From the NCBI GenBank assembly GCA_965612745.1, contig CBFDTD010000003.1, positions 1,816 through 65,815 of the forward strand: 64,000 bases of DNA, written 5' to 3'. The position numbers were made by a program, and so were the translations under genes. The DNA comes from an uncultured bacterium (lineage in GTDB: Bacteria > Chloroflexota > Anaerolineae > B4-G1). This document shows, piece after piece, positions 1 to 64,000 of this stretch. The notes beneath the pieces are model-generated. The model made no database searches, was not told the DNA's origin, and worked only from the letters and a program-made list of their open reading frames with translations. Every line of letters starts with the position of its first letter. Position 1 is the stretch's first letter.

Positions 1-1872
1 GAAGACCCCGCTGTAGGCCGCAACAGCCGCCTGTACCGCGACCAACGCCCGTCTAGCACTCCAGCCGCTAACCGCTAACAATCGGTTGCTCGCTGCGCCC
101 CCCAGTGCCAGCCCGGCCATGAAAGCCGTCACGATCAGGCTGACCTCGGCGTAGACGTAACCGTGCAGCACCTGGAAGGCGAAGAGGATCACTACCTCCA
201 GCGTCATCTCCGCCAGGCCGATACCGGCAATGGCGAAGGGCACGGCCCACCCCCGCCGCCAGCGCACCAGGAGCGCGACCAACACCAGCAGCCCGACCAC
301 CCACCATAGGTTGACCAGGCTCGTGCTCTCGAAGGCCCCGCGCAGGTTGGGGTAGAAGAGCGAAAGCCACAGCACCAGGTCGTAGTAGTAACAGATGGGC
401 GTCAGATCACGGTTGAACCGTACTCCTGTCGTCGCCTCCAGTTCCTGCCGCACCTGCGCGAAACGGTCGGTGGTGAAGATATATTCGATGTAGCCCGGCG
501 TCACCCAGCGAGTCTCGATGCCGCGTTCGGTCAATCGTCCCGCCAGCACGGCGGGGTCGGTCTCCAGAGGTGCGTCGGAGGCCAGGAAGAAGTTGTGCTC
601 ACCGGGGAGCACTATCACTTCGGGAAAGACTCTATGCAGAGTGTGATAGACACTGGCGTTGCGCCGCGCCAGTTCGGGCGACCAGTAGTTCTCCGCCGAG
701 GGCAGCCCCAGCGCGAAGACGCCGCCGGGGTTGAGCACCGCGTGTACTTCCTCGAAGAACTCCTGGGTGTAGAAGCGGTTGAGCGCGCCGGTGGCCGGTT
801 CGGGCAGGTCGAGGATGACGACGTCGAAGGTGCGGCGGGCCGTTTTGACGTACAGCCGGCCGTCGCTCAGGATCAGCGTGACGCGGGGGTCGTTCAGAAC
901 GGCGGCATCCTCCGGGGGCAGGTGGGCCTGCGCTGCCTCGATCAGCAGCGGGTCGAGTTCGACGTAGGTCACGCCGGCCACGGGGTGTTTGAGGATCTCG
1001 CGCACGTCGCCGGCCACGCCCCCACCGACCAGGAGCACGCTTCGCGGGTCGGGGTGCATCAGCAGGGGAAAGTGGGCCACCTCTTCGGGAAAGGTCCCCT
1101 GAGTCTCGAAGGCCAGCATGCCATTCTCGTAAAAGACGCGCTGCCCATCACGGGCCTGGATAGTGATGCGACCGTAGGGGGAATCGGCGGCAAAGGCCAG
1201 GTCGGACCACTGCCAGCGGAGGGTAGCGGTGTGGAGGTGGTGACCCAAAGGAAGGGCAGCAAGGGCCAGGAGGAACAGGCAGATCAGGGAGCGTTTCAGG
1301 CTACAGGTTACAGGTTTCAGGAGTTGGAGGGCGACGGTCAGGTTGACCGCTGCCACCAGTAGCGCGGTCTGGAAAGGATCGAGCCAGCGGATGAGGAGGA
1401 AACTGAAGAGCGTGCCGCCGACGACGGCACCGGCGCTCTCCCAGACGTAGGCCCGGCCCGCAGTGGAGCCCTGCTCGACAGTCAGCCGTGCTCCCAGTGT
1501 GAACAGAAAGCCCCCCAGGAGGCACAGCGGGGCCAGAATGAGCACGACCGCCACGACCATCGGCCCGAACTCGACGAAGGCGCCCGGCGTGACCCCCAGC
1601 AGAGCCCGCACGTCGCGCACGAGCGCGATTTGCGTCGGGAACAGCGCCGCAGCGAGCGCCAGTCCGGCCGCGAAGGTTCGCGTTCCCCATTGCCGCCGCT
1701 CTGCCAGCCGGGCCAGTCCCCACGAACCTACCGCCACCCAGGCCAGCCAGGCGGCCAGCACGAGCCCGAAGAGCAGTTCGTTGCCGTAGAAGGTGGCGAC
1801 CAATTCGCGCATCAGCACAACCTGCGCGATGGTCGAGGTGAAGCCGACAGCGGCGAGAGCAACTCCCATCAT
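1..1872 (-). CDS. Spermidine synthase-like polyamine aminopropyltransferase fused to an N-terminal multi-TM domain; partial, 3' end runs off the window start
   Basis: Manual minus-strand translation in the frame ending at 1872 (ATG rc at 1870-1872) gives MMGVALAAVGFTSTIAQVVLMRELVATFYG..., a long hydrophobic region, then VLLVGGGVAGD (the GGGDGG-type AdoMet-binding motif of spermidine synthases) and a continuous protein-like sequence down to nt 1. Absent from the ORF track, presumably because it has no in-window stop. Confidence 0.6.
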   Translation of the reverse strand, partial: MMGVALAAVGFTSTIAQVVLMRELVATFYGNELLFGLVLAAWLAWVAVGSWGLARLAERRQWGTRTFAAGLALAAALFPTQIALVRDVRALLGVTPGAFVEFGPMVVAVVLILAPLCLLGGFLFTLGARLTVEQGSTAGRAYVWESAGAVVGGTLFSFLLIRWLDPFQTALLVAAVNLTVALQLLKPVTCSLKRSLICLFLLALAALPLGHHLHTATLRWQWSDLAFAADSPYGRITIQARDGQRVFYENGMLAFETQGTFPEEVAHFPLLMHPDPRSVLLVGGGVAGDVREILKHPVAGVTYVELDPLLIEAAQAHLPPEDAAVLNDPRVTLILSDGRLYVKTARRTFDVVILDLPEPATGALNRFYTQEFFEEVHAVLNPGGVFALGLPSAENYWSPELARRNASVYHTLHRVFPEVIVLPGEHNFFLASDAPLETDPAVLAGRLTERGIETRWVTPGYIEYIFTTDRFAQVRQELEATTGVRFNRDLTPICYYYDLVLWLSLFYPNLRGAFESTSLVNLWWVVGLLVLVALLVRWRRGWAVPFAIAGIGLAEMTLEVVILFAFQVLHGYVYAEVSLIVTAFMAGLALGGAASNRLLAVSGWSARRALVAVQAAVAAYSGVF

Positions 1873-1902
1873 TGCACTTCCGGGACTCCGGCGGGAACAG
1901 GG

Positions 1903-1931
1903 TTGGTCAATCGGGACAAACCGAGTATAAT
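1903..1931 (+). promoter_or_regulatory. Sigma70-like promoter TTGGTC-N17-TATAAT
   Basis: -35 TTGGTC at 1903-1908, 17-nt spacer, -10 TATAAT at 1926-1931. It would drive a roughly 580-nt leader or sRNA ahead of the GH57 gene. Confidence 0.3.
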
Positions 1932-2518
1932 GTCTGCAGGATGAACACTATCAGGGCCAGGTGCCGCGTGTCGTTAAGTCTACCAGAGGTGGCCCTATTT
2001 TTCAAGTCAGCCCGATCTGGCCGTCTCGCGACTCTTGCGCCTACGTCCTTTCCCTGTGGACATCCTCGCCAAGACGTCGCAGGTGACCCGCCGGGCGCTC
2101 GACCAGGGAGACTTTTTCATCCGTGAAATCCAGGGAATGTTTAGAGTGTCGTCTGGGCACTGGTCATCTCCAAAAAGTCGTTGCCGGTTTCTCGCACGTC
2201 CGCCCGGCGGTGAACCACCGGGCTCAGCCAGCAAAGCCCTGCGGGCTGATCTCAGCCCCGAAGGGGCTTCGCTTTTGAGCCGGAGGCTTGAGCGTAGTGG
2301 AGCCTCCGGCGGGCGAGCCCGTGCTATGGCGGAAGCGACTTTTTCGACGCAGTTCGGACCCCTAAACGTTCCCTGAAATCCTCACTCACGGGCTGCTTCT
2401 CTATGAGCAAGACCACTGATCCCCTGGCGTGGGCAACGCGGGCTGAAGGAACCCGACATGCAATGGAGACGACAAGGGCCATGCGCCGCTTTGCTCGCAA
2501 GTTTCTTGGACTCCGCTG

Positions 2519-3901
2519 ATGTCCACCTGTCACCTCTGCATTCATAGCCACTTCTACCAGCCTCCCCGGGCGGACCCTTTCACCGGGCGCATTCCACGGG
2601 AGCCGGACGCTGCGCCCTACGCCAACTGGAACGAGCGTATCACCGCCGAGTGCTACGCGCCGCTGGCGGAAGCGGGCCACTTCGGGCGCATCAGTTTCAA
2701 CCTGGGCGGCACGCTGGCCCGCTGGCTGGACGGGTACGCCCACACCACCTACGAGCGCATCGTCGCCGCCGAGCGGGCCTACTGGGAGACCTACGGTGTC
2801 AGCAATGGGCTGGCTCAGCCGGTCCATCACACCATTCTACCGCTGGCCCGCCGGCGCGATAAAATCTGCCAGATCCGCTGGGGCATCGCCAGTTTCACCC
2901 ACCGCTTCGGCCACCGGCCGGAGGGGATGTGGCTCCCGGAGATGGCGGTGGACTACGAGACGCTGGAGATTATGGCGGCGGAGGGGATGCGCTTCACCAT
3001 CCTCTCCGACGAGCAGGTGCGCGGCGACCTCGACGCGGGCGCGGGGCCGTATTGGGTGCGCCTGCCAAATGGTGATCGTATCGCCCTCTTCGTACGCGAC
3101 CGGAACCTATCCAACGCCCTTGCCTTCGGCATGCCGGATTCGGCATACGTAGACGAATGGCTGCGGGAGCAGGTGGAGTGGCGATGCCGTCGAGGAGGGC
3201 TATTGCTCATCGCCACCGATGGGGAGACCTTCGGCCATCACCATCGCCAGGGAGTGGCGGTTCTGAGCCACATTTTGAAGGCGGGGAGGAGTCAGGGCTA
3301 CGATCTGACCACGCTGGGGCTCTATCTGCGCCAGAACCCGCCCCGGACAGAGGTCGAGATCGTCGAGAACACCGCCTGGAGTTGCTTCCACCGGCTAGAT
3401 CGCTGGGTCGTCGGCTGCGGTTGCACCCCCGGCGACAGCCGCTGGAAGGGGGCGCTGCGGCGGGCGCTGGATAATCTGGCCTGTGACCTGGACGGGGTCT
3501 ATGTGCTGGAGGCCCAGCGGTTGGGGCTGGCTCCCTGGCCGCTGCGAGATGGTTACATTGCCGTGGTGCTGGGGCAGGTGGACGGGTTAGATTTCCTGAC
3601 CGGAAATGGCCTGAGCCACCTCAGCAGCGAGGAAGCCCAGCGGTTGCTATGGCTGCTGGAGGCTCAGTTCCATCGCCAGCGGATGTACATCAGTTGCACC
3701 TTCTTCTTCGACGATTTGGACCGGCACGAGCCCCGCTACGCCATCGCCAACGCCGCTCGTGCCCTGGCTCTCACCCGCTACGCTACAGGGGACGACCTCT
3801 CACACGCTTTCCGCCGTGACCTACGGATGGCTGTCAGTGGGAGGACAGGCCGCACCGCAGCCGACATCCTCGATGAAATCCTCACAGAAGCGGAGGTATG
3901 A
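2519..3901 (+). CDS. Glycoside hydrolase family 57 protein (alpha-glucan branching enzyme or 4-alpha-glucanotransferase type)
   Basis: N-terminal CIHSHFYQPPR (the GH57 HxHQP block), W-x-E-x-x-x-E-CY, and GMWLPEMAVD (WLPE catalytic-nucleophile motif of GH57). 460 aa. Confidence 0.75.
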   Translation: MSTCHLCIHSHFYQPPRADPFTGRIPREPDAAPYANWNERITAECYAPLAEAGHFGRISFNLGGTLARWLDGYAHTTYERIVAAERAYWETYGVSNGLAQPVHHTILPLARRRDKICQIRWGIASFTHRFGHRPEGMWLPEMAVDYETLEIMAAEGMRFTILSDEQVRGDLDAGAGPYWVRLPNGDRIALFVRDRNLSNALAFGMPDSAYVDEWLREQVEWRCRRGGLLLIATDGETFGHHHRQGVAVLSHILKAGRSQGYDLTTLGLYLRQNPPRTEVEIVENTAWSCFHRLDRWVVGCGCTPGDSRWKGALRRALDNLACDLDGVYVLEAQRLGLAPWPLRDGYIAVVLGQVDGLDFLTGNGLSHLSSEEAQRLLWLLEAQFHRQRMYISCTFFFDDLDRHEPRYAIANAARALALTRYATGDDLSHAFRRDLRMAVSGRTGRTAADILDEILTEAEV

Positions 3902-3921
3902 GAATGAGTTTCCGAACACTC

Positions 3922-4722
3922 TCAGTAGTGAATATTGACCGGCGTGCCCACCGAGGCCCAATTGTAGAGCCACTGAGCCTCGGATGTGGGCAGGTTGACG
4001 CAGCCGTGGCTCATCGGATGGCCGAAGTTCGAGTGCCAGTAGGTGCCGTGGAGGCTGTAGCCCCGGTAGAAGTACATCGTGTAGGGCACGTCGGGCAGGT
4101 AATAGCCGGGGCCGGACATATCGTCGGAGATGTATTTGACGTAGATGCGGTATTGGCCTGTGGGAGTCGGCGTGCCTGGCAGGCCGGTCGAGACGAGCGT
4201 GCTGCGCACGGGCGTGTTGCCTTCATAGGCGATGAGCCGCTGTGCGCTGAGGTCAACGTCAATCCAGCGACCGCCGGTCGGGGCGGAGGGCGGGGGAGAT
4301 GGAGCGGGACTTGCGCTGCTAGGGATGTGCAGCACCTGCCCGACGCAGATGAACGAGGGGTTGCGGATACCGTTCGCCTGCGCCAGCGCCCACATCGAGA
4401 CGCCGTACCGCAGGGCGATGGACGAGAGTGTGTCGCCGCGCTGCACGGTGTAGGTCTGGCCCGATGAGGCAGGTTGGGCTGACGTCGCAGGCGCGGTCGC
4501 ACGGCCTGGGAGCACCAGCCGCTGCCCGGCGTAGACGCGGCCGGTGTTGACGATGCCGTTGGCGGCTGCCAGTGCCTGGACGGTCGTGCCGTAGCGCAGC
4601 GCGATGCGGAACAGATTCTCCCCCCGCTGCACGACGTGGATGATAGGCCCCTGGGCGAGAACCGGCGCGGCCAACGCCAATGTCAGCGCGAGCATTGTAG
4701 TGAGTAGCAATACTTTGCGCAT
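3922..4722 (-). CDS. LysM-LysM-L,D-transpeptidase (YkuD domain) secreted protein
   Basis: Signal peptide [24 protein letters not shown], two LysM-like repeats ([18 protein letters not shown]...), and C-terminal [20 protein letters not shown] (Ldt His/Cys catalytic motif). Start moved to M17 (RBS GGAGGAG). Confidence 0.8.
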
Positions 4723-4819
4723 CGTCTCCTCCCCTCTCCCGCCCACTACAGGCCCCTGCCCATCCTCCAACGCTCACAAGCCGGCGTCGTAAGCGACACC
4801 GTCGGCGATCCATATTAAC

Positions 4820-4848
4820 ATTATACAGTATCCGCAGAAAAATTGCCA
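4820..4848 (-). promoter_or_regulatory. Candidate sigma70 promoter for the Ldt gene (TTGGCA-N17-TGnTATAAT on minus strand)
   Basis: rc of 4843-4848 is TTGGCA, 17-nt spacer, rc of 4820-4825 is TATAAT preceded by TG. Confidence 0.3.
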
Positions 4849-4884
4849 ACCGGAGCGTTCCCGCCACTCGAATCCGCGTAGAGC

Positions 4885-4918
4885 CCAAAAAGTAAAGGCA
4901 GGGTTGTGTAACCCTGCC
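4885..4918 (-). terminator. Rho-independent terminator downstream of hsp20
   Basis: Hairpin GGCAGGGTT-GTGT-AACCCTGCC at 4897-4918, followed on the minus strand by a T-rich tract (plus-strand AAAAAGTAAA). Confidence 0.45.
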
Positions 4919-4939
4919 TCTACCTGCTTAAGTGCCTTG

Positions 4940-5386
4940 TTATTTGCCTTTGACTTTGATGACCTTTGGCTTTGTCTCCTCGGACTTAGGCAGAGTGAGC
5001 GTCAGCACGCCGTTCTCGAAGACCGCCTCGGCCTTATCTGCATCCACAGGCACGTTGAGCGTCAGCGTGCGCGAGAAGGCACCATAAGGCCGTTCCTGGA
5101 ACAGGTACTCGACGTTCTCCAGCGGCGGCCGCAACTCCCCCCGGATGCTCAGAGTGTCACCTTCAATGGTAATATCCACCTCATCAGGGGTCAGCCCTGG
5201 CAACGATGCGGTGATGACAATCTCCTCCGGGGTCGTGTACACGTCTAGTGGGAGCCGGAACGGACGCTCCCGTGTGCCCTCTCCCCAATTTCGTGTCGGG
5301 CGCACGAAACTTTCCTCAAAGAGCCGATCCATTGCCTCGCGCAAGGTCATCATCTCGCGCCATGGATCCCAACGTGTCATAGTCAT
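4940..5386 (-). CDS. Hsp20/alpha-crystallin family small heat-shock protein
   Basis: 148 aa. Alpha-crystallin domain pattern (LPLDVYTTPEEIVITASLPG...AVFENGVLTLTLPK). RBS GGGAGGTGAT. Confidence 0.85.
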   Translation of the reverse strand: MTMTRWDPWREMMTLREAMDRLFEESFVRPTRNWGEGTRERPFRLPLDVYTTPEEIVITASLPGLTPDEVDITIEGDTLSIRGELRPPLENVEYLFQERPYGAFSRTLTLNVPVDADKAEAVFENGVLTLTLPKSEETKPKVIKVKGK

Positions 5387-5452
5387 CTCATCACCTCCCT
5401 GCTTTCATAGGGACTTGTGGGGGGAGATTCAATCTCCCCCCATATTTGCTGA

Positions 5453-5908
5453 TTACTTGCCCTTGGCCTTGACCTTGATCGTCTTGGGCCTGACCTCTTC
5501 GGCCTTGGGCAGGGTCAAGGTCAGAATACCGTTCTCGAACTCGGCCTCTGCGTCGTCGGCCACGACCGGGACCGGCAGAGTTAGCGAACGGCAGAAGGAG
5601 CCATAGCGACGCTCACGGCGAATGTAATTCTCCTCTTTGACCTCTTCCTCAGCCTTGGTCTCGCCCTTAATGGTCAGGGTGTCGCCAGCGATGCTGACAT
5701 CCACATCCTCGGGCTTGACGCCGGGAATGGCCGTCTTGACAACGATGGCGTCATCGGTCTCATACATGTCTACGGCCAACGTTTCCGCCCCTAACGGGGC
5801 CAGCCACCCGGTTCGCGGCCTCACAAAACTTTCCTCAAAGAGTCTGTCCATCGCCTCCCGCAGGCTGATCAGGTCACGGAAGGGCTCCCAACGCACCAGA
5901 CTTGTCAT
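5453..5908 (-). CDS. Hsp20/alpha-crystallin family small heat-shock protein (tandem paralogue)
   Basis: 151 aa, similar to the downstream copy (LAVDMYETDDAIVVKTAIPG...AEFENGILTLTLPK). Confidence 0.85.
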   Translation of the reverse strand: MTSLVRWEPFRDLISLREAMDRLFEESFVRPRTGWLAPLGAETLAVDMYETDDAIVVKTAIPGVKPEDVDVSIAGDTLTIKGETKAEEEVKEENYIRRERRYGSFCRSLTLPVPVVADDAEAEFENGILTLTLPKAEEVRPKTIKVKAKGK

Positions 5909-6083
5909 CTCTGCACCTCCTTACTTACCAGGTTTGATGGTAGAATCTCATACCGTTAACAAGCGTCCTTATTCTTAGCATCATTCCATTAGATCGGCAT
6001 AAGAGCCGTATTAGAAATATACTAGAAATAGAAATGCCCCCGCAATGTGGGCAGGGGCAAGGCCCAAATGAACAATAAGGTAC

Positions 6084-6131
6084 GGAGGCCCGGCTTCAGC
6101 CGGGAAATCCCCGCTGAAGCGGGGCCTCCGG
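6084..6131. repeat. Core-only copy of the MITE-A hairpin module (GGAGGCCCGGCTTCAGCCGG-AAATCCCCGCTGAAGCGGGGCCTCCGG)
   Basis: Sequence identity to the internal hairpin pair of the 99-bp element. Lacks the GGCTAAAAT ends. Confidence 0.6.
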
Positions 6132-6167
6132 ATGGGGTCTCCGGATGTCTCTGGATGGTTTTTTCCT

Positions 6168-6938
6168 TCATGCCCCGGCGGGCAGTGATGGGAGAGACCC
6201 GCTTGAATTTTCAGACACGCTCTCGGAGGATTGCTCTTTGCGGAAATCTATGAAGCGGTATCCCACCCCGCGCTCGGTGAGGATGTAGCGAGGGTGGGAT
6301 GGATCGGGTTCGATCTTCTGCCGCAGGTAGGTGATGTATAGACGTAGGTAGTGGATTTCCTCACGATATTCGTAGCCCCAGACCTTGGCCAGCAACGTCT
6401 CGTAGGGCACCACCCAGCCAGCGTTTTCGATCAGGTGATAGAGCAGGCGGAATTCAGTGGGGCGCAACTTGATGCGCTTCCCTTCGACGATGACGTGTTG
6501 GCTGTTGAAATCCACACTTAACCGGTCATCAATGCGAAGGATGGCCTTTTCGGGCATCACCGGCCCCCGAGTGCGGCGCAGCACTGCTCTGACGCGGCTG
6601 ACGAGTTCGCGTGCACCAAAGGGCTTGGTCACGTAATCGTCAGCCCCTAGTTCCAGCCCACGTACCTTGTCCTCCTCGTCGGCCCGAACGGTCAGCATAA
6701 TCACCGGGACATTGGAGATCTCGCGCAGCATCTCCAACGTCTCGAAGCCATCCAGTTCGGGCATCATCACATCGAGGATGACCAGGTCGGGTAGGTGCGT
6801 GCGCACCTTATCAAGCGCCTCCAGACCGTTGTGGGCCTCTATCACCCGGTAGCCTTCCAGTTCCAGGTTCATACGGATGAAGCGCGTCATGCGGGCCTCG
6901 TCATCCACGACGAGGATAAGTTCACGTTGATTAGACAT
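6168..6938 (-). CDS. OmpR-family two-component response regulator (receiver plus winged-helix)
   Basis: LVVDDE...[14 protein letters not shown]...VIMLT receiver motifs. C-terminal trans_reg_C ([25 protein letters not shown]). Start taken at MSNQREL (RBS GGGTGG). Confidence 0.85.
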
Positions 6939-6959
6939 ATTTAGCCACCCTGGCACACG

Positions 6960-7202
6960 CTACTCGCGGATGAAACTGACGATCTTCTCCTCTTCCTCGC
7001 TGGGCAGGATCTCCACGCAGTGGATGCGTGTCCAGGGGAAGATCACCTTGCTGCTTTCGGGGAGAATGTAGGAGACATCGCGGCCATCACGGCGCCTGAC
7101 GTTGGTTACGACCAGCACCTGGTCGGTGGGTTCGGGAATGCGCTCTGTCTCGGCCACAATGGCATCCTCGTTTAATAAATGAATCATCACAGTATAAGGC
7201 AT
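6960..7202 (-). CDS. Hypothetical 80-aa protein in the STK-PP2C-vWA-FHA operon
   Basis: Strong RBS AGGAGGG 6 nt upstream of ATG. 4-nt gap to the response regulator gene. No family recognised. Confidence 0.5.
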   Translation of the reverse strand: MPYTVMIHLLNEDAIVAETERIPEPTDQVLVVTNVRRRDGRDVSYILPESSKVIFPWTRIHCVEILPSEEEEKIVSFIRE

Positions 7203-7230
7203 ACGCTACCCTCCTGGGTCTATCCGTGGT

Positions 7231-7743
7231 TCATTGCCGGATGGTGATTTCCAGTTTGATGTGGCCCAACTGAAGTTCATCCCCATCCTTGAGCACATGA
7301 GGCAAATAGGGAGTTAAACGCTTTCCATTCAGAAAGGTGCCGTTGGCACTACCGACGTCCTCAACCAGGTAAGTCGGGCTGCGCTGGTGAATCTTACAAT
7401 GGCGGCGCGAGACCCCACCTTCGAGTCCTCCATCAGGGGTGAGGTCCAGATCGGGAAAGATGCCGTGTGCTATATCGAGACGCCCGATATGCACTTCGGC
7501 TTTGGAGGGTAGTTGGACCTGGCGGCCCGTGGGCAGAACCTTGATGTGTAATGGGACGAGGAGGGCCTCGTCAGTCTCCTTAACGGGCTCGCCGACCGCG
7601 CACTTCGTTTGCGAAGTGGTCAGTTCGTCTTCGGTAAGTAGGTCAGTCCGCAGAGGGCCGCCGGTGGGCAGGTATAATCCGCATTCGCTGCAGAACAATG
7701 TGCCAGGACGATGTTTATGCCCGCAATACGGACATTCAATCAT
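7231..7743 (-). CDS. Zinc-ribbon plus FHA-domain protein
   Basis: N-terminal CPYCGHKHRPGTLFCSECG zinc ribbon. C-terminal FHA (HIGRLDIAHGIFPDLDL...VSRRHCKIHQ...YLVEDVGSANGTFLNGKRL). Confidence 0.8.
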   Translation of the reverse strand: MIECPYCGHKHRPGTLFCSECGLYLPTGGPLRTDLLTEDELTTSQTKCAVGEPVKETDEALLVPLHIKVLPTGRQVQLPSKAEVHIGRLDIAHGIFPDLDLTPDGGLEGGVSRRHCKIHQRSPTYLVEDVGSANGTFLNGKRLTPYLPHVLKDGDELQLGHIKLEITIRQ

Positions 7744-9220
7744 GGGGCCTTCTCCTTGGAGTAATGGTCAGGCTGCGTGTGCCATACTTGAGTTCTTTGT
7801 GTCCTCTGGCCGTTGGAGTTCCCTCTTTGGCAATACGTCCTGCCTCCAATAGCGCCGCCCGAGCCAATTGGCTCTCCCCCAGATCAAACAAGCGTGTGGC
7901 CATCATCTCCAGACGACGGGTTGCCGTGCTGATGTCTCCCCTCTTCAATGCGTCCCAGGCTCCTTCTTGCATACGGTAGAGGGTGACCCTGTTCAATGCA
8001 TTTAGAATGGCTGTCGGCACCGGTTCAGGCGGTGGCTCAGTGGGTATGAAAGTACAGCGCACGTCGCGCCGGAGTTTATCCCCTTGGCGATCCAGTGCTG
8101 GTATATTGCCCGTGAGTTCGAGTTGCAACAGCCGGTGCTCTCCGGCCGGCCTCTGGGCTACACCAAGTTCCAACACGATGGTCAATGGCGCATTGGCCTG
8201 CAATGTGCCCAGGTTGATCACGCTATCCGTTGGGGTGAGGCGTTCCAGATAGGGCGAGATGCGAAATGCACTCTCCATCCATACACCCTCGGCAAAGCGG
8301 GGCTCCAGCGTTAACCCCTGGGCGAAGACCGTCCCTAGGCCGCGTATCCGCTGTTGTAACAGTGCGCGCACCTGACTAGGCGACGCGATGTAAGCGGAGA
8401 CCCCCCCGCTCTGGGCTGCAATCTCATCGAGCAGGGCGTCGTTCCAGTCCTCGCCTATGCCCATAGCCGTGATGCCAATGCGGCGAGCCCCAGCCTGCCG
8501 GGCCTCGGCTATGCAACCTTCCTCGTCGCCGTAGGTCTGACCATCAGTTAGGAGGATCAGATGAGTGGTGACCCGGTCGCCGTGATGCTTTTCGAGTTCT
8601 GCCAGCCCGGCCCGTATACCTTGCAAAATCTCGGTGCCACCACCGGCCTGGATGGTGGAGATTTTGGCCTTAGCACGGGTGCGGTTGACGTTTGACTGGC
8701 TGGGCAGCACAACCTCGGCCCGATCGCTGAAAGTGACTACTGCCAGAGCGTCATCGTCGTGCAATTCGTCAACGATCTGGTGGGCCGCTCTCTTGACGTG
8801 TTCCAACCGTGCTCCCCGCATCGAGGTGCTACGGTCAATCACCAGGCATAAGTTAAGCGGGAGGCGTTCGGCCTGCGCGGTTGAGGCCGGTCGTATCTCT
8901 ATCAGGAGATAGACCGTCTGCTCCTCGTAGAGAGAACTGAGTTGACTCTGGCTCAGCAGAATCTCCCAGGCAAGGGCCGCCTCCTCGCTTAATCCCAACT
9001 CGGCCCGCTGTCGGTCGTAAGCGCGGCGGCGATGTGGATCGCTCAGGACGGCGTAGGCAATCTGGAGTTCGTGGAACAGCGTTGTAGAGACATCCTCCGT
9101 CCGGCTGTCGGGATGGTAGCGGCGTGCCAGCGCACGATAGGCGCGCTTAATCTCCTCGTCCGTCGCGGATGGAGACACGCCCAGGATGGCGTAGTAGTCC
9201 TTTTCGATGTCTATGCTCAT
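7736..9220 (-). CDS. DnaJ (J-domain) - von Willebrand factor A (TerY-like) fusion protein
   Basis: N-terminal DYYAILGVSPSATDEEIKRAYRALARRYHPD J-domain. Central vWA (LNLCLVIDRSTSMRGARLEHVKRAAHQIVDEL...AVVTFSD; MIDAS D-x-S-x-S). Confidence 0.8.
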   Translation of the reverse strand: MSIDIEKDYYAILGVSPSATDEEIKRAYRALARRYHPDSRTEDVSTTLFHELQIAYAVLSDPHRRRAYDRQRAELGLSEEAALAWEILLSQSQLSSLYEEQTVYLLIEIRPASTAQAERLPLNLCLVIDRSTSMRGARLEHVKRAAHQIVDELHDDDALAVVTFSDRAEVVLPSQSNVNRTRAKAKISTIQAGGGTEILQGIRAGLAELEKHHGDRVTTHLILLTDGQTYGDEEGCIAEARQAGARRIGITAMGIGEDWNDALLDEIAAQSGGVSAYIASPSQVRALLQQRIRGLGTVFAQGLTLEPRFAEGVWMESAFRISPYLERLTPTDSVINLGTLQANAPLTIVLELGVAQRPAGEHRLLQLELTGNIPALDRQGDKLRRDVRCTFIPTEPPPEPVPTAILNALNRVTLYRMQEGAWDALKRGDISTATRRLEMMATRLFDLGESQLARAALLEAGRIAKEGTPTARGHKELKYGTRSLTITPRRRPHD

Positions 9221-9257
9221 ATTCCAACTTGTTCGTAGTGATGACTTCAGCGACTGA

Positions 9258-9321
9258 GATCGCTAAATACTGCGGAAGCCCCGCTTTAGCGGAAACTCCC
9301 CGGCTGAAGCCGGGCCTCCGG
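9258..9321. repeat. MITE-A-derived fragment (hairpin core plus degenerate GCTAAATAC end) in the PP2C / vWA intergenic spacer
   Basis: GGAAGCCCCGCTTTAGCGGAAACTCCCCGGCTGAAGCCGGGCCTCCGG matches the MITE-A core in inverted order. Confidence 0.5.
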
Positions 9322-9330
9322 ACGATTTTT

Positions 9331-10191
9331 CTAATTCGGCGATGGTTCTACCAGGATGGCCGTGATGTTGTCACGTCCTCCGGCCTGATTTGCGGCCGTG
9401 ACCAGACCCTCGCATGCTGCCTGAAGCGAGTAGGAAGTCGTTACAATGTGGATCATCTCCGCCTCGCTCACCATACTCCATAGCCCGTCACTGCAAAGCA
9501 GCAGACGCCCCCCCTGAGGGATAGTTCGTATGTAAGTGTCCACTTCCAGCACACCTTTCTGGCCGACGGCACGGTACAGCACGTTCTTCTGCGGGTGAAT
9601 AGCGGCCTCCTCGCGCGTAAGTTGCCCTAACTCGACCAGACGGTCCACCAGCGAGTGATCGTGGGTGATCTGATCCAGTTTCCCCTCCGTGACAATGTAG
9701 GCCCGGCTATCTCCTACGTGGGCGACGTAGGCTCGCGGCCCGAGCACCAGCGCGCAGGTCAGGGTTGTGCCCCCACCGGGCACTTGATCCGTCACCGCCC
9801 TATTGGCCGCTCGCACTGCATCCACGAGCATCTCCTTCAGCGCAGGTTGCTCCGTGCCACGCTCATTGCTGACGAGTGTCGGCAGATAGAATTGGTGCAT
9901 GATGCGATGAGCCACGATGCGGGCTGCCAAAGAACTGGCGACCTCTCCAGCCTGGTGTCCTCCCATACCGTCGGCCAGGACGAAAAGCCCAAACGGGGGG
10001 AGCGCATCGTCACCATCGTGAGTGGCTGTGATTATGAGCGCTGCATCCTCATTGTGGCGGCGCACCTCACCCACGTCGGTGGCCCACCCGACTTTGAGCC
10101 TGGGACGGGCGGTGGCAGCCACAGGCGGGGACGGGGGATTTGGCGATGTGGATGTTTTCCTCACCCCTAGAAGACTACGTATGAGTTGCAT
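9331..10191 (-). CDS. PP2C-family Ser/Thr protein phosphatase
   Basis: LADGMGGHQAGEVAS, DSRAY, LLCSDGLW, GGRDNITA motifs of PPM phosphatases. Confidence 0.85.
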   Translation of the reverse strand: MQLIRSLLGVRKTSTSPNPPSPPVAATARPRLKVGWATDVGEVRRHNEDAALIITATHDGDDALPPFGLFVLADGMGGHQAGEVASSLAARIVAHRIMHQFYLPTLVSNERGTEQPALKEMLVDAVRAANRAVTDQVPGGGTTLTCALVLGPRAYVAHVGDSRAYIVTEGKLDQITHDHSLVDRLVELGQLTREEAAIHPQKNVLYRAVGQKGVLEVDTYIRTIPQGGRLLLCSDGLWSMVSEAEMIHIVTTSYSLQAACEGLVTAANQAGGRDNITAILVEPSPN

Positions 10192-10221
10192 AGCTACTCT
10201 CTCCCACTAAACAGTGCAGCC

Positions 10222-12219
10222 TCAGGCAGGGAGCGCATACACGTAACGGTCGGTGGATCCAATGTAGACCACGCCGTCCACTATCACAGGCGACGACGTC
10301 ACTGCTCCCTCAGTCTGAAAGCGCCACCGCAAAGCGCCCGTTTGGGCATCCAGGCTGTAGATAGCCCCATCTACCGAACCAAAGTATACCGCCCCTTCGT
10401 CCACGGCGGGGGAAGAAGTCACCTGACCGTCCGTAGCATAACGCCACACCAGATGACCACTCTCGGCATTCAGAGCGTAGAGGTAGCCATCCACGGAGCC
10501 AATGAAGACCAGGCCCCCGCTGACGGCAGGTGAGGACACGACCGGTCCACCGGTGCGATAGCGCCACACCGACCAGCCCGAGCGGATGTCCAGGCTGTAA
10601 ACGTGCCAGTCCTGGCTGCCCACATAGACCATCTCCTCGGCGAGGGCGGGGGATGAGGTCACGCCACGCCGGGCACGAAAGCGCCAGCGCAATTGACCAC
10701 TGATGTCTACAGCGTAGACCATTCCTCCCTCACATCCCACGTAGATCGCGTCATTTCCGATGGCTGGCGACGAACGCACCGGTCCCTCTGCCTCGAACAC
10801 CCAGGCGACACGGCCGCTATGTATATTGGCCGCATAGAGGTGTTGATCGTCGGAGCCAAAGAATACGTGATTAAAGGCGACGCGGGGCGATGACCACACA
10901 CACCCTTGAGTGGGACAGGTCCAAAAGATGCGCCCCGTATCAGCGTTGATCGCATACAGCGCCCGGTCTGCGGAACCGACGAACACACGCCCTTCGTGCA
11001 CGCAGGGGGACGAAGCAATACCTCCTTCGGTAGCGTACTTCCACAGGAACTTCCCATTCTCGGCATTGATAGCGTAGAGATTGTGGTCGTAAGAGCCGAC
11101 GTAGAGGATGCCGTTATGTACCGCCGGTGAGGAGCGGACTTCGTCCTCGCACGCGAAGCGCCACAGGGCCACGACGTCGCTGCTGATGAAGGCCGGAGTG
11201 CCGAAAGAGGTTGTTCCGGTGATACCACGGGTGGAACTCAGGCTCATCAGTGCGCGCTTCATCTCCTCGACCGAGCCGTAGCGCCTGTTGGCGTCGTATT
11301 CCACCGCTCGGTTGATGATTTCCACCAATTCACGGGATACGCTGGGATTGGTTCTGTGAATGGGACGTTCGTGGAAGGAGAATGGCGGCTCTAGTCGTGG
11401 ATCCTGTTTGCTGAGCAGGTGATGCATCGTGGCTCCCAGAGCGTAAATATCCACTCGGGGTTCGGCGATGCCTCGATACTGCTCCGGCGGTGAGTAACCC
11501 TCGGTGCCGATCATAGTGCCTTTCTGGTCAACCTGGAAGATCTTGGCGATGCCGAAATCCACCAGCCGAATGCGGCCATGGTTATCGAGCATGATGTTGG
11601 AGGGCTTGATGTCACGAAAGATGATTGGCTGCGGCTTATGGCTGTGTAGGTAACTCAGCACTTCGCAGATCTGAATAGCCCAGTTCACCACCTGAGCCTC
11701 GGGCAGGAAGCCAGGCGTCTCAAGCAGGAGGGCTTCCAGGTCCTTACCATCTACGTACTCGAGGACAAGGTAACTGCGGTCGCCCTCATTGAAATAATCA
11801 TAGACCTGAACAATACCGGGATGGCTGAGGGTGGCGAGGATACTGGCTTCGCGCTCGAAACTGCGTTTGATCATAGCCCGCACCTGGGGATCCGTGGCAG
11901 TATTGAGCATCTCCTTGACGACGCATAGGCGGGTGACGTTGGGGAAGCGCAGATCCTGGGCCTTGTAGACGGCGCTCATGCCACCAAGCCCCAGCACTCC
12001 CAGAACACGGTAGCGGTTCTGAAGCAAGTGACCATCGGGAAGTCGCCCCTTGACGTGTTCAGGTTGCCGGGGCGGGGAAATGCCTGGCTGTGCTGCCGGC
12101 CCTTTTGAAGAGGAGGAGGATGGGATGCGCGGCTCTTGCGAAGGTTCGGCCTCTGGCGCAGCAGGTCCACTGGAAGAAAAATCGGTTATCTCAATATGCC
12201 GAGTCTCAAGAGACTTCAT
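10222..12219 (-). CDS. Ser/Thr protein kinase with C-terminal PQQ-repeat beta-propeller
   Basis: Hanks kinase motifs (VVKEML, HRDIKPSNIML, DFGIAK, GTEGYSPPE). At least 7 PQQ-like repeats (SSPAV..G.VY.GS.DG.LYALDA.TG..W). Start is uncertain: M22 at 12219 is preferred because a promoter-like TTGCAT-N17-TATAAT lies inside the longer ORF-track start (12282). Confidence 0.8.
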   Translation of the reverse strand: MKSLETRHIEITDFSSSGPAAPEAEPSQEPRIPSSSSSKGPAAQPGISPPRQPEHVKGRLPDGHLLQNRYRVLGVLGLGGMSAVYKAQDLRFPNVTRLCVVKEMLNTATDPQVRAMIKRSFEREASILATLSHPGIVQVYDYFNEGDRSYLVLEYVDGKDLEALLLETPGFLPEAQVVNWAIQICEVLSYLHSHKPQPIIFRDIKPSNIMLDNHGRIRLVDFGIAKIFQVDQKGTMIGTEGYSPPEQYRGIAEPRVDIYALGATMHHLLSKQDPRLEPPFSFHERPIHRTNPSVSRELVEIINRAVEYDANRRYGSVEEMKRALMSLSSTRGITGTTSFGTPAFISSDVVALWRFACEDEVRSSPAVHNGILYVGSYDHNLYAINAENGKFLWKYATEGGIASSPCVHEGRVFVGSADRALYAINADTGRIFWTCPTQGCVWSSPRVAFNHVFFGSDDQHLYAANIHSGRVAWVFEAEGPVRSSPAIGNDAIYVGCEGGMVYAVDISGQLRWRFRARRGVTSSPALAEEMVYVGSQDWHVYSLDIRSGWSVWRYRTGGPVVSSPAVSGGLVFIGSVDGYLYALNAESGHLVWRYATDGQVTSSPAVDEGAVYFGSVDGAIYSLDAQTGALRWRFQTEGAVTSSPVIVDGVVYIGSTDRYVYALPA

Positions 12220-12253
12220 ATCCCGATTCCTGCATACGCTTAACGTATTGTGA

Positions 12254-12282
12254 ATTATAGAGCCAAGTGAGTAAACATGCAA
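12254..12282 (-). promoter_or_regulatory. Candidate sigma70 promoter of the STK operon (TTGCAT-N17-TATAAT, minus strand)
   Basis: rc 12277-12282 is TTGCAT, 17-nt spacer, rc 12254-12259 is TATAAT. Lies 35 nt upstream of the ATG at 12219. Confidence 0.35.
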
Positions 12283-12391
12283 TTGGACAAAGGTACCATT
12301 TTCGTGGTTCTATGGCTCCCAGCCGTCGTAATGAGCGCTTGATCGGTTTGGCGATGCATGCTCGCGGCAGTAGGACAGAATAAGGTGAGGT

Positions 12392-13816
12392 CTATGGCGA
12401 GATGTTGAAATAGTTGTAAGTGGCAGTGGCGATGTCGGCCATAAGGGGTGCGCTCTCCTCCCATTCCAGCCATTCGGGACGGTAGAGAAAGATGACGAGC
12501 ACGAAATCACCGCCTGGGCTAAACACGAGCGCCGCATCGGCGTGGGTGTCGCCGGTCCAGCCGTGTTTGTGTGCCACTTTGGTGCCCACTGGGACCCCGG
12601 CCTCGATGAGGCTATCAATGCGATTCTCACTCATCCACTCGATCATCTGGTTGCACTCATCGTCAGTAAAAGCGCCGGGGTAAGCGACCATCAGCGCGCC
12701 GCCGCCGTGGCTGCACTGATAGATCATCTCCAATAGCAATCCTATGTCCAGCGGCGTGGTCTGTATGAACGGGTCGGGCCGGGTGGTAATGTCGGTACGG
12801 GAATTGGCCGGCGTGACAATAGTCAGTGGAGCCTCTTCGTCGTAGGGGGCCGCCATGAAGGTGTTTCTCAGCCCCAGATACTGCATCGAAGCGGTGAGGT
12901 TTTCGGCCCCCTGAAACTCGTCACCATTGTCTATGACGTCCCGCAGCAGCAAATTGGCAGTGAAATTACCGCTGAGGGTCATCGTCTCGCTAAGCAGTCG
13001 GGTCATTTCGACGTCGGGAGGCTCGTCGAGAGCCCGGTAGGCTTCTTCCAGGATGGCGATCTTGAGCACACTCAACCCGGCGTAGGCGACATCGGCGTTG
13101 ATCCCCAGTTCATCCCCGGTCTGTAGGTCCTTGACGAAGATGCCGGGTATCAGGCCCTCGTGGTCATCCAGGAGAGATTGGAGCAACTGGCCCAGTATGT
13201 CCAGGTCCAGCGGTGGGGCCTCTTTCGTCTGGACGGTCAGTTCGACTCGCCGGTTGGTAGCCGAGACGAGGGCTTTGGCGACCTGGGGGCGGGAGGCCTC
13301 GATATCCAGTTCGTGGCCCGGCTGACCGGGGCGGAAGGTCAGGCTGGCCGGGAGTGGGACCGGCTCCTGTGGCGGTTGGTCGTACTGTCCGGCAATGCGG
13401 GCCAGAAAGCCGTCGAGCCGCTCGTCCGAGTAACTGACCACCACAGGGACGTCCACTGGGGCGGGCGGGCGGCGCAGGATGTGAGCGATGAAGCCATCGA
13501 GTCCTCTCTGTGCAGCCAGTGCCGCATCTAGATTGGCTGCTGTGGCCTCGGCATCGTAGCGCAACTCGACGCTATCGGGGGGGAGGGAGAGATGCTGTTC
13601 CTGGTACTCAAGTTCGACAGGTGTGGCAAAGGCCACCTCGAGCGCATTGAGTGCTTGTTCGCGCGTCATTCCCTCCACTGACATACCGGCCATCGTCATC
13701 CCGACGGGCAGAGTGCGGGTAGCCAGGCGATAGTCGAAGTACTGCCACGCGAGGAAAAGCACAATGACGATGGCAACGATGATGAGCCAGGCGATACATC
13801 CGGTTCTACGTCGCAA
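12392..13816 (-). CDS. Membrane-anchored serine hydrolase, class A beta-lactamase / PBP-like fold
   Basis: N-terminal TM helix. S-x-x-K (GLSVLKIAIL), an SGN(SDN-like) motif and K-H-G-W-T-G (KTG-like) motif in order. 474 aa. Confidence 0.5.
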   Translation of the reverse strand: MRRRTGCIAWLIIVAIVIVLFLAWQYFDYRLATRTLPVGMTMAGMSVEGMTREQALNALEVAFATPVELEYQEQHLSLPPDSVELRYDAEATAANLDAALAAQRGLDGFIAHILRRPPAPVDVPVVVSYSDERLDGFLARIAGQYDQPPQEPVPLPASLTFRPGQPGHELDIEASRPQVAKALVSATNRRVELTVQTKEAPPLDLDILGQLLQSLLDDHEGLIPGIFVKDLQTGDELGINADVAYAGLSVLKIAILEEAYRALDEPPDVEMTRLLSETMTLSGNFTANLLLRDVIDNGDEFQGAENLTASMQYLGLRNTFMAAPYDEEAPLTIVTPANSRTDITTRPDPFIQTTPLDIGLLLEMIYQCSHGGGALMVAYPGAFTDDECNQMIEWMSENRIDSLIEAGVPVGTKVAHKHGWTGDTHADAALVFSPGGDFVLVIFLYRPEWLEWEESAPLMADIATATYNYFNISP

Positions 13817-13857
13817 GGTACACCCTCCATTTCGCAGATGCTTCGTTTCGTTTCGGT

Positions 13858-15507
13858 CTAGCCGAGAAAGTCGCGCAGTTTGCGGCTGCGGCCAGGGTGG
13901 CGCAACTTTCGGAGCGCCTTGGATTCGATCTGCCGCACGCGCTCGCGTGTTACACCGAAGGCGCGCCCGACCTCTTCCAGCGTGTGGCTTTCTCCGTCCT
14001 TCAGTCCGAAGCGCATCTCCAGCACCGCGCGCTCCCGCTCACTGAGCGAATTGAGGATGGAACGTATTTGCTCCTTGAGCAGTTGGTTGGAGGTTGCGTC
14101 AACCGGCCCCAGGATGGTCTCGTCCTCGATAAAATCACCCAGCAGGCCGCTGTCCTCCGCCCCCACCGGCATCTCCAGCGACATTGGCTCCTGCGAGATG
14201 CGCATAATGCTTCGCACTTTGGCCGCAGCGCGACGCAGGCGGCGCTCCAGTGAAGGCGGTAGCGGTTCTCCTGCGGTTTGTGCGGCGAGGATGGCCTCCG
14301 TCTCCTCCGGCTCCAATAGATTCGACTCCAGTGCCAGTTCCTCCACCGTGGGCTCTCGTCCCAGTTCCTGTGCCATCTGCCGCTGGAGACGGAGGAGACG
14401 ATTGATCGTCTCCACCATGTGCACGGGGATGCGGATGGTACGGGCCTGGTCTGCAATGGCCCGGCCAATCGCCTGCCGGACCCACCAGGTGGCGTAGGTC
14501 GAAAACTTGAATCCTTTGGTGTGGTCGAATTTCTGGACGGCTCGGAGTAGCCCGATATTTCCTTCTTGGATCAGGTCGAGGAATGAGATACCGCGCCCCG
14601 TATAGTGCTTGGCGACGTTGACCACCAATCGCAGGTTGGCCCGGGTCAGAAGTTGCTGGGCCTCTAGGGCTCGCTCTTCCAGATTGGCCCATGTCGCTGC
14701 AATTTCCTCTTCACCTGGTACCCTGTGCCTGATCTTGCGCGGTGAGGGGAACTTCTTCCGCTTACGCCACTCCTCACGCAGCAGGTCCAGTGTGGATTCA
14801 GGCAGCAGGTAGAGCAGGATCAAGACGTCGAAGAGATTGCTGGTGAGCGCTTTCCAGGTTTCATCTTCCGATTCTGACCAGCCTATCTGCTCCAGGTAGT
14901 TGTAGAGATACGAAGGGCTCTCCGGCATCAATGCGTGGCGGAGTGCTGCGGCCTCATTTACCAATGCGGCCAGGTCAGGCAAAGGCAGATTCAGGTGGCT
15001 ACAGTTCTTGAGTATGGCCGACCAGGCCTTGCGGAGCGAATTCATCAAGGCAGTCAGGGTTTCCTGTCCTGTTGGTGGTCGTCCGCTCTGCTCTTTCAAA
15101 CGAGCCTGTAAGTCCTTAAGATGAACGGCTGCCTCTCGCTGGGTAGAGAGCCATATCTCCTGGTGTGGTTCCAGGAGGGGCACCCGCCCAATCTCCCGCA
15201 GGTACATGCGTACCGGGTCATCCGTAACTTCAAGCAATGCTTCGCGTGCGGTATCCGTCAGTTCTTCTTCCTCGATTTCTTCTAGTTCGTCAGGGGTGGG
15301 TTCCTCCACTTCGTCCCAGATGGCAGTGTCCCCCTGCTCGTCTGGGAGGCTCTCATCAATTGCCGATGGCGCCAAATTAGCATCGGGCAGCACCGGTGGG
15401 TCGCGATCCGGAGCGTCGAGGATGCCCCTCGTCGCTCGCATCGCCGGCTTATCTGCTGTACCAATTGGTGTAGATTGGTGTTCTTTTTCTCCTGTCATCG
15501 TACTCAA
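13858..15507 (-). CDS. rpoD: RNA polymerase sigma-70 family factor (group 1, RpoD-like)
   Basis: Region 1.2 [16 protein letters not shown]. Region 2 [36 protein letters not shown]. Region 4 [30 protein letters not shown]. Immediately downstream of dnaG (classic MMS operon). Confidence 0.85.
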
Positions 15508-15526
15508 GCCCCACAGGTGTAGGTGT

Positions 15527-17434
15527 TCAGGCTGCCCTGCCTCGGCTCATCCATCCCCAGCGCTGTGCCAGCGCCTGTTGTGTGCGCAGGAGTGTCTCTC
15601 TGTACGCTCGCAGGGCCTCGATATACTGTTCCGCCCGGATGTCCCCCGCCTCCTGGGCCTCAAGGGTCAGGAAACTCAGTTCCTGGCCCAACTGTCTGAG
15701 GTTGCGTTCTCGTAGTCGTAGGAGCGTCAGCACGACGTCGCGCACCAATTGCTCGTCGGCAAGTGTGGCTTCGTCGGGTGTGAGCAATCCCTCCAGCCGC
15801 GCATGCAGGTCGGTGGGCAACTGTGCTCGCAGCGCTTCGATGGGGACAGGGTGCTCGGTCGTCAGGAGTGTCTCCCACGCTTCGAAGATTGCCCGGTAAC
15901 CCACATCTTGGAAGTCCTGTCCTCGCAGGGGCTCCAGTTGGCTTTCTCTGAGTGCGTCATTGATCTGTGAGAGGATACCGGGCCGTTGCAGAAGCATCGT
16001 CAGGCAGTGCCCCTCCAGGTCGGCTGTCACGCCTCGTGATGGCGCTCTCTCCTGGGTGCGGGCCGTGCCGCGCTGTAGTCGTGCGCTCCGGCGCTCGGCG
16101 CTGCGCAGGCGGGCGTGCACGGCGCGTGCATCCACCCGTAGTGCCCTCGCTATCTTCTGCGCGTAGTCCTCCCGCTCGACCGGGTTCGCCACCGCCCGCA
16201 GGATCGGCAGCAATGTATCCACCACGCGGGCCTTGGCTTTGGTGTCGTCCGGGGCGAGTCCTTCCAGCAGAATTTGAAGGTAGAAGTCCACCACGGGGAC
16301 CGCTTCCTCGACCATCGCAGCCCAACGCTGTGGGTCTTCACGGATCAGGTCGTCCGGGTCTTGGCCGCGTGGGAGGCGGAGGACGCGGATCTCCGCTCCC
16401 AGTCGGGCTTCGTACCCCACCAGTCCTCGCGGGTCGAAGATCGGCTCCCATTCCCGCTCCAGTGCCTCGCGTGCCACTTCGACGCCGCGCAGTGTCGCCT
16501 GCACGCCTGCCGCATCGGGGTCGAGCGCGAGTACGAACCGTTTGGTGTAACGCTGGAGTTGTTTGAGTTGTGCTTCGGTCAGCGCCGTGCCCATCTGGGC
16601 CACCACGTTGGCGAACCCCGCCTGGTGGGCTTGCATCACGTCCATGTAGCCCTCGACGATGACGACTCGGTCTTCGCGGCGGATGGCCTGCCGCGCTAGG
16701 TCCAGCCCAAAGAGCGTGCGGCCCTTGTCGAAGAGCGGTGTCTGGGGAGAGTTGATGTACTTGGGCACTCCCTCCGGATCGAGCGTCCTGGCTCCAAAGC
16801 CGATCACACGCCCCTGCAAGTCACGGATGGGGATCATCAGGCGGTCACGGAAGCGGTCGTAAGTGCTGCCGCTGTCCTCCCGCTGCACGAGCAATCCGGC
16901 CTTCACGAGTTCCTCGATTGTGTAGCCTCGTTCGGTCAGGTGGCCCCGTGCGCTCTCCCAACCCGGGAGGCTATAGCCAAGCGTGAAGCGAGCGACCGTC
17001 TCGTTGCTCAGTCCGCGCCGGGCGATGTAGGTCCGCACCGCTTCGGCTTCCGGTGCGTGGCGCAGGAGGTGGTGATAGTAACGAGCCGCTTCCGCCAGGA
17101 GCCCACGCAGCCGGTCGGCCTCCTCCTCCGCCTGCCTTTGCGCCGGGGTGCGGGGCCGCAGTTCGACGCCCGCCCGTCGCGCCAGTTCCTCCAATGCAGT
17201 GCGGAAGTCCCAGCCCTCCTGCTTCATCACGAAGGTGAAGACATCGCCTCCCTCACCACAGGCTCCGAAGCAGTGCCAACGCTGGCTGTCGGGGAAGACG
17301 ACGAAGGAGGGGGTCTTCTCGGAATGGAAAGGACACAGGGCTTTATAGTTCCGCCCTGCTTTCTGCAGCGGAATGTAGGAAGAGATGACCTCGACGATGT
17401 CGAGGCGGTCTTTAATCTCGTCAATAACGCTCAC
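15527..17434 (-). CDS. dnaG: DNA primase DnaG
   Basis: CHC2 zinc finger [47 protein letters not shown]...DPD; 635 aa. Confidence 0.9.
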
Positions 17435-17614
17435 CGGTAACTGTCGCCCCGCAAAATCCAGGCATTCTCAGCCGTCGGTTCGCCGAAGTGCTTTCCGTGG
17501 CAATTCGTGGTCAACATCTTCTCAACTATATATATTGTATTCATCCTGCCCGTTCAGGCAAACTGACGTGGGTGCTTAGCGTGTTTATTCGCCGGTTCTC
17601 GGTGCAAAGGGGGG

Positions 17615-17650
17615 TCGGAGGCCCGGCTTCTGCCGGGAAAACCCCGAGGC
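17615..17650. repeat. MITE-A hairpin-core fragment
   Basis: GGAGGCCCGGCTTCTGCCGGGAAAACCCCGAGGCTC resembles the first hairpin of MITE-A. Confidence 0.4.
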
Positions 17651-17757
17651 TCTCTGAGAGTTGCCGTGGTGGGCGCACCGGAGGTCCGAACTTGTTCGGG
17701 TTTGCCGGCGGGCAACCCCAACAAGTTGGGGCATCCGAATCCTGGCCACGGGAAATC
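17641..17757 (+). repeat. Type-B ~117-bp multi-hairpin repeat (CCGAACTTGTTCGGG / CCCCAACAAGTTGGGG hairpins)
   Basis: About 93 percent identical to the reverse complement of 60062-60178. Both copies abut a MITE-A copy. Confidence 0.7.
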
Positions 17758-17804
17758 CCAAAGATCCAACCCCGATAAATCGGGGCCTCCGTCGAGTTTT
17801 GCAC

Positions 17805-17903
17805 GGGTGTGGCTAAAATCAGTGGGACGTCCGGCTTCAGCCGGAAAATCCCCGCTGAAGCGGGGCCTCCGGCCTTTTCTCCCCACGAATTTTAGCCAGA
17901 CTC
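17805..17903 (+). mobile_element. MITE-A full copy (99 bp), TIR GGGTGTGGCTAAAAT / ATTTTAGCCAGACTC, flanked by 9-bp TSD GTTTTGCAC
   Basis: Direct repeat GTTTTGCAC at 17796-17804 and 17904-17912. Terminal inverted repeats of about 15-18 bp. Internal hairpins CCGGCTTCAGCCGG and CCCCGCTGAAGCGGGG. Confidence 0.8.
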
Positions 17904-18137
17904 GTTTTGCACCGGAAACGCGCTCTACCTCCCACGAATTCCAGCCAGAATAAACGATATGTGGCAGGCAGCCAGCGCCACCTGCCACATGGAGTTGCTC
18001 TTTGCACTGCTCAGCTGAACCGCCTCAGATACTTTTCCAAATCTCGACGAGGGATGATCCCGTACAGCGCAATGACCTTCGCCTAGTGCCTAACAGCAAA
18101 CGATATGGCCAAACCTTCAAGCGCGATAGCGGATAGA

Positions 18138-20909
18138 TCATTCTCTCCGATCGTCGGAGGCATGTCGGATCGTAGCCTGGGCGGCCGCCAAGCGGGCCAC
18201 CGGCACGCGGAAGGGGGAACAACTCACGTAATCCAGGCCAACGCGATGGCAGAAGTCTATCGAGGCCGGGTCGCCGCCGTGCTCGCCGCAGATGCCGATC
18301 TCTAGGTCAGGGTTGGCCGCCCGTCCCTCCTCCACACATATCTTCACTAGCCGCCCCACGCCGACCTCATCCAGCGTTTGGAAGGGGTTGGCCTCCAGGA
18401 TCTTGAACGGGACCGGCTTGCCTTCCGCATCCACCTCGCCCGTCTCGATGCCGTCCACGTAATTCATCAGGAACTTCCCTTCGGCGTCGTCGCGGCTGTA
18501 GCCGAAGGTCATCTGCGTCAGATCGTTGGTGCCGAAGGAGAAGAAGTCGGCGTATTGGGCAATTTCGCCAGCGGTGAGAGCAGCGCGAGGCACCTCGATC
18601 ATTGTGCCAAACTTGTACTCGACCTCGATGCCCTCTTCGTCCATCACTTGCTTCGCCACAGCCTCCAGTTTCCCCCGCTCCAGTTTCAGTTCGTTGACGT
18701 GGCCAACCAGTGGGATCATCACCTCCGGCATCACCTTCACGCCCCGCTTGGCGCAGCGGCAGGCTGCCTGGAAGTAGGCGCGGGTCTGCATCTCCGTCAA
18801 TCCTTTGTACATAATCCCGGCCCGGCAGCCGCGCAGCCCCATCATCGGGTTGACCTCCCACAGGGAGTTGACCACCTCGAGCATCTTCTCTTTCTCGGCC
18901 AGTTCAGGTGAGTCGGGGTTGGTGCACTTCAGGCGGGTGACCTCCTCGATCAATTCCTCGCGGGCGGGTAGGAACTCGTGCATTGGCGGGTCAATGAGGC
19001 GCATGATGACCGGCAGGCCGTCCATGGCTTCGAAGACGTCCTCAAAATCCTGCTCTTGGAAAGGCAGCATCTCATCCAGCGCGGCCTGGCGTTCCTCGTC
19101 TGTCTCGGCCAGGATCATGCGCACCACCGCGTCCCGCGCACGTTCATCGAAAAACATGTGCTCGGTACGGCAGAGGCCAATGCCCTCGGCTCCGAACTGG
19201 CGTGCCCGCCGGGCGTCCCTACCGTAATCGGCGTTGGTGCGCACCCCGAGTTTGCGAATCTCATCGGCCCAACTGAGCAACTCGACCAGGTCTTTCTGCT
19301 TCTCATATTCGACTTCGAGGGTGTGGATCTCGCCCCAGAAGACCTCGCCGGTGCCGCCGTCAATGGAGATGACGTCCCCCTCCTTAACGACACGTCCGGT
19401 GGACTTGACGGTGAACTGAGCCCGTTCGACATCCACGCTGATATCTTCACAGCCGGCGACGCAGGGCAGGTTGTTGCCCCGGGCCACGACTGCCGCGTGG
19501 GAGGTGGCACCCCCGTGCTGAGTCAGCACACCCTTGGAGACGAGCATGCCCGGCACGTCGTCGGGGGAGGTTTCCGGGCGCACCAGGATGACGGACTTGC
19601 CCTGCCGGGCCAATTCGATGGCCCGCTTGGCGTCGAAGACGGCGATGCCGGTGCCGGCACCGGGGGAGGCGTTGAGGCCCTCCGCCAGCAGATCGCCCCG
19701 CTCCTCGGCGCTCAGTTTTGCCTCTGGGTCGAAGAAGGGATGCAGGAGTTGGTCCACCTCCTCCGGTTTGACCCGCATCACCGCTTCCTCTTTGGTGAGC
19801 AGCCCTTCGTGGACCATATCTACAGCGATTTTCACTGCCGCAGCCGCCGTGCGCTTGCCCGTGCGGGTCTGGAGCATCCACAGTTTGCCCCGCTCGACGG
19901 TGAATTCCACATCCTGCATATCGCGGTAATGGCGCTCAAGTTGCTGAGTCACCTCGACGAACTGCTCATAGATGTCGGGCATCACCTCCTGTAACTGGGC
20001 GATCTTGAGGGGGGTGCGGATGCCGGCGACTACGTCCTCGCCTTGGGCGTTTTCCAGATACTCACCGTACAGACGCTTCTCGCCGGTGGCCGGATCACGG
20101 GTGAAGGCGACGCCGGTGCCGCTCCGCTCGCCCATGTTGCCGAAGACCATCGTACAGACGTTGACAGCCGTGCCCCAGTCGTGGGGGATCTTGTTGAACT
20201 CGCGGTAGGCGACGGCCCGCTCACCGTTCCAGGAGTCGAAGACCGCCTTGATGGCCAGCCGCAGTTGCTCGTAAGGGTCGGAAGGGAATTCCTGGCCGAA
20301 GTGCTCCCGATAGAGGGCCTTGTATTGCTCAACCAGTTGCTTCATCCCCTCCAGGCTGACCTCGGCGTCAAACTCGACACCTTCCCTCTCCTTTAACTCA
20401 CTCAGCAGTTTCTCGAAATGCTCCCGGTCTAGGCCCATCACGATGTCGGAGAACATGGTGATAAAGCGACGATAGGCGTCGTAGGAGAACCACTCATTGC
20501 CGGTCAGTTTTGCCAGGCCAGCCCGGGTCTCGTCGTTTAGCCCTAAGTTGAGGACGGTGTCCATCATCCCCGGCATGGAGACACGCGCGCCGGAGCGGAC
20601 AGAGACGAGGAGCGGGTTTTCCGCATCGCCGAAGCGTCTGCCGGTCTGTCGTTCGATTTCTTTGAGCGCCTCCAGCGTCTGTTCCCACATTCCAGGCGGG
20701 AACTCGCCGGTCTTCATGTACTCGACGCATGCCTCAGTTGTGATGGTGAAACTGGGAGGCACGGGAAGCCCTGCGTCGGTCATATCGGCCAGGCCGGCCC
20801 CTTTGCCGCCGAAGATGACTTTCATCTCGGCCAGGTCGGGCTCGTGGCCCAGTGTCTCGGCCAGTTCTTCCCTGGCCGAACGGGATGGATAAACCCATTT
20901 TTTAGTCAC
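18138..20909 (-). CDS. ppdK: Pyruvate, phosphate dikinase
   Basis: 923 aa. PEP-utilizer His region GGATSHAAVVARG, TNDLTQ, C-terminal PEP/pyruvate-binding TIM barrel motifs. GTG start with RBS GGAGGGA. Confidence 0.9.
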   Translation of the reverse strand: MTKKWVYPSRSAREELAETLGHEPDLAEMKVIFGGKGAGLADMTDAGLPVPPSFTITTEACVEYMKTGEFPPGMWEQTLEALKEIERQTGRRFGDAENPLLVSVRSGARVSMPGMMDTVLNLGLNDETRAGLAKLTGNEWFSYDAYRRFITMFSDIVMGLDREHFEKLLSELKEREGVEFDAEVSLEGMKQLVEQYKALYREHFGQEFPSDPYEQLRLAIKAVFDSWNGERAVAYREFNKIPHDWGTAVNVCTMVFGNMGERSGTGVAFTRDPATGEKRLYGEYLENAQGEDVVAGIRTPLKIAQLQEVMPDIYEQFVEVTQQLERHYRDMQDVEFTVERGKLWMLQTRTGKRTAAAAVKIAVDMVHEGLLTKEEAVMRVKPEEVDQLLHPFFDPEAKLSAEERGDLLAEGLNASPGAGTGIAVFDAKRAIELARQGKSVILVRPETSPDDVPGMLVSKGVLTQHGGATSHAAVVARGNNLPCVAGCEDISVDVERAQFTVKSTGRVVKEGDVISIDGGTGEVFWGEIHTLEVEYEKQKDLVELLSWADEIRKLGVRTNADYGRDARRARQFGAEGIGLCRTEHMFFDERARDAVVRMILAETDEERQAALDEMLPFQEQDFEDVFEAMDGLPVIMRLIDPPMHEFLPAREELIEEVTRLKCTNPDSPELAEKEKMLEVVNSLWEVNPMMGLRGCRAGIMYKGLTEMQTRAYFQAACRCAKRGVKVMPEVMIPLVGHVNELKLERGKLEAVAKQVMDEEGIEVEYKFGTMIEVPRAALTAGEIAQYADFFSFGTNDLTQMTFGYSRDDAEGKFLMNYVDGIETGEVDAEGKPVPFKILEANPFQTLDEVGVGRLVKICVEEGRAANPDLEIGICGEHGGDPASIDFCHRVGLDYVSCSPFRVPVARLAAAQATIRHASDDRRE

Positions 20910-21126
20910 AGTATCTTTCCCTCCTACAGGTTCAAGGTGAAGTTGCCAGTAAAGAAGCGTTATAAAAGCCGGAACAATGTGGGGCTCGCAGATATGAGCC
21001 TCAGATGTCCGGTCTCATAAAGTGCCATCGGCAGGATTGTGGTTGAATTATACTCATCTCTTAGAGTAAAGTCAAATTTTGCGTGAGGTCACTGTCAGCG
21101 GATTCTTGGATCGGGTTCCCCTGGTT

Positions 21127-21155
21127 TTGTAGCCATTGCCTGGTTGTGCTATAAT
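21127..21155 (+). promoter_or_regulatory. Sigma70-like promoter TTGTAG-N17-TGcTATAAT upstream of the XRE regulator
   Basis: -35 at 21127-21132, -10 at 21150-21155 with TG extension. About 36 nt upstream of the ATG at 21191. Confidence 0.45.
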
Positions 21156-21190
21156 CATATTCATCATAGGTCTCGTCCGAGGAGGGGTTG

Positions 21191-21862
21191 ATGGCTGAGG
21201 AAGAATTGGCCCTGCGCAACCGCATCATTGGCCTGTTGTTACGTGATGCACGGGAGCGGGCCGGGAAAACTAAGCGGGAATGTGCGGACACGCTGGGAGT
21301 TTCCACCAGCACCATTACGGCGTATGAGGAGGGACGCAAACCCATCTCTCTGCCAGAGTTGGAGGTGTTGGCTTACGTGCTCAATACGCCGATAACGCAC
21401 TTCTGGGAACGTGAACCGAAACTTGCAGCGCAGGAAAAGCCGCCGCCATTGCGGGAGGTATTGGCCCTGCGCCATCGCATCGTGGGGGCGCTCCTGCGCC
21501 AGGCCCGGCTGGAGGCCGGTATCTCCCAGAGGGAGTTGGCGGAGGTACTGGGCTGCTCGGCCAGCCGCCTCTCCGCCTATGAGCACGGAGAGCGGCCCAT
21601 CCCGCTGGCAGAACTGGAGTTATTGGCCCAGCACCTGCATCTGCCTCTAGAACACTTCCTCGACCACCAGGAAGGCCCGGTGGGAGAATGGCACCGGCAG
21701 GAGGAGACCTGGCGTCGTTTCTGCGAACTTCCCAGAGAGGTGCAGGAGTTCGTCACCAAGCCGATCAACATCAAATACCTGGAGGTGGCGATGAAACTGG
21801 CCCAGATGCCGGCCGGAGGACTGCGCGCCATCGCCGAAGGACTGCTGGACATCACGTATTGA
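21191..21862 (+). CDS. Tandem double-HTH XRE-family transcriptional regulator
   Basis: Two Cro/C1-type HTH units (RERAGKTKRECADTLGVSTSTITAYEEG and RLEAGISQRELAEVLGCSASRLSAYEHG). RBS GAGGAGGGG. Confidence 0.75.
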   Translation: MAEEELALRNRIIGLLLRDARERAGKTKRECADTLGVSTSTITAYEEGRKPISLPELEVLAYVLNTPITHFWEREPKLAAQEKPPPLREVLALRHRIVGALLRQARLEAGISQRELAEVLGCSASRLSAYEHGERPIPLAELELLAQHLHLPLEHFLDHQEGPVGEWHRQEETWRRFCELPREVQEFVTKPINIKYLEVAMKLAQMPAGGLRAIAEGLLDITY

Positions 21863-21884
21863 TTGCAGGATTGGGGGTGCCGTG

Positions 21885-22430
21885 ATGGATAAGCCGGCTT
21901 CCGCAGAGGAATTGAAGGAGGAAGGGCTGCGGCTGTTCCAGGAAGGGCTGTACGAAGAGGCCGCCGCCAGGTTTGGACAGGCCCAGGAGATGTTCGCCGC
22001 CGAGGGGAACGAGGTTGAGGCAGCCGAGATGGTGAACAACCTGGGTGTGATCTATCGGATGCAGGGTCAGTGGGATGAAGCGATCGTGGCCCTGGACGAG
22101 GCCAGAGCGGCCTTTGTCCGCCTGAGTGATCGCAGCCGCGAGGCGCAGACGCTGGGCAATCTGGGCGGGCTGTACGCCAGCAAGGGTGAGCGCGATAAAG
22201 CGAAGGAATGTCTGCGCCAGGCCGCCGATATCTTCGCCGAACTGGGCGACGTTCAACATCAGGGGGAGACGCTGCTGGCCCTGGGCGTGCAGATGTGGAA
22301 GACGGGTGATCGCAGCGGTGGTTTGGCGACCTACGAGGCCGGCCTGCAGACGCTGCAAAAACCGACCGTCAGCCAGAAAGCATTGCGGGGCCTGTTCAAT
22401 CTGCGCGCCCGGCTGCTAGGGGGCAGGTAG
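21885..22430 (+). CDS. TPR-repeat protein
   Basis: Repeated A-x-x-x-G-x-x-Y TPR-like units (AEMVNNLGVIYRMQGQWDEA, AQTLGNLGGLYASKGERDKA, GETLLALGVQMWKTGD). Confidence 0.7.
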   Translation: MDKPASAEELKEEGLRLFQEGLYEEAAARFGQAQEMFAAEGNEVEAAEMVNNLGVIYRMQGQWDEAIVALDEARAAFVRLSDRSREAQTLGNLGGLYASKGERDKAKECLRQAADIFAELGDVQHQGETLLALGVQMWKTGDRSGGLATYEAGLQTLQKPTVSQKALRGLFNLRARLLGGR

Positions 22431-22477
22431 GGGCAACCCTCACGGTTGCCCCCGGAGGGCAGGCGCGAGACCTGCCC

Positions 22478-25024
22478 CTATGTGCCTCGCAGCGTCGCGC
22501 CCAGTTCCCGCTCCAGCCGGCGCACGATCTTGGCCCGCAGTTTGGCAACCTCCCGGTCGGTCAGCGTGCGGTCGCCCGCCTGATAGGTGAGGCGGTAGGC
22601 TAGACTCTTCTTACCGGCCCCCACTTGCTCCCCTCGATAGACGTCGAACAGCACGACCGAGCGCACAAGCGGCCTGCCGGTCTGGGCGATGAGGTCGCGT
22701 ACCCGTATCGCCGGTACTGCCTCGTCCACCACCAGCGCCAGGTCCTCGTAGACCGGCGGGTGGACGGAGATGGGCACCATCCTACGCGGCGCTCCCCAGG
22801 CCGCCAGCAGCCCGTCCAGGTCAAACTCCAACGCGCAGACAGGCTGCTCCGGCAGGTCGAAGGCCTCCCGCACCAGAGGGTGCAGTTCCCCCATCACGCC
22901 CACCGCGCCGTCCCCAACGCTCACCTGCGCACAGCGGCCCGGATGGAAGGCCGGGTGCTCGCCCGGCTCGAACGTCCCCTCCAGACCCAACCCTGCCAAC
23001 AGTGCCTCCACTACCCCCTTGAGATCGTAGAAGCCCACCGGCGCGCGGTCCTGTCCCTCCAGCCACGAGCGGGCCTCTCGCGGCCCGGTCATCACGATGC
23101 CCAGCCGGCGCGGCTCGTCGGGGAGCGTCTGCCCCTCCACCGGCAGGTAGACCGCGCCGATCTCGAAGATGGCCACGCGGTCGAGGAAGCGCAGGTTCTC
23201 GCGGGTGGTGTGGAGCAGGGAGGGAAGTAGCGTCTGCCGCAGGTAAGCACGCTCCGCCGACAAGGGATTCCGCAGGCGCAGATGGTCGGCCGGGTCAGGG
23301 GGTGGCCCCTGAGGCCGCAGTTTTCCCTCGTCCTCAATGTTCACCAGCGAGTAGGTGATGACCTCGTCCAGTCCACAGCCGGTTAGAAGGTCACGCACGC
23401 GCTCAGCCCCTTCCAGGCGGGGGTTGGCCCGCTGCGGCGGCAATTCGTCGCGCATAAGCGTCGTTGGGAAGCGGTCGTAGCCCCAGATGCGTCCCACCTC
23501 CTCAACCAAGTCTATGGGCCGCGTGACGTCGAGGCGATGGGATGGAACCATCACGTTCAGGGTTTCAGGTTTCATAGTTCCAGGTTCCCCGCTGTCTGTT
23601 AAACTTGAAACCTGCAACCCCGAAACCTGAAACTCAAGAGAGGTGAGGATGCGGATGATTTCGTCCGTCGGAATCTCGACGCCCAGGACACGGGTGGCGT
23701 AGGCCGGGTCAAAGACGACGACCCGCTGCGGCTGACGGCCAGGGTACAAATCACCGATGACCGGGACGACGGTGCCACCGGCCAGTTCCGCCATCAGATG
23801 GGCCGCCCGTGCCGCTGCCTTCACCGTCAACTCCGGGTCCACCCGCCGCCCGAAGCGCTGGCTTGCGTCGGTCGTCAGCCCCAGCAGGCGGGAGGTGCGG
23901 CGGATGTTGAGGAAATGGAAGTTCGCCGACTCCAGGAGGACGTCGGTCGTCTCCTCGGTGACCTCGCTTTCCAGACCGCCCATCACACCGGCCACGGCCA
24001 CAGGGCCGCCGCCGTCGGTGATGAGTAGCATTTCTTCGTCGAAGGTGCGTGAGATCCCGTCGAGAGTCATCATCTGCTCACCGGGTTCGGCGCGGCGCAC
24101 GATAATGACCGGGCGGTCTTCGCCTGGCCTGGGGCGCAGGAGGTGGTAGTCGAAGGCGTGCAGCGGCTGCCCCAACTCCAGCATCACGTAGTTGGTGACG
24201 TCCACGATGTTGTTGATGGGACGCATCCCGGCGCGGCGCAGCCGCATCTGCATCCAGAAGGGGGAAGGCTTCACTTCCACGCCTCGGATGAAGGCCGCCG
24301 AGTAGCGTGGGCACAGGTCAGGATCGGCGATCTCGAGCGCGATGAAGTCAGGCGTGGGGGTCAGTTCCGCCGGATGTCGCTCCAGCACTTCGAGCACGTC
24401 CCTTCTGAGCGGCACGTCGAGGAGCGCCGCCGCCTCGCGGGCGATGCCGAAGACCGAGTACAGGTGGGCGAAAGGCCCCTTGATATCGAACTCCAGCACA
24501 GCGTCGCCCAGGTACTCGGCCAGCGGCGTACCGACGGGCGCGTCGTCGGGCAGGTAGATGATGTCCACGTGCTCGTCGGAGAGGCCCAATTCCTTTTCCG
24601 AGCAGACCATCGCCCGCGAAGTGACGCCGCGGATTCTGGCCTTCTTCAATTTCTTGATGCGCGGCTCCTCGGAGTAGGGATCCCAGAGGCGAGCGCCCTC
24701 CATCGCGAAGGCCACCTTGAGGTGCAGATCGCTCTGCCCTCGGAGTGGTAGCAAACTGGGAGGCCCGGAGACGACGACTTCGGGCTCCGGGCCACCGTAC
24801 TCCACCTCCGCCAGGACCAGCCGGTCGGCGTTGGGGTGGGGATACACGGCGCGGATCTCGCCGACGACGACCTTCTCCGGGTCCCAGGGTAGTTCAGCCC
24901 CCGGTAGGCCGATGTATTCGATAGTCTCCACATCCAGTCCGGCCAGTGTCAGCCGTTCGGCCAGTTCCTTGATGGAAACCGGGATGTCTACGTAGTCTTT
25001 GAGCCAGGATAAGGGAACCTTCAT
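22478..25024 (-). CDS. pheT: Phenylalanine--tRNA ligase beta subunit
   Basis: 848 aa. N-terminus MKVPLSWLKDYVDIPVSIKELAERLTLAGLDVE. B3/B4, B5 and C-terminal anticodon-binding regions. Confidence 0.9.
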   Translation of the reverse strand: MKVPLSWLKDYVDIPVSIKELAERLTLAGLDVETIEYIGLPGAELPWDPEKVVVGEIRAVYPHPNADRLVLAEVEYGGPEPEVVVSGPPSLLPLRGQSDLHLKVAFAMEGARLWDPYSEEPRIKKLKKARIRGVTSRAMVCSEKELGLSDEHVDIIYLPDDAPVGTPLAEYLGDAVLEFDIKGPFAHLYSVFGIAREAAALLDVPLRRDVLEVLERHPAELTPTPDFIALEIADPDLCPRYSAAFIRGVEVKPSPFWMQMRLRRAGMRPINNIVDVTNYVMLELGQPLHAFDYHLLRPRPGEDRPVIIVRRAEPGEQMMTLDGISRTFDEEMLLITDGGGPVAVAGVMGGLESEVTEETTDVLLESANFHFLNIRRTSRLLGLTTDASQRFGRRVDPELTVKAAARAAHLMAELAGGTVVPVIGDLYPGRQPQRVVVFDPAYATRVLGVEIPTDEIIRILTSLEFQVSGLQVSSLTDSGEPGTMKPETLNVMVPSHRLDVTRPIDLVEEVGRIWGYDRFPTTLMRDELPPQRANPRLEGAERVRDLLTGCGLDEVITYSLVNIEDEGKLRPQGPPPDPADHLRLRNPLSAERAYLRQTLLPSLLHTTRENLRFLDRVAIFEIGAVYLPVEGQTLPDEPRRLGIVMTGPREARSWLEGQDRAPVGFYDLKGVVEALLAGLGLEGTFEPGEHPAFHPGRCAQVSVGDGAVGVMGELHPLVREAFDLPEQPVCALEFDLDGLLAAWGAPRRMVPISVHPPVYEDLALVVDEAVPAIRVRDLIAQTGRPLVRSVVLFDVYRGEQVGAGKKSLAYRLTYQAGDRTLTDREVAKLRAKIVRRLERELGATLRGT

Positions 25025-25042
25025 TGCGCCTCCTCCTATGAT

Positions 25043-27094
25043 CTAAGGGATGGTCATGGTTTGCAGGGTCACAAAGTCGCCAGCCGGAGCACCGGACGAA
25101 TCCAGTACCGCGACCCGGCCTGCGTCTTCCGTATATAAGCCTACTCGTATGGAGTAGGAGCCGGGTGGCAGGGCCGTCTCAAGCAACACCTGGTGGAAAT
25201 CCACGACGGTCTCGCCCACCGTCCACCTGTCGGTGGAATAAGTCCACAGCGCCGGAATGCCATCGTGCTGAGCGACCAACTGACCGGCCGCATCCATCAC
25301 GTGCACGAAGACCTTAAGCATATCAGTCACCGGCTGAGTGGCCTGCCAGTACAGGTACACCCCCAGACGCTGGCGATTGTTGCGTCGTGGCTCGTCGTCG
25401 CAGAGATACGTTTCGTAGCCCTTCAGCGTGATACCGTTCGCCCAAGATGCGTCTATCGGCTGGTACGAGAGTGGTTCGTCTAATACCCTGTAGATTACGT
25501 ACTTGCGCTTCTCCTCCACGTACACAGGGGCCAGGCCCTCGGGTCGGCTTTCGGGCGAGAGCAGGAATTGCAGGTTGGGATACAGGGATACGCCGGTGTC
25601 GCGGTCGTAGATGAAAAACCAATAGTCGCCACGCTGAAGCAGTTCCAGCAGAGCCTCATATGATTCCAGCCTTGGGGCAATGGCGAACGCCATCGCGAAA
25701 CGGCGCTTCCACGGATCGGCCACATCGTGGTAGCGCAGGTGAGTACTGTACACCTGGTCAGCAGATTGCATGCCGGCTGCGTGCAGCGTATTGCTCACTT
25801 CGAGCGTCCCCCGGTCTTTTGGATTGCTTCGCATAAACCGTAGTGGATACCCTATGCTCCAGATGGTCAGGAGTATCATCACGGGGATGCGCAACGGGAC
25901 CGCTCCTCGTCGCATCCTGATTTTGGCCGGCAGGATCGTCCACAGGAAGTACACCGTGGTGAACACCAGCGTCGGCATCAGCACGATGAGAAATCGCTTG
26001 TCCAGTCGGATGAAGGAGAGCAAAGCCACGATGCCGACGACGTACAGGCCCAGGAACGTCCGGACGGAGCGCCTGAGTCCGGTGGGGGCCAGCAGCGTGA
26101 AGAGTAACCCGGCCTGCATCAGCGGCGCGAAGGGGGCGTCCAGCACTACCGCGTCCTGGGTCACCCAGAAACTGCGAAATTGAGCCAGCCAGTGGGTGAC
26201 CAACTCTCTCGGATAGGCGCGTATGACCTCCCACACGGGTATATCCATCGGCACGGCGTTCCAGTCGAAGATGTAGTCGCTGCTGCCGGTGAGGTGGAAC
26301 CAGAGATTATGCGCTTGAGTGGTATAGAATGGGTTTCCTTTAACCAGGGTGCTGGCGATTAATTGAGGGGCTGCTCCCACCGCTGCGCCAAGTAGATATA
26401 CGCCAGGCACCGACCACCATCCGCGCTCCCGTCGGGCCCACGCGCATCCCACCAGGTAGAGAGCGCACAGGAGGATGGTCAGCGAGGCAGTGTACCGGAT
26501 GAGGTAACTGAGGCCGGCGAGCAAGCCAGACCAAAAGGCTACGCGGCGTCGCCGTCCGTCTGTGAACAGAGTGGCGAGGGAGCAGATTTGCAATCCCCCC
26601 GCCAGCATATCCGTGCTGTCCAGGCTGGCAAAGAAGAGGTAGTGTGCAGTGCAGGCCAGGATCGTTTCGGTGAACAGGGCCAGCGTCCAACTCCCCGTCA
26701 TCCGCCGGATGAGCAGGAAGGCCCCCAGCAGCCCCAGAATCCCACCGGCGATGGAGAGCGCGAAGGCGGTACTCAGGACGTCGAGACCCAGCGCCACCCC
26801 CAGGCGCAGCAATAGCGGGTAGCCCAGCGGATATAGCCCATCCACCCACTGCCACTGGGCCAGGTGGTGCGGGTCAAATCGGGCAGCCCGCTCCGCCCAG
26901 GCGAAAAAGTCGGGGTAGCGAACGGTGACCTGACCCGCAACACGGCGCACCTCCACGGTGACGAAGGCCAGGGCAATGACCCAGGCGGTCAGTATGCCGC
27001 ACCAGCGTTGCCACGCGGAGGGGATCGCACGGGCGCTCGTCTCCTGGGCTGGCGGTGTGCCATCGGCGTTTCTCGAACGATGCGCTTCGCTCAC
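25043..27094 (-). CDS. GT-C fold membrane glycosyltransferase (GT39/ArnT/PMT_2-like) with a C-terminal ~130-aa beta-rich domain
   Basis: At least 10 predicted TM helices, DxD-like loop in the first periplasmic loop, 683 aa. The C-terminal domain is shared with the 57906-58775 protein. Confidence 0.6.
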   Translation of the reverse strand: MSEAHRSRNADGTPPAQETSARAIPSAWQRWCGILTAWVIALAFVTVEVRRVAGQVTVRYPDFFAWAERAARFDPHHLAQWQWVDGLYPLGYPLLLRLGVALGLDVLSTAFALSIAGGILGLLGAFLLIRRMTGSWTLALFTETILACTAHYLFFASLDSTDMLAGGLQICSLATLFTDGRRRRVAFWSGLLAGLSYLIRYTASLTILLCALYLVGCAWARRERGWWSVPGVYLLGAAVGAAPQLIASTLVKGNPFYTTQAHNLWFHLTGSSDYIFDWNAVPMDIPVWEVIRAYPRELVTHWLAQFRSFWVTQDAVVLDAPFAPLMQAGLLFTLLAPTGLRRSVRTFLGLYVVGIVALLSFIRLDKRFLIVLMPTLVFTTVYFLWTILPAKIRMRRGAVPLRIPVMILLTIWSIGYPLRFMRSNPKDRGTLEVSNTLHAAGMQSADQVYSTHLRYHDVADPWKRRFAMAFAIAPRLESYEALLELLQRGDYWFFIYDRDTGVSLYPNLQFLLSPESRPEGLAPVYVEEKRKYVIYRVLDEPLSYQPIDASWANGITLKGYETYLCDDEPRRNNRQRLGVYLYWQATQPVTDMLKVFVHVMDAAGQLVAQHDGIPALWTYSTDRWTVGETVVDFHQVLLETALPPGSYSIRVGLYTEDAGRVAVLDSSGAPAGDFVTLQTMTIP

Positions 27095-27110
27095 CTATAC
27101 TCCTGTACGA

Positions 27111-28139
27111 CTAGAACTGCCGCAGGAATCGCAAATCATTCCCGTAGAACAGGCGAATGTCGTCAATGCCGTATTTGACCATCGCAGGTCGTTCGACGCC
27201 AAAGCCAAAGGCGAAGCCACTCCATTCGTCGGGGTCGTAGCCGCCGTTTTGTAACACGACCGGGTGCACCATCCCCGCCCCGCACACCTCCAGCCAGCCG
27301 GAGTATTTGCACACCCGGCAGCCCGCCCCGCCGCATAGAATGCAGTCCATATCGGCTTCGATGCTAGGCTCGGTGAAGGGAAAGTAGGAGCCGCGAATGC
27401 GGATACGACGCTCCGGCCCGTAGAATCGTCGCGCGAACTCGGTCAGCGTGCCGATGAGGTCGGTCATCGTGATGGCGTGCCCTATCGCCAGCCCCTCCAC
27501 TTGATAGAATTGGTGCTCGGAGCGGGCGGTGATTTGCTCGTAGCGGTAGCATTTACCGGGCAGGATGACGCGGATGGGCTCAGGGTAGCGCTCGCGCATC
27601 ACCCGGATCTGCCCCGGCGAGGTGTGGGTGCGCAGCAACACCTCGTCGTTGATCCAGAAGGTGTCCCACATATCGCGGGCCGGGTGATGGGGCGGCATAT
27701 TCAGCAGCCCGAAGTTCAGTTCGTCGGTCTCGACGTCGGGGGCCTCGTAGACCTGGAATCCCATCTCGGCGAAGATGGCGGTGATCTGACGCAGTGTCTG
27801 GGTGGTGATGTGCAGGTGCCCCGGCCCGGTGGGGCGGCCCGGCAGCGTGACGTCCAGTGCGCCCCGTTCCAGTTCGCGCTGCATCTCCTCCTGACGCAGT
27901 GCCTCGGCGCGGGCCTCGGAGGCTGCTTCCAATCTAGCCTTGGCTTCATTGGCGGCCCGCCCAAAGGCCGGACGCTCCTCCTTGGGCAGTTCTCCGACGG
28001 AGCGCAAAAACAACGTCAGCGCACCTTTCCTTCCCAGATAGCGCCTGTGCCAGGCGGCCAGCGCGTCACTGTCTTCCACCGCCTCCAGCGCGGCAAGGGC
28101 TTCCTTTTCCACCTGTCTCAATTGGTCAAGCATCGGCAA
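27111..28139 (-). CDS. pheS: Phenylalanine--tRNA ligase alpha subunit
   Basis: 342 aa. Class II motifs (FRPSYFPFTEPS, GAGMVHP...GFAFGFGVER). Confidence 0.9.
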   Translation of the reverse strand: MPMLDQLRQVEKEALAALEAVEDSDALAAWHRRYLGRKGALTLFLRSVGELPKEERPAFGRAANEAKARLEAASEARAEALRQEEMQRELERGALDVTLPGRPTGPGHLHITTQTLRQITAIFAEMGFQVYEAPDVETDELNFGLLNMPPHHPARDMWDTFWINDEVLLRTHTSPGQIRVMRERYPEPIRVILPGKCYRYEQITARSEHQFYQVEGLAIGHAITMTDLIGTLTEFARRFYGPERRIRIRGSYFPFTEPSIEADMDCILCGGAGCRVCKYSGWLEVCGAGMVHPVVLQNGGYDPDEWSGFAFGFGVERPAMVKYGIDDIRLFYGNDLRFLRQF

Positions 28140-28220
28140 TGCCTCCTACAGTAAAGTGGGAAAAACGGCACAGATATGGTATAATTTTGTCATCAAAACC
28201 TGAGCGTAGGGAGTGTTGGG

Positions 28221-28469
28221 ATGTCTTCAATTGCTACAATCACTATAAGCGGGCCGCCGGAGACGTTAGCCAGTCTGGGCACGCGCAGGGCAGTAGTGCT
28301 GCCTCTGGATGAATACGAGGCTCTACTGGACCGGCTTGAGGAACTGGAAGACATCATTGACTCTCGCATCGCCTTGGCTGAATACCAGGCCGGGCAGGGG
28401 CGTTCGCTTCAAGCCTACCTCGCCGAACGAAAGGAACGCTATCGTGTATCAGGTGGACTGGGCGAGTAG
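28221..28469 (+). CDS. Type II antitoxin (Phd/YefM-like) partnered with RelE/ParE
   Basis: 82 aa. Pattern ATITISGPPETLASLGTRRAVVLPLDEYEALLDRLEELEDI. Overlaps the toxin start by about 26 nt. Confidence 0.6.
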   Translation: MSSIATITISGPPETLASLGTRRAVVLPLDEYEALLDRLEELEDIIDSRIALAEYQAGQGRSLQAYLAERKERYRVSGGLGE

Positions 28470-28707
28470 GAAAGTTGAGCGTCAGTTGGAAAAGTTACCA
28501 TCGGACGATCAAGAGCGCGTGCTCGAAGCCATCACCGCCCTCGCCGACAATCCTCGTCCCTTTGGCGCACACAAGTTAGAAGATGACCTATACCGCATCC
28601 GAATTGGAAGGTATCGTGTCATCTATTGGATCAACGACAAGGAACGTCTGGTCGTCATCACTAAGGTCGCCAAGCGCAGCGAACGCACCTATCGCCGCTT
28701 GCGGTAG
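28444..28707 (+). CDS. RelE/ParE-family type II toxin
   Basis: GTG start at 28444. C-terminus YRIRIGRYRVIYWINDKERLVVITKVAKRSE is the RelE/ParE signature. Confidence 0.7.
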   Translation: MYQVDWASRKVERQLEKLPSDDQERVLEAITALADNPRPFGAHKLEDDLYRIRIGRYRVIYWINDKERLVVITKVAKRSERTYRRLR

Positions 28708-29140
28708 TGCCCTAAACCAAGAGCGCCCTCGCCCCTGGGGACGAGAGCGCCTTAACTCCCGCGGTACCACCCCGCTTGGCTCCTGACGGAGCCCTCTCAT
28801 TCCACCGACGGCACCCGTAGGTACGATCGGCTGCCCCGTTAACGCTGGGCCTGCGGAGCGGGCTACTTGCCGGACACCCGGTTTCACCCGTCGGCTCAGG
28901 AGCGAACTTCAGCGGGTTTCGTTCGAGCGGGGCTCTCAGTCCACGACCCCACTTCCCTGGTGTCCCGAAGATCCCGCTTACTCCTCTCCGTCGCAGCCTT
29001 TCCGACCTTCAATTGTGGTCTACATTATGCCGCAGAAGTCCCCTTTTGTCAAGCCGCGCTGTGATGTTGCCCTAGGACGATGAAGGCTGGGACGGCGGTT
29101 TTACTTGTCCATCACTCTGGCAGGTGGTATACTAACACCG

Positions 29141-29449
29141 ATGACTGAACTTATCTTCATCCGCCACGGGCAAACCCACGCCAACGTTGCCGGTCGCTGG
29201 GAGGGGTGGAGCGACAGTGCGCTCACTCTCCTGGGCTTGGCGCAGGCCAGGGCGGTCGCTTGTCGGCTGGCACCCAGGACTCTGGCGATTTTGCTCGTAG
29301 TAACGACTTCAGTCGTTCAAAGCGAGGTCAGAGCAACTGAAGTCGCCATTACGACTCCCATATCTTGCGGTTCATCGGCCGTCATACCGCAAATGTGGGG
29401 GGCTCCAAAATTCGCCCGACTCCAGTCACCAAGTTCACGGGGGTGTTGA
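29141..29449 (+). pseudogene. N-terminal fragment of a histidine phosphatase (phosphoglycerate mutase family)
   Basis: MTELIFIRHGQTHANVAGRWEGWSDSALTLLGLAQARAVACRLAP matches the RHGxT...GW.D..L...G..QA start of PGAM-family enzymes. Similarity is lost after about 50 aa and the ORF ends early. Confidence 0.4.
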
Positions 29450-29496
29450 CTGTGGCCAGGAAACACGGAGACCGCTTTCGCCTTCTGATCTACGAA

Positions 29497-30051
29497 CGCA
29501 TGTGGCAGCGCTGGGCTTGGCCTTGCATTCTCATCGTGCCGGCTTCGGTCGTGTTATGGTGGTTCGCGCCTCGCGTCCCGATTATCCACGCGCCGTTCCG
29601 CCCGCTGGCCCTTGTCCCCGCTCTCGTTTCCTTTGTCATCCTGGTCTACACCGGTCTGGCCCGACGGCTGGCCTGGGTGCAATGCAGACGAAATCACCTG
29701 CGCATCCAGACACCTTTCTACCCCCTCGTCGTCTCATACAGCCGTATCAGGGGGGTACGTCCCAAACCCTTCGCCCGGGTCTTCGATCCGGCCAGAGAGA
29801 AAGCGGCCCGCCGACGCTGGTTGCGCCCTTACTGGGGCAAGACCGTCCTGGTAGTGGAACTCTCAAAATATCCGTTCAGCAGAGCGTGGTTGCGTCTCTG
29901 GTTCAGCCCCTACCTTCTGGCCCCCGACGTGACCGGCTTCGTCTTTCTGGTCGAGGATTGGATGGCGCTCTCCCGCCAATTGGACGAGTTCCGCAGCGCC
30001 TGGGTGATGCGCCGCGCCGAGCAACGGCGTAGGACAAGTGGGACAAGTTGA
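29497..30051 (+). CDS. Hypothetical membrane protein (start uncertain; ORF opens at 29365)
   Basis: Hydrophobic helices WAWPCILIVPASVVLWWF and LALVPALVSFVILVYTGL. No recognised family. Confidence 0.4.
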   Translation, partial: RMWQRWAWPCILIVPASVVLWWFAPRVPIIHAPFRPLALVPALVSFVILVYTGLARRLAWVQCRRNHLRIQTPFYPLVVSYSRIRGVRPKPFARVFDPAREKAARRRWLRPYWGKTVLVVELSKYPFSRAWLRLWFSPYLLAPDVTGFVFLVEDWMALSRQLDEFRSAWVMRRAEQRRRTSGTS

Positions 30052-30081
30052 CAACTTTGGGACAAGTTGTCAACTTGTCCC
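30040..30081. terminator. Perfect 16-bp stem hairpin between convergent genes (bidirectional terminator candidate)
   Basis: GGGACAAGTTGACAAC-N10-GTTGTCAACTTGTCCC. A partial third copy GGACAAGTG lies upstream. Confidence 0.5.
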
Positions 30082-32624
30082 TACACTACCTTTACTGCTG
30101 AGCCCTCTGGTGTCTTGGTCACCTCGATGCGTGCCGGGAATGCATCCTTCAACTCGTCAATGTGCGTGATGACCAGCACACGCGCAAAGTCGTCTTGAAT
30201 GGCATTGATAGCCTCGACCAGCCGTTCTCGACCCTGCGCATCTTGCGTGCCAAATCCCTCGTCAATCACCAAGGTCTGCAACTGCGCCCCTGCCCGCCGC
30301 GCCAGGAGTTTTGAGAGCGCGACGCGGATGGCGAAGTTGACGCGGAATTGCTCGCCTCCAGAGTAGTTTTCGTAGGGCCGCGTCCCTAGTTCATCGGCAA
30401 TCTTGATCTCCAGCGTCTCTCGCACCTCGCCCGCCAGCGTCTCCCGCTGCGTATCGAAGCGCACGTGCATACGACCACCGGTCATGCGCGCCAGAAGCCG
30501 GTTGGCCTCGGCCTCGATCTCCGGCACTGCCGCTTCGATGATCATCGCCGGCACGCCTTTGACGCTAAAGGCAGCCTTCAGTTCCTCGTAGATGGACTGT
30601 TCGGCGGCCAATTCATCCCGCCGCTTGAGTTTGTCCGCTCGTTGTCTCTCAAGGGCCTTGCACGCCTCCAGCCGCTGCTGGGCTGCACCTAAGCGCTGGC
30701 GGGCAGCGGCCTCCTCACCGCGCACCCGCTGCAACTCCGCCTCGATCGCCGGTGCACCCTTCAGCTGCTCCCGCAGTTCACCGGCTTTCTGTTCTAACTC
30801 CCTCCGGCGGGCCTGCTCAGCCTCAATTTGCTTCTGCCATCGCTGTTCGGCCTTTTCCAGCCGCTTGAGCGCTGCTTGCTCCTCGCCTACACTCGTCTGC
30901 GCGGCGCTCAACCGTGCCTTCCGCTCGGCAAAGACCTGCCCCTCGGACACCGCCCGCCGCGCGGCTTCGTGGGCCACCGCATCGTAGCCCAGTTCCTCCG
31001 CCTGCGCCAACACTTGCGCCAGTTCGGCCCGCACCTGGGGGGCATAATCCTCTGCAGTCAGTCGCTGTTCCACCGCAGCCAGTTCCGCCTGGGCGGTCTC
31101 CAGCGCCTCGACCGCCTGCCGTCCTTGCTCAATCCGTTCGGCCAGCGCCGCCTTCTGCCTCTGTAACGCCGGCAGGTCACGCAGCAGCCGGTCGCTTGCG
31201 GCGATCTGCTGCTCCAGCGCCCGCGCTCGTTCGGCCAATGACTTGGCCGTCGCCTGATTTACGCGGTATGCATCCCCCCTGGCCTGACCCTCGATCTGGA
31301 ACTGATCCAACAATCGCAGCCTGTGATCGTCGGTTAGGGGCTGCTCACAAAGGGGGCACTCGGCTCCTGCCCGCTCCAAGAGCGTGATTTTCTCCTTGAT
31401 TGCATCCATCTCCACCCGCAGCGCCTCGTTGCGAGCCCGCAACTCTGCCCGCTCCTCAGCAATATGCGCCAGGTCTGCCCGCGCAGCCTCCCGGCTCTCC
31501 GATAACTGCGCCAGGTGAGCCAGTTGTGCCTGCACCTCGTCATATTCGGCCAGGAGCGTCTCATCGGGCAGGCGGCGCTTCAGTTCGGCGATGCGCTGTG
31601 CGATGACCTCCCGCTCCACCTCAAGCCGATGTCGAGCCTCCGATAACTGCGCCTCCAGAATCGTGCGGCGCTCGTTCAGTTCCACCGACTGACGCAGTTT
31701 GGCCCCCAGCGCCTGCTCTTGTTTGACCGCCTGCCGGTAGGCCGCGTACCCGGCCTCGATTTCGTCGGCCCGGGCCAGCAGATCTTCGTACTCGGCCAGC
31801 CGCCTCTCCCGCACAACCCGTTCCTCAGAGAGCGCACGCAATTCCCGCTCTGCCTGAGCGATGCGTGCGGTCAATTCGGTAATCTGCGCCTCAACGTGCC
31901 GGAGTTCCGCTCGCGTCGCCTCTATCCGTTGATAGGCTGCCTGGGCTTCCTGAAGCGCCGCGCTCAGTTCGATCACCACCGCCTGGGCTGTCTGGAGTTC
32001 CGCCTCGTACTCGGCTCTCCGGGCCAGTTCGGCCTCGATCTCCCGCAGGCGCACTTCGATCATCTCCATCTCGGATCGGATGGCCCGCAGCCGTTCTTTA
32101 GCCCGCTCCTCATAGACCGTCCAGCGGTCGAGCCCCAGGATGTCTCCCAGCACACGCTTCCGTTCGGCGGGGGTCTTGACGGTGAACTCGTCGGCGCGGC
32201 CCTGGCGGAGGAAGGCCGAGTTGATGAAGGTTTCGTAGTCAAGCCGAAGAAGGCGCTCGATCTTCGCCTGGGTGGCCCGCACACCGCTCTCGGCGATAGA
32301 ACGCCAACGTCCGCCGCCTTGGACCTGGAACTCAAGCAACGTACTACCACGCTTGCCGGCCTTGCGTCGGCGCAGCGCACGATAGGTCTGCCCCCCCAGA
32401 GCGAACGTGAACTCGACCGCCATCTCGTCCTCGCCCATGCGGATCAATTCGTCGTCCCGTCTGGCCCGTGATCTGCCCCACAGCACCCAGGTGATGGCGT
32501 CCAGGAGCGCCGACTTGCCCGCGCCGTTTTCGCCGGCCAGGCATGCGACGTGGATGCCAGCGAAGTCTAAATTCACCTGGCGGTAGCACATGAAGTTGGT
32601 GAGGGAAAGGGTTTGGGGGATCAC
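30081..32624 (-). CDS. SbcC/Rad50-family SMC-like ATPase with zinc hook
   Basis: Walker A GENGAGKSALLDAI. Long coiled coil with CPLCEQP zinc hook in the middle. Signature SGGEQ and Walker B TLVIDEGFGTQD. Start revised to GTG at 32624 (VIPQTLSLTNFMCYRQVNLDF matches the SbcC N-terminus). No sbcD adjacent. Confidence 0.75.
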   Translation of the reverse strand: MIPQTLSLTNFMCYRQVNLDFAGIHVACLAGENGAGKSALLDAITWVLWGRSRARRDDELIRMGEDEMAVEFTFALGGQTYRALRRRKAGKRGSTLLEFQVQGGGRWRSIAESGVRATQAKIERLLRLDYETFINSAFLRQGRADEFTVKTPAERKRVLGDILGLDRWTVYEERAKERLRAIRSEMEMIEVRLREIEAELARRAEYEAELQTAQAVVIELSAALQEAQAAYQRIEATRAELRHVEAQITELTARIAQAERELRALSEERVVRERRLAEYEDLLARADEIEAGYAAYRQAVKQEQALGAKLRQSVELNERRTILEAQLSEARHRLEVEREVIAQRIAELKRRLPDETLLAEYDEVQAQLAHLAQLSESREAARADLAHIAEERAELRARNEALRVEMDAIKEKITLLERAGAECPLCEQPLTDDHRLRLLDQFQIEGQARGDAYRVNQATAKSLAERARALEQQIAASDRLLRDLPALQRQKAALAERIEQGRQAVEALETAQAELAAVEQRLTAEDYAPQVRAELAQVLAQAEELGYDAVAHEAARRAVSEGQVFAERKARLSAAQTSVGEEQAALKRLEKAEQRWQKQIEAEQARRRELEQKAGELREQLKGAPAIEAELQRVRGEEAAARQRLGAAQQRLEACKALERQRADKLKRRDELAAEQSIYEELKAAFSVKGVPAMIIEAAVPEIEAEANRLLARMTGGRMHVRFDTQRETLAGEVRETLEIKIADELGTRPYENYSGGEQFRVNFAIRVALSKLLARRAGAQLQTLVIDEGFGTQDAQGRERLVEAINAIQDDFARVLVITHIDELKDAFPARIEVTKTPEGSAVKVV

Positions 32625-32737
32625 TTCAACACACAACGCACCATGCGCCGCACAACGGCGACGATCAGCGCCTCCAACTGGCTTGTGGTAAGTTGAACGA
32701 CCGCTTGATCTGGTAATAGGGCCACAATCTCGCTCAC
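32621..32737 (-). CDS. Candidate 38-aa small ORF translationally coupled to the SbcC-like gene
   Basis: RBS AGGAGA 8 nt before GTG. Its TGA stop overlaps the GTG start of the SbcC-like gene (GTGA). Hydrophobic peptide MSEIVALLPDQAVVQLTTSQLEALIVAVVRRMVRCVLK. Confidence 0.25.
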   Translation of the reverse strand: MSEIVALLPDQAVVQLTTSQLEALIVAVVRRMVRCVLK

Positions 32738-32942
32738 GGAAAGTCTCCTGTCGTTCTAACATACATACTATACCACGAAGTGTCATGTTATACCAATGCC
32801 GCCACCTTTTTTCTTAGCACCCCAATGTGGGACTGATTCACAGGTCGAAAGAGTGCCAAAAACAGGCCGGTTGTTAAGAAGTTTGTTTAGAAGTCTATGC
32901 TATTCTATTATCAAATTTGACATTTTGTTAAGGAGGATAACG

Positions 32943-33140
32943 GTGGAGAACAAACGCGGTAAGGTGACCCTAGTGCTGATGACCCTGGTGCTGTTATTGG
33001 TGTTGGCCCTCGGCCCCGTGGCCCCTGGTCTGGGTGCGCGGATGGCGGAACCCAGGGGCGGTACGGTGGAGATGTGGGACGGGCTGCACGGCCTGTTGGC
33101 AGATCCAAGTGCTGGTGCCGGTAGTGGTGGGGGGTAAACT
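32943..33140 (+). CDS. Small secreted or membrane peptide (65 aa, TM helix plus Gly-rich tail)
   Basis: Strong RBS AAGGAGG 6 nt before GTG. MENKRGKVTLVLMTLVLLLVLALGPVAPGLGA...SGGG. Confidence 0.4.
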
Positions 33141-33356
33141 ATGCCCACACGTGGGATTGATGAGTTGGTCTGGATGGCGCTCACCGATTCCGCCTTCCGT
33201 GAGCAGTTGCTTAACGGCCATCGCCGCGAGGTACTGGCTTCCCTCAGCCTCACGGAAATGGAGCAACAGGCCGTGATGGCGGTTAAGGCTGACACGCTGG
33301 AGGACTTCGCCGGAGCGCTCTGCCGGCCGGCATTCAGCATGGTAGCCTGTCTCTAG
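33141..33356 (+). CDS. NHLP/Nif11-like leader-peptide-type small protein (candidate RiPP precursor), 71 aa
   Basis: LTDSAFREQLLNGHRREVLASLSLTEMEQQAV follows the D-x-x-F-R-x-x-LL...L..L.LT.EE..AL pattern of nitrile-hydratase-type leader peptides. The C-terminal tail ALCRPAFSMVACL carries two Cys. Begins 3 nt after the preceding small ORF, in the same frame. Confidence 0.4.
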   Translation: MPTRGIDELVWMALTDSAFREQLLNGHRREVLASLSLTEMEQQAVMAVKADTLEDFAGALCRPAFSMVACL

Positions 33357-33378
33357 GCCTCACAATACGGCCGGTCAT

Positions 33379-33466
33379 GGGTGTGGCTAAAATCAGTGGG
33401 ACGTCCGGCTTCAGCCGGAAAAGCCCCGCCTCCGGCCTTTTCTTCCCACGAATTTTAGCCAGACTC
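33379..33466 (+). mobile_element. MITE-A copy (88 bp, internal 11-bp deletion) with TSD CCGGTCAT
   Basis: Flanking direct repeat CCGGTCAT at 33371-33378 and (T)CCGGTCAT at 33467-33475. Confidence 0.75.
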
Positions 33467-33885
33467 TCCGGTCATCACCTGGCTGTTGTAATATTGCTCT
33501 GTATGGTCACATCCTCCGCTCAAGCGAGTTAGGATGTGTCACGGCCAGGCAACGACCTCTGCCTCTTGCTCGAAGAGGGTCGGGGATTGAGGTTATACGC
33601 CCCGGCTGTTCATTGACGAATGTTGGAGCAAGAGGGAGGGGTTGTGCGTGCCTGGTATTAAGTCTATGCGGGCGGATGCTCCCTCTACCTCTGGGGAATT
33701 GGCCGCCGGGTGTCCCCAGGCCGATTGGGTCTGGAGGCCAGGAGGGCGATGCAGGGCGGGTTTGGAAGAAAGAGTGAAGTGAACAATATTGGAGATACTG
33801 TTGCCGTCGTGGTGTGGACATCTGGAGAACCGCTGATCGTGCCTGATGCTCGCACTGGTTCCTACCGCTGTGTGGAGGTGGCACA

Positions 33886-34146
33886 ATGAGCATCGCCATA
33901 CCCGCCGTTGAAAGAGCGCAGATTATAAGCAAGGAAAGTGTCGAATCACTCGTCGAGGCTTTGTTCTCCCTAGATGAGCCCTGGCGGGGGCGCTTTCTAA
34001 CCTTGGTGGCTAAGCAGGCCACGAGGTGGAAGTGGGATGGACAACGGCCAGGATGGGAGGAGATGGTAGCCTGGTTGAGTACCGACCCGTGCTTGTACCG
34101 GGAAGTGGCGCTGCTGCTGGATGCGTGGCGGAGACCGGCGAGATGA
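33886..34146 (+). CDS. Hypothetical 86-aa protein between two MITE-A copies
   Basis: RBS GGAGGTGG then ATG. No recognised domain. Confidence 0.4.
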   Translation: MSIAIPAVERAQIISKESVESLVEALFSLDEPWRGRFLTLVAKQATRWKWDGQRPGWEEMVAWLSTDPCLYREVALLLDAWRRPAR

Positions 34147-34162
34147 CCGATCCCAATCATTG

Positions 34163-34256
34163 GGGTGCCGCTAAAATCGGTTGGACGTCCGGCTTCAGCC
34201 GAAAAATCCCCGCTGAAGCGGGGCGTTTGGCCTCTCCTCCCATTCATTTTAGCCAA
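34163..34256 (+). repeat. Degenerate MITE-A copy
   Basis: GCCGCTAAAATCGGTTGGACGTCCGGCTTCAGCCGAAAAATCCCCGCTGAAGCGGGG...CATTTTAGCCA. Ends are diverged. Confidence 0.6.
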
Positions 34257-34300
34257 TTTTCCACTGTTCCCCTTCCATGCTATAATCCGCTGCCACGGCT

Positions 34301-35059
34301 ATGTCTCTACCCTGTCAGATTCAATTGTCTGTCTTCGAGGGCCCGTTGGACTTGCTCCTCCATCTCATTGAGCGAGAGGAACTCGACATCACCACGGTCG
34401 CACTGGCCAAGGTAACCGACCAGTACCTGGCTTACCTGGCGGAACTGGAACGAGGGCAGATAAAAGAACTGGCGGATTTCCTCGTTGTGGCAGCGAAACT
34501 CCTGCTTATAAAGTCTCAAGTCCTACTACCGCGCCCTCCTTCGCCGACTCCCGAGACCGAAGACGTAGGTGACGAACTGGTGCACCAGTTGCAGGTTTAC
34601 AGACGCTTCAAGCAAGTCGCAGCACTGCTGCACGAGCGGGAGATGCAAGGGTTACACGGTTACGTGCGCATCGTCCCTCTCCCCCCTCTTGAGCCACAAG
34701 TTGACCTGGGCGAGGTGACACTCGACGACCTATTGGCCGCCGTGCAGGAGGCACTAGATGCAAAATCTGCCCCGCCGATCGGAGAAGTTGTCGCGCCTAT
34801 TGTAGTGACCGTCGCCGAACAGATTGCCTGCATTGAGGAGCGACTGACTTGGCAGCGTCGGGTTTGTTTCCGCGAGATCCTCTCAGATACCGCCACCTCC
34901 GTCGAGGTCATCGTGACCCTGTTGGCGCTGTTGGAACTGATCAAGCAAGATCGAGTACGGGTGCGACAGGAACGGCTGTTCGGTGAGATCATCATTGAGC
35001 GGCGGATCCCTGCCGAGGGAGCGCCCGCCGCCGCTCCTGCCACCAGTCCAGCAGCATAG
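34301..35059 (+). CDS. scpA: Segregation and condensation protein A
   Basis: N-terminus QIQLSVFEGPLDLLLHLIEREELDITTVALAKVTDQYLAYL is the ScpA/kleisin signature. Confidence 0.8.
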   Translation: MSLPCQIQLSVFEGPLDLLLHLIEREELDITTVALAKVTDQYLAYLAELERGQIKELADFLVVAAKLLLIKSQVLLPRPPSPTPETEDVGDELVHQLQVYRRFKQVAALLHEREMQGLHGYVRIVPLPPLEPQVDLGEVTLDDLLAAVQEALDAKSAPPIGEVVAPIVVTVAEQIACIEERLTWQRRVCFREILSDTATSVEVIVTLLALLELIKQDRVRVRQERLFGEIIIERRIPAEGAPAAAPATSPAA

Positions 35060-35390
35060 CCCCACATGCTCCTGCCCCATCCACTGCCACATCCACCAGT
35101 GTGCCGTTACGCCCCGGCACGAAAGTCTGGTGGTATTCGTCGCTCAGGGCATAGGCCACGCTCAAACCAATACTGATTGTACGGAGAGTGCTGCCGGTGG
35201 AAAAGTGGCGGTGTAGCGCCCGCCGGTAGAGCCAGGCTAGCACCCCGTAGGCCACCGCGTGACCGATCTTCTTGAGCAGTATGTCAAGCCAGCGCTCTCC
35301 GATATGTGGCAGGTCTGATCGGGCGGACACCATGAAAATCAGCGCCATCCAGACTAACGGAGGAAACCAATGCCGAAGGAACTGTTTCAC
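34992..35390 (-). CDS. VanZ-family membrane protein
   Basis: ALSDEYHQTFVPGRNGTLVDVAVDGAGA matches the VanZ-like core. Its start overlaps the GT4 stop (ATGA). Confidence 0.6.
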   Translation of the reverse strand: MKQFLRHWFPPLVWMALIFMVSARSDLPHIGERWLDILLKKIGHAVAYGVLAWLYRRALHRHFSTGSTLRTISIGLSVAYALSDEYHQTFVPGRNGTLVDVAVDGAGACGAMLLDWWQERRRALPRQGSAAQ

Positions 35391-36598
35391 TCTTCAACTC
35401 CATAGGCCCGTTCGACCGTCTCCACCAACCGCTCCCACGCGAACCGCTGCCTCACGTCGTTGGCGGCCGCCTGGCCCAACCGCTCTCGCAACTCCCGGTT
35501 CTCCAGCAGCCGCACCACCGCCTCGGCAAACCCCTCTACGTCGCCGGGGGCCACCAGCCAGCCGGTTTCGCCGTGGCGGATGTACTCCCGGTTCTGCCCC
35601 ACCGCCTCGGCCACGACCGGTACACCGGCTGCCAAAAGATCCAGCAATTTCACCGCGCACTTGGTCCGGTTGACCAGCGTGTCGTCGAAGGGGTAGATGG
35701 CGAGGTCAGCCTGGGTGAAGTAGGCTGAGAGTGCCTCGGACTCGACCCAACCGACGTATTCGACCGCATCGGCTAGGCCGGTTTCTTGGGCCAACCCCAG
35801 CAGTTGTTCTTCCTCGCCAAACAATCCTTTCCCTACCACAAGCAGTCGTACCTCCGGCGCCGTTTCACGCACACGGTGCAGCACTTCAATGACGCGACGG
35901 ACGGGGAACTCGAAGAATCTCGTGTATAACAAGATGCAGGATGCAGGATGCGAGGTGCAAGACGGGACATCTCTCGTTTCTTGCTTCCTGCTTCCTGCCT
36001 CCTGCCTCCTGCCTCCTGCCTCCTGCCTCCTTGCCACGCCGTTGGGGACGTAGAACACTTGCTGGGGCGGTACGCCCATTGCCCAAACCAGGCTCTCCAA
36101 TGTGCGGCTGGCGACGGTGACCGCGTTGGCGTGAGTGAGGCCCCAGCGCTCTTGCCAGGCGAAGAAGCGCCGCTGGGCTGGAGTGTAGCCGCCGATCTCA
36201 TTCCAGCCGCCGGGACCCTCCCAGTCATCGGTGTCCACTACCAGGCGCGGTCTGCGCGTGCGGGGGAGGCGGGCCAGCAACCAGTGGGTCAGGCCGCTGT
36301 AGGCTTTAGGTTTAAAGAAGTGCACCACATCGGGGTGCAGGGCCAGCGCCCGGCGGGTCAGCCGAAGGGCGATGAGGGCGTGAAATAGCAGTGGAAGACG
36401 CGGCGGCAGAGAAATGTTCTCGATGTGGATTCCCTCCTTCTCCCAACACCGGCCGGCGTCCTCCGGGTTCTGCCACGGGGGGAGAAGCATGGTCACGGCG
36501 TGACCGCGCACTGCCAGCGCTTTCGCCATCGGCAGCGCGCGTACACTCATCGTGCCTCGGGGCCGCAGCCCGAAGGGGCCGACCATTACGACGTTCAT
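35387..36598 (-). CDS. GT4-family (GT-B) glycosyltransferase containing an in-frame heptanucleotide-repeat insertion
   Basis: N-domain MNVVMVGPFG...; C-domain EAVGQNREYIRHGETGWLVAPGD (E-x7-E region). An insert RRQEAGGRRQEAGSRKQETRD is encoded by a (CAGGAGG)n repeat. Confidence 0.75.
   Translation of the reverse strand: MNVVMVGPFGLRPRGTMSVRALPMAKALAVRGHAVTMLLPPWQNPEDAGRCWEKEGIHIENISLPPRLPLLFHALIALRLTRRALALHPDVVHFFKPKAYSGLTHWLLARLPRTRRPRLVVDTDDWEGPGGWNEIGGYTPAQRRFFAWQERWGLTHANAVTVASRTLESLVWAMGVPPQQVFYVPNGVARRQEAGGRRQEAGSRKQETRDVPSCTSHPASCILLYTRFFEFPVRRVIEVLHRVRETAPEVRLLVVGKGLFGEEEQLLGLAQETGLADAVEYVGWVESEALSAYFTQADLAIYPFDDTLVNRTKCAVKLLDLLAAGVPVVAEAVGQNREYIRHGETGWLVAPGDVEGFAEAVVRLLENRELRERLGQAAANDVRQRFAWERLVETVERAYGVEE
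35984..36032. repeat. Heptanucleotide tandem repeat (CYTCCTG)x7 inside the GT4 coding sequence
   Basis: CTTCCTG CTTCCTG CCTCCTG x4 CCTCCTT. An adjacent (ATGCAGG)x2-3 repeat lies at 35937-35958. Confidence 0.85.
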
Positions 36599-36671
36599 AC
36601 CCCCTCAACAACGAACAGCCGGGGCACGGAGATACACGGCCCCGACACTCACACTACTCACCAAGTTGAGA

Positions 36672-37081
36672 TTAACGCCCGCCGATACCCTTGCTATGGG
36701 CAAGGATTGACTCAGGCCCAACGACCCTCAAACCATCTGCATCAAACATCTGCCAGTCACCAACGTCGTAGGTGTAGACTTTGCGCACCCCTGCAACCAA
36801 CGCCGCTGCTGCGTGGCGGGCATCGTGCACCCGTCTTGCGGTGAGGCCGTGACTGGCTGCCAATTCGACCGCAAGCAGGATCACCTCAGCGCTCCATATA
36901 CCTCACTCAGAATGCCAGCCGTAGTGCAGGCAAACAACTCACCACGACGTGCGCGCTCGACTAACAGCCGCGCCTCCTGATGGCGAGGATCCCCCTTGAG
37001 CAGAGCCCCGATAAAGACGCCCGCGTCCAATAGCACGCTCTGGGACACATTGCCTCCCTTAACTCTCGGCATAGACGGCAT
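36672..37081 (-). pseudogene. PIN-domain VapC toxin split by a frameshift into two ORFs (36881-37081 and 36672-36884)
   Basis: N-terminal part VLLDAGVFIGALLKGDPRHQEA; C-terminal part LTARRVHDARHAAAALVAGVRKVYTYDVGDWQMF. The two frames overlap at GTGA and are fused by a 1-nt shift. Confidence 0.55.
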
Positions 37082-37271
37082 CCTTCCAACCTCTGGGCAC
37101 GTAGCCTTCTAATACAGGAAGTGGTTTTAGGCGCGGCCTCGGCTCAATGGTGACTTCCTCGCCGTCGGGCATACGTACAACGAGGCGTGTATAGCGCCTA
37201 GCCACGTCCCACAACACCTCTTCCAAGGACCGCTCCTTAATATCATCCAACACCAGAGTTTGGGTCGTCAT
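37059..37271 (-). CDS. Putative VapB-type antitoxin
   Basis: 70 aa. RBS GGAGGT 6 nt before ATG. Directly upstream of, and overlapping, the PIN gene. Confidence 0.5.
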   Translation of the reverse strand: MTTQTLVLDDIKERSLEEVLWDVARRYTRLVVRMPDGEEVTIEPRPRLKPLPVLEGYVPRGWKDAVYAES

Positions 37272-37383
37272 GTCCTTACCTCCAACAACGCCACTCCTGC
37301 GCCGCATCTACATACCCCACCGGCTATGAGAAAGCAACCATCGGGCCGCAGCCCGAAGGGGCCGACCATCACGATGTGCATAT

Positions 37384-39225
37384 TCACTCCACGGTAACAC
37401 TCTTCGCGAGATTTCTGGGTTGGTCCACGTCGCAGCCTCGCCGCACTGCCAGATGATACGCCAGCAATTGCAGCGGCACGACGTTGACCACCGGTGAAAG
37501 CAGCGGCGGCGTCGGTGGGGCGTAGAGCACGTAGTCGGCTTTGGTTGTGATGTCCCCGTCCCCTTCCGTCGCCAGTGCGATGACGATGCCACCTCGCGCT
37601 TTGACCTGCTCGACCTGGCTCACCATCTTGTCGTAGACATGGTCGCGTACGGCGATGGTGACGACGGGCATCGCCTCGTCAATGAGCGCGATAGGGCCGT
37701 GTTTCATCTCCCCGGCCGGATAGCCCTCGGCGTGGATGTAGGAAATCTCTTTCAGTTTAAGCGCCCCTTCCAGAGCGATGGGATAGTTGATGCCCCGGCC
37801 CAGGTACAGGAAATGCTCCCGATCGTAGAAGATATTAGCCAGTTGCTCGTATTCGTCGCCGTGGTTCAGAGTGCGACCCACCATGTCCGGCAGTCGGGCC
37901 AGGTCGTTCACCAGATGCCGCAACTGCGCTCTCTCTAGCACGCCGCGCAGTTCCCCCAGATAGCAGCCCAACAGGTAGAGGTCCACCAGGCTAGCAGTGA
38001 ACGCTTTGGTCGAAGCCACGCCAATCTCTGGGCCGGCGTGCATCAGGATGTAGCCGTCGGAGAGGCGCATCGCCTGGCTGCCGATGACGTTGACGATGCT
38101 CCACAGCCCTGCTCCCTTCGCCCGCGCCTCTTCCATCGCTGCCAACGTGTCCACCGTCTCACCGCTCTGCGTGATGGCCAGCACGGCAGTGTTCTCATTG
38201 ATGATGGGGTCGCGGTAGCGGAACTCGGAGCCGTAGTCCACCTCGACCGGCACGCGGGCCAGCGCCTCCAGAATGAACTTGCCCACGAGGCCGGCGTAGG
38301 CCGAGGTGCCGCAGGCGACGATAATCACTTTCTCCAACGAGCATGCCTTCTCCGGCGTCAATTCCAGATGCTCCAGTCGCACCCGCCCGGCGTCGAAGTC
38401 GGCCCGGCCGCGGATGGTATCAGTGACGGAGCGGGCCTGCTCGTAGATTTCCTTCTGCATAAAATGACGGAACTCCCCCTTGGCCGCTGCCACGGGGTCC
38501 CAGGGTATGGTGTGCACCTCTGCTGTGACCGGCTCGCCACTCAGCGTCGTCACCCGCGCCCCGTCCCGAGTCACCACTGCCATCTGCCGGTCTTCGAGGA
38601 AGATCATCCGGCGGGTGTGCTCCAGGATGGCGGGGATGTCGGAGGCGACGAACATTTCTCCCTCTCCTATCCCGATGGTGAGGCCACCAGCGTTGCCCAG
38701 GCGAGCGGCAACGATGCGGTCGGGTTCGCGGCTGCTGAGGAAGACGAAGGCGTTGGCCCCTTTTACGTGGGTCAGCGCCCGGCGCACCGCCGTCTCCAGG
38801 TCAGCCCCGCCCGCCATGTACCCCTCGACCAGGTGCACCACCACCTCAGTGTCGGTCTCGGAGGCGAAGCACCGTCCCTCGGCCTCCAGTTCCTGTCGCA
38901 GTTGGAGGAAGTTTTCGATGATGCCGTTGTGGACGACGGCGACCTCGCCGGTGACCCCAACGTGGGGATGGGCGTTGCGGCGACTGGGCTCGCCGTGAGT
39001 AGCCCAACGGGTATGGCCGATGCCGATCTGTCCACTCATCGGCTCGGCGTCCACCAGTTCCATCAGGCGGGCCAGTTTGCCGACCTCGCGTCGCACGGCG
39101 ATGGTGTCGCCCTCGACCACCGCCAGCCCGGCTGAGTCGTAGCCCCGATACTCCAGCCGTTTCAGTCCTTCAAGGATGATGGGGGTTGCGTCTCGCAGCC
39201 CCACGTAGCCGACTATGCCACACAT
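37384..39225 (-). CDS. glmS: Glutamine--fructose-6-phosphate aminotransferase
   Basis: N-terminal MCGIVGYVG (Ntn Cys), two SIS domains, C-terminal VTVE. 613 aa. Confidence 0.9.
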   Translation of the reverse strand: MCGIVGYVGLRDATPIILEGLKRLEYRGYDSAGLAVVEGDTIAVRREVGKLARLMELVDAEPMSGQIGIGHTRWATHGEPSRRNAHPHVGVTGEVAVVHNGIIENFLQLRQELEAEGRCFASETDTEVVVHLVEGYMAGGADLETAVRRALTHVKGANAFVFLSSREPDRIVAARLGNAGGLTIGIGEGEMFVASDIPAILEHTRRMIFLEDRQMAVVTRDGARVTTLSGEPVTAEVHTIPWDPVAAAKGEFRHFMQKEIYEQARSVTDTIRGRADFDAGRVRLEHLELTPEKACSLEKVIIVACGTSAYAGLVGKFILEALARVPVEVDYGSEFRYRDPIINENTAVLAITQSGETVDTLAAMEEARAKGAGLWSIVNVIGSQAMRLSDGYILMHAGPEIGVASTKAFTASLVDLYLLGCYLGELRGVLERAQLRHLVNDLARLPDMVGRTLNHGDEYEQLANIFYDREHFLYLGRGINYPIALEGALKLKEISYIHAEGYPAGEMKHGPIALIDEAMPVVTIAVRDHVYDKMVSQVEQVKARGGIVIALATEGDGDITTKADYVLYAPPTPPLLSPVVNVVPLQLLAYHLAVRRGCDVDQPRNLAKSVTVE

Positions 39226-39317
39226 AATGTTCCCTCCCTCATCGTCACCCGGATCCGTACCCGTGATCGGGCCGGGCCCGCTAGGGCATGTAAAGAGCGT
39301 TTCGAAGAGACCTGGGT

Positions 39318-39365
39318 GGAGGCCCGGCTTCAGCCGGGAGATCCCCGCTGAAGCGGGGCCTCCGG
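39318..39365. repeat. Core-only copy of the MITE-A hairpin module
   Basis: GGAGGCCCGGCTTCAGCCGGGAGATCCCCGCTGAAGCGGGGCCTCCGG. Confidence 0.6.
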
Positions 39366-39538
39366 CATTGAGAGTATACTTAACCCAGGCAGAAAGGGCA
39401 AGTGAACTTTAAGCCGGGCAGGGTTGACCATTACGCCGGCAGATGCTACAATTAACAGCGAGATGGCGGAGGACAAGCATCGCTAGGCCGTCGTTGGAGG
39501 CATCGCAAACGGCGCTAGAAGTCAAGGAGGTGACCATA

Positions 39539-39925
39539 ATGGCACGCACAGTCAATCGGGCAGACGATTACCTGTCGCGGGTGTTGAAGCACATCCCTTC
39601 CGAAATTGTGATGGCCTACGTCGCCATCGAGGGAGTGCTGCGCACCAGTTACAACCCTAACGTATGGACCGAGCGGCAGATGCTACAGACGCTGTTGTGG
39701 ATCGTGGCTGCGGCCCTGACAATCCTCACACCCTTCTGGCTGTGGCGCGTGATGCGCGTCAAACGGGTGACGCAACTTTTCATCTCGACGCTCTCGGTCC
39801 CCGTGTGGCTCTTTGCTTTGGGCGGGCCTTTCGCATTGCTTGATTGGTACCAGCCAGCGTTCGGTGCCGTCGTCCTACCCCTCTACACTCTGATCGTCCC
39901 CATCATCTCCCGTTCTGCCCGGTAG
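39539..39925 (+). CDS. Hypothetical membrane protein (3 TM)
   Basis: RBS AAGGAGGTG then ATG at 39539. Hydrophobic segments. Confidence 0.45.
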   Translation: MARTVNRADDYLSRVLKHIPSEIVMAYVAIEGVLRTSYNPNVWTERQMLQTLLWIVAAALTILTPFWLWRVMRVKRVTQLFISTLSVPVWLFALGGPFALLDWYQPAFGAVVLPLYTLIVPIISRSAR

Positions 39926-39932
39926 GTACGAC

Positions 39933-40742
39933 GTGAACCTCGAAATTGGCCTCTCTACCGCCGCCCTCTACCCCTCTCACCTGACCGAGGACGCGCTGAC
40001 GACCATCGCGGGGCTTGGCTTCCGCACGGTCGAAATCTTCCTCCAGGCTGAGGAGGAGTACACCCCGACCTTCGGCGCGGAACTCGACCGACGGCGGCGC
40101 GACCTGGGGTTACGTGTGCACTCGTTGCACCTCTACGTCCCTTACTTCGATCTCTGGTCCCCCTATCCCCGTATGATTCAAGAGACCCGCGCCCGCTTTC
40201 GGCGCTTGTTGGAGATTGCGACTACACTAGAAGCCCGCGCTCTCACCTGGCACGGGCTGCGCTACGGCGTGGACAATCCCCGCCTGATCGCCGCTTTCTT
40301 CGAAAGTGCAGCCTGGGCCGGCGAGCAGGCTCAAACCGCCGGCGTCACTCTCTGCATCGAAAACGTCAGTTGGTGCTACTTGCGCACCCCCGACCAGGTC
40401 ACGGCCATCCGCCAGGCCGACCTACCCGTCGGCTTCACCTTCGACACCTTCCAGGCCGGCGAAAGCGGCACTGACCCTGCTGCCCTCATCCGCGCGATGG
40501 ACAGCCGCCTCGCCACCGTGCACCTGGCCGACTACGCCCCAGGTGGGCCGCGCCACCTGCCCCCTGGTGAGGGCACCCTGGATTGGCCGTCTATCCTGCA
40601 AGCCCTACAGGCCGTGGGTTACGATGGTCCGCTCATTCTCGAACCGGCTCACGTCGAGAATACCACCATCCTCCTCCGCGCCCGCGATTTCGTGCAGCAG
40701 GCATTGACCAATGTGGCACTTACCGAGAACCGAACTCCCTGA
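39933..40742 (+). CDS. Sugar phosphate isomerase/epimerase (xylose isomerase-like TIM barrel)
   Basis: GFRTVEIF...LHLYVPYFDLWSP...LCIENVSW pattern of the AP-endonuclease-2/TIM-barrel family. GTG start. Confidence 0.6.
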   Translation: MNLEIGLSTAALYPSHLTEDALTTIAGLGFRTVEIFLQAEEEYTPTFGAELDRRRRDLGLRVHSLHLYVPYFDLWSPYPRMIQETRARFRRLLEIATTLEARALTWHGLRYGVDNPRLIAAFFESAAWAGEQAQTAGVTLCIENVSWCYLRTPDQVTAIRQADLPVGFTFDTFQAGESGTDPAALIRAMDSRLATVHLADYAPGGPRHLPPGEGTLDWPSILQALQAVGYDGPLILEPAHVENTTILLRARDFVQQALTNVALTENRTP

Positions 40743-41805
40743 GCAGGTCTGCAAACTGTGCGGCGCACGCTCGCACCTCATTGCCGCCCACCTGGGCGTG
40801 TGCCTGGCTTGCATCCGCAGCCGCCCCCAGGAGGCGCTGGAGATCGCCGATGCCGCCCACGCCGCCGCCCGCCGTCTCTTCGGCCTGCCGGAGCGACCGC
40901 CCCGCACCGAGGAGGGCCGCCGCTGCGGACTGTGCGCGCAGGATTGCGTCATCGGCGAGGGGGAGCGCGGCTTCTGTGGCCTGCGCGAGGTGCGCGACGG
41001 CAAACTGCGCCACCTGGCCGGCACCCCCGACCGGGGCCTACTCCACTGGTACCGCGATCCCCTGCCCACCAACTGCGTCGCCGACCCATTCTGTGCCGGG
41101 CACACGCAGCGTGGCAAGCACAACCTGGCCGTCTTCTACGCCGCCTGCACCGTGGACTGCCTCTTCTGCCAGAACTGGCACTTTCGAGAGAGCGACCCGT
41201 TCCACTCCGATAAACTCACCGCCAGCCAGTTGGCCGAGGCCGCCAACCCGCGCACCTATTGCGTCTGCTACTTCGGCGGCGACCCCGCCAGCCAGATGCC
41301 GCACGCGCTGGCCGCCAGCCGCCTCCTGGCCGAACGTGGCATCGTCATCTGCTGGGAGACGAACGGCACTGCTCACCCTCGCCTGATGGACCGTGCCCTT
41401 GATCTCTCTCTTGCCACCGGCGGCTGCGTTAAGTTCGACTTGAAAGCCTTCGACGACAATCTACACCGCGCCCTCACCGGGGCCAGCAATCGCCGGACGC
41501 TTGCGAACTTCGCCCGCGCCGCCGCCCGCTTCGACGAGCGTCCCGAACCGCCCCCCGTCGTCGCCAGCACGCTCCTCGTGCCCGGCTACGTGGACGCCGA
41601 GGAGGTGGGCCGCGTCGCCCGCTTCATCGCCGACCTGGACCCGCGCATCCCCTACGTCCTGCTCGGCTTCGCGCCCCACTTCTTTTTCCCCGACCTGCCG
41701 CGTACCTCCGTGCGCCACGCCGAGGAGGCCGAGGCCGCCGCCCGCGCGGCCGGCCTGACCCGCGTGCGCATCGGCAACCGCCATCTGCTCTCCCGTGACT
41801 ACTGA
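40711..41805 (+). CDS. Radical SAM enzyme of AmmeMemoRadiSam type (PFL-activase-like) with an extra N-terminal Cys-rich extension
   Basis: CGLCAQDCVIGEGERGFCGLREVRDGKL then ACTVDCLFCQNW (CxxxCxxC), and C-terminal PYVLLGFAPHFFFPDLPRTS...VRIGN. The N-terminal 60 aa hold CKLCG...CLAC. The start (overlaps the upstream gene by 32 nt) is uncertain. Confidence 0.6.
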   Translation: MWHLPRTELPEQVCKLCGARSHLIAAHLGVCLACIRSRPQEALEIADAAHAAARRLFGLPERPPRTEEGRRCGLCAQDCVIGEGERGFCGLREVRDGKLRHLAGTPDRGLLHWYRDPLPTNCVADPFCAGHTQRGKHNLAVFYAACTVDCLFCQNWHFRESDPFHSDKLTASQLAEAANPRTYCVCYFGGDPASQMPHALAASRLLAERGIVICWETNGTAHPRLMDRALDLSLATGGCVKFDLKAFDDNLHRALTGASNRRTLANFARAAARFDERPEPPPVVASTLLVPGYVDAEEVGRVARFIADLDPRIPYVLLGFAPHFFFPDLPRTSVRHAEEAEAAARAAGLTRVRIGNRHLLSRDY

Positions 41806-41852
41806 GCCTCTCACTTGACATCTTCGCTCAATCCGCGTACCATTTGTGATAT

Positions 41853-42024
41853 GGGTGTGGCTAAAATCAGTGGGACGTCCGGCTTCAGCCGGAAAATCCC
41901 CGCTGAAGCGGGGCCTCCGGCCTCTTCTCCGGCTTCAGCCGAGCAGGACGTCCGGCTTCAGCCGGAAAATCCCTGCTGAAGCGGGGCCTCCGGCCTTTTC
42001 TCCTCACGAATTTTAGCCAGACTC
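41853..42024 (+). mobile_element. MITE-A copy with internal duplication of the hairpin core (172 bp), TSD TTGTGATAT
   Basis: Direct repeat TTGTGATAT at 41844-41852 and 42025-42033. Two tandem GACGTCCGGCTTCAGCCGGAAAATCC..GCTGAAGCGGGGCCTCCGGCC units. Confidence 0.8.
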
Positions 42025-42031
42025 TTGTGAT

Positions 42032-42796
42032 ATGTACACAGCAGGCATAGACGTAGGCGCGATCACCGCCAAGGCGGCCATCCTCAGCGATGGGGAATTA
42101 CTCGCCACGGCGCTCATCTTTGCCGGATACGACCGGGCCGCCGCCGCACTCCAGGTGCTCGATCAGGCACTGACGCAGGCGGGGCTCACTCGTGACCAAA
42201 TTGCTCGCCTGGTCGCCACCGGCTATGGCCGCGTGCAGGTCCCCGGCGCAGACCGCACCGTCACCGAGATCACCTGCCACGCCCGGGGTGCGCATTACCT
42301 CTGCCCCGACGTGCACACCGTGATTGACATCGGCGGGCAGGATAGCAAGGGCATCGCCGTTGGTCCAGGCGGCAAAGTGCTCGACTTCGTGATGAACGAC
42401 AAGTGTGCCGCCGGCACCGGGCGCTTCCTGGAGGTGATGGCCCACGCGCTGGAGGTGGACCTGGCCGACTTTGGCCGCCTGGCCCTCTCCGCCCCGCGTC
42501 GCGCCAAGATCTCCAGCACCTGCACCGTCTTCGCCGAGTCGGAGGTCATCACTCACCTGACTGCTGGCGTGCCCAGGGATGAGATCGCCGCCGGCATTCA
42601 CGAGGCCATCGCTGCCCGCATCGCCACCATGGTCGGGCGCATACGGGTGCAGGACGTGGTCGTGCTAACCGGCGGTGTGGCCCGCAACGCAGGAGTCGCC
42701 CGTATGCTGGAGGAGAAACTGGGCCACGCCATCCTGGTGCCGGAGCACGCCCAACTGGCCGGCGCTATCGGCGCAGCCCTCATCGCTGGGGGGTAG
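42032..42796 (+). CDS. 2-hydroxyacyl-CoA dehydratase activator (HgdC/BadF/BcrAD-type ATPase)
   Basis: MYTAGIDVGAITAKAAI...IDIGGQDSKGI...DKCAAGTGRFLE is the acetate/sugar-kinase-fold CoA-enzyme activase signature. Confidence 0.8.
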   Translation: MYTAGIDVGAITAKAAILSDGELLATALIFAGYDRAAAALQVLDQALTQAGLTRDQIARLVATGYGRVQVPGADRTVTEITCHARGAHYLCPDVHTVIDIGGQDSKGIAVGPGGKVLDFVMNDKCAAGTGRFLEVMAHALEVDLADFGRLALSAPRRAKISSTCTVFAESEVITHLTAGVPRDEIAAGIHEAIAARIATMVGRIRVQDVVVLTGGVARNAGVARMLEEKLGHAILVPEHAQLAGAIGAALIAGG

Positions 42797-42823
42797 AACA
42801 CGGATTCCAGGACGCCAACGGAT

Positions 42824-43861
42824 ATGCAATCTCCAACCCCCAATCTCCAGTCCCCCAATCTCCACTCCCCAATCGGCTTCCTCACCGCCTACGTGCCGGA
42901 GGAACTCTTCCACGCGGCGGGCTTCACTCCCGTGTTCATCTTCCACACTCCGGACGACCACGGCTACGCCCGCGCCCACCTGCCCGGCTTCACCTGCTGG
43001 ATCGCCGGTTCCGCCCTCGACCAGGCCCTCGCCGGCGAACTGGACGGCCTGGCCGGGATGGCCCTTGCCCAGACCTGCGACACTATGCAAGGGCTAACCG
43101 ACCTTTGGCGACGCAATGTGCCTCACATCCCCCTCTTCCACTTCGGGATGCCGCTGCGCCTGGACGGCCCCTCCGCCCGCGCCTACCTCCTGGCCGAACT
43201 CCGATCCTTGCGTGAGCGAGTGCAGGCCGTGACCGGTCGCCCCATCTCCGACGACGCGCTGCGGGAGAGCATCGCGCTCTACAACCGCACCCGCACCCTG
43301 GTGCGCCGCCTTTACACCCACGCCGCCGACTTCGCCCCACCCGACCTGTACGCGCTGGTGTGGGCCGCTCTCTCCTCTACTCCTCTGCCCCCCTGCTCCC
43401 CTGCTCCTCTGCCCTCTTGCTCCTCTGCTCCCCTGCTTCTCCTCGTCGGCTCTGCCCTGGCTGACCCCGTCCTCTTTGACGTCATCGCCCAGGTTGGCGC
43501 CCGCGTGGCCGGTGACCTGCTGGACCTGGGGGAACGCTACTTCGCGGTGGACGCCGCCGAGGACGGCGACCCCCTCGAGGCCATCGCCGACCGGCTGTTG
43601 GCGCTGGTGCCCACTCCGACCAAGCATCATCCCCAGCACACCCGCACCGCCCACCTGCTGTCGCTGGTGCGGGAGCGCAACGCCGACGGTGTCATCTTCG
43701 CCCGTCAGAAATTCTGCGAGCCCCACGGCTTCGACTACGTGCAACTGGCCCACGCACTGGACCAGGTCGGCGTGCCCCACCTGCTGGTCGAACTGGAGCA
43801 GGCCTCTCAGGCCGGCCAACTGCGCACGCGGGTGGAGGCGTTTGTGGAAATGCTGGCTTAG
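42824..43861 (+). CDS. 2-hydroxyacyl-CoA dehydratase subunit (HgdB-like) carrying a CT-rich octamer-repeat insertion
   Basis: GFLTAYVPEELFHAAGFTPV and LDGLAGMALAQTCDTMQGL align to the HgdB N-terminal blocks. C-terminal FARQKFCEPHGFDYVQL. Insert PLPPCSPAPLPSCSSAPLLLL. Confidence 0.75.
   Translation: MQSPTPNLQSPNLHSPIGFLTAYVPEELFHAAGFTPVFIFHTPDDHGYARAHLPGFTCWIAGSALDQALAGELDGLAGMALAQTCDTMQGLTDLWRRNVPHIPLFHFGMPLRLDGPSARAYLLAELRSLRERVQAVTGRPISDDALRESIALYNRTRTLVRRLYTHAADFAPPDLYALVWAALSSTPLPPCSPAPLPSCSSAPLLLLVGSALADPVLFDVIAQVGARVAGDLLDLGERYFAVDAAEDGDPLEAIADRLLALVPTPTKHHPQHTRTAHLLSLVRERNADGVIFARQKFCEPHGFDYVQLAHALDQVGVPHLLVELEQASQAGQLRTRVEAFVEMLA
43384..43441. repeat. Imperfect octanucleotide (YCTGCTCC)-like tandem repeat / 75-nt polypyrimidine tract inside the HgdB-like gene
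   Basis: CCTGCTCC CCTGCTCC TCTGCCC TCTTGCTCC TCTGCTCC CCTGCTTC. Confidence 0.7.
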
Positions 43862-43915
43862 CGGTATAATCAATCCCAAAATGGGACAAATTTGGGCCAT
43901 TTAGAGGATGAACTT

Positions 43916-44707
43916 ATGACTCTCCGGGACATTCTCAGCGAGAGAGCAGAAGATGAAGGACTGCCCCTCCAGGTACTGATTAAAGAAGCACTCCAGGTCT
44001 ACGCACTGTCCGAGATCTATGACCAGCCGGAGTCGCGCCACATCACTTTCCAGGGAGGCACCTGCCTCCGATTGGTGTACGAGGGAGCCCGGTACTCGGA
44101 AGACGTGGATTGCGTAACCTCACTGGGGATTGAGGAGTTGAAGCCGCTCTTTATGAAAGTGAAGCGTGCACTACTTCACCTTGGCCCCCTGCTCGAAGGA
44201 GAGATTGAGGCCCGTATCCAGAAGGAGAGCCCTGAACTTGTCCGCTGGCAGGTTCGTTATCGTACCGCCGATGTGCCATCCACCTTCGTCAACGTCGAGT
44301 TTGGCTTTTACCCCGCCTACACCGCCCGCGTCGCCTCACTTCACATCCCGCCAGGCCTGCCGGGGCTGCCACTGGTGCTGGTTCGAGCGGAGGAGCCGGA
44401 GGAGATTATGGCCGACAAAGTCGCTGCTATTGCCGGTCGCCCCTACGTCAAGGGACGGGACATCTTCGACCTCTGGCTGCTGCAGAAGAGAGACATCAAG
44501 TTAGACCACGCCCTGGTGGAAAAGAAGTTCGCCGACTACGCTGTACCTCCCGATGGCCTGCGCCGGAATCTGCCACACATCACGCCCGAGATGGTGCGCC
44601 TGGAACTGGAGCGTTTCCTTCCCAGAAGATACCGCGTCCAACTTCAAGGGGAGGCGCTGGAATCACTGGTCGCCGAAGTGAAAGAGCTGCTTGAGTCAGT
44701 AGTATGA
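43916..44707 (+). CDS. AbiEii-family nucleotidyltransferase toxin (type IV TA, DUF1814)
   Basis: ITFQGGTCLRLVYEGARYSEDVDCV matches the GGTAL...RFSEDIDF NTase motif of AbiEii. Start taken at ATG 43916 (RBS GAGGATGA). Confidence 0.75.
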   Translation: MTLRDILSERAEDEGLPLQVLIKEALQVYALSEIYDQPESRHITFQGGTCLRLVYEGARYSEDVDCVTSLGIEELKPLFMKVKRALLHLGPLLEGEIEARIQKESPELVRWQVRYRTADVPSTFVNVEFGFYPAYTARVASLHIPPGLPGLPLVLVRAEEPEEIMADKVAAIAGRPYVKGRDIFDLWLLQKRDIKLDHALVEKKFADYAVPPDGLRRNLPHITPEMVRLELERFLPRRYRVQLQGEALESLVAEVKELLESVV

Positions 44708-45306
44708 AGTACTTCACCCTCGACCGTTGGATTGAAGCCCTGCAACAATTGGGCAGACAAGGAGGCAGGATCCTGACACCACAGGCTCTCTCCTTGGTCT
44801 CCGGTCTGCCCGAGGAAACCGTTCGCAAGGCCCTGCGCCGGTTGGAATTGAAAGGATATGTCAGGCGATTGGGGAAAAGGCTTTACGCCAACACCTTCTT
44901 TCCCCCCACCCTCGAAGAGGTGGCAATGGTGCTGGGCCGTCCTTGCTATGTTTCGTTTGAGAGTGGGTTGGAGCGGCATGGGCTGCTCTCCCAGATGCCC
45001 CTGCTCCTCACTTGTGCCTCGACCGTGGAATCGGGAAGCAAAGAGACGCCCTTCGGGGAGATCCTCTTCCACCGCCTCAAGCCCTCCCTGTTCTTCGGCT
45101 ACGCCGCCAGCGACGGAGTGCTTTGGGCTGAGCCGGAGAAGGCGCTGCTCGATTTCATCTACATCAGCCTCAAGACTGGAGGAGGGCTTCCGTCACTCGA
45201 CGAACTGGCGTGGGAACGGCTCGATTACGCCAGGCTTGAGGAGTGGGCCCGGCGTTACCCCCGTAGCGTGAGGAGAAATCTGATCCCTTGGATTAACAAA
45301 CAATGA
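44704..45306 (+). CDS. AbiEi-family wHTH antitoxin / transcriptional regulator
   Basis: N-terminal wHTH ILTPQALSLVSGLPEETVRKALRRLELKGYVRRLGKRLYA. C-terminal LLDFIYISLKTGGGLP block. ATGA overlap with the AbiEii stop. Confidence 0.65.
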   Translation: MKYFTLDRWIEALQQLGRQGGRILTPQALSLVSGLPEETVRKALRRLELKGYVRRLGKRLYANTFFPPTLEEVAMVLGRPCYVSFESGLERHGLLSQMPLLLTCASTVESGSKETPFGEILFHRLKPSLFFGYAASDGVLWAEPEKALLDFIYISLKTGGGLPSLDELAWERLDYARLEEWARRYPRSVRRNLIPWINKQ

Positions 45307-45309
45307 GGT

Positions 45310-46509
45310 TTGATGCCCAAATATCCCCGTCTCCGGTCGCTTAAAGAGATCAACAGCGTGATGACACGCTACTACGTGCAGCGCAAGGCACTGGCGCGGC
45401 TCAAACCGCTGGCCTACGTCACCAGCGGTGCACCGGTCGAGATCCTGGAGGCAATGGGCATCTTGACGCTCTACCCGGAGAACTACACCGCGCTGTGCGG
45501 TGCGCGCGGGGCCGCCGTTGGCCTAGCCCGTGTGGCCGAGGCGCAGGGCTACCCGGCCGACCTCTGCTCCTACGCCCGCAGCCACGTCGGGGCAGTGCTG
45601 CGTCCCAGGGAGGCACCGCTGGGTGGGATGCCCCGCCCCGACCTGCTGGTCTGCTGCAACAACATCTGCGGCACCGTCCTCAAGTGGTACGAGGCACTGG
45701 CCGCGCTCTACGACGCGCCCCTCTTCGTCCTCGACGTGCCCTTCCAGCGCACCACCCCGGCCGAGCCCCACATCATCACCTACGTCGCCGATCAGTTGCA
45801 GGAGTTCGTCGCCTGGCTGGAGGCGCACACAGGCCGTCGCCTGAAGCCCGACAAATTCCGCTCCGTGCTGGCCCTCTCCCGCGAGGCGGTCGCGCTGTGG
45901 CAGGAGATTCTGGAGTTCGGCCAGTATCGGCCCTCCCCCATCAACGCCCCCGATCTCTTCGTCGCGATGGCCCCCATCGTCGCGCTGCGCGGCACACGCC
46001 GGGCGGTGGACTGCTACCGTCGCCTCAGGGCCGAACTGGAGGAGCGCGTCGCCCACTCCATCGGCGCGGTGCCCGGCGAGCGCTACCGCCTTCTCTGGGA
46101 CAACATCGCCATCTGGTATCGCCTCTACCGCTTCTTCCGTCCCTTTATGGACGCGGGCGCCTGCTTCGTCGCCGATACCTACACCAACGCCTGGACTGTC
46201 GAACTTGACTTGGAGGAGCCCTTCGTCGGCCTGGCACGTGCCTACACCGGCGTGTTCATCAACGTGGACCTGTCCACGCGGTTGCGCATCATCTCCGACC
46301 TGGCCCGGCGCTTCGAGGTGGACGGGGTGGTGATGCACGCCAACCGCTCCTGCAAGCCCTTCTCCATCGCTCAGAACGATATGCGAGACACGCTGCGGGA
46401 CGAACTGGGGCTCCCCGTCCTCATCCTGGAGGCCGACCAGTGTGATGCGCGCCTCTATAACGAGGGGGCAGTACGGGAGCGTGTGGCGGCGTTCCTGGAA
46501 ATGCTGTAG
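45310..46509 (+). CDS. 2-hydroxyacyl-CoA dehydratase subunit (HgdA-like)
   Basis: LLVCCNNICGTVLKWYEALAALYDAPLFVLDVPF and VVMHANRSCKPFSIAQNDM match the HgdA conserved blocks (CCNxxC, NRSCKP). Confidence 0.8.
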   Translation: MMPKYPRLRSLKEINSVMTRYYVQRKALARLKPLAYVTSGAPVEILEAMGILTLYPENYTALCGARGAAVGLARVAEAQGYPADLCSYARSHVGAVLRPREAPLGGMPRPDLLVCCNNICGTVLKWYEALAALYDAPLFVLDVPFQRTTPAEPHIITYVADQLQEFVAWLEAHTGRRLKPDKFRSVLALSREAVALWQEILEFGQYRPSPINAPDLFVAMAPIVALRGTRRAVDCYRRLRAELEERVAHSIGAVPGERYRLLWDNIAIWYRLYRFFRPFMDAGACFVADTYTNAWTVELDLEEPFVGLARAYTGVFINVDLSTRLRIISDLARRFEVDGVVMHANRSCKPFSIAQNDMRDTLRDELGLPVLILEADQCDARLYNEGAVRERVAAFLEML

Positions 46510-46510
46510 G

Positions 46511-46885
46511 ATGTCCGGCTTCTTCGAACGAGTTTATCAACTGGTGCGGCAGGTGCCGCCTGGCAAGGTTACCTCTTATGGGGCGATCGCCCGTATGCTG
46601 GGCCACCCGCGCGCAGCCCGCACCGTCGGTTGGGCATTGCACAGCCTGCCGGATGGCTCCGACGTCCCGTGGCACCGCGTGATCAACAGCCAGGGCCGCA
46701 TCTCCACCAGTTGCCGGGAGCATAGTGCCGACCTCCAGCGGGCGTTGCTAGAGGCTGAGGGGATCGAGTTCGACGAACATGGGTACGTGGACTGGGAGCG
46801 TTTCGGCTGGGAAGGACTCTCTTGGCTGGAAGTTGAGAAAATCGTCGCTTTCCTTGACACCGATACGAAATGCGGTATAATTTAA
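46511..46885 (+). CDS. Alkyltransferase-like (ATL) protein, MGMT DNA-binding fold lacking the acceptor Cys
   Basis: VPPGKVTSYGAIARMLG...VPWHRVINSQG: PWHRV replaces the PCHRV of Ogt/Ada, the ATL hallmark. ATG at 46511 directly after the hgdA stop. Confidence 0.7.
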   Translation: MSGFFERVYQLVRQVPPGKVTSYGAIARMLGHPRAARTVGWALHSLPDGSDVPWHRVINSQGRISTSCREHSADLQRALLEAEGIEFDEHGYVDWERFGWEGLSWLEVEKIVAFLDTDTKCGII

Positions 46886-47269
46886 ATGCAATGAACGCAT
46901 ACTTGGGTCATCTGAGTAATCATATACAAGGCTCGTTGGTCCTCACCGGTGCCTGTTCCACCTTGGGCGATGCACGGGTGACCGGTAGGTGTATGCCTTG
47001 CCATCTGCCCAGGCGGACGTCGGCAGTGTATCTGCCGAGCGGGACGGTAAACTGGCCCTGCCAGCAGGCCAAGGCGCAGTCGCGTGCGGTGGGTGGGACC
47101 GTCAGGGCCTGCATTGCAGATCGGGCATTCTCAGAATTGACAGCACCTTATCAGCACCATACTGCAAGCGCCGCCGAGTTTGCGGCGGCGGCATGGTCGG
47201 TTTCGGGTTACGAGCCCGAATCCTCTCCAGAGGAGGAGGTGTGCGGGGGTACGTGACTTCCCTGATTGG

Positions 47270-47312
47270 CGAGGAGCGCGGGGTCTTACCCAAGACCTCG
47301 CGCTTTTTTATT
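47270..47312 (+). terminator. Rho-independent terminator (GC stem plus TTTTTTATT)
   Basis: GAGCGCGGGGTCTT-ACCCA-AGACCTCGCGC followed by TTTTTTATT. Lies about 390 nt after the ATL stop. Confidence 0.5.
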
Positions 47313-47343
47313 GCACTCTACCAATCCCCGCACCTTCATCTCG

Positions 47344-47511
47344 TTGCGAGGGTGACTACTCAGCCGCCCCGCCAGATTCGAGATCGGACGCAGATTAACG
47401 CGGACTCTCGCAGATCAAATTCAAACATCAGCGTTTGTCGGCGTTCGTCTGCGTCCCAAAGGATGCGCTTCAATGGCTCATCTGAGGTCGGCTGAGTAGT
47501 CACTTGCGAGG
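47344..47511. mobile_element. 152-bp MITE-like element with perfect 15-bp TIRs (GTGACTACTCAGCCG) and 8-bp TSD TTGCGAGG
   Basis: TIR 47352-47366 and its reverse complement at 47489-47503. Direct repeat TTGCGAGG at 47344-47351 and 47504-47511. Confidence 0.7.
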
Positions 47512-47554
47512 TAGAGTAACGGACATCAGGTGTTGGCTCAGTGATCGTTGCAGG

Positions 47555-47627
47555 GCCCCGGTGGCTCAAATGGTAGAGCAGCCGTCTTGTAAGCGGCAGT
47601 GTGGCGGTTCGAACCCGCCCCGGGGCT
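47555..47627 (+). tRNA. tRNA-Thr (anticodon TGT)
   Basis: Manual cloverleaf: acceptor GCCCCGG/CCGGGGC, D-stem GCTC/GAGC, anticodon stem GCCGT/GCGGC with loop CTTGTAA (U33, anticodon TGT, A37), T-arm GGCGG-TTCGAAC-CCGCC, discriminator T. 73 nt. Confidence 0.8.
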
Positions 47628-47630
47628 TCG

Positions 47631-47683
47631 CTCCCCCACCGTCCAGGTGCGCGGGCGCGGGTTTAAGTCCCGCCGGGGGAGCA
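47631..47683 (+). other. Armless tRNA-like minihelix (acceptor stem plus small hairpin plus T-arm-like hairpin, no anticodon arm) immediately 3' of tRNA-Thr
   Basis: CTCCCCC...GGGGGAG 7-bp outer stem ending with discriminator-like CA. Inner GCGGG-TTTAAGT-CCCGC T-arm-like hairpin. CACC-GTCCA-GGTG hairpin. Confidence 0.35.
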
Positions 47684-47701
47684 TCGTGGAGGAGAAAGAT
47701 T

Positions 47702-48226
47702 ATGACAGCGGGCGTTTTATTACTCAATGCTACATACGAACCCCTGCGGGTCATCTCGACCCGGCGGGCAGTCAGCCTGCTGATGCGAGGGGTTGCCGAG
47801 GGCGTCGAAGGCGTCGCGGCCCGGCTGCGCACGCCCAGCACGGTTTTCGAGGTGCCCTCCGTGCTACGGCTGCGCTACTACGTCAACGTCCCCCAGCGCG
47901 GGGCTACGTGGAGCCGCCGTGGCGTTTTGGCCCGCGACGACTACACCTGCGTGTACTGCGGCGTCCGTGTCGGGGAGCGGCGCCATGGCCGGATCCTCAC
48001 CCGCGCCGACTTCAGCGTAGATCACCTCATCCCCCGTAGCCGGGGCGGGAGCAGCACCTGGGGCAACACGGCCTGCGCCTGCCGCTGGTGCAACGGGCGC
48101 AAGGGGAACCGCACGCCCCACGAGGCGGGGATGCGTCTCCGGTGGGAGCCCAAGACGCCTCGCGTCAACTACCTGGTCGTCTCTGGGGAGGTGCCGGCTG
48201 AGTGGAAGGTCTACCTGCGGATGTAA
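47702..48226 (+). CDS. HNH endonuclease family protein
   Basis: CVYCG...VDHLIPRSRGG...WGNTACACRWCNGRKG HNH/His-Me finger motif. RBS GGAGGAG then ATG at 47702. The ORF-track start at 47504 would read through the tRNA and is rejected. Confidence 0.75.
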   Translation: MTAGVLLLNATYEPLRVISTRRAVSLLMRGVAEGVEGVAARLRTPSTVFEVPSVLRLRYYVNVPQRGATWSRRGVLARDDYTCVYCGVRVGERRHGRILTRADFSVDHLIPRSRGGSSTWGNTACACRWCNGRKGNRTPHEAGMRLRWEPKTPRVNYLVVSGEVPAEWKVYLRM

Positions 48227-48316
48227 TGAGCCTCCGGTGCGAAACAAGCGGCCCCGCTCGTATGAGCGGGGCTGCCCTCAATTGGCAAGTTTTTTCCCCT
48301 TATGCTAAAATAATGT

Positions 48317-48415
48317 GAGTCTGGCTAAAATTCGTGGGGAGAAAAGGCCGGAGGCCCCGCTTCAGCGGGGATTTTCCGGCTGAAGCCGGACGTCCCACTG
48401 ATTTTAGCCACACCC
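48317..48415 (-). mobile_element. MITE-A full copy (inverted), TSD AAATAATGT / AAATAATAT
   Basis: Flanking 9-bp repeats at 48308-48316 and 48416-48424 (8/9 identical). Confidence 0.75.
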
Positions 48416-48461
48416 AAATAATATTGACGTGCGCGCTCGGATATCGCGTGAGGTGAGCGGC

Positions 48462-51400
48462 ATGGGAGACGCGAACAATCTTCAACCCCCTCGACACTCC
48501 CAGAACAGGACAGGCCCACAGGTGTGGCCCGTCACGGTGGCACTCATCGTGACAGTGCTGCTGCTGGCTCTGGCCGGTTTCCTGGCCTGGCGCACGACGC
48601 AAGTCCCTTTCCCCGGCCTGTTCACTGAGCCAACCCTTATCGTCAATGACCTGGGTAACCCCGCTTGGCCCGGCTATGCTGCCGGCCTGCGCTTCCCCGA
48701 TCACCTGGTCGCGCTTGACGGTCGGCCACTGGAAAGCACTGGGGCGCTCATGCGCGAACTGGCACGGTACGAACCCGGTGACGTGGTCACGCTGACGGCA
48801 CAGGGCGAGGACGGCACACTACGCGATGTCCGCGTGCGCCTGGAGCCTTTCCCCATCGAGGGGCTGATCAGGTTCTTCGCCCTGCCCTACGCCCTGGGGC
48901 TGATCTATCTGGGAATCGGCACCTGGGTCTTTCTGGCGCGACGGCACGAGTCGACCGGGCAAGTGTTCGCGATGCTGTGTGCTATGCTCGCGCTGAGCCT
49001 GGGTTTGCTGTTTGACGTCTACACCACTCATCTGCTCCCGCGCGTGTGGATCACCGCCCTCTCTCTGGTCGGCAGTGTTGCTATTCACATGGCCCTGGTG
49101 TTCCCCCAGCGGATACGATTTCTTGAGCGCGTCTCTTTCCTCTATTACCTGGCCTACGTGCCGGGTCTGGTCATTGCCGTTGTCAATCAACTCACTATCC
49201 TGAACTTCGAAGCGCCCACGGCCTACTTCGACACCTGGTTTGCCGCCTTTGTCTTTGGAAGTGCCGGCATTGCCGCCGTTCTGGCGATGATGATCTATCG
49301 GCATCGTCGTTCCCGGTCGCCCATCGTGCAGGCCCAGGCGCGTATCATCCTATGGGGAAGTCTACTGGCCTTCGGTCCAGCCGCAGCATGGTTCATCATC
49401 ACCCGTTACACCGGGGGGGCTTTCCCCCCAGTGCTCATTCTGCCCTGGCTGATCTTCTTTCCCCTGTCTATCGCTTACGCCCTCCTCCGTTATCGCCTGT
49501 TCGACATCAACCTGGTGATCAGTCGGAGTATCGCCTATGCGCTGCTGAGCGCCGTGGGGGTTGGGATCTATTTCCTCTTACTCTTCCTGATCGGCCGCGT
49601 GTTCGGCGTGACGCTGCAAGCCGGCCATCCCTTCGTCCTCGGCGTCTTCATCCTCTTGCTGGCGCTGCTACTGAACACGGTATGGACGCGCTTGAGGCGC
49701 GTGGTGGATCGAGTTTTCCTGCGCGAAGCGGTTGACCACCGTCAGATTGTGCGCCGCTTCGTCAACCGGCTGACTGAGACGATGGACCTACCATCGGTCT
49801 TGAGCATTCTGGATGAGACGCTGGAAGCAGCCTGGCACCCGCAATTTGCGGCGCTATTCCTGTACGATTCACGTCGTGCGCGCTATGTGCCTCACGTTAT
49901 CGGGAGTAGCCCCTTCCCACCTGTGGCCTTCACCCAGGAGGGGCCATTGGCCCACCAAATGCTCAAGCGGCGCAAAAGCATTTACCTATACAGAGACCGT
50001 CCCCTGCCTTCTCACCTGGCGGTCGAGCACGAACCGTTGGATGCTCTGCGCCCTGCCCTCTTCATCCCGGTGCCAGGCCACGGTTGGCTGACGTTAGGAC
50101 CCAAGCGCAGCGGTGCGCCTTTCTCCTCGGACGACTTGGTCACCCTGGAGGCATTGGGCTCCCACGCGGCAGTAGCCCTGGAAAAAGCACGTCTGGTCGG
50201 CGACCTGGAGCGGCGAATAACAGAGGTAGACGTGCTACGTTTGGTCGGGCAGGCGGTCAATTTCACGATGGATGTGGATGACCTGATGGAGTTGATCTAC
50301 GCTCAGACCAGCCGCGTGCTTGATACGAACAACTTCTACATCGCATTATACAACTCCGAGAAGGAAACCCTCTCCTTCGCCTTTTACATCAAAGATGGGG
50401 AGCGGCTGTATCCAGACGACGAGTGGCCGGTGGAAATGGGCCTGACCGGCGAAATTGTCCGCACAGGGCGGCCCATTGTGACGGATGACTACATCCAGGA
50501 ATGCCTCCGCCGGGGGATCACGCCCGGGGGCCGACCCGGGCGAGCCTGGATGGGAGTGCCGCTCAGTGCCGGCGATCAGGTCATCGGAGTGATGAACGTC
50601 TCAAGTTTCGACCCCACCGTGACCTATTCCGACGAACAATTGAAGATTTTCTCCGCCATCGCCGACCAGGCCGCCGCGATTCTGGATAAGGCACGCCTTT
50701 ATCGGGAGACGGAGGAACGTGCTCAGCAGTTGGCTGCCCTCAACGAGGTCGGCAGCGTCATCACCTCAACTTTGGATCTGCAGGCGGTGTTGAACCTGAT
50801 TATGGAGAAGGCGGTTGAACTCATCCAGGCCGAGGCCGGGTCGCTGGTGCTGGTGGACCAGGATACCGGTGAGTTGGTCTTCGAAGTAACCGCCGGCCCA
50901 GGCTCTGCCAACCTGGTGGGCACACGCCTTTCCCCTGGCACCGGTATCGTAGGCACGGTGGCTCGGGAGGGCAGGCCCATTATCATCAGGGATGCCCAGT
51001 CCGACCGGCGGTGGTACCGGGGTCTCGATGACCGCACCAGGTTCATTACTCAGTCCATCATCGCCGTGCCAATGATCAGCCGGGGGCGTACCATTGGCGT
51101 GATTGAACTGCTCAACCGGCGCGATGGTGTGCCCTTTGACGAGGACGACGAGCGGCTGCTGGCGGCGTTTGCGGCCAACGCTGCCGTTTCCATCGAAAAT
51201 GCCCGGCTGTTCACCCAAACCGATCAGGCTCTCGCTGCGCGGGTAGAAGAACTCTCAATGATGCAACGCATTGATCGGGAACTCAACGCCACACTGAACT
51301 ACCAGCAGGTAATGGAGATCACTCTGGATTGGGCGCTGCGGATGACAGGAGCGGACATTGGGCTTCTGGGTGTTGTCGTCGAGACTGAGGAAGGAAAACG

Positions 51401-52541
51401 CGGGCTACACTTCCTGGTCAACCAGGGCTATCCTGAGGAACTGATCGCCACCCGCGTGGAAACCCCATGGCCGTTGGAACGGGGAATCATCGGCCGGACG
51501 GCGCGGATCGGCGAGCCCATCCTAGTGGAGGATGTGCAGAACGACCCTGACTACGTCCCAACAGTGCCGGGGATGGTCGCCCAATTGACCGTGCCCATCC
51601 GACGGGAGGAGCAAATCGTCGGCGTCATTGCTCTGGAGTCTTCCCAAAGAGGCCGTCTTGACCAGGAGGCGTTAGAGTTCGTCATCCGCCTGGCCGACCA
51701 CGCGGCCATCGCCATTGAGAACGCCCGCCTTTTCGAGCAGGTGCGCCGCGCCAACGAAGCCAAGACTGAGTTCATCTCCTTCGTTTCCCACGAACTCAAA
51801 CAGCCGATGACCTCAATCAAAGGCTACACTGACATGTTGATCAAGGGGATGGCCGGCGAACTGACCGATACGCAGCGCACTTTCCTTGACACGGTGCGCT
51901 CGAACATAGAACGGATGAGCAAGTTGGTCGGCGACCTGCTGGACGTCTCGCGCATCGAGAGTGGCCGTATACGATTAGAGTTCAGGCGCATATCTATCAG
52001 GAAGGTGCTTGAGGAAGTACTACGAGCCACCCACAGGCAGATCGAAACCAAGCATCAGACGTTAGAGGTGGACGTCCCATCCGACCTGCCGCTCGTAAGG
52101 GCGGATCGAGACCGGCTGGCGCAGATTCTGACCAATCTGGTGAGCAATGCCTGCAAATATACACCCGAGGGAGGACAGATCACAATTCGCGCTCAACGGT
52201 GGCGCCCTTCTACCGGGGGGGATAGGAAGAAGAGATGGCCCATTGGAGGGGATGAAAGAAAGGGCGCTATACAGCAAGACGAGTTCGTACTGTGTTCGAT
52301 AACCGATACCGGCATAGGAATCACGCCCGAAGACCAGGAACGTCTATTCACCAAGTACTTCCGTGCCGACAATCCGGCTGTACGCAGTGTGCCTGGCACC
52401 GGGCTGGGGCTCGTTATCACCAAGAGCCTGGTGGAACTGCACGGCGGCGAAATCTGGGTCAGGAGCGAGGTGGGTAAGGGCAGCACCTTCCTGTTCACCA
52501 TCCCCGTGGCTCAGGAGGAAAGGGAGACGTCGTCATCGTGA
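48462..52541 (+). CDS. Large multi-domain sensor histidine kinase (N-terminal sensor plus 7TM region, 3-4 GAF domains, HisKA, HATPase_c)
   Basis: Multi-TM block 48.9-49.7 kb. Repeated GAF signatures. H-box [18 protein letters not shown]1/G2 boxes ([24 protein letters not shown]). Start at ATG 48462 (RBS GAGGTGA). Confidence 0.8.
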
Positions 52542-53852
52542 TGCGGTTGGGATGACGTAAGTCAAAGGCAACACCGGGACCGTCCGTAGTGGAGGGATCG
52601 AGTTCAGTGCCTCCTCAAGCGGGTCGCCATTGCGCAGAAGGATTGCGGGGGTACCGGTGGCCAACAGCCGCTCCTTGAACAGGCTTGCGCCAGACGGGCC
52701 GCCGAAACTGGCCGCATCCACCAGGATAGTGACGACGCGGAGCCCGGCGCGACCAAGAAGCAGGGCTGCCTGCACCCACTCCTCACGCACCGATGGGCTG
52801 ATGGCGACCACAATTGTACCTGGTGTCAACCTGCTACCTTCCATACTCAGCACCTCGCTGAACGGCATCTCCCCCTCAGCCCGCAACACGGCCAGTGTCT
52901 CCAGGATCTTGCCCAATTGCCGCTCATCCCGGTCGGCCTGAATGACCTCGCGCCGCTGGCCGTAAGTGACCAGCCCCACGGCCCGCCTGCGTCGGATGAA
53001 AAACTCTGCTACCGAAGCGGCTGCGGTGACGGCGTACTCCTCGGTGCTGGCTTCCAGCCGCAATCGTTTTACTCGTTTCCGCCACGGCTCCCGCCCCCGA
53101 AGGGCCAACTCCGCCTCGTCCACGGGTACCTTGAAGTGCACAGCCTGTTCCATATCGAGAAAAATCCAGGCGTTCGACATCGGATCCAGTTCGAATTCCT
53201 TCACGATGAGCCGATCCTTGCGGGCCGTGGATGGCCAGTGAATGCGGTTGAAACTGTCGCCGGGGACATATTCACGTACACTGGCGGCGTTGGTTGTGAT
53301 GTGGTGGGTGCGACGGCGCAGTGCATCTCCCCCTGGCAGGTGCCCCATAGGCTGAGGGAAACCCCGCACCGGCACGGTGGCGGGGTAGACCACGATGTTG
53401 CCTGTCTGAGGGAATTCGTGCCGGAACTCAAACAGCCCCAATGGGTCACCGCTGGAGATGACAACAGGCCCCAGGCGAAAGCGACCACGTCGCTCGCAGA
53501 GGGTGCGTATCGCCCAATGGTATTCCCGGTGCGGCCCCAGGCTATGGATGACCCGGCTGGCACGGTGACCGGGCAAATCGGAGCCATCGTGGATAGTGAC
53601 CCACAGTTTGGGCAGCCACGAGGTGTTGTACAGCGAGAAGTGTTCCTCCAGCGGACGCCCCACCTGAGCGCGGGAGGTGCGTGTGTAGCGGCTGAGACGC
53701 AACCCCCGCGTCGCCGACCAGGCCCACAGGGCCGAGAGGATGAGAGCGGCGATGAAGAAGTAGGCGAGGTGGTAATACAATTCGCGCCCGGTGACCAGGG
53801 CGGCAGCGAGGCTGGTCAACCCCAGAGCCAATACGACCCATGACCGTCGCAC
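52533..53852 (-). CDS. DUF58-family protein (MoxR partner, vWA-like fold)
   Basis: N-terminal [31 protein letters not shown] is the DUF58 signature. Confidence 0.7.
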
Positions 53853-53864
53853 TGTCTCTCTCCT

Positions 53865-54818
<954 letters not shown>

Positions 54819-55307
54819 CGCAATCTCCTTGCCGGTAAGCGTGAAAGGGTGCACGGTGGTCGAAACCGCGTGCTACGTGCTGCGAAACTGACCAGCGTCG
54901 GTTATAAATGTCGGCGCAGGCCGACTTGGCTGCGCGTAGCCCTGGTCACCGGGCGGGGAATTTTCTGATAGCCTGATTATAACCGCCTTTGCGCTATGCG
55001 CCAAATGCGGGCGTATCATCTGGGGACAAGAATAAGCGGGAAAGGGGACTGCAGCGTTCGTTATTCGACCTTTTCTGATAGCCAAGCGTAAGCATAATCA
55101 AACGTCCATTTGCCCCTGGAGCCAATACCTCCACAGGTGGGATTTTCGGGAGACAAAGCCCAATATGTGAGGGTATGTGGCAACCTCGACGGAACCACGC
55201 GGTCTGTCGCTTGTCCCAAATGTGTGACGGTCGCCAAATCCGCATTTTGAATTTATGCAAAGTATGCTATAATGAAGTGGGAAATGAAGGTACCCCAAAG
55301 GATGACC

Positions 55308-56198
55308 ATGCAGACACAGATTGAGGAATTCCTCCGCTTTTTGGCGGTAGAGAAAGGCCACTCGAAACATACTATCGCGGCTTACCGCAACGACCTCGCT
55401 CAGTTCCTGAACTATATGGCAGGGGAGGCTGTTTCTTCCTGGCAAGATGTGGATCGGCCCCATATCCTGAACTACATCTTGTATCTGAAGGAACGTGAGT
55501 ACGCCCCTTCGACAGTAGCCCGTAAAATTGCGGCGGTTAAGTCGTTTTTCCATTTCCTGGTTGCCGATGGAGTGCTCCAGGATGATCCCACCGTCGCGGT
55601 GGATTCGCCTCCGGTAGAAAAGCCCCTCCCGCATCCTCTAAGCCCAGAGGAAATGGCTCGCCTGCTGGCGGAGCCAGCCAAGTCCAGTACACCTAAAGCA
55701 CTGCGGGATTGGGCCATGTTCGAGTTGATGTACGCAACCGGCATGCGAGCCAGTGAGGTCATCGGACTGGAAGTGGAGGCAGTAGATCTGGAGGCCGGAA
55801 CGGTGCGCTGCCTGGGCAAAGGGAACAAAGAGCGTATCCTCCCGTTGTATGAGCGTGCGCAGGAGGCGCTCAAGGCTTATCTTGAGAACGCTCGCCCCAG
55901 GTTGCTACGAGGGCGAGACGAGACGGCGTTATTTGTCAATCACCGGGGGCGGCCTCTGACCCGACAAGGGCTCTGGTTGATCGTCAAGGAGTATGCCGCA
56001 GCCGCTGGTATCGAACGCCCGGTTACTCCACACACGTTTCGTCACTCCTTCGCCACCCACATGCTCGATGGTGGTGCGGGACTGCGTGAAGTCCAACAAT
56101 TGCTAGGCCACTCCAATATTTCCAGCACGCAGGTATACACTAAGGTTTCCACCCGGCTCAAGCGAGAAGCGTATGACAGGGCTCACCCGCGTGCGTAG
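55308..56198 (+). CDS. Tyrosine recombinase, XerC/XerD family
   Basis: N-terminal core-binding (SKHTIAAYRNDLAQF). C-terminal R...HxxR...Y catalytic residues (HTFRHSFATHML...STQVYT). Confidence 0.8.
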   Translation: MQTQIEEFLRFLAVEKGHSKHTIAAYRNDLAQFLNYMAGEAVSSWQDVDRPHILNYILYLKEREYAPSTVARKIAAVKSFFHFLVADGVLQDDPTVAVDSPPVEKPLPHPLSPEEMARLLAEPAKSSTPKALRDWAMFELMYATGMRASEVIGLEVEAVDLEAGTVRCLGKGNKERILPLYERAQEALKAYLENARPRLLRGRDETALFVNHRGRPLTRQGLWLIVKEYAAAAGIERPVTPHTFRHSFATHMLDGGAGLREVQQLLGHSNISSTQVYTKVSTRLKREAYDRAHPRA

Positions 56199-56401
56199 CC
56201 AGGCTTCGGAAGCGGTCCGGCAGTTAAAACTGCAGGCCGAGCACGGCGGTGAACCTGATGTAACCTGCGGTGGCTTATCCGGCCCGCGGAGGCAGGCCTT
56301 GCAAACTGTAGCCGTGACTTCAGCCGCCAGGCCATTGGTGTAAAAAAAGGGTTTCCAAACGCTCGATATCGCCACTGAGCCGATCTTATCAAGGGGGTAC
56401 A

Positions 56402-57046
56402 ATGAGTTACGTCACTAAACTACTGGCACGCGATGAACGCATCATACGAATTACCCGCGACCATTGGATCACGTTGCTGCCCACGATCCTGGTTGACGTT
56501 GCGGTCAGCATCGTCATCATCGGGCTTTCGGTACTGGGGATCATATTCTCCCCACCTTGGACGTGGTTCGGACTCCTCCTGTTGCTTGTGCCCATCGGGC
56601 ACCTGGCACTCTGCGTCTGGGCATGGTGGAATAATCAGTATATCGTCACCAATCGGCGCATCATTCAGGTCACAGGAACGTTCAACACACGAGTATCCGA
56701 CACCTTGTTGGAAAAAGTCAACGACATTGTGATGGAGCAGTCAGCGCTGGGCCGCTTGCTCAAGTTCGGCGACATCGAAATCATTACCGGCTCCGAAAGT
56801 GGCATTGATGTCTTCCACCGCATTGCCGATCCTATTGAATTCAAAAAGGCGCTGCTTGATCAGAAGGGAGCGCTCACGGGATTGGGCGTTTCTAAGGAGC
56901 GGGCGGAGCGCGTTCTGAGCAATGAAGCGCCCGGCGCTGGCGATATTACCGAACTGATCGCCGAACTGGATGAGTTGCGTCAGAAGGGTGTAATTACCGA
57001 GGCGGAGTTCGAGGAAAAGAAACAGCAATTGCTGGCCAAGATTTAA
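56402..57046 (+). CDS. Membrane bPH (DUF304) domain protein with C-terminal SHOCT domain
   Basis: Two TM helices, then IVTNRRIIQVTGTFNTRVSDTLLEKVNDI (bacterial PH). C-terminal LDELRQKGVITEAEFEEKKQQLL (SHOCT). Confidence 0.6.
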   Translation: MSYVTKLLARDERIIRITRDHWITLLPTILVDVAVSIVIIGLSVLGIIFSPPWTWFGLLLLLVPIGHLALCVWAWWNNQYIVTNRRIIQVTGTFNTRVSDTLLEKVNDIVMEQSALGRLLKFGDIEIITGSESGIDVFHRIADPIEFKKALLDQKGALTGLGVSKERAERVLSNEAPGAGDITELIAELDELRQKGVITEAEFEEKKQQLLAKI

Positions 57047-57066
57047 GACCGCAGGAGGAGACACTC

Positions 57067-57909
57067 ATGCCTGAGTTTTTCTCACGGTCACACTTCGAGG
57101 CTGCTGTTGCGATGATTCGAGGGGAGACCCAACTTCAACCAAGGATCGGTCTTATTCTTGGCTCTGGCCTCAATCCGCTGGCCGACGCTGTCGAGGATGA
57201 CGTTGCGATCCCTTACAGCGCAATCCCGCATTTCCCTATCGTGACTGTGGAAGGGCACGTCGGCCGGCTAATCGTCGGATGGCTGGAAGGGCAGGCCGTG
57301 GTGGTGATGCAGGGACGAGCGCACTACTACGAGGGCTATTCGATGGCCGAGGTCACCTTCCCTGTGCGGGTGATGCAGGTTCTGGGGATCGAGATCCTAA
57401 TCGTCACCAACGCAGCCGGCGGCCTCAACCCGGAGTTCCACGCGGGAGACGTGATGCTCATCACCGACCATATCAACCTGATAGGGATGGGCGGGCTGAA
57501 TCCACTGCGTGGGCCCAACCTCGCTGAGTTCGGACCGCGCTTCCCCGATATGTCGGAAGCGTATGATGCTCAATTGCGGACGCTTGCCAAACAGATAGCG
57601 GTCGGAGCGAATGTGCCCCTGCGAGAAGGAGTATACGTCTGCCTGGCCGGGCCCAGTTTTGAGACGCCAGCCGATTTGCGGTTCCTGCGCTTGATCGGGG
57701 CGGATGCTGTGGGTATGTCCACCGTTCCCGAGGTCATCGTTGCCCGACACGGCGGCACGCGGGTGCTGGGCCTTTCTGGCATCAGCAACGTTCCGCCGGT
57801 CGAAGCCATACCATCAGTGGAGACGACGCACGAGGAAGTGCTGGAAGCCGGTCGGATGCTGATACCACGGCTGGGAACCATCATTCGCGGGGTGTTGAAG
57901 GCACTATGA
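57067..57909 (+). CDS. Purine nucleoside phosphorylase (PNP/MTAP family I)
   Basis: IGLILGSGLN...TVEGHVGRL...VTNAAGGLNPEF...GMSTVPE motifs. Confidence 0.8.
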   Translation: MPEFFSRSHFEAAVAMIRGETQLQPRIGLILGSGLNPLADAVEDDVAIPYSAIPHFPIVTVEGHVGRLIVGWLEGQAVVVMQGRAHYYEGYSMAEVTFPVRVMQVLGIEILIVTNAAGGLNPEFHAGDVMLITDHINLIGMGGLNPLRGPNLAEFGPRFPDMSEAYDAQLRTLAKQIAVGANVPLREGVYVCLAGPSFETPADLRFLRLIGADAVGMSTVPEVIVARHGGTRVLGLSGISNVPPVEAIPSVETTHEEVLEAGRMLIPRLGTIIRGVLKAL

Positions 57910-58775
57910 CAATTCTTCTCCAATGGCTGGTCGAGCACGCATGGATCTTCTACGCTGCGTGCGCCATCGGCGTCATCGTCTATGTGGTACGTGCGTTTGC
58001 CGCTCAGCGGGAACGGAACCTGGCTATGTTCACGCTTGAACGGGATACGGCCACCGCGAGGGTCATACAAGCCTGGGCGATGGTTCTGATCTTCGTCGCC
58101 ATCGGGACAGCCCTCTTCGTCAGTGCCACTTTTATTCTACCCAGCCTGCCCATCTATGGCCAGGGAACCCCGCTTCCAACGTCCACGCCGGCGGCTGGTG
58201 TGGAACCTCCCACTCCCAGCGTCACACCCACTCCTAGTCCCACGCCCAAACCTCTGATGCCCACTTTCACCCCGCTGACCACGACCGTCCCGGTTCCCCC
58301 ACCTCCCCAGCCGGAGCCGACCGAGACCCCCACTCCAGAACCGACCGAGACGCCGGGAGGGGCCGTCTCGGGCGAGCTATACGTCCGCTTCGGCGACTTT
58401 GCGGCACTGGTCGGCTATAGCCTCCCGGCCGCCGAGGTCACCACAGCACAACCCCTGCCGCTCACTCTCTACTGGCGGGCGTTGGAGGGGACCAGCCCGG
58501 CGAACTACCTGGTATTCACCCATCTTTATGCGGAGGATGGCCGTCTTATTGCGCAGCACGACGGTGCTCCGGTGGACGGCACTCGCCCCACAACCGGCTG
58601 GACCCCCGGTGAGACTATCGTGGACCTCCACCCGATGGCTTTCTACGATACTGCCTACAACGGGCCGGCGACGATCTGGGTCGGCTTGTACGATCCGGGC
58701 ACTGGGCGCGTCTTGACCGAGACAGGTAGCGATCACGCCGTCCTGCCCGTAGTGCTCAGCATCACCTCTCCATAG
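57906..58775 (+). CDS. Membrane-anchored protein with Pro/Thr-rich linker and a C-terminal ~130-aa domain homologous to the C-terminus of the GT39-like protein
   Basis: LTLYWRALEG...LIAQHDGAPVDG...GETIVDLHP...WVGLYDPGTGRV aligns with LYWQATQP...LVAQHDGIPALW...GETVVDFHQ...VGLYTEDAGRV of the 25043-27094 protein. Confidence 0.6.
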   Translation: MTILLQWLVEHAWIFYAACAIGVIVYVVRAFAAQRERNLAMFTLERDTATARVIQAWAMVLIFVAIGTALFVSATFILPSLPIYGQGTPLPTSTPAAGVEPPTPSVTPTPSPTPKPLMPTFTPLTTTVPVPPPPQPEPTETPTPEPTETPGGAVSGELYVRFGDFAALVGYSLPAAEVTTAQPLPLTLYWRALEGTSPANYLVFTHLYAEDGRLIAQHDGAPVDGTRPTTGWTPGETIVDLHPMAFYDTAYNGPATIWVGLYDPGTGRVLTETGSDHAVLPVVLSITSP

Positions 58776-58810
58776 TTGACCAAGCGGTGGAGGAATAGAG
58801 CGGATGTCTC

Positions 58811-58866
58811 GCTTCAGTGGGGGAATTTCCGGCTGAAGCCGGACGTCCCATGGATTAGCCACATCC
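58811..58866 (-). repeat. Truncated MITE-A copy (right half only)
   Basis: GCTTCAGTGGGGGAATTTCCGGCTGAAGCCGGACGTCCCATGGATTAGCCACATCC. Confidence 0.6.
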
Positions 58867-58870
58867 AAGA

Positions 58871-58903
58871 AAAAAAGCACGCTTGAAAGCGTGCTTTTTT
58901 TAT
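58871..58903. terminator. Bidirectional rho-independent terminator (A-run, GC hairpin, T-run)
   Basis: AAAAAAAGCACGCTT-GAA-AGCGTGCTTTTTTT lies between convergent genes. Confidence 0.7.
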
Positions 58904-58915
58904 CTCCGATTGATC

Positions 58916-59911
58916 CTACCACCACGGCAGAAAGAAAGTCTGCGTCGTGGCCGTCAGATTGCCGTACGTCACCGTCACATCAATCACCACTTTCCGACCT
59001 GGTGAGGACATAGCGATGTCAAAACTACGCCGCGTGAAGCCGCTGGCGTTGGTAGGCTCGAACTCATAGCGTTGATCGCCCGATTGATAATGGACTGTCA
59101 TCCTGACGGCTGCCCCTTGAACGGGCTGATGCTGCTGGTCAGTTACATACACAAAGACCGTCTGGATCCCCTGCCGTCCAGTGATGACATACCGCACCGA
59201 AGCGCTGACGTACAATGCTGTGGCTGTGGACTCCTGCGCCACCGCGTAAGGAGCGCCTGATCTGGGAGGCGGGAGTGGCTTGTCATAATCCCCAGGAAGG
59301 CCAAAGCGCTCGATGTAGATTTCTCCCAGATTGGTCAGACGCATCTGTGGACCTGAGATGACCTCAGGATGCCACTCCATCCGTGCCCGTTGGAAGTACT
59401 GTACGATGTACCCATTTTCATACATGAATTCGGAGCGGGGGTAGCCGAAGATGTCCAGACCTCCCTTCTCACGGAAGTAGTTGAGGAAGGCATAGGATAC
59501 GACATGGTTGGTTTCAGGGAAGTAGTGGTGAAGGCTGCTGTTGAAGGCAGGGATCTGTTCTGGACGGGCTGGAGGGAAGCGATAACCCAGTTCGTCAACC
59601 AGGAGCCCTAATTGTACTTTGTAGGGTTCCGGGTTATGAGGGTGCCACTCCATTCGGGCACGCTGGAAGTACTGGACTAATAACCCGTGTATGGGGTCGT
59701 CAAAGGCTTCTGTGAGAGGATAGCCGAATATCTCAAGCCCTCCCCGTGTCTCATAGAACTTGAGGAATTCATCACAGACGTAATGGCCCGTCTCGACAAA
59801 ATAACGGCAGTTCCCGGTTGGGGCTTGTGGATAGGTGGCAGATACGCTGCTAAGAAGCACAGCAGCCATTATAACCGGTATTAGGAGAGATCGTGCGCTC
59901 CTCATTGCCAC
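58916..59911 (-). CDS. Secreted protein with two ~75-aa tandem repeats (LGFP-like)
   Basis: Signal peptide. Repeats GGLEIFGYPLTEAFDD...VQYFQRARMEWHP and GGLDIFGYPRSEFMYENGYIVQYFQRARMEWHP. Confidence 0.55.
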   Translation of the reverse strand: MAMRSARSLLIPVIMAAVLLSSVSATYPQAPTGNCRYFVETGHYVCDEFLKFYETRGGLEIFGYPLTEAFDDPIHGLLVQYFQRARMEWHPHNPEPYKVQLGLLVDELGYRFPPARPEQIPAFNSSLHHYFPETNHVVSYAFLNYFREKGGLDIFGYPRSEFMYENGYIVQYFQRARMEWHPEVISGPQMRLTNLGEIYIERFGLPGDYDKPLPPPRSGAPYAVAQESTATALYVSASVRYVITGRQGIQTVFVYVTDQQHQPVQGAAVRMTVHYQSGDQRYEFEPTNASGFTRRSFDIAMSSPGRKVVIDVTVTYGNLTATTQTFFLPWW

Positions 59912-59933
59912 ATGCCCACCAGATATTGATACG

Positions 59934-60032
59934 AGCCTGGCTAAAATTCGTGGGGAGAAAAGACCGGAGGCCCCGCTTCAGCGGGGATTTTCCGGCTGAA
60001 GCCGGACGTCCCACTGATTTTAGCCACATCCT
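59934..60032 (-). mobile_element. MITE-A full copy (inverted), TSD TATTGATAC
   Basis: Perfect 9-bp direct repeat at 59925-59933 and 60033-60041. Confidence 0.8.
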
Positions 60033-60061
60033 ATTGATACCCGCACTAACAATATTAACCG

Positions 60062-60178
60062 GATCTGGGATTTCCCGTGGCCAGGATTCGGATGCCCCAA
60101 CTCGTTAGGGTTGCCTGCCGGCAAACCCGAACAAGTTCGGGCCTCCGGTGCGCCCACCACGGCAATTCCCAGAGAGCC
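60062..60178 (-). repeat. Type-B repeat (inverted copy)
   Basis: Reverse complement is about 93 percent identical to 17641-17757. Confidence 0.7.
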
Positions 60179-60277
60179 TATTAACTCTGTCTTTTTATTC
60201 TACACCACATTTACCAGATAAGCAATAGGCTAATGGTACCATGGTACCATAGTACTGTTGAGCAAAGTGATTCCCTT

Positions 60278-61786
60278 TCAATCTTTGGCTCGCAATTGTG
60301 GGAAGAGGATGACTTCACGAATAGTCGGCCTATCTGTAAGAAGCATCACCAGCCGATCTACGCCTAATCCGAAGCCACCGTTGGGCGGCATGCCGTATTT
60401 CATCGCCCGCAGGTAGTCCTCGTCCATCGGGTGAGCCTCTTCATCGTCGGGCGCGTAGAGTCGCTTCATCTCCAGAAATCTCTGCTCTTGGTCAAGGGGG
60501 TCATTCAGTTCAGTGAAGGCGTTGCCCATCTCCAGCCCCCCGATGAAGTACTCGAAACGCTCGACGTGCGTCGGGTCGTCGGGCTTGGTTTTGGCCAAGG
60601 GGGAGATGTCGCGGGGGTAATCCATCACGAAGGTCGGCTGAATCAATGTCGGCTCTACCGTTCCCAGGAGCCCCTTATCAATCAGATAGCCCCAGGTCGC
60701 ACCTGGTTTAACCGGGAGTCCTTTAACCTGCATCGCAGCAGCCAGTTCCTCGGCGGTGGGGTACTGCAAGTAATCAATGCCCGTCACTTCGAGGGCAACG
60801 TCGCGCAGCGTGACCCGCCGCCAGGGAGGACGGAGGTCAATCTCGTGGCCCTGGTAGTGGATCACCGGGCTGCCCAGCACCTCCTCGGCGACGTAAGCGA
60901 TCATCTGCTCACAGAATGCCATCACGTCGTGGTAGTCCCAGTAAGCAGCGTAGAACTCCAGTTGGGTGAACTCTGGATTGTGCTTGTGTGAGACGCCCTC
61001 GTTGCGAAAGTCGTGCCCGATTTCGTAAACCCGGTCGTACATTCCCACCAGCAGCCGCTTGAGGTAGAGTTCGTCCGAGATGCGTAGGTACAATTCGCGG
61101 TGTAGCTGGTGGTGATAAGTGACGAAGGGGCGGGCCGCTGCGCCCCCATAGATTGGCTGAAGGATCGGGGTTTCGACCTCCAGAAAGCCGTGTTCGTCGA
61201 GAAAGCGACGTAGAGCCTTGATTGCGCTGGCACGCACGCGAAAGACCTGGCGTACATCGGGATTGCAGGCCAGGTCGGCGTACCGCTGGCGATACCGCTC
61301 TTCGATGTCAGAGAAGACGGTGTAGCGCACTCTTTTGCCATCCATCTCCTTCTCTTTGATCACTGGTAGCGGGCTGATCGCCTTAGCCAGCATGCGCACC
61401 TGTTCCACGCGGACACTGATCTCGCCAGTACGGGTGCGCATCAACGAACCCTCTGCGCCAACGAAGTCGCCCAGGTCGAAATCGCGCTTGAATATCTCGT
61501 AGGCTTCCTCTCCTACGTCGTTGATGCGCAGGAAGAGTTGAATGGAACCGCTCCCGTCTTCGATGTGTGCGAAGGTGACTTTTCCCATCACGCGCATACT
61601 GCGCAGACGTCCCGTCACGGCGACCCGAGGGCCTTCCTTGCCTGCAGCCTCAGCCGTCTCAAAAGCAGCGATTGCCTCGGCTATGGTGTGGGTGCGCTTG
61701 ACGCGGTGGGGATAAGGTTCGATCCCCCGGGCTCGCAGTCGCTGCAGTTTCTCCAAACGCTGTCGCTCCAGTTCCGTAAGTTCCAT
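60278..61786 (-). CDS. lysS: Lysine--tRNA ligase (class II)
   Basis: Start at MELTELERQRLEKL (RBS GGAGGCAC). OB-fold anticodon-binding N-domain. Class II motifs (FRNEG, GGLEMGNAFTELND, GFGLGVDR). Confidence 0.9.
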   Translation of the reverse strand: MELTELERQRLEKLQRLRARGIEPYPHRVKRTHTIAEAIAAFETAEAAGKEGPRVAVTGRLRSMRVMGKVTFAHIEDGSGSIQLFLRINDVGEEAYEIFKRDFDLGDFVGAEGSLMRTRTGEISVRVEQVRMLAKAISPLPVIKEKEMDGKRVRYTVFSDIEERYRQRYADLACNPDVRQVFRVRASAIKALRRFLDEHGFLEVETPILQPIYGGAAARPFVTYHHQLHRELYLRISDELYLKRLLVGMYDRVYEIGHDFRNEGVSHKHNPEFTQLEFYAAYWDYHDVMAFCEQMIAYVAEEVLGSPVIHYQGHEIDLRPPWRRVTLRDVALEVTGIDYLQYPTAEELAAAMQVKGLPVKPGATWGYLIDKGLLGTVEPTLIQPTFVMDYPRDISPLAKTKPDDPTHVERFEYFIGGLEMGNAFTELNDPLDQEQRFLEMKRLYAPDDEEAHPMDEDYLRAMKYGMPPNGGFGLGVDRLVMLLTDRPTIREVILFPQLRAKD

Positions 61787-61885
61787 AGTGCCTCCTGCAT
61801 CCGCTATGTATCCATTACAAAAACGCCCACGCTGACCACCTCGCGGGGTTCTGCGTGGGCGCTTCATACCTCACGATTCGTAGGT

Positions 61886-62359
61886 CTACTGAATCCCCAC
61901 GATTTTGAACACCAACACGCCGTCGGGGGCGTTGACCACAGCCCTTTCCCCCACTTTGCGTCCCATCAGTGCCCGACCCAGGGGGGATTCGTTGGAAATT
62001 AGACCTTTGGAGGGATCGGCCTCGGCCGATCCTACGATGTGGTAGGTCTCCGGTGGCCCGTCCCCTTCTTCCACAACAGTGACACGACTGCCCAATCCTG
62101 CGGCTTCACGGGGCCCCTCTCCTTCCTCGATGATGACTGCGTTGCGCAGCATCCTCTCCAGCATCAGGATGCGTCCTTCCACGAAGGCTTGTTCGTTGCG
62201 TGCATCCTCTAACTCGGCGTTCTCCAGGAGGTCTCCCTCTGCTAGTGCCTGGTGGAGGCGCCTGGCGACCTCCTGACGCCGGACCGTGCGCAGGTAGTTC
62301 AGTTCTTGCTCCAGTTTTCGGTACCCTTCGCGGGTTAAGAACGTCGGCTGCTCATCCAT
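61886..62359 (-). CDS. greA: Transcription elongation factor GreA
   Basis: 157 aa. N-terminal coiled coil with acidic tip, C-terminal FKBP-like domain (VVNAPDGVLVFKIVGI). Confidence 0.85.
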   Translation of the reverse strand: MDEQPTFLTREGYRKLEQELNYLRTVRRQEVARRLHQALAEGDLLENAELEDARNEQAFVEGRILMLERMLRNAVIIEEGEGPREAAGLGSRVTVVEEGDGPPETYHIVGSAEADPSKGLISNESPLGRALMGRKVGERAVVNAPDGVLVFKIVGIQ

Positions 62360-62546
62360 TATGTTCCTTGCAAATATCCCACAGCATAGCAGGGTTCACT
62401 GCGGATTCAGAGGCCCTTTCGTAATCCCCTGCCCGGCGATTGAAGTCGCCGGCTACGCGCAGCCAAGTCGGCCTGCGCCGACTTCATAACCGACGCAGGT
62501 CGGTTGCGCAGCACGCGGTTTCAACCACCGTGCCTCCTTTTGATAT

Positions 62547-62645
62547 GAGTCTGGCTAAAATTCGTGGGGAGAAAAGGCCGGAGGCCCCGCTTCAGCGGGG
62601 ATTGTCCGGCCGGAGCCGGACGTCCCACTGATTTTAGCCACACCC
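62547..62645 (-). mobile_element. MITE-A full copy (inverted), TSD TTTTGATAT / TTTTGATGT
   Basis: 9-bp flanking repeats at 62538-62546 and 62646-62654 (8/9). Confidence 0.75.
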
Positions 62646-62757
62646 TTTTGATGTGCACATACGAGTTATGAAAGGCTCACTAGATAAGAAAAACTGAGAG
62701 GGGCAGGCTCTCAGTTCTGGAAGCAAGGCATGTGAATTATAATGCAAAGTGGTCAAT

Positions 62758-62786
62758 TTGTAAAGTCATACGGCCTGTGTTATAAT
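62758..62786 (+). promoter_or_regulatory. Candidate sigma70 promoter TTGTAA-N17-TATAAT upstream of serS
   Basis: -35 at 62758-62763, -10 at 62781-62786. Followed by the 8-bp stem hairpin GGCCCCCT...AGGGGGCC in the leader. Confidence 0.35.
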
Positions 62787-62855
62787 TTTCATCTGCCTGG
62801 CGGCCCCCTTATCTTGGAGAGGAGGGGGCCTTGAATATACTTGAGCAAGGAGATG

Positions 62856-64000
62856 CCATAGTAATATGCTCGACATCGCACTCATTCGTGAACAACCGGA
62901 ACTGGTCAAGGCTGCGTTGCTGAGCCGGAACGAGGACCCCACCCAGGTGGATACCATCCTGACCTTGGATGCACAGCGGCGTGAACTGCTGAAAGAAGTC
63001 GAAGCGCTCAGGGCCGAGCGCAACCGCGTTTCGAAGGAGATCGGCCGGCTTCAGGACCAGGCCGAGCGGGAGCGGCTTATCGCCGAAATGCGCCAGGTAG
63101 GGACGCGCATCAGGACACTCGAGGCACAGTTGCGCCAGGTCGAACCCGACCTCAGGATGGCAATGCTGGAGATGCCCAATCTGCCGCACGCAAGTGTGCC
63201 TGTCGGCCCTGACGAGACCCACAATGTCGTCGTGCGCGAGTGGGGAGAGATGCGAGAGTTTGACTTTGAACCGATACCTCACTGGGATCTGGGGCCGGAA
63301 CTGGGGATCCTCGATTTCGAACGAGGGGTGAAACTCTCCGGCAGCCGCTTCTACGTCTTGCGCGGGGCTGGAGCGCGCCTGCAGCGGGCGCTCATCGCCT
63401 GGATGCTGGACGTGCATACCAGGGAACACGGCTACACCGAAATCTACCCGCCCTTCGTCGTTAAAGAAGAATGTATGTGGGGCGCGGGGCAACTTCCTAA
63501 GTTCGCCGATAACATTTATCACGACGTCGAGGACGACCTCTGGCTCATCGGTACGGCCGAGATTCCGTTGACCAATCTACATCGGGACGAGATTCTCAAC
63601 GACGACGACCTGCCCCTGCGCTATGTCGCCTATACCGCCTGTTTCCGCCGTGAGAAGATGAGTGCTGGACGAGATGTGCGCGGTATCAAACGTGGGCACC
63701 AGTTCGACAAGGTAGAGATGTATAAATTCACCACCCCGGAGACCAGTTACGACGAATTGGAGGCGATGGTCGAGGATGCGTTGGATATTTGCCGCCGTCT
63801 GGGTATCCCCCATCGGTTGGTACAAATCTGCACTGGCGACTTAGGTTTCACCACGGCCAAAACCTACGACATCGAGATGTGGGCGCCGGGCTGCGGGGAG
63901 TGGCTGGAGGTGAGTAGTCTGAGTAACTGCGAGGCATTCCAGGCGCGGCGGACAAACATCCGCTACCGACCGAAGCGAGGGGCCAGGCCCCGCTTCGTTC
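62856..64000 (+). CDS. serS: Serine--tRNA ligase; partial, runs off the window end
   Basis: Manual translation from ATG 62856: [24 protein letters not shown]..., N-terminal coiled coil, class II motifs (FRREK..., [10 protein letters not shown]). Absent from the ORF track because there is no in-window stop. Confidence 0.85.

Follow-up and report, generated by a model that had tools for sequence, protein, structure and literature searches.

Six co-directional genes in the 64-kb window (the whole stretch of DNA that was analysed) appear from their sequences to encode a bacterial phospho-switch that is related to archaeal ArnA/ArnB and carries a fused J-domain predicted to recruit DnaK. All six ORFs were called on the minus strand, in the order Ser/Thr kinase, PP2C phosphatase, J-domain::vWA protein, Zn-ribbon::FHA protein, an 80-aa protein (S80) and OmpR-type regulator. 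The arrangement is conserved far beyond chance, and we consider an ArnAB-like phospho-switch highly probable.

Operon boundaries and conservation of gene order

From kinase to regulator, the intergenic gaps measure 30, 110, -8, 28 and 21 nt, in agreement with the tight spacing described in the first-pass annotation. The domain calls of that annotation were judged against Pfam gathering scores, and kinase, propeller, PP2C, DnaJ, VWA, Zn-ribbon, FHA and regulator all lay above them. A sigma-70-type promoter precedes the kinase gene (12254..12282, minus strand), with the -35 hexamer TTGCAT at 12277-12282, a 17-nt spacer and the -10 hexamer TATAAT at 12254-12259. It was overlooked by the consensus scanner because its -35 element matches at only 3/6 positions, and a TTGCRY-N17-TATAAT block with conserved spacer is present upstream of the kinase gene in many species. 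At the other end, the operon is closed by an intrinsic-terminator-like hairpin and T-run (6035..6059, minus strand; a 9-bp stem with 7 GC pairs, then TTTCTATTTC). An equivalent GC hairpin is located 5' of the repeat array in other species, and no internal terminator was found within the six genes. Taken together with the overlap of the vWA and FHA genes in 37 of 43 loci, the conserved promoter, the 3' terminator and the lack of an internal one indicate a single operon, as had been proposed. Two starts had to be moved: the kinase most likely begins at ATG 12219 (665 aa), the start used in six metagenome copies, instead of at the TTG at 12282, which belongs to the conserved -35 hexamer as its first base, and the regulator begins at 6938 (256 aa) instead of 6956.

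We compared 47 species-level loci, counting each gene only in loci long enough to show it. Kinase (39/39), propeller (43/43) and regulator (43/43) were found in every such locus, vWA and FHA in 44/45 each, the J-domain in 41/44 (absent from three) and PP2C in 39/44 (absent from five). The full six-gene order, whose conservation had been suggested as a check, recurs in about 45 species-level Anaerolineae (Chloroflexota) genomes and persists in lineages in which the identity of the 80-aa protein falls to ~30% (~30-48%). The surroundings are housekeeping genes (dnaG, rpoD, pheST and glmS). Judging from these comparisons, the operon is chromosomal and vertically inherited in Anaerolineae, unlike a mobile stress or defence island.

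Components of the ArnA/ArnB-like module

The first gene encodes a cytoplasmic Hanks-type Ser/Thr kinase of 665 aa whose C-terminal part is a PQQ-type beta-propeller with about eight blades (10222..12219, minus strand; Pfam Pkinase, 146.8 bits, 1e-42; Beta-prop_ACSF4/PQQ_2, with PF13570 at 354 bits). The blades show in the DNA as direct repeats spaced 120 nt apart, and the catalytic K, RD and DFG motifs as well as the activation-loop GT..GT are conserved in 40 orthologues. The Streptomyces kinase AfsK, soluble and equipped with a PQQ-type propeller, phosphorylates AfsR, a regulator with an OmpR-like DNA-binding domain. The present operon likewise combines a propeller-bearing soluble kinase with an OmpR-like DNA-binding regulator, but AfsK, although the top NCBIfam model, scores 252 bits against a cut-off of 1300, and orthology was ruled out. 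The second gene (9331..10191, minus strand) encodes a Stp1/IreP-type PP2C Ser/Thr phosphatase of 286 aa, which scores 67.3 bits (2e-18) in Pfam and 236.6 bits on NCBIfam Stp1_PP2C_phos, above the cut-off of 230; its metal-binding motifs are conserved among orthologues.

The J-domain::vWA protein (7736..9220, minus strand; 494 aa) carries its J-domain at residues 8-69 (DnaJ, 80 bits, 1.3e-22) and an ArnB-like vWA domain at ~123-290 (VWA, 81 bits, 1.6e-22), followed by ~200 residues that end in an invariant K-Y-G-T481-R-S-L. Across 20-42 orthologues, the HPD motif, the MIDAS motifs (DxSxS/GGTE/TDG) and YGTR show no variation. When the orthologue profile was searched against solved structures, the best match outside the J-domain was ArnB (8S05_A, 5.7e-21), a likeness of the vWA domain, followed by 4FX5 (5e-18); 5A8J was matched as well. 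The next gene, overlapping by 8 nt, encodes a predicted phosphothreonine reader of 170 aa (7231..7743, minus strand) with a Zn-ribbon (Zn_ribbon_3, 28.6 bits, 9e-7) and an FHA domain (63.2 bits, 3e-17), in which CxxC...CxxC, GR, SxxH and NG are conserved in orthologues. Its PDB matches include ArnA (5A8I, 8S05_C), and a natural J-vWA-FHA fusion exists (P0257).

Structure 8S05 is the complex of ArnB with the ArnA Zn-finger, ArnA-ZnF (PMC12852372). Hanks-type kinases phosphorylate ArnB in its C-terminal part, to which the FHA domain then binds; the Zn-ribbon of ArnA makes a contact with ArnB that does not depend on phosphorylation (PMC6509490, PMC12852372). As in this motility-repression module of Sulfolobus acidocaldarius, a vWA protein with intact MIDAS and a Zn-ribbon/FHA protein are encoded by adjacent genes. 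There, however, the kinases are ArnC and ArnD and the phosphatase is PP2A, whereas the present operon encodes a kinase and a PP2C itself. The present system is moreover bacterial, adds an N-terminal J-domain to the vWA protein, includes the predicted Sm-like 80-aa protein and an OmpR-type regulator, and has heat-shock genes as its predicted output instead of the archaellum.

Within bacteria, DRA0331-DRA0334 of Deinococcus radiodurans encode a vWA protein, a kinase, a FraH-like FHA protein and a KI-FHA::PP2C, with FHA/PP2C antagonism in vitro (bioRxiv 10.64898/2026.01.23.701218). This operon likewise joins a vWA protein, a Hanks-type kinase, an FHA protein and a PP2C. Its kinase, however, is membrane-bound and without propeller, its PP2C has an FHA domain of its own, J-domain, S80 and response regulator are missing, and the gene order is different.

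The gene between those for the FHA protein and the regulator, a position it always occupies, encodes S80 (6960..7202, minus strand), which has no sequence match in Pfam, NCBIfam, PADLOC or PDB and is thus as uncharacterised as first described. It belongs to a small unannotated family: more than 320 homologues, each of about 80 aa, were found, and a search of 1.84 billion proteins gave only 135 representative clusters. An AF2 model (pLDDT 86) predicts an Sm-like five-stranded barrel; the protein also has an acidic tail, and F-[IV]-R-E is conserved at its C-terminus. The top Foldseek matches all have the LSm/Sm fold, at weak E-values from 0.011 and TM 0.5-0.67.

The regulator and a repeat array at heat-shock genes

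The last gene (6168..6938, minus strand) encodes an orphan OmpR/PhoB-family response regulator of 256 aa (Pfam Response_reg, 111 bits, 4e-32; Trans_reg_C, 84.5 bits, 5e-24). Its phospho-acceptor pocket is intact, and the pocket residues DD, D, T and K are conserved in orthologues. Downstream of the terminator lie four direct repeats of TCTAAT (5988..6026, minus strand), a predicted operator in which each unit consists of TCTAAYG plus 4 nt, 11 bp in total. The unit consensus was taken from 25 loci. With 22/24 matches, the array is the only one of its kind in the 64 kb, and none was found in shuffled sequences. An extended -10-like element, TGc TAAGAAT (5971..5980, minus strand), follows 10 nt downstream of the last repeat as part of a predicted hsp20 promoter. 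Both the 11-bp unit and the 10-nt spacing from array to -10-like hexamer are held in the 25 loci, most of which have a TG two or three nt before the hexamer.

The genes behind this promoter are two tandem Hsp20/alpha-crystallin genes (4940..5908, minus strand, at 5453-5908 and 4940-5386; Pfam HSP20, 5e-22 and 7e-20), the predicted target of the pathway. Of 36 species loci, 20 have hsp20 at most 2.2 kb downstream of the regulator, and in the other 16 it is not adjacent; this synteny alone could be inherited and not functional. The array stays at hsp20 even where hsp20 is 1-1.7 kb from the regulator. In a first set of related loci, 16 arrays reached a score of 19/24 or more, and every one of them was located 100-270 nt upstream of hsp20. 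In array-bearing lineages, hsp20 is the overwhelmingly dominant target (at least 22 loci), joined by grpE; the array precedes both genes in metagenome contigs, with grpE in L095 and L128. Since perfect arrays are found before tatABC (L138) and a NACHT-HEAT gene (L079) as well, the regulon is not made up purely of chaperones. On this evidence, we hold a path from the regulator through the array to hsp20 to be slightly more probable than its opposite, with the array as the site that the regulator would bind.

At class II promoters of PhoB-type and other OmpR-family regulators, 11-bp direct repeats (7 conserved and 4 variable positions) take the place of the -35 box, leaving 10 bp between their end and the -10. 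The array shares this geometry, with its 11-bp unit and its 10-nt spacing to a -10-like element, but differs from the pho box in its repeat, TCTAAYG, and in having four units against two. It also differs in that the regulator apparently receives its input from a Ser/Thr-kinase module and not from a cognate histidine kinase. A second likeness leads to cyanobacteria, where the OmpR-type regulator Rre1 of Hik34/Hik2-Rre1 is reported to activate hspA and chaperone genes directly (Kobayashi 2017, Bairagi, via PMC9321951). As is proposed here, an orphan OmpR-type regulator there serves a small heat-shock protein gene, together with other chaperone genes, but its input comes from a histidine kinase. 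The NCBIfam model nearest to the present regulator is RpaB, below cut-off.

A proposed heat-shock pathway and its alternatives

Gene content and order, their conservation, the catalytic and binding motifs, the homology between the vWA domain and ArnB, and the array with its position at hsp20 are observed. From these we infer the order of signalling steps, which protein phosphorylates which, the binding of the array by this regulator, the role of S80 and the DnaK-titration logic. The soluble kinase, with the propeller as its presumed input domain, and PP2C would set the phosphorylation state of the ArnB-like vWA protein. The Zn-ribbon::FHA protein would act as an ArnA/FraH-type reader, contacting the vWA protein loosely via the Zn-ribbon and tightly via FHA-phosphothreonine binding; a pTxxL motif is matched by the invariant C-terminal YG-T481-RSL, the best candidate phosphosite. 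Since the vWA protein has a J-domain with invariant HPD, the complex could recruit and activate DnaK, and the switch might be sensitive to the availability of free Hsp70, or Hsp70 might remodel the complex. S80, with its predicted Sm-like fold, may serve as an adaptor and relay the state of the complex to the regulator, which would bind the four TCTAAYG repeats as two head-to-tail dimers. The repeats would stand in for the -35 box of the hsp20 promoter, or of the grpE promoter in related organisms, and the regulator would activate heat-shock genes. That a phosphorylation switch coupled to DnaK via the J-domain drives a heat-shock regulon is, in our estimate, an even call, and the J-domain/DnaK feedback is a more tentative and on balance doubtful part of it. 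The earlier suggestion that a phosphorylation pathway has a transcriptional output and may be linked to Hsp70 gains from the invariant HPD and the PhoB-type array at the adjacent hsp20.

Chaperone-titration circuits (sigma32-DnaK/J, HspR-DnaK, HrcA-GroEL, IRE1-ERdj4-BiP) regulate chaperone genes according to how much chaperone is free, and the J-protein ERdj4 loads Hsp70 onto a stress kinase. We know of no bacterial heat-shock circuit with a J-domain within a Ser/Thr-kinase/FHA/vWA module.

The operon could instead be a general starvation or stress hub like ArnAB, reporting nutrient or growth state to a broad regulon that includes hsp20. ArnAB reacts when nutrients are limiting (PMC6509490), relA/spoT directly follows the regulator in two distant lineages and overlaps it in L182, and the arrays before non-chaperone genes in two contigs would fit as well. 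The dominance of hsp20 and grpE among array targets speaks against such a hub and the invariant J-domain points specifically to Hsp70, leaving it rather unlikely.

A role in envelope or morphogenesis signalling of filamentous Chloroflexota, with peptidoglycan or septum input, envelope-gene output and hsp20 as a mere neighbour, is also unlikely. Upstream of the operon in 18 of 35 loci lies a membrane-anchored serine hydrolase gene, recognised in the first-pass annotation and now assigned by Pfam to PG_binding_4 plus a class-A beta-lactamase fold (12392..13816, minus strand; N-terminal transmembrane segment). It is a frequent neighbour outside the core operon. This reading could also draw on a LysM-YkuD L,D-transpeptidase downstream in the present genome (Pfam), on AfsK as top kinase model, on the perfect array before tatABC in one contig and on FraH, a filament-integrity protein with the same Zn-ribbon::FHA architecture (bioRxiv 10.64898/2026.01.23.701218). 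However, the hydrolase gene is missing in the more divergent half of loci and is separated from the kinase by the conserved promoter, none of the six operon proteins has a transmembrane segment, no array was found near envelope genes within the window, and the J-domain is left unexplained.

One transcript might also carry two independent units, S80 and the regulator with an unlinked histidine kinase, and kinase, PP2C, vWA and FHA proteins acting elsewhere. Given the canonical Asp pocket, an unlinked histidine kinase may be the real input of the regulator, and a multi-GAF histidine kinase is encoded 36 kb from the locus. Moreover, L040 has kinase, PP2C, S80 and regulator but lacks vWA and FHA, and L060 has FHA and S80 without the regulator. 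Against this stand the regulator in all 43 loci, at gaps of -23 to +50 nt in most, and an order kept down to ~30% S80 identity; no histidine kinase was adjacent in any operon neighbourhood examined. We regard two units as improbable.

The TerY-P triad, to which the operon was first assigned, comprises a TerY-like vWA protein, a PP2C and a kinase with a Zn-ribbon or OB fold at its C-terminus, and is presumed to work as a phosphorylation switch (PMC11090510). A metal-sensing switch of this type for anti-phage or tellurite-type stress is very improbable here: the three component types are shared and the kinase matches PADLOC models such as PD-T4-6 and mad6 (generic Pkinase similarity), but the vWA protein reaches only 18.7 bits on the TerF/TerY-type model against a cut-off of 29.4, the kinase bears a propeller in place of the Zn-ribbon or OB fold, PADLOC has no model match for the vWA, FHA and 80-aa proteins, FHA, J-domain, S80 and regulator are extra, and the operon lies among housekeeping genes without Ter, restriction or defence context and is kept vertically across the class, not patchily. 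ArnA/ArnB thus appears to be the better comparator.

The 110-nt spacer between the PP2C and vWA genes had been described as containing a MITE, and instead holds a REP-like palindrome of roughly 50 nt, one copy of a dispersed element (9273..9322; repeat family D3/I1-I2). Because this spacer measures -4 to +23 nt in most other species, where the element is absent, its presence here is lineage-specific. The element forms a stable hairpin (z = -3.6) without U-tract, and the window contains 19 half-site matches against 0.02 expected.

Organization and transcription of the operon

The first-pass annotation had proposed a six-gene signaling operon at 6168-12282. Six consecutive open reading frames were seen there on the minus strand in the ORF list, and all domain calls were confirmed by domain HMM searches with scores above the Pfam gathering thresholds. 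The first minus-strand gene encodes a kinase (Pkinase, 146.8 bits) that continues into a PQQ-type beta-propeller (PF13570, 354 bits). It is followed by a PP2C phosphatase (67.3 bits in Pfam, and above the cut-off of the NCBIfam Stp1/IreP equivalog), a fusion of a J-domain (DnaJ, PF00226, 80 bits) with a vWA domain (VWA, PF00092, 81 bits), and a protein combining Zn_ribbon_3 (28.6 bits) with FHA (63.2 bits). The last two minus-strand genes are an 80-aa ORF without Pfam match, termed S80, and a response regulator (Response_reg, 111 bits; Trans_reg_C winged-helix, 84.5 bits). None of the six operon proteins has a hydrophobic stretch that could span a membrane; an N-terminal membrane anchor is present in the PG_binding_4 plus beta-lactamase-fold protein encoded upstream. 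The window comes from a Chloroflexota genome, and hydrothermal and hot-spring metagenomes contain identical or 99%-identical proteins, labeled as Chloroflexi or Thermoflexia MAGs.

The beta-lactamase-fold gene and the kinase are separated by a sigma-70-type promoter, with TTGCAT at 12277-12282, a 17-nt spacer and TATAAT at 12254-12259. The mechanical ORF list had placed the kinase start at the TTG at 12282. Since the promoter block, spacer included, is kept upstream of the kinase gene in many species, this TTG is part of the -35 element and not a start codon. In six identical copies from metagenomes, gene prediction instead gives a 665-aa kinase starting at ATG 12219 and a 256-aa regulator starting at 6938. 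With these revised starts, the intergenic gaps amount to 30, 110, -8, 28 and 21 nt, the vWA and FHA genes overlapping by 8 nt. Downstream of the regulator, at 6035-6059, is a hairpin with a T-run that resembles a terminator, and no convincing terminator was found within the operon. Together with the conserved promoter, this upholds the reading of the six genes as a single operon. In the stretch 4500-14000, searches against Rfam returned nothing close to the gathering scores. The cross-species conservation of the spacer at 12260-12276 (GTTTACYCATTTGGCTC) is unusual for a promoter spacer, and it could be a repressor site.

The 110-nt spacer between the PP2C and vWA genes had been described as containing a MITE. 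It does hold a repeat, one copy of a palindromic element of ~50 nt, which we recast as a REP-like, lineage-specific insertion; in other species the same spacer typically measures -4 to +23 nt. The 21-nt half-site pattern of the element matches 19 times in the window, with 0.02 matches expected, and members with the arms GGAGGCCCGGCTTCAGCCGGG / CCCCGCTGAAGCGGGGCCTCC are dispersed at 6083-6132, 9273-9322, 17617-17870, 33399, 39318-39363, 41873-41991, 48350-48395, 58828, 59966-60011 and 62580. This family looks REP- or MITE-like and intergenic. The copy in the PP2C-vWA spacer folds stably; we rejected it as an internal terminator or operon break because it lacks a U-tract and is restricted to this lineage.

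Conservation of the operon and the S80 family

To follow the operon across genomes, we searched one genome of each GTDB species with S80 and obtained 47 loci, all from Anaerolineae or Chloroflexota MAGs. The window proteins were mapped onto these loci by tblastn, counting for each gene only loci long enough to show it. The kinase (39/39), propeller (43/43) and regulator (43/43) were always found, and vWA and FHA were each present in 44 of 45 loci, the J-domain in 41 of 44 and PP2C in 39 of 44. The gene order, which the first-pass annotation had suggested checking, is constant across loci. An overlap of 4 or 8 nt joins the vWA and FHA genes in 37/43 loci, and S80 overlaps the regulator gene in 7/44. 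The upstream beta-lactamase-fold gene was detected in 18 of 35 loci, and hsp20 lies at most 2.2 kb downstream in 20 of 36. The operon is retained where S80 identity is only 48%, and also in members of clusters, from two lineages, whose representatives are only ~30-35% identical in S80.

Functional residues are likewise maintained. The kinase orthologues conserve K, RD, DFG and the activation-loop threonines throughout, as do the PP2C orthologues their metal ligands. The HPD tripeptide of the J-domain does not vary within two sets of 42 and 20 orthologues, nor do the MIDAS motifs of the vWA domain (DxSxS, GGTE, TDG). The Zn-ribbon cysteines and the FHA motifs GR, SxxH and NG are conserved throughout, and 46 regulator orthologues keep the acidic pocket (DD), the phospho-Asp (D), T and K of the receiver. 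The operon is core and vertically inherited rather than a mobile island. Other annotated genes of the window are dnaG, rpoD, pheS/pheT, sbcC, glmS and a class II aminoacyl-tRNA synthetase. The genes pheS and pheT are usually adjacent; here a 683-aa ORF (25043-27094, minus strand), unmatched in Pfam at E up to 1e-5, lies between pheS (27111-28139) and pheT (22478-25024). In several related species a double-FHA gene is found ~0.4-1.3 kb upstream of the beta-lactamase-fold gene on the opposite strand (locus L007, 2591-3457, where an FGE-sulfatase-family gene follows it, and also L016, L020, L024, L028 and L053). It is absent from the corresponding position in the window.

S80 represents a new and very conserved 80-aa protein family. 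More than 320 homologs were collected, almost all of them 79-81 residues long with 70-100% identity, and its profile matches only 135 of 1.84 billion representative proteins (E up to 1e-3); one distant member is labeled Ktedonobacterales. Wherever the sequence suffices, S80 directly follows the Zn-ribbon::FHA gene, and it nearly always directly precedes the regulator. The first-pass description of the protein as uncharacterized holds, with no match in Pfam, NCBIfam, PADLOC or PDB sequences. None of 43 family members matched Pfam at E up to 10, and profile searches against PDB sequences and Pfam gave nothing meaningful. An AlphaFold model from 24 close homologs reached a pLDDT of 57.5, which rose to 86 with 32 divergent members added. 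The model from the 43-sequence alignment (pLDDT 86) has five strands and then an acidic tail of low confidence. Its top Foldseek matches in the PDB are all Sm/LSm domains, that of Edc3 first, and are weak (E-values from 0.011, TM 0.5-0.67). Neither Sm1/Sm2 motifs nor an LSM profile match was found in the Pfam searches, and the model has no N-terminal helix. According to the model, S80 is likely an Sm-like barrel, and we do not claim membership in the Sm/LSm family.

The C-terminal F-[IV]-R-E of S80 is nearly invariant, and two divergent members keep the motif as LLRRIREA after a long acidic linker. This end of the protein looks like a tethered short linear motif and might, we infer, provide an acidic ligand for the vWA MIDAS. 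The protein P0228, a propeller fragment joined to the C-terminal half of S80, was considered as a Rosetta-stone fusion and discarded because its contig shows a decayed, deleted locus. In the decayed operon at L061 (2975-4849), a truncated kinase is followed by a propeller fragment in frame with the C-terminal half of S80, and PP2C, vWA and FHA are deleted. The other long S80 matches (P0213, P0187, P0211 and P0240) are chimeric or frameshift products.

Relation to TerY-P, ArnA/ArnB and the Deinococcus operon

The operon had been likened to the TerY-P triad, which consists of a TerY-like vWA, a PP2C and a kinase::Zn-ribbon protein (with an OB fold in the defense variant) and is associated with Ter and restriction systems (PMC11090510). 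Adjacent genes for a PP2C and a Ser/Thr kinase are shared with the triad. However, the kinase C-terminus is a PQQ-type beta-propeller here, not a Zn-ribbon or OB fold, and the vWA is not of the TerY/TerF type, scoring 18.7 bits on PF10138 (vWA-TerF-like) against a cut-off of 29.4 and 81 bits on the generic PF00092. PADLOC gave no match for the vWA, FHA or S80 proteins, and the operon neighbors are dnaG, rpoD, hsp20, GH57, pheST and glmS, not Ter, restriction or defense genes. On profile score, kinase architecture, PADLOC and genomic context, we therefore reject the TerY-P or defense assignment; the operon is not TerY-P.

Comparison with solved structures pointed elsewhere. The vWA protein matches 5A8J (9e-10), and for a profile of 20 vWA orthologues the best structure match outside the J-domain was 8S05_A (5.7e-21), then ITIH4, then 4FX5 (5e-18). 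These entries are, respectively, vWA2, a paralogue of ArnB (5A8J), ArnB with the ArnA Zn-finger (8S05) and a bacterial structural twin of vWA2 (4FX5) (PMC6509490, PMC12852372). ArnA, a Zn-ribbon plus FHA protein, is encoded next to ArnB; the C-terminal part of ArnB is phosphorylated by Hanks-type kinases, and the two proteins form a loose complex through the Zn-ribbon and a tight, phospho-dependent one through the FHA domain (PMC6509490, PMC12852372). The window vWA is homologous to ArnB with its MIDAS intact, and its adjoining partner likewise carries an N-terminal Zn-ribbon and a C-terminal FHA domain, ArnA being among its PDB matches. A natural J-vWA-FHA fusion of 660 aa (P0257) also exists. 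In ArnB, the vWA domain sits within an 8-stranded beta-sandwich, and a helix bundle at the C-terminus bears the phospho-sites. The vWA protein of the window aligns with 8S05 and 4FX5 up to query residues 316-329, and ~170 further residues lie beyond. In this part the orthologues end in an invariant K-Y-G-T-R-S-L, whose T481 (YGTRSL) is, by its motif, a candidate pTxxL-type FHA-binding site.

A vWA/kinase/FHA/PP2C operon of Deinococcus has recently been studied, and its FHA protein was called a FraH orthologue (bioRxiv 10.64898/2026.01.23.701218). The combination of vWA, FHA, PP2C and Hanks-type kinase is a known theme, with ArnAB as a studied instance. What is new here is a fixed six-gene bacterial version with the J-domain fusion, the S80 family, an embedded orphan OmpR regulator and a predicted heat-shock operator.

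TCTAAYG arrays and a possible heat-shock output

The predicted operator consists of four direct TCTAAT repeats with an exact 11-bp spacing at 5988-6026 (minus strand), between the terminator and the first hsp20. It scores 22/24, is the sole such site in the window and has no counterpart in shuffled sequences. In ~0.85 Mb of fetched loci (duplicates skipped), 16 arrays score at least 19/24, and every one of them sits 100-270 nt upstream of an hsp20 start, also at three loci where 1-1.7 kb separates hsp20 from the regulator. A metagenome-wide search with a strict array pattern, whose results included many low-GC or satellite matches, added the promoters of six more hsp20 and two grpE genes (GrpE confirmed, 4e-46). 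Compared over 25 loci, the repeat unit reads TCTAA[T/C]G followed by four variable positions. The end of the final repeat is always separated by 10 nt from a -10-like hexamer, and at most loci a TG stands two or three nt ahead of this hexamer. Pho boxes, which are bound by PhoB dimers, are head-to-tail units of seven conserved and four variable bases that replace the -35 element and end 10 bp from the -10. The arrays share this layout of repeats and -10 spacing, and the OmpR/PhoB-family regulator is encoded immediately upstream of the array in the window. As cited in PMC9321951, an orphan OmpR-type regulator of cyanobacteria, Rre1, directly activates hspA and other chaperone genes.

From the observed parts, their conservation and motifs, and the association of the arrays with hsp20 and grpE, a working model can be drawn up. 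The kinase, sensing through its propeller, and the PP2C would set the phosphorylation of the J::vWA protein, whose phosphorylated form would be bound by the Zn-ribbon::FHA reader as ArnB is by ArnA. The J-domain would recruit DnaK, and the availability of free DnaK might then bias the switch in a chaperone-titration-like manner, or DnaK might remodel the complex. S80 would couple the complex to the regulator, which would activate hsp20 (elsewhere grpE) from the array. It is a speculative and, in our estimate, rather unlikely extension that the operon serves Anaerolineae as their master heat-shock sensor, by a mechanism undescribed in bacteria: the J-domain within an ArnB-like vWA would load DnaK onto the kinase/FHA complex, unfolded proteins would flip the phospho-switch by titrating DnaK, and the new Sm-like adaptor would signal to the orphan OmpR regulator and, via TCTAAYG arrays, to hsp20, grpE and dnaK.

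Other inputs and outputs may apply. The main input to the regulator may come from an unlinked histidine kinase, in keeping with the regulator's intact Asp pocket. The pathway may instead report envelope status, as its beta-lactamase-fold neighbor and FraH-like reader would suggest, or general starvation, for which the ArnAB precedent and a relA neighbor speak: relA/spoT, encoding a (p)ppGpp synthetase/hydrolase, lies directly 3' of the regulator in two distant operon-bearing lineages (L182, 9983-12211, where it overlaps the regulator by 4 nt, and L183, 10200-12432). Finally, the array may be bound by a regulator other than the operon's own.

If the heat-shock model is true, the operon provides the first concrete candidate for heat-shock gene control in Anaerolineae, a large and mostly uncultured class. 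To our knowledge, the ArnA/ArnB phospho-switch has so far been studied only in Sulfolobales. This FHA-vWA switch would then have bacterial relatives within a complete kinase-phosphatase-reader-transcription-factor operon, which would supply the DNA-binding output that the archaeal system lacks, and the J-domain on a signaling vWA scaffold would tie eukaryote-like Ser/Thr signaling to Hsp70 availability. The regulator and the four-TCTAAYG operator form a candidate pair that is testable in vitro with recombinant protein.

In the neighborhoods examined, the regulator is never accompanied by a HisKA or HATPase_c gene. The only histidine kinase seen among the annotated large ORFs of the window is a multi-GAF protein of 1370 aa with HisKA and HATPase_c (48429-52541, plus strand), ~36 kb from the orphan regulator. 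Autoregulation through the array was rejected, as no further array of at least 17/24 occurs upstream of the kinase or elsewhere in the window. An RNA thermometer in the hsp20 5' UTR was likewise rejected, the fold being no more stable than shuffles (z = +0.5). Co-variation between recognition helix and array, seen in the distant clade of L043 and its relatives as PHYV in place of IHYL together with a degenerate array, was too weak to count.

The metagenome search also returned one tatABC and one NACHT-HEAT promoter with the same geometry as the hsp20 arrays. Both are perfect 4 x TCTAAT arrays with 10-nt spacing to the -10 box, at L138 1114-1152 (tatA-tatB-tatC) and L079 5975-6013 (a 1021-aa NACHT-HEAT-repeat gene), and because of them the array regulon may extend beyond chaperones.

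Follow-up and report, generated by a model that had tools for sequence, protein, structure and literature searches.

The window (the whole 64-kb stretch of DNA that was analysed) carries a 99-nt non-coding element at 17805-17903, in the spacer between the PPDK and dnaG genes, both of which lie on the minus strand. The element consists of two 22-nt terminal inverted repeats (TIRs) enclosing a 55-nt palindromic core, and it is flanked on both sides by the same 9-bp target-site duplication (TSD). The parts of this index copy are as follows.

17796-17912, plus strand: index copy, made up of the TSD GTTTTGCAC (17796-17804), the MITE (17805-17903) and the second TSD GTTTTGCAC (17904-17912)
17805-17826, plus strand: left 22-nt TIR, GGGTGTGGCTAAAATCAGTGGG; the same end is found on ISKra4-type insertion sequences (IS) and on other MITEs
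17830-17845, plus strand: core hairpin 1, TCCGG-CTTCAG-CCGGA, with a CGTC tag just before it
17850-17865, plus strand: core hairpin 2, CCCCG-CTGAAG-CGGGG
17882-17903, minus strand: right 22-nt TIR, reverse complement GAGTCTGGCTAAAATTCGTGGG

The repeat family reported by the initial annotation of this DNA is real. The 15-nt TIR pattern GGGTGTGGCTAAAAT, searched with up to three mismatches, had 13 matches in the window against 0.93 expected, and none of 100 shuffled sequences reached 13. Overall, the 64 kb contained eight MITE-derived loci (six intact elements with paired ends and two decayed ones) and four loci with the core only. Besides the index copy, these loci are listed below; coordinates of intact copies include the TSDs.

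33370-33475, plus strand: 88-nt copy (33379-33466), TSD G/TCCGGTCAT, 23 nt past the stop of a 71-aa gene; an 11-nt internal deletion takes out most of hairpin 2
34163-34260, plus strand: decayed full-length copy, 82-88% identity, both TIRs eroded, no recognisable flank repeat
41844-42033, plus strand: 172-nt copy (41853-42024), TSD TTGTGATAT on both sides; core repeated by a 73-nt internal duplication
48308-48424, minus strand: 99-nt copy (48317-48415), TSD AAATAATGT / AAATAATAT (= AAATAATG/AT), between an HNH gene and a GAF-domain gene
58802-58866, minus strand: decayed truncated copy, left TIR with a deletion, core retained, right TIR gone
59924-60040, minus strand: 99-nt copy (59933-60031), TSD TATTGATAC on both sides, downstream of lysS
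62538-62654, minus strand: 99-nt copy (62547-62645), TSD TTTTGATAT / TTTTGATGT (= TTTTGATA/GT), within the divergent greA-serS spacer
6083-6131, no strand: core-only double hairpin, outer stem GGAGGCC...GGCCTCC, no TIR, no flank repeat
9272-9321, no strand: core-only double hairpin, oppositely oriented, within the PP2C / DnaJ-vWA spacer
17616-17791 (17616-17647 plus 17770-17791), no strand: core-only element, hairpin 2 split by a 120-nt long-hairpin repeat at 17648-17767
39317-39365, no strand: core-only double hairpin upstream of glmS

Four of the six intact copies were 99 nt long. Pairwise identity among the 99-nt copies was 93-100%, those at 17805 and 48317 being 100% identical. The TIR, initially described as 15 nt, extends to about 22 nt with the consensus G-R-G-T-S-TGGCTAAAAT-NN-GTGGG; the left and right TIRs of one copy match at 18 of 22 positions, and the element begins with a 5' G and ends with a 3' C (inverted repeat of 22 bp, direct repeat of 9 bp). 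The flanking 9-mers differ for each copy, and their left and right versions match at 9, 8, 9, 8, 9 and 8 of 9 positions in the six intact copies, taken in coordinate order. Thus, of the duplication length of 8-9 bp first proposed, only 9 bp stands, since CCGGTCAT is not an 8-bp repeat but a 9-bp duplication with one mismatch. The mismatch in the TSD of the 48317 copy arose after the insertion, because the TSD is perfect in contig L054. Coordinates given earlier were correct for five of the six intact copies, whereas 59934-60032 was one base off. The earlier count of at least 11 copies included the eight MITE-derived loci, which hold, and four others which are TIR-less core-only elements and are not countable as MITE copies, because they have neither a TIR nor a flank repeat. 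One further MITE copy, with the flank repeat AATTCAG, was detected at 3601-3698 of L062, a JGI metagenome contig.

All MITE and core-only loci of the window fall outside the called genes according to the Pfam and gene tables, in agreement with the initial annotation, and these tables also confirmed its placement of loci in the PP2C/vWA spacer, upstream of dnaG and upstream of glmS. Copies occur in both orientations relative to the neighbouring genes, several of them just past stop codons or within operon spacers. A target consensus, R-W-W-T-S-A-W-W-T, palindromic and AT-rich, was derived from 21 elements, in which the left and right flanks agreed at 8.3 of 9 positions on average. T was present at position 4 in 79%, S at position 5 in 86% and A at position 6 in 81% of cases, and the sites were 78% A+T, which bears out the proposed preference for AT-rich targets. 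Such targets are rare within genes of a genome of about 61% G+C, and this sufficiently explains the intergenic position of the copies. Since the target consensus is common to the copies, BLAST alignments between them overrun the element by a few bases. The scanned window copies had no promoter consensus 13-17 bp away and no promoter or terminator consensus in or beside them. Two end-sharing elements of one MAG (L009 and L029, see below) are followed by a canonical promoter, TTGCCA or TTGACC, a 17-nt spacer and TATAAT, whose first base is base 8 of the right-hand TSD. Some ISKra4 members have been reported to insert 13-17 bp away from a sigma-A promoter (PMC3942029); this trait of some members does not define the family.

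No transposase is encoded in the 64-kb window. A genome collection with one genome per species was scanned for the TIR with GRGTSTGGCTAAAATNNGTGGG as the query, and 33 loci were found, nearly all in Anaerolineae/Chloroflexota MAGs and many at contig ends. None of these loci had the core of the window MITE, so the source genome seems to be absent from that collection. Short end-sharing elements of 89-156 nt with other cores and 9-bp flank repeats were present at eleven of the loci (L001, L003, L007, L009, L011, L015, L017, L020, L025, L029 and L033). Long elements with the same ends were represented by L005 (positions 131-1783, 1653 bp) and by a decayed element of 1645 bp in L013; together with L063-L069, all from other Anaerolineae assemblies, they constitute an end-sharing IS of 1645-1653 bp. 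The product of the L005 element, a protein of 497 aa, scored 279 bits against the ISKra4 family transposase model NF033572 of NCBIfam, the cutoff being 205, and had a weak match to Pfam UPF0236. More than 4000 homologues of this transposase were found, mostly on contigs of 1.6-2.5 kb, as expected for a repeated IS. Intact IS copies were present at L064 (1376-3027), with a perfect 9-bp TSD AAATCAATC on both sides, and at a different site in L065/L066, with a perfect 9-bp TSD ATTTGAAAT on both sides. These intact copies demonstrate that the IS and the MITE are alike in their ends, duplication length and kind of target, and the window TIR has 19-20 of 22 positions in common with the ends of the elements encoding NF033572 proteins. 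Thus, a complete IS shares the termini of the MITE, and flank repeats recur outside the window, namely at the L062 copy and at 14 further end-sharing elements in other assemblies. Assignment of left and right ends by C or G at TIR position 5 was dropped, since the transposase genes of L005 and L064 are oppositely oriented relative to that base.

The population from which the window derives was traced by exact-protein look-ups, and the contigs assigned to it were 99.5-100% identical to the window. It is represented in several hot-spring metagenomes, among them Great Boiling Spring sediment (JGI 3300003332), JGI 3300005098, JGI 3300028891 and ENA ERZ940666, as well as in two NCBI MAGs, GCA_011192185.1 and GCA_029933215.1. 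No insertion polymorphism was observed among 28 contigs of this population: all six insertions were present wherever contigs overlapped them. The only differences among population copies were internal to the element. The 33379 copy is 88 nt long in the window and 99 nt in L038 and L039, so its 11-nt deletion post-dates the insertion; at 41853, the window and L035 have the 172-nt form with the 73-nt core duplication, and L034 and L036 the 99-nt form lacking it. Contig L047, which diverges at 60066, was considered as a candidate empty site and rejected, as it jumps through a different repeat. Several contigs end inside copies, and assembly breaks in this hot-spring Anaerolineae population are probably due to these repeats. 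No partner IS was detected in the source population: a metagenome scan with the exact 22-nt left end, the MITE-specific base being excluded, returned only one further MITE copy, and this negative result is weak because an exact 22-nt match was required.

The family had been suggested to be recently active, which is more than the sequences show. Direct signs of recent movement are missing, because the six insertions are fixed in every population contig and no partner IS was found there. The identity of the 17805 and 48317 copies points either to movement not long ago or to gene conversion, and recent activity of the MITE is therefore possible.

The 41853 copy provides an orthologous empty site. 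The order in the window is TTGACA-17-TACCAT (41815-41843), TTGTGATAT, the MITE (41853-42024) and the second TTGTGATAT, which overlaps the ATG at 42032 of a BcrAD/BadFG-type activase gene. Closest homologues of this activase (up to 92% identity) are labelled as coming from Anaerolineae or Chloroflexota bacteria, and the host is accordingly presumed to be an uncultured, thermophilic member of Anaerolineae. Two contigs from related species (L070 and L071, activase proteins 92% and 88% identical) have TTGACA-17-TACCAT, 7-8 nt and the ATG without the element, and their first activase codons are the same as in the window. The spacing at this empty site corresponds to exactly one copy of the target, although the 9-mer itself differs in sequence from TTGTGATAT. 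Together with the TSDs and the transposase-encoding IS with the same ends, the empty site supports the initial reading of the repeat as a non-autonomous transposon with TIRs and a 9-bp TSD. The arrangement of -10 box, 7 nt and ATG looks like a leaderless promoter. The insertion shifted this promoter away from the activase start codon by 108 nt in the 99-nt allele and by 181 nt in the 172-nt allele. An ATG was recreated at the original distance, and its frame enters the element and ends there. Altered expression of the activase would be a probable consequence, and the separation of the promoter from this gene is a concrete, visible gene effect.

The core of the MITE is formed by two inverted GC stem-loops within an outer stem, with conserved C-TTCA-G and C-TGAA-G loops, and the hairpins fold either separately or jointly as one long imperfect hairpin. 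Folding of the 99-nt sequence as RNA gave -52 kcal/mol, well beyond shuffled sequences (z = -5.5; z = -4.4 when folded as DNA). For a set of 20 distinct hairpins, which are related sequences gathered by the loop motif alone, 92.5% of the stem cells were paired versus 69.6% in shuffles, and 29 double-sided stem changes were counted versus 11.4, with none of 500 shuffles as high in either case; this stem covariation is qualified by the fact that a DNA palindrome can stay symmetrical without any function.

The two GC hairpins noted initially are thus present, but they are not private to the family: they form a module resembling a REP dimer and common to sister MITE lineages. The same double-hairpin design with other stems was seen in the core-only loci, in the MITEs of L003, L004, L011, L017 and L020, and in a second MITE-like subfamily, which is represented by 29277-29352 of the window and by a full copy with the ends GAGTCTGGCGAATTTTG at 2425-2530 of L062. 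Outer GTAG tags on both arms are carried by the sister cores at 29277-29352 of the window, at L062 2425-2530 and in L003, L004, L017 and L020; CGTC before arm 1 was found in the window MITE only. The four core-only loci have a perfect GGAGGCC...GGCCTCC outer stem with neither the GTAG nor the CGTC tag, and all four are without TIR and without flank repeat. An IS630-type element lies within the hairpin-2 loop of the 39317 core-only locus in contig L038. These loci are not MITE copies; they look like REP dimers and are probably of different origin. Movement of a MITE by an ISKra4-family enzyme leaves them unexplained, as they have no TIR or TSD.

Among the alternatives, the least improbable one is that the copies are REP/BIME/REPIN-type palindromes spread by a REP-associated tyrosine transposase (HUH, IS200/IS605-type), the TIRs being incidental. 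The core is indeed built as a head-to-head REP dimer of two inverted GC stem-loops, it stands alone and TIR-less at four window loci, and the GTAG on both arms of sister cores, like the CGTC before arm 1 of the window MITE, recalls the GTAG- and CGTC-tagged REPs known in Chloroflexi and the embedded REP dimers of Anabaena (PMC3733652). HUH transposition, however, makes no target duplication, whereas a 9-bp duplication accompanies every TIR-bearing copy, and the TIRs match the ends of a DDE-type IS. Moreover, the core-only loci of the window bear GGAGGCC instead of GTAG or CGTC; neither the window nor the contigs retrieved for the population contained a Y1 transposase gene, and no RAYT was found in the window or L062. 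As an account of the MITE copies we regard this explanation as improbable; a REP route may nevertheless apply to the origin of the core and to the core-only loci.

Still less probable is selection for a structured RNA, be it a small RNA, a terminator or an mRNA-stabilising hairpin, with the copies serving as its genes or cis-elements and their repetition reflecting function instead of transposition. Folding of the hairpin module, which was proposed initially as a check, is far above that of shuffles, the stems covary around a constant loop, and several copies follow stop codons directly or sit within operon spacers. Against this, the copies stand in both orientations relative to neighbouring genes, promoter and terminator consensus sequences are missing in and beside the scanned copies, and symmetry of a palindrome at the DNA level needs no RNA function. 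At the gathering threshold, Rfam recognised only tRNA in the window and no family for the repeat, and an Rfam E-value search of 17435-18137 yielded just a chance-level match to RsmY (15 bits). Finally, the TSDs, the empty site and the IS-type ends demonstrate how the copies came to their positions. An RNA function could be a secondary, co-opted role. Movement by another 9-bp-duplicating family (IS4, IS1 or IS256 types), with a coincidental likeness of the TIRs to those of ISKra4-type IS, would fit the failure to find a partner IS in the source population, but it is the least credible reading, because the NF033572-encoding elements share not only 19-20 of 22 TIR positions but also the TSD length and the target consensus.

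We therefore consider it highly likely that the repeat is a MITE mobilised in trans by an ISKra4-family transposase, one of the prokaryotic Mutator-like DDE enzymes (p-MULT 4). According to this model, the transposase, acting in trans, would bind both inverted repeats, and the element would be inserted at a staggered 9-bp cut in an AT-rich, roughly palindromic R-W-W-T-S-A-W-W-T target. Movement would probably proceed via an excised circular intermediate, by analogy with IS256 and TnGBS. Both the action of an ISKra4-type enzyme on these particular copies and the timing of their moves are inferred.

The core calls for a separate explanation. No such hairpins adjoin the ends of the partner IS, so the core is probably unnecessary for transposition. 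Most likely, it is a passenger resembling a REP dimer or a pre-existing palindrome that became enclosed by IS ends. With a low probability, the core is a selected module, either a protein-binding DNA hairpin pair or an RNA stabiliser or processing site, that has spread by two independent routes; this is suggested by loops that stay constant while the stems covary across diverged Anaerolineae lineages. The two routes may then be insertion between ISKra4-type ends with 9-bp duplications and dispersal as TIR-less dimers of REP type. In that case, a REP-type element would be travelling as the cargo of a DDE-type MITE. The covarying core, common to several MITE lineages and to TIR-less copies, is the one feature that might reward further work.

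The element adds one more case to a familiar class of selfish DNA, the bacterial MITE, and does not represent a new class; apart from the core and the promoter effect, it is ordinary selfish DNA. No ISKra4-derived MITE was found in the literature searched. The designation of the family as previously unannotated holds to this extent and with respect to Rfam, and nothing broader is claimed. ISKra4 transposons are little-studied prokaryotic kin of the eukaryotic Mutator elements, and the family thereby gains a non-autonomous derivative and a clear target consensus from 21 insertions.

Classical bacterial MITEs include the Correia elements of Neisseria, RUP of Streptococcus pneumoniae, Nezha of cyanobacteria and ERIC/IRU. 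Like the window MITE, they are short, non-coding and intergenic, occur in many copies, fold into a long hairpin, and have a fixed-length TSD as well as TIRs that match those of an IS family; they can also part promoters from genes or enter transcripts. Correia elements and RUP duplicate TA, whereas the window MITE duplicates 9 bp at R-W-W-T-S-A-W-W-T, and the partner family is different as well. Another difference from classical MITEs concerns the interior, which in the window MITE is a module resembling a REP dimer and not leftover IS sequence.

Prokaryotic Mutator-like transposons have inverted repeats of 18-39 bp with a terminal C, direct repeats of 8 or 9 bp and a circular intermediate, and Chloroflexi are among their hosts (PMC3942029, Guerillot et al., 2014). 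The window MITE resembles the ISKra4 family (p-MULT 4) in that its inverted repeat falls within the published range of lengths, its ends are 5'-G and 3'-C, its duplication is 9 bp and its presumed host belongs to Chloroflexi; furthermore, its 22-nt ends are those of a 1.65-kb IS with an NF033572 transposase. Unlike members of this family, it is 99 nt long and has no transposase gene, and the window copies are not located 13-17 bp from sigma-A promoters.

As for REP/BIME/REPIN elements, they possess neither the IS-type TIRs nor the 9-bp TSDs of the MITE copies, and unlike the tagged palindromes the core-only loci of the window carry neither tag; no RAYT gene was seen in the window or L062. The likeness lies in the core, which consists of two inverted GC stem-loops of about 20 nt, is extragenic, also occurs alone and is GTAG-tagged in sister elements. 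GTAG- and CGTC-tagged REPs have been described in Chloroflexi, and in Anabaena REP dimers lie within longer palindromes (PMC3733652, Di Nocera et al., 2013); these embedded dimers are a precedent for a REP dimer placed between inverted repeats.

In the window population, a MITE lies between the TTGACA-17-TACCAT promoter and the start codon of the BcrAD/BadFG-type activase gene:

Window 41815-42034: promoter, MITE and activase start region

The layout in which this promoter is followed by 7 nt and then the ATG is kept in two related species with an empty site (L070 and L071); its promoter-to-ATG spacing looks like a leaderless arrangement. At the former position of the start codon, a new ATG is formed by the left target-site duplication and the first G of the element, and its reading frame enters the MITE.

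A second repeat family, with a unit of ~120 nt, was also observed in the window.

Window 17648-17767, plus strand: ~120-nt hairpin repeat, copy 1
Window 60061-60178, minus strand: ~120-nt hairpin repeat, copy 2
Contig L047 of the same population, about 6180-6300: ~120-nt hairpin repeat, copy 3

The unit folded into a single long hairpin with imperfect pairing (-64 to -73 kcal/mol), had inverted-repeat-like termini (GGCTCTCTGGGAATTGCCGTGG / CCACGGGAAATCCCAGATCC) and 8-bp flank repeats (AACCCCGA; R-GTTAATA), and gave no match in Rfam. Both window copies were located 25-37 nt from a MITE, and hairpin 2 of one core-only element was interrupted by a copy. The ~120-nt repeat is probably a further MITE-like element.

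A third, MITE-like subfamily was present in the window and in a JGI metagenome contig (L062).

Window 29277-29352: GTAG-core subfamily, partial copy, right end missing
L062 2425-2530: GTAG-core subfamily, full copy

Its termini were GAGTCTGGCGAATTTTG, and its core was a double hairpin with GTAG tags (GTAGTAACGACTTCAGTCGTT ... GCGACTGAAGTCGCCACTAC).

Other repeats were detected as well. A ~95-nt repeat (85% identity) occurred on opposite strands at 62451-62540, immediately adjoining the MITE at 62547, and at 54844-54941; the copies lie in opposite orientations upstream of two minus-strand genes, greA and one for a MoxR-type ATPase. Short tandem repeats were found at 43372-43435 and 35979-36031, with periods of 8 nt (CTCCTCTG-like) and 14 nt (TCCTGCC-like), and several metagenome contigs ended near 43.8 kb. 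Two Hsp20-type genes in tandem (4940-5908), with DNA stretches 74-77% identical (5297-5404 vs. 5816-5926), are an ordinary tandem duplication.

Window 36599-37343: 783-bp segment in the interval between glmS and a glycosyltransferase gene

A pair of 50-nt direct repeats with 86% identity (36560-36609 and 37343-37392) flanks this segment, which contains three short ORFs of about 70, 63-66, and 70 aa. The segment represents an indel polymorphism, since it is missing from three contigs of the same population (L034, L036, and L039). One further metagenome contig of this population (L038 1-1368, vs. window 39351) carried an IS630-type element with HTH and DDE_3 genes, inserted in the hairpin-2 loop of the core-only element that lies upstream of glmS. 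Such an insertion into a hairpin loop is reminiscent of IS elements targeting REP hairpins.

Follow-up and report, generated by a model that had tools for sequence, protein, structure and literature searches.

The two small genes referred to here as ORF1 and ORF2 are the conserved core of an uncharacterised Chloroflexota small-protein operon. Because the scores of ORF2 against curated families fall below their cut-offs, no maturase gene is linked to the pair and its neighbours are of regulatory and signalling type, a regulator-controlled small-protein operon describes this layout better than an orphan RiPP precursor does. We propose that ORF1 and ORF2, together with a third small gene, ORF3, may form a signalling module composed of a regulator and small proteins in the manner of AfsR and AfsS, a reading which we consider to be about evenly balanced between right and wrong. 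The features on which the analysis is based are as follows, where the window denotes the whole 64,000-nt (64-kb) stretch of DNA that was analysed.

30081-32786, minus strand: SbcC-like gene, which occupies the upstream (regulator) position in the window
32871..32894 (32871-32882 and 32883-32894), plus strand: two tandem 12-nt direct repeats, TTGTTAAGAAGT / TTGTTTAGAAGT, a candidate SARP-box-like activator site in place of a -35 element
32901..32906, plus strand: -10-like hexamer TATTCT, 6 nt after the second repeat
32930..32936, plus strand: Shine-Dalgarno sequence AAGGAGG of ORF1, 6 nt before the GTG, read from the sequence
32943..33137, plus strand: ORF1, 64 aa, GTG start and TAA stop at 33135-33137, read from the ORF listing and the sequence
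33126..33134, plus strand: G-run GGTGGGGGG, Shine-Dalgarno-like for ORF2, which also encodes the last three glycines of ORF1
33141..33356, plus strand: ORF2, 71 aa, ATG start, a predicted stand-alone helical protein of the NHLP / LigA-like clan
33379..33464, no strand assigned: 86-nt MITE-like element with terminal inverted repeats, starting 23 nt after ORF2
33886..34146, plus strand: ORF3, 86 aa, called as a gene on metagenome contigs
34158..34255, no strand assigned: second, diverged MITE-like copy directly after ORF3, with 88% and 81% identity to the first copy in two segments
40711-41805: radical SAM gene, approximately 7.4 kb downstream of the pair

The preliminary description of this DNA had reported two tandem small ORFs, and these are present as described. 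ORF1 and ORF2 are confirmed as real genes, beyond chance: both were called by independent gene callers on six metagenome contigs of the same organism, and across these contigs, which derive from different samples, the surrounding 1.5-kb region is 99.3 to 100% identical, differing by no more than 10 substitutions and being free of indels. At least 120 homologue clusters of ORF2 were found across orders at 62 to 83% identity, within a wider family of 260 representative clusters, and comparison with ten relatives yielded a dN/dS of 0.11 to 0.21; such strong purifying selection on the helical domain is also consistent with a folded, functional protein. The start of ORF1 required correction, as it had been given as position 32931 with a product of 65 aa, whereas that position lies inside the Shine-Dalgarno sequence and the 64-aa frame opens at the GTG at 32943. 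The ribosome-binding sites attributed to both genes are borne out, namely AAGGAGG, which is kept 5′ of the ORF1 homologues in alignments of related loci, and the G-run GGTGGGGGG, whose overlap with the last Gly codons of ORF1 suggests translational coupling of ORF1 and ORF2.

In the window the two genes share a reading frame and are separated by the spacer TAA-ACT, as had been stated, but this particular arrangement is not conserved across loci. In nearly all loci of the close clade an ORF1-like ORF ends 3 to 17 nt before the ORF2 homologue, while in a distant clade the corresponding distance is 36 to 166 nt. Stop-codon read-through to a fused ORF1-ORF2 product, for which a check had been suggested, was consequently rejected, since the 3-nt in-frame gap seen in the window and in some other loci is replaced elsewhere by gaps of 4, 11 or 17 nt that place the genes in other frames.

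The N-terminus of ORF1 has the composition of a Sec-type signal peptide or membrane anchor by sequence criteria, in agreement with the secreted or transmembrane character initially ascribed to it. After a basic N-terminus (ENKRGK), a hydrophobic core spans 15 residues or more and is followed by a variable middle part and a Gly-rich C-terminal tail (AGAGSGGG); a putative signal-peptidase site, GLGA|RM, was placed by eye. When 29 homologues drawn from two clades were aligned, they were seen to share three traits, namely a basic start, a hydrophobic stretch and a tail with Pro and a Gly-rich part; over the 15 residues of the stretch the Kyte-Doolittle hydropathy averages 2.2 to 3.4, one to four Lys/Arg residues lie within the first eight positions and, by manual assessment, most of the 29 have A at -1 and A, V, T or L at -3. 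In the distant clade, a mature peptide of just 12 or so residues is predicted (for example, NPAGGGDGCGGG). It was considered whether the Gly-rich tail is a mere by-product of the G-rich Shine-Dalgarno sequence of ORF2, and this was rejected, as the GGGxGCGGG tail is still present in the distant clade, where ORF1 ends well upstream of ORF2. The hydrophobic segment is missing from ORF1 in four loci (L008, L010, L029 and L033), so export of ORF1 may not be essential, and in one clade a DUF5317 membrane protein replaces ORF1. The database homologues of ORF1 number 26 as called genes, none of which is annotated.

ORF2 is homologous to the NHLP / LigA-like clan by profile comparison, yet falls outside the curated boundary of its best-matching family. 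It matched NF038399 (“Os1348 family NHLP clan protein”) over residues 6 to 60 with 30.2 bits and an E value of 3.6e-7, against a cut-off of 40, and PF14407 (Frankia_peptide) with 27 bits and an E value of 5.6e-6, against a gathering score of 48; all 26 relatives that were searched also matched NF038399, with a best E value of 1.2e-8. The leader-peptide models to which ORF2 had been assigned provisionally did not recognise it: neither TIGR03793 (NHLP leader) nor TIGR03798 (Nif11-like leader) matched ORF2 at E ≤ 10, the former matching one of the 26 relatives (E = 0.084) and the latter none at E ≤ 1. In the AlphaFold2 model ORF2 consists of five to six short helices with a mean pLDDT of 77 and an apparently disordered tail (residues 65 to 71 below 50). 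A Foldseek search of the PDB with this model returned nothing significant, with 6lk7 at a TM score of 0.48 to 0.51 and an E value of 8.5, and PDB profile searches with ORF2 relatives returned only nitrile hydratase alpha (E = 0.2 to 1.3), the 6lk7 sequence not being retrieved. Natural domain fusions of the ORF2 fold were considered and rejected, since the longer database entries resemble genes with mis-called starts; the entry P0165 has a receiver-like end and another gene directly 3′, and thus represents no clear fusion.

The C-terminal end of ORF2 in the window, ALCRPAFSMVACL, does contain the two cysteines on which a RiPP-precursor layout had been based, but only one of them is a family trait. 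Without exception, the 120 homologues carry the Cys of the FAGALC motif (C61), but just 15 of 115 tails contain another Cys. The conserved C-terminus reads FAGALC-[QR]P-x-F-x-G-A, and the tail after FAGALC spans 2 to 15 residues, being 7 residues long in 87 of 115 cases; the 10-aa tail of the window, RPAFSMVACL, is off this consensus. Conservation of this Cys does not extend to the wider family, whose tails are long, of low complexity and not enriched in Cys, Ser or Thr. No Gly-Gly-type cleavage motif was found at the FAGALC/tail junction. What stands of the precursor layout is, therefore, the NHLP-clan homology, while the sub-cut-off scores, a would-be core of normally 7 residues, the unconserved second Cys and the lack of a linked maturase count against the remainder.

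The genomic surroundings of ORF2 were compared across approximately 48 loci (28 from the close clade and 20 more distant). The preliminary description had found no maturase or transporter gene adjacent to the pair, and this extends to the relatives: no cyclodehydratase, lanthionine synthetase, radical SAM enzyme or peptidase-domain ABC exporter was recognisable among the conserved neighbours in these loci, no maturase or exporter gene adjoins the pair on the contigs of the window organism itself, and neither an ATP-grasp gene nor GNAT, HEXXH/gluzincin-like or SagB-type dehydrogenase genes were found beside ORF2 homologues in the loci examined. The nearest radical SAM gene is indeed some 7 kb away, as had been reported; its candidacy as the missing maturase was rejected, since it is not conserved near any homologue.

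What is conserved next to the pair is a regulator gene. It lies directly 5′ and on the same strand in 33 of the 36 related loci with enough upstream DNA, comprising 20 of 23 loci of the close clade, to which the window adds a further exception, and 13 of 13 loci of more distant clades, where the identity is only 31 to 47%. Its product, of approximately 1070 aa, combines a MalT-like P-loop NTPase, TPR_MalT/TPR_12 repeats and a C-terminal BTAD domain (PF03704, E = 1e-24), and 406 homologues were retrieved. No STAND-SARP regulator is encoded within the 64-kb window, and among the best 120 of the 406 homologues, most of which are listed without a name, none carries the locus-tag prefix of the Guaymas Basin Chloroflexi MAG, in which ORF2 has the locus tag DRI79_03785. 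The regulator gene not being adjacent in this genome, the operon would here have to be driven in trans. The gene following ORF2 in related loci is always of a signalling type, being a degenerate Peptidase_M78 protein (in some cases with a receiver domain), a HisKA/HATPase kinase, a protein of tandem receiver domains, a GAF-HD protein or, as judged by eye, a MEDS-like-PAS kinase-like protein. The metal-binding motif of the M78-like neighbour is degenerate (A-R-E-L-Y-V). An anti-phage defence system was considered and rejected: PADLOC returned no match for ORF1, ORF2 or ORF3, only a generic TPR match for the STAND protein and only a weak CapP-like match for the M78 protein.

The promoter of ORF1 has a conserved architecture. 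The two repeats, which together form the 24-bp box TTGTTCAGAGGTTTGTTCAGAGGT, are kept, together with the -10 box and in the same register, in an alignment of 15 loci that includes the window, the -10 columns T..TA..T being invariant there; other clades carry TATACT and TATAAT at the equivalent hexamer. The box occurs once in the 64-kb window, against 0 occurrences expected by chance, and in related loci it is found essentially only 5′ of ORF1, effectively once per locus. A different repeat, ACGTTTACCCCT, is present in two to three copies at the same position before TATAAT in the distant clade, as would be expected of a site co-evolving with its DNA-binding domain. SARP targets contain direct repeats one helical turn (11 bp) apart that overlap the -35 position, the 3′ repeat lying 8 bp from the -10 element; AfsR (SARP + NOD + TPR) activates afsS, and the afs box is centred at -29.5 (PMC10936776). 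The repeat period upstream of ORF1 is 12 nt in most loci and 11 in a few, with a spacer of 6 to 7 nt to the -10 box, a geometry which is close though not identical to that of SARP-dependent promoters and from which we infer SARP binding. Two other loci without an adjacent regulator (L010 and L034) have lost the repeats as well, whereas the window retains them.

The pair lies between the SbcC-like gene and MITE-like elements, as had been observed at the outset. The 86-nt element, of which at least five near-identical copies are present in the window, lies in a region that folds at -53.3 kcal/mol (z = -5.8), and it may serve as a hairpin terminator or stabiliser 3′ of ORF2. A structured RNA in the region was considered and rejected, the only match being a sub-threshold one to RsmY (20 bits against a gathering score of 57). 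ORF3 has no Pfam family match; by tblastn it is 57 to 64% identical to its relatives, in which this domain of approximately 70 aa stands by itself or forms the C-terminal end of the degenerate Peptidase_M78 protein 3′ of ORF2. Approximately half of the close clade naturally has the form ORF1-ORF2-ORF3, without an M78 domain.

It is, therefore, proposed from these gene neighbourhoods and motifs that ORF1, ORF2 and the 86-aa ORF3 would constitute a small-protein operon through which a large STAND-type SARP activator delivers its output, following the logic by which AfsR of Streptomyces activates the adjacent small gene afsS. Transcription would start from a promoter without a -35 element, at which the two 12-nt repeats at approximately -30 would recruit the SARP DNA-binding domain beside TATTCT, and translation of ORF1 and ORF2 would be coupled. 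The Sec-type N-terminus of ORF1 is predicted to direct its membrane insertion or export, leaving the Gly-rich tail outside or releasing a peptide of approximately 32 aa. ORF2 would stay cytoplasmic, folding into a helical protein of NHLP / LigA-like type and acting as a protein-binding adaptor rather than as a disposable leader, and its partner would most likely be the TPR sensor of the regulator, or else the variable downstream signalling protein, contacted via FAGALC-[QR]P-x-F-x-G-A. Such a role for ORF2 has a precedent in LigA-like domains that serve on their own as regulatory subunits, as in LigA and at the TglI N-terminus (PMC12353581). Polysaccharide genes flank the cassette and would be candidate members of the regulon. 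Against this proposal stand the repeat period and the -10 spacer, which depart from the canonical 11 nt and 8 nt, the regulator missing from the window, the four loci in which ORF1 lacks its hydrophobic segment, the pheromone-precursor look of an invariant Cys followed by a variable tail, and the fact that the nearest named relatives of ORF2 (Os1348, PMC7726476; PF14407) are regarded as RiPP precursors. A bolder form of the proposal would see in these loci a previously undescribed, Chloroflexota-wide peptide signalling circuit, in which a STAND NTPase-TPR-SARP receptor and activator, a secreted Gly-tail peptide and an NHLP-fold partner with an invariant Cys are auto-induced via the tandem-repeat promoter, and in which either small protein, or a Cys-linked product of both, is the ligand of the TPR sensor; we advance it as a speculation that is probably incorrect in this full form.

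The same cysteine and tail invite the reading of ORF2 as a precursor of a RiPP or pheromone of the ComX/AgrD type, with a helical leader, a Cys61 modified by an unlinked enzyme and a short C-terminal peptide (ALC-QPGFxGA or similar) that is cleaved off and leaves the cell to act as signal or antibiotic, with the SARP as pathway-specific activator of the precursor gene. Homology to the NHLP clan, PF14407 and the Os1348 family agrees with this, Os1348 being tied genetically to antibiotic activity (PMC7726476), as do the placement of the ComX leader within the same LigA-like fold group (PMC12353581), the Cys present in all 120 homologues ahead of a tail that varies and is disordered in the model, and the status of secondary-metabolite genes as classic SARP targets (PMC10936776). 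A pheromone-type use of the Cys tail is still conceivable, but a precursor would hardly be expected to lack a recognisable maturase, protease or exporter as a conserved neighbour throughout some 48 loci from several clades, to score below every curated family cut-off with the NHLP and Nif11 leader models unmatched, or to have no double-glycine motif before a tail that can be as short as 2 residues. The wider family, with its unconserved Cys and low-complexity tails, and the strong purifying selection on the helical domain, which retains 62 to 83% identity across orders, likewise argue against a precursor, and we regard this reading as unlikely.

The signal might alternatively be ORF1, as a pro-peptide of the Phr/PapR/AimP kind that would be exported by Sec and cleaved after an A-x-A-like site, its Gly-rich C-terminal fragment being sensed by the TPR part of the STAND-SARP protein, directly or after re-import, such that the operon is auto-induced and ORF2 is an accessory, whether chaperone or processing adaptor. 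In each of the 29 homologues a basic n-region and a hydrophobic core of at least 15 residues are accompanied by a small residue at -1, position -3 being either small or aliphatic (GLGA|R, GVAA|R, GAFA|R, IVYA|N), and the short predicted mature part in the distant clade is of a suitable kind; moreover, a gene that adjoins a TPR transcription factor and whose promoter carries the presumed site of that factor has the positive-feedback layout typical of peptide quorum sensing. Yet a Gly/Ser-rich tail offers little information content for a specific signal, the cleavage site was judged by eye, neither an oligopeptide permease nor a processing protease is linked, some loci lack the hydrophobic segment or have the DUF5317 membrane protein instead, and the partner found with the regulator most widely and in the most conserved form is ORF2 rather than ORF1, so that we consider ORF1 improbable as the signal. 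A last alternative concerns this genome alone, where the cassette could be a decaying remnant whose regulator was lost or moved, whose ORF2 and ORF3 were separated by inserted MITE-like elements and whose small ORFs are no longer expressed or needed. The SbcC-like gene in the upstream position of a window without STAND-SARP, the distance of 530 nt, including the MITE-like hairpin, between ORF2 and ORF3 as opposed to about 140 to 300 nt in relatives, and the deviating 10-aa tail of ORF2 would fit such decay. Against it, each of the three ORFs is intact, with ribosome-binding sites of good quality, the repeats and the -10 box of the promoter are undamaged where two other regulator-less loci have lost them, the 1.5-kb region is almost invariant over the six contigs, and the absence of an M78 domain is natural in about half of the close clade; decay is thus considered highly improbable.

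Annotation and genome mining routinely treat small proteins of the NHLP/Nif11 kind as RiPP precursors. The ORF2 family suggests that one branch of this fold leads a different, regulator-coupled life. It is abundant: the close clade comprises more than 120 clusters, the wider family 260 representative clusters, and the cognate regulators number over 400. Conserved alongside it are a STAND-SARP activator, a peptide with a Gly-rich tail that is predicted to be exported, and interchangeable signalling proteins, but no biosynthetic enzymes. Genome-mining pipelines should, therefore, be cautioned against counting such genes as orphan RiPP precursors. To our knowledge, almost no transcriptional regulation has been characterised in Anaerolineae and Thermoflexia, for which the loci offer a concrete candidate circuit of operator, promoter, regulator and outputs. 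Should a signalling role be shown for one of these proteins, peptide signalling would be extended to Chloroflexota, and if the circuit reading is true, peptide quorum- or envelope-sensing would reach beyond the paradigms of Bacillota and Actinomycetota, with a RiPP-leader fold re-used for signalling.

Several known systems resemble parts of the arrangement. The best HMM match of ORF2, Os1348 (NF038399) of Pseudomonas sp. Os17, is likewise a small all-helical protein of five to six helices with a flexible C-terminal end (PMC7726476), although the resemblance of fold is weak by the TM score and Foldseek E value given above, Os1348 (PDB 6lk7) being a six-helix, comma-shaped homodimer. Its cluster, OS3, contains GNAT, HEXXH-peptidase-like and SagB-type dehydrogenase genes (PMC7726476), none of which accompany ORF2. 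The precursors of the Frankia_peptide family (PF14407), a graspetide-type family whose origin is described in PMC8939145, and those of the NHLP/Nif11 groups share with ORF2 an N-terminal helical LigA-like domain and the signature D-x-x-F-R-x-x-LL, a motif that also aligns to nitrile hydratase alpha (PMC12353581); unlike them, ORF2 lacks a Gly-Gly site and core, has no ATP-grasp, cyclodehydratase, radical SAM or PCAT neighbour and typically ends in a tail of 7 residues.

Among peptide signalling systems, the RRNPP group (Rap/Phr, PlcR/PapR and AimR/AimP) similarly places a small ORF with a Sec-type N-terminus beside a TPR transcription factor, as seen in the relatives, and ORF1 likewise has the conserved part of the peptide at its extreme C-terminus, while in ComX a LigA-like leader precedes a pheromone that is short and variable, lies at the C-terminus and bears one invariant modified residue (PMC12353581). 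The present system differs from these in that the receptor would be a STAND NTPase with SARP output rather than an HTH-TPR protein, in that two small genes are involved instead of one, in the absence of linked ComQ-like, Opp or processing genes, and in lying outside Bacillota. Another parallel is with AfsR-AfsS of Streptomyces, where one regulator of approximately 1000 aa likewise unites a STAND/NOD ATPase with a TPR sensor and a SARP (OmpR-type wHTH + BTAD), and where the adjacent target is a small-protein gene whose promoter has no good -35 element and two tandem repeats near -30, just 5′ of the -10 element (PMC10936776). The domain order is reversed, with SARP-NOD-TPR in AfsR as opposed to a MalT-like NTPase, TPR and C-terminal SARP in the Chloroflexota regulator, the repeats mostly recur at 12 rather than 11 nt, the phylum is Chloroflexota and the regulator is unlinked in the window. 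The output, moreover, is a pair or trio of small proteins, a putatively secreted or membrane-bound Gly-tail peptide accompanied by an NHLP-fold protein.

The preliminary description of this locus had placed two tandem small ORFs between an SbcC-like gene and a cluster of MITEs, and had read the second as a RiPP precursor with an NHLP/Nif11-like leader. Both ORFs and both flanks were recovered, with the SbcC-like gene upstream on the minus strand and a MITE-like element downstream, as follows:

30081-32786, minus strand: SbcC/Rad50-like gene (SMC_N, AAA_23, Rad50 zinc hook, SbcC_Walker_B)
32871-32894: direct repeats, TTGTTAAGAAGT / TTGTTTAGAAGT
32901-32906: -10-like hexamer, TATTCT
32943 (GTG) to 33135-33137 (TAA), plus strand: ORF1, 64 aa, MENKRGKVTLVLMTLVLLLVLALGPVAPGLGARMAEPRGGTVEMWDGLHGLLADPSAGAGSGGG
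33141 (ATG) to 33356, plus strand: ORF2, 71 aa, MPTRGIDELVWMALTDSAFREQLLNGHRREVLASLSLTEMEQQAVMAVKADTLEDFAGALCRPAFSMVACL
33379-33464: MITE-like copy between ORF2 and ORF3 (86-nt element; terminal inverted repeats GTGTGGCTAAAATCAGTGGGA ... TCCCACGAATTTTAGCCAGAC)
33886-34146, plus strand: ORF3, 86 aa, no Pfam family, 57-64% identity to the C-terminal domain found in relatives
34158-34255: diverged MITE-like copy after ORF3
17811-17855, 41859-41903, 48365-48409 (minus strand) and 59981-60025 (minus strand): other MITE-like copies

ORF1 and ORF2 are real genes. Both were also predicted by independent gene calling on six contigs of this organism from metagenomes of Guaymas Basin and other sediments, and these contigs share 99.3-100% identity with the window across 1.5 kb spanning the pair. 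An AAGGAGG sequence can be read 6 nt before the GTG start of ORF1. ORF2 shares the frame of ORF1, from which it is separated by TAA-ACT, and its sole SD-like sequence is formed by the final three Gly codons of ORF1 at 33126-33134 (GGT GGG GGG, GGTGGGGGG), so that in the close clade the tail of the peptide overlaps the signal for translational coupling. No SbcD-like gene was called adjacent to the SbcC/Rad50-like gene, the called length of which differs among strain contigs (836 to 893 aa).

The two genes are also coupled in related loci. In nearly all of 28 close-clade loci, the end of a small ORF precedes the ORF2 homologue by 3-17 nt, while a distant clade harbors a 52-aa ORF which ends 36-166 nt upstream of it. 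Stop-codon read-through from ORF1 into ORF2, a check suggested in the preliminary description, was rejected as it is not conserved, with gap length and frame differing between loci. A role of the ORF1 Gly tail merely as the SD of ORF2 was also rejected, since the tail is kept where ORF2 begins 36-166 nt downstream. Alignment of 29 ORF1-type peptides revealed one to four Lys/Arg residues within the first eight positions, a hydrophobic core spanning 15 or more residues (mean Kyte-Doolittle 2.2-3.4) with, in most cases, a small-x-Ala site after it (GLGA/RM in the window; GVAA/R, GAFA/R and IVYA/NP elsewhere), and a Pro preceding a Gly-rich C-terminal tail (e.g., DGGGSGA, GGGSSGG and GGGDGCGGG). 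Databases hold 26 ORF1 homologues as called proteins, all unannotated. The ORF1 equivalent is without a hydrophobic segment in four loci (L008, L010, L029 and L033), and a DUF5317 membrane protein takes its place in one clade.

Homologues of ORF2 form at least 120 clusters in a word-indexed search (mostly 68 aa; 62-83% identity), those with source names deriving from Anaerolineae/Chloroflexota MAGs, and the protein is strongly conserved (dN/dS of 0.11-0.21 for the window versus ten relatives). The motif FAGALC is invariant in the alignment, its Cys being kept in 120/120 homologues, and is followed by exactly seven residues in 87 of 115 (range, 2 to 15), with the consensus [QR]-P-x-[FL]-x-G-A. 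Both cysteines of the previously reported two-cysteine tail are present in the window, but only the first is invariant; the second occurs in just 15 of 115 tails, which marks this feature as idiosyncratic. When 1.84 billion representatives were searched exhaustively by profile, the family grew to 260 clusters (E <= 1e-3), whose members of 80-150 aa have a ~63-residue helical domain in common and carry low-complexity, unalignable tails with no conserved Cys. Locus L013 (a Thermoflexia MAG) encodes two tandem ORF2 paralogues (2135-2362 and 2499-2705; tails QPAFCVA and QPGFARP), while L011 and nine Thermoflexales-type loci possess an additional, more divergent ~100-aa NHLP-like paralogue after ORF2.

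Based on profile matches, ORF2 is assigned to the NHLP/LigA-like clan, outside every curated RiPP-precursor family. Its sole real NCBIfam match is NF038399, "Os1348 family NHLP clan protein" (E = 3.6e-7; 30.2 bits, below the curated cut-off of 40 bits), and its sole Pfam match is PF14407, Frankia_peptide (E = 5.6e-6; 27 bits, below the cut-off of 48 bits). HMM searches with TIGR03793 and TIGR03798, the profiles initially suggested for this purpose, returned no match to the window protein. All 26 relatives searched matched NF038399 (best E = 1.2e-8), and a single one touched TIGR03793 (E = 0.084). The leader-like character first ascribed to ORF2 is retained as clan homology, but not as membership of a curated precursor family. 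Searches of the PDB with ORF2-family profiles retrieved nitrile hydratase alpha alone, through its N-terminal helices (E = 0.2-1.3). An AlphaFold2 model built from 26 sequences predicts five to six short helices (mean pLDDT 77), with residues 65-71 disordered; a Foldseek search of the PDB yielded nothing significant, the match to the Os1348 crystal structure (6lk7) having a TM of about 0.5 and E = 8.5. Os1348, a helical protein of 85 aa that forms dimers, is encoded beside GNAT, HEXXH-type and SagB-type genes and is presumed, without proof, to be a bacteriocin precursor (PMC7726476). The "LigA-like" fold group takes in PF14407, Nif11, ComX and the nitrile hydratase alpha N terminus, as well as stand-alone regulatory subunits, namely, LigA and the TglI N terminus (PMC12353581).

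To survey the neighbourhood, all ORFs of 28 loci and the window were clustered, followed by tblastn over 49 sources. The pair is linked across deep divergence to a ~1070-aa regulator, whose gene is the next one upstream, in the same orientation, in 20 of the 23 related close-clade loci with sufficient upstream DNA, and upstream in 13/13 such loci of the more distant clades, at only 31-47% identity. This protein combines a MalT-like P-loop N terminus and TPR_MalT/TPR_12 repeats with an OmpR-type winged helix preceding a C-terminal BTAD domain (PF03704, E = 1e-24), and is thus a STAND NTPase whose output domain is of the SARP type; more than 400 proteins make up its family, carrying annotations as MalT, SARP or BTAD regulators. 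The gene downstream of ORF2 is variable, yet specifies a signalling-type protein in each locus checked: a Peptidase_M78/IrrE-like protein in which a conserved A-R-E-L-Y-V replaces HExxH, with or without a ~70-aa C-terminal domain or a receiver domain; the ~70-aa domain standing alone; a HisKA/HATPase kinase; tandem receiver domains; a GAF-HD protein; or a MEDS-like-PAS kinase-like protein (assigned by eye). Polysaccharide genes (Bac_transf, GT4, Wzy_C and UDP-GlcNAc 2-epimerase) are often next. No cyclodehydratase, lanthionine synthetase, ATP-grasp, radical SAM-SPASM or peptidase-ABC exporter was recognisable among the conserved neighbours in this survey. The lack of an adjacent maturase or exporter in the window had been remarked originally; the nearest radical SAM gene, put at ~7 kb, lies 7.4 kb away. 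The conserved surroundings of the pair are regulatory, not biosynthetic. A 683-aa ORF without a Pfam match (25043-27094, minus strand) is located between pheS-like and pheT-like genes, and ~673-aa homologues are found repeatedly in the vicinity of the cassette in loci of the Thermoflexales type (e.g., L020, L026 and L030).

Operator-like repeats are conserved upstream of ORF1. In close loci, the terminator hairpin of the regulator gene is followed by two tandem direct repeats (consensus TTGTTCAGAGGT, present twice), 6 nt, a -10-like hexamer (TATTCT or TATACT) and, 25-40 nt beyond, an AAGGAGG ribosome-binding site. The degenerate two-repeat pattern occurs once in the 64 kb, against 0 expected by chance, and in related loci is essentially confined to the position and orientation upstream of ORF1. 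The distant clade carries a different repeat, ACGTTTACCCCT, in two to three copies at the equivalent place before TATAAT. Such clade-specific repeats in one position represent the signature expected of an operator co-evolving with its DNA-binding domain.

The regulator gene is neither adjacent to the pair nor present anywhere within the 64-kb window, where the SbcC-like gene on the opposite strand takes its place. Loci L010 and L034 are also without an adjacent regulator, and whereas both have lost the repeat box, that of the window is intact, which speaks for continued control of the operon in trans. The window has no M78 domain. Homologues of ORF3 (motif EALFSLxEPWRGRFLxLVA...W...DAWxRP) occur downstream of ORF2 homologues, some as separate proteins and others forming the C-terminal domain of the degenerate Peptidase_M78 protein, and about half of the close clade has the ORF1-ORF2-ORF3 form seen here. 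The MITE-like element is represented in the window by at least five copies 0-1 nt from the query over 45 nt, plus one diverged copy, and that following ORF2 forms a very stable hairpin (-53 kcal/mol, z = -5.8). An RsmY Rfam match at 34204-34308 on the minus strand (E = 0.036; 20 bits, with the gathering score at 57) overlaps the second copy and is probably a chance hit to the MITE hairpin. A ~790-nt segment between the GT4 and GlmS genes (36599-37383; 13532-14131 in L001), with three small ORFs of ~63-70 aa each, is found on strain contigs L001, L003 and L005 and missing from L002 and L004, and is thus a strain-variable insertion.

The best-supported reading of the cassette is that of a SARP-driven small-protein operon, i.e., an AfsR/AfsS-like module. 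It is proposed that the SARP domain binds the repeats, that ORF1 is either exported or held in the membrane with its tail facing outward, and that ORF2 may serve as a cytoplasmic adaptor whose conserved C terminus contacts the TPR sensor or, alternatively, the variable signalling protein encoded downstream. Real weight is retained by two alternatives, namely, that ORF2 is a ComX/AgrD-like pheromone precursor which employs its invariant Cys, and that ORF1 is a secreted pro-peptide of the Phr/AimP type, which the TPR domain of the regulator senses. Decay of the cassette to a remnant in the window is disfavoured, as its ORFs and promoter are intact.

Within a known fold clan, ORF2 forms a new branch that stays below the curated thresholds, and its genetic context is new as well; no description of the cassette was found in the literature searched. 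The cassette, which is known from uncultured organisms, is abundant and cleanly defined, and bears on the annotation of NHLP-like genes. A precedent for its regulator-small-protein logic is provided by AfsR/AfsS, in which the SARP-NOD-TPR protein AfsR binds a box centred at -29.5 in the promoter of afsS, encoding the regulator AfsS (PMC10936776). The box of the window would be centred at approximately -30, assuming a transcription start ~7 nt past the -10 box, and the layout of repeats and -10 element agrees with that of published SARP promoters, in which direct repeats recur at one helical turn and the 3' repeat lies 8 bp from the -10 element (PMC10936776), although the period is 12 rather than 11 nt and the spacer 6-7 rather than 8 nt.

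Follow-up and report, generated by a model that had tools for sequence, protein, structure and literature searches.

The question raised by this locus is whether a heptanucleotide array inside a glycosyltransferase (GT) gene acts as a phase-variation switch. Repeats inside genes with a unit length not divisible by three are commonly taken for such switches, and the original prediction for the 64-kb stretch of DNA analysed here (64,000 nucleotides, the window) was that the array marks a classic contingency locus, in which gain or loss of one unit shifts the frame and so turns surface glycosylation on and off. The population data that we collected for the GT gene show that this inference can mislead; the same architecture can come from a lineage-wide tendency to generate repeats, held in frame by selection, in essential genes too. 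The reading that we favour, and consider probably correct, is that a disordered loop tolerates this translated and slippage-prone repeat, with most changes other than by three units being purged, and that the array is one case of a lineage-wide class. The array and its host gene are laid out as follows:

35387..36598, minus strand: gene for a GT4-family GT-B glycosyltransferase of 403 aa, recognized by Pfam domains in both halves; the product is identical to RLC91091.1 (from a MAG, Chloroflexi bacterium)
35933..36037, minus strand: hypervariable interdomain linker, residues 188-222, between the conserved VPNGV and LLYTRFFEF
35982..36031, minus strand: array A, seven heptamer units found by TRF, codons 190-206, translated RRQEAGGRRQEAGSRKQ
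35933..35951, minus strand: array B, 2.7 units of CATCCTG on the coding strand (GATGCAG on the plus strand), found by TRF with 100% matches

The assignment of the product to the retaining GT-B enzymes of the GT4 family was supported by several lines of evidence for two Rossmann-like halves, each with its own signature. First, the N half matches Pfam Glyco_trans_4_4 (PF13579; residues 15-187, E 3e-22) and the C half matches Glycos_transf_1 (PF00534; residues 234-380, E 1e-27). Second, the C half aligns with the solved GT4 structures BshA, PimA and MshA. Third, an AlphaFold (AF2) model shows both beta/alpha halves. Among the NCBIfam models compared with the protein, every match fell far under the family cut-off. 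The conserved PFDDTLVNRTKCAVKL segment presumably occupies the position where GT4 enzymes usually carry an EX7E-type motif. The product is probably an enzyme of the envelope type, the kind that contingency genes usually encode. Because the Pfam domains span residues 15-187 and 234-380, array A at codons 190-206 lies between them, in agreement with the predicted location of the repeat between two Rossmann halves. In the AF2 model, which is of only moderate confidence (mean pLDDT 62.5, residues 123-218 low) and served only to show that no structure is predicted for the linker, the repeat-encoded residues are coil with a pLDDT of about 25.

Array A was detected by TRF with a period of 7, 7.1 copies, 97% matches and a score of 86. 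On the coding (minus) strand it consists of five AGGAGGC units followed by two AGGAAGC units and occupies nt 568-617 of the GT coding sequence. Its periodicity is perfect over 39 nt (35993-36031, or 5.6 perfect units), the sole long perfect run at periods 5-12 within the 64-kb window, where the chance expectation for such runs is 1.6e-14. Array B, separated from array A by a gap of 30 nt, is translated HPASCI, a peptide kept in many orthologues, and its unit matches the reverse complement of the array A unit at 6/7 positions. Both the seven tandem heptamers and the second repeat 30 bp away that had been noticed beforehand were therefore recovered by TRF. The coding strand had also been described as a string of Shine-Dalgarno-like AGGAGG motifs; we dropped this as a conserved feature, and regard the likeness as incidental, because orthologues carry unrelated units at the same site.

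The GT protein has thousands of relatives, present in at least 510 species-level genomes. The closest 120, which are 61-79% identical and about 373 to 526 aa long, come from Anaerolineae, Thermoflexia and other Chloroflexota MAGs. Across the orthologues both GT halves are strongly conserved and the segment from VPNGV to LLYTRFFEF is hypervariable, with lengths of 48-168 nt among 133 distinct linkers. Linker peptides with a 7-residue period, such as RKQEAGS x10, KRQEAGG x14, ILHPPSS x3 and WMLDAGS x2, occur in orthologues, as expected from an in-frame heptanucleotide array. The underlying heptamers are unrelated from one orthologue to another (AGGAGGC, CTCCATT, TTCGCAA, AACTGGA, GTTGGAA, CCAATAT, GTTTCGG and others), and farther orthologues have a plain, array-free linker of 16-19 aa. 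An array was found at the linker in 50/138 non-redundant loci and at a second loop, in the C half, in 23/138; the window gene has none at this second loop. Array density in the GT gene is about nine times that of its flanks and is spread over these two separate loops.

The genomic setting of the gene is also conserved. The partner directly downstream is the following:

34992..35390, minus strand: VanZ-like gene, with a GTGA overlap with the GT gene if its GTG start is used

This vanZ gene lies directly downstream of the GT gene in 77/112 loci; glmS is upstream in some loci, and scpA, mreB and mreC follow. Given the relatives in at least 510 species-level genomes and the recurrent vanZ neighbour, the GT gene is a conserved core gene and not a variable accessory surface gene. 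The original prediction had the two genes overlapping by ATGA. An overlap does exist if vanZ starts at GTG, though as GTGA rather than ATGA, and the JGI gene call places the vanZ start at a later ATG, which leaves the two genes without overlap.

We then considered what changes in unit number do to the window gene and whether they occur among its close relatives. Gain or loss of one or two units is predicted to yield products of 232-259 aa without the C half, the truncation that the original prediction had proposed to check. Three units more or less keep the frame, and the product of a three-unit loss is exactly an allele of 396 aa that we observed. The 90%-identity cluster of the window protein holds 13 full-length variants, all of them (13/13) intact. 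The 7-unit linker length is shared by twelve of them, of which eleven have 403 aa and one, which starts later, has 387 aa; these twelve carry point differences only. In contigs L001 and L084 the linker DNA is identical to that of the window. The remaining variant, from strain L164, is the 396-aa allele. Relative to the window gene it has 5 substitutions over 1212 nt, and 21 nt are cleanly deleted, so that 4 units stand where the window gene has 7. Near-identical strains thus differ in unit number, the comparison by which the original prediction proposed to check itself.

Similar events were found in the arrays of other species. In-frame changes of +42, -21, +21 and +21 nt were observed within their clusters, as well as three changes out of frame: -14 nt in L163 compared to L105, +7 nt in L167 compared to L168, and -14 nt in L169 compared to L089, the last pair being otherwise identical over 1297 nt. 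The three out-of-frame alleles come from sister species, each is at least 99% identical to an intact allele, and in the assembled contigs each change splits the gene into N and C fragments. All eight strain-level indels in orthologous arrays (8/8), the deletion in L164 included, are whole multiples of 7 nt. Since whole-unit events are the signature of strand slippage, we take slippage to be the probable mechanism, and the claim that this is a slippage-prone site is borne out. One further candidate, L165, was rejected as a slippage OFF allele; its contig ends inside the gene, a long array is contracted and there is a 1-nt deletion.

A contingency locus is expected to be found both in and out of frame in natural populations. 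Among 160 fetched orthologous loci, in which the N and C halves were located independently, both halves lay in one frame with no stop in 163/163 sequences (133 distinct linkers). As this set retains only the 80 top-scoring matches of each collection, a rule that works against split genes and biases it to intact ones, we did not use it to estimate the OFF fraction and turned to cluster membership instead. The unselected sample comprised one singleton and 19 clusters at 90% identity, taken solely because they had several members. Its distinct alleles were 93 intact, 1 split by slippage and 1 doubtful (L165), corresponding to about 98% intact and an OFF fraction, counted in consensus assemblies, of about 2% (95% interval 0.3-7%). 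The likelihood of so many in-frame alleles if the frame were free is 9e-42. Alleles L167 and L169 were found outside this sample by a search aimed at fragments (the N half alone; proteins of <=327 aa), which carries no denominator; most fragments that the N-half search returned were contig-end truncations or breaks elsewhere in the gene.

The established intragenic heptanucleotide switch is that of the NeuO O-acetyltransferase of E. coli K1, which has an AAGACTC repeat in its 5' coding region (PMC13001214). Among 64 complete genomes the NeuO repeat has 3-53 units and is out of frame in 42 (65.6%) (PMC13001214), as expected where the frame is unconstrained. The GT gene resembles NeuO in mechanism: a heptamer repeat in the frame of an envelope-modifying enzyme encodes a 7-aa peptide repeat, changes by strand slippage, and leaves a full-length product only if the frame is kept, which in NeuO requires a repeat number divisible by 3. 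It differs in population behaviour, with about 2% of alleles out of frame versus 65.6% (Fisher p = 1e-19). Moreover, NeuO is a phage-borne accessory gene with its repeat at the 5' end, whereas the GT gene belongs to the chromosomal core and carries its repeat in an interdomain loop, and unlike the NeuO repeat the GT array is one of many such arrays in its genome and has an inverted partner array.

Arrays with three or more copies were surveyed in 936 kb of DNA that flanks the GT gene in 138 genomes, with the GT gene itself excluded. Period 7 accounted for 44 arrays, compared to 10 with period 8, 2 with period 5, 26 with period 6 and 14 with period 9, an over-representation relative to neighbouring periods. 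The units are highly diverse, with 38 distinct canonical units in the 44 arrays outside the GT gene (pooled over 138 genomes) and 40 in the 67 arrays inside it, and the three clear arrays within the window are all different. Half of the arrays outside the GT gene (22/44) lie deep inside long ORFs; with the 67 GT arrays inside frames, the class is not mainly intergenic. In the window the array-bearing genes are GT4, an HgdB/BcrC-like gene and pheT, the last with the following feature:

23556..23633, minus strand: inverted heptamer arrays (TTTCAGG)n ... (CCTGAAA)n in pheT, translated in frame as FQVSGLQVSS...EPGTMKPETLN

The window pheT (TIGR00472, E = 2.6e-206) is an essential gene. Its orthologues have inserts of about 5 to 60 aa at the same site, with varied periodic peptides. 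The persistence of varied arrays at one site in pheT implies that long-term persistence needs no selection for switching. The repeats are thus not concentrated in environment-facing genes but occur in pheT and other housekeeping genes too, although the GT gene is about ninefold enriched.

Both the GT gene and pheT carry arrays of this class as inverted pairs, and we examined their folding potential against dinucleotide shuffles. At the GT linker the predicted structure is the following:

35928..36013, minus strand: predicted hairpin between part of array A and array B, RNA MFE -48.8 kcal/mol, z = -4.0

The pheT array pair gave a predicted hairpin of -41.7 kcal/mol with z = -5.9. The register of the GT hairpin is ambiguous because array A has more units than array B. 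Across GT linkers the median folding z was -1.8 with an array and 0.0 without one (p = 5e-6). Of the 111 arrays, 24 had an inverted partner no more than 120 nt away, compared to 8 and 1 in composition-matched controls, and we rejected the hairpin as a universal feature on account of this share of only 24/111.

We propose that structurally permissive loops, those of essential proteins included, are sites at which heptamer arrays originate and turn over. The arrays would often be paired with an inverted partner array able to form a hairpin, for which template switching may be the source of the inverted arm. Strand slippage would add or remove whole units. Where their number is a multiple of three, the loop would only become longer or shorter and the change would persist, while other unit changes would cost the enzyme its donor-binding C half and would mostly be removed, with purifying selection as the likely filter. 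On/off switching would then be a rare and probably mostly deleterious by-product. With about 98% of alleles intact and a repeat class that is lineage-wide and includes essential genes, the GT gene is not an evident dedicated switch. Against this explanation, the three out-of-frame alleles are the assembled consensus in contigs whose remaining called genes look intact, which would be unexpected if the null were strongly deleterious, and the probable envelope role of the product is typical of contingency genes. Whether a hitherto undescribed, lineage-wide process creates and maintains heptanucleotide arrays in coding loops, often as hairpin pairs and with the GT4 linker as its strongest hot spot, is a broader proposition that we consider doubtful.

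The three consensus OFF alleles, together with the ninefold enrichment, keep adaptive switching as a rival. It holds that stochastic on/off switching of an envelope glycan is advantageous, for example under phage, and that ON is favoured in most of the habitats sampled. A unit not divisible by 3, present inside the gene at 5.6 perfect units, differences in unit number between near-identical strains, whole-unit OFF alleles at consensus in natural samples and the NeuO precedent for an intragenic heptanucleotide switch all agree with it, and the array density in two loops could reflect selection for mutability of the GT gene. Nevertheless, OFF stands at about 2% (0.3-7%) against 66% in NeuO, the alleles of the window's own species are intact without exception, the gene is core and syntenic, the unit sequence is not conserved, and the same class persists at one site in essential pheT, where OFF cannot be adaptive. 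We therefore regard adaptive switching as possible but unlikely. The classic contingency-locus reading is only partly supported: a unit change does shift the frame, as had been predicted, but the dedicated switch does not hold up on two defining points, since OFF is rare and the repeats are general, essential genes included.

The Haemophilus and Neisseria genes lgtC, lic2A and lex2 carry tetranucleotide repeats in which gain or loss of units shifts the frame. They share with the GT gene an intragenic repeat in a glycosyltransferase and frame-shifting units, but they belong to host-adapted pathogens, their repeats lie near the 5' end with many more units, and OFF genotypes are frequent, none of which was seen here.

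A second alternative is that the repeat itself is functional, with a charged loop of variable length tuning enzyme activity, or with the hairpin acting on mRNA or DNA, for example as a translation pause between the domains. In-frame length variants are common between strains, the hairpin is strong here (z = -4.0) with 18/53 array-bearing linkers at z <= -3, and the NeuO paper cites earlier work in which a longer repeat raised catalytic activity (PMC13001214). On the other hand, many orthologues do with an array-free linker of 16-19 aa, inverted partners accompany only about a fifth of the arrays, and the units and the peptides that they encode are unrelated between lineages. Neither an Rfam family nor an intrinsic terminator or terminator-like feature was found at the GT array site. 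A function for the repeat in itself is in our view improbable.

More improbable still is an origin of the array pair from a small MITE- or RPE-like element, mobile and palindromic, that had inserted in frame. The comparison is suggested by the Rickettsia palindromic elements, selfish DNA found in frame in protein-coding genes as families of about 150 bp that are presumed mobile (PMC10969869). Like these elements, the arrays described here are palindromic DNA translated in unrelated genes, including housekeeping genes, at positions compatible with the fold; in the window, in-frame arrays occur in GT4, pheT and the HgdB/BcrC-like gene. Unlike them, the arrays share no consensus: units vary between loci and orthologues (38 units in 44 arrays outside the GT gene, 40 in 67 inside), and the GT and pheT elements of the window differ in sequence. 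In addition, strain-level changes are whole-unit slippage, not insertion or excision. Lastly, an origin of the repeat, or of its variation, in faulty assembly is suggested by L165, with its 1-nt deletion and an array contracted at the contig end where the array of an intact relative, at about 300 nt, exceeds short reads, and is very hard to credit given that the same 150-nt linker was independently assembled in L001 and L084, and in L002 with an identical protein, that further cluster members encode the same linker peptide, and that the assembly k-mer or the read length exceeds the arrays of L163, L167, L169 and L164, whose differences are clean whole units.

Another known class that the array resembles is that of heptameric simple sequence repeats (SSRs). 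According to the summaries in PMC4679880 and PMC4692102, Mrazek et al. 2007 noted heptameric SSRs as over-represented in high-GC non-pathogens. Known examples are GGGAATC in Xanthomonas, GGGGAYT in Nostoc, the cyanobacterial STRR and TAACTGA in Beggiatoaceae; some of the Xanthomonas heptamers are in inverted arrangement, and polymerase slippage has been proposed for the preference for 7 nt (PMC4679880, PMC4692102). The arrays described here are similar in that period 7 is prominent in a free-living lineage of 61% GC and some arrays are inverted. In the known classes, however, a genome has a single consensus unit or a few of them, and the repeats are mainly intergenic or under-represented in coding sequence, whereas here the units, pooled over 138 genomes, vary widely and at least half of the arrays are read in frame within genes.

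The present data document heptamer arrays that are translated into loops of proteins in hundreds of uncultured species of Chloroflexota; our searches of the literature on heptanucleotide repeats in Chloroflexi or Anaerolineae returned no description of them. The GT4 linker and the pheT insert, present in one genome, offer a testable system for why period 7 is favoured and whether it is functional. If the arrays are more than mutational debris, for example a device for evolvability, they would represent contingency-type behaviour in free-living non-pathogens with an unusual class of repeat; such a device would tune loop length and sometimes turn envelope glycosylation off under phage pressure. 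On the practical side, period-7 arrays break assemblies and split gene calls in Chloroflexota MAGs.

Finally, the 5' end of the GT gene carries a rearrangement of its own:

36610..37342, minus strand: strain-specific insertion between glmS and the GT gene, which L084 and L164 lack
36560..36609: first copy of the direct repeat, including the start codon and initial 13 codons of the GT gene, MNVVMVGPFGLRP
37343..37392: second copy of the direct repeat, a relic GT 5' end abutting the glmS stop codon, MHIVMVGPFGLRP

Within the insertion lie an ORF resembling an antitoxin gene (37059-37307) and a PIN gene that is broken into two ORFs (36881-37081 and 36672-36884). The 50-nt direct repeats that flank the insert of 743 nt are 86% identical, and the repeat around this toxin-antitoxin cassette is a duplication of the GT 5' end. 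A toxin-antitoxin insertion with direct repeats had been predicted at this position, along with plasticity of the locus; the repeats are confirmed, and the plasticity holds locally because the insert is strain-specific and missing from L084 and L164.

In orthologues, tandem arrays were also found at a second hot spot within the GT4 glycosyltransferase gene (GT), in its C half about 50–100 codons past the conserved LLYTRFFEF segment that follows the interdomain linker (for example in relatives P0021, P0017 and P0018). This site carries arrays in 23 of the 138 non-redundant orthologous loci, built from (CACGCAT)n-type units that are translated as HASRITH / HVSRLTL repeats, and breakpoints lie near it in several disrupted alleles (P0216, P0222, P0227 and P0244). 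The window GT has no array at the corresponding position, near 35690–35710.

Of the three split alleles, in which an out-of-frame whole-unit array change divides the GT into N and C fragments, two come from different species and have each lost 14 nt (L163, ENA ERZ27256778; L169, ENA ERZ27248455). Their source assemblies have neighbouring accession numbers and identical k141 naming. A common habitat or study may lie behind the resemblance, or else a pipeline effect common to both.

Elsewhere in the window, arrays lie in frame within three other genes:

22478–25024, minus strand: pheT, the essential phenylalanyl-tRNA synthetase beta subunit
23556–23633, minus strand: inverted heptamer array pair, in frame within pheT
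42824–43861, plus strand: 2-hydroxyacyl-CoA dehydratase / benzoyl-CoA reductase subunit-like gene, with two in-frame tandem arrays
42827–42874, plus strand: 14-mer x3.4 array, at the N terminus of that gene
43368–43441, plus strand: 8-mer x9.4 (alternatively 24-mer x2.7) array, mid-gene
1–1947, minus strand: fused membrane / spermidine-synthase-like gene, extending beyond the window edge
1293–1321, minus strand: degenerate heptamer array (GTTACAG x4.1, 81% matches), in frame in that gene

The inverted pheT arrays are predicted to form a strong hairpin (z = −5.9 against dinucleotide shuffles), and at this position pheT orthologues have inserts of 5–60 aa that contain varied periodic peptides. 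In the dehydratase-like gene, the mid-gene array divides the NCBIfam match into two stretches.

The surroundings of the GT contain further elements:

36610–37342: toxin-antitoxin cassette, a strain-specific insert between glmS and the GT
36560–36609 and 37343–37392: direct repeats of 50 nt bounding the cassette, duplicated from the GT 5′ end
33379–33429, 34163–34213 and 39298–39348: three copies of a REP-like element of ~51 nt, in intergenic regions around the GT locus
33141–33356, plus strand: small ORF of 71 aa

In strains without the cassette the GT N terminus reads MHIVMVG, versus MNVVMVG. The PIN toxin is present as two overlapping ORFs (36881–37081 and 36672–36884), possibly a frameshifted pseudogene. 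The REP-like element includes a small hairpin, CCGGCTTCAGCCGG. Lastly, the 71-aa ORF, which has a weak PF14407 (Frankia_peptide) match in the JGI annotation of an identical contig, is possibly a peptide precursor.
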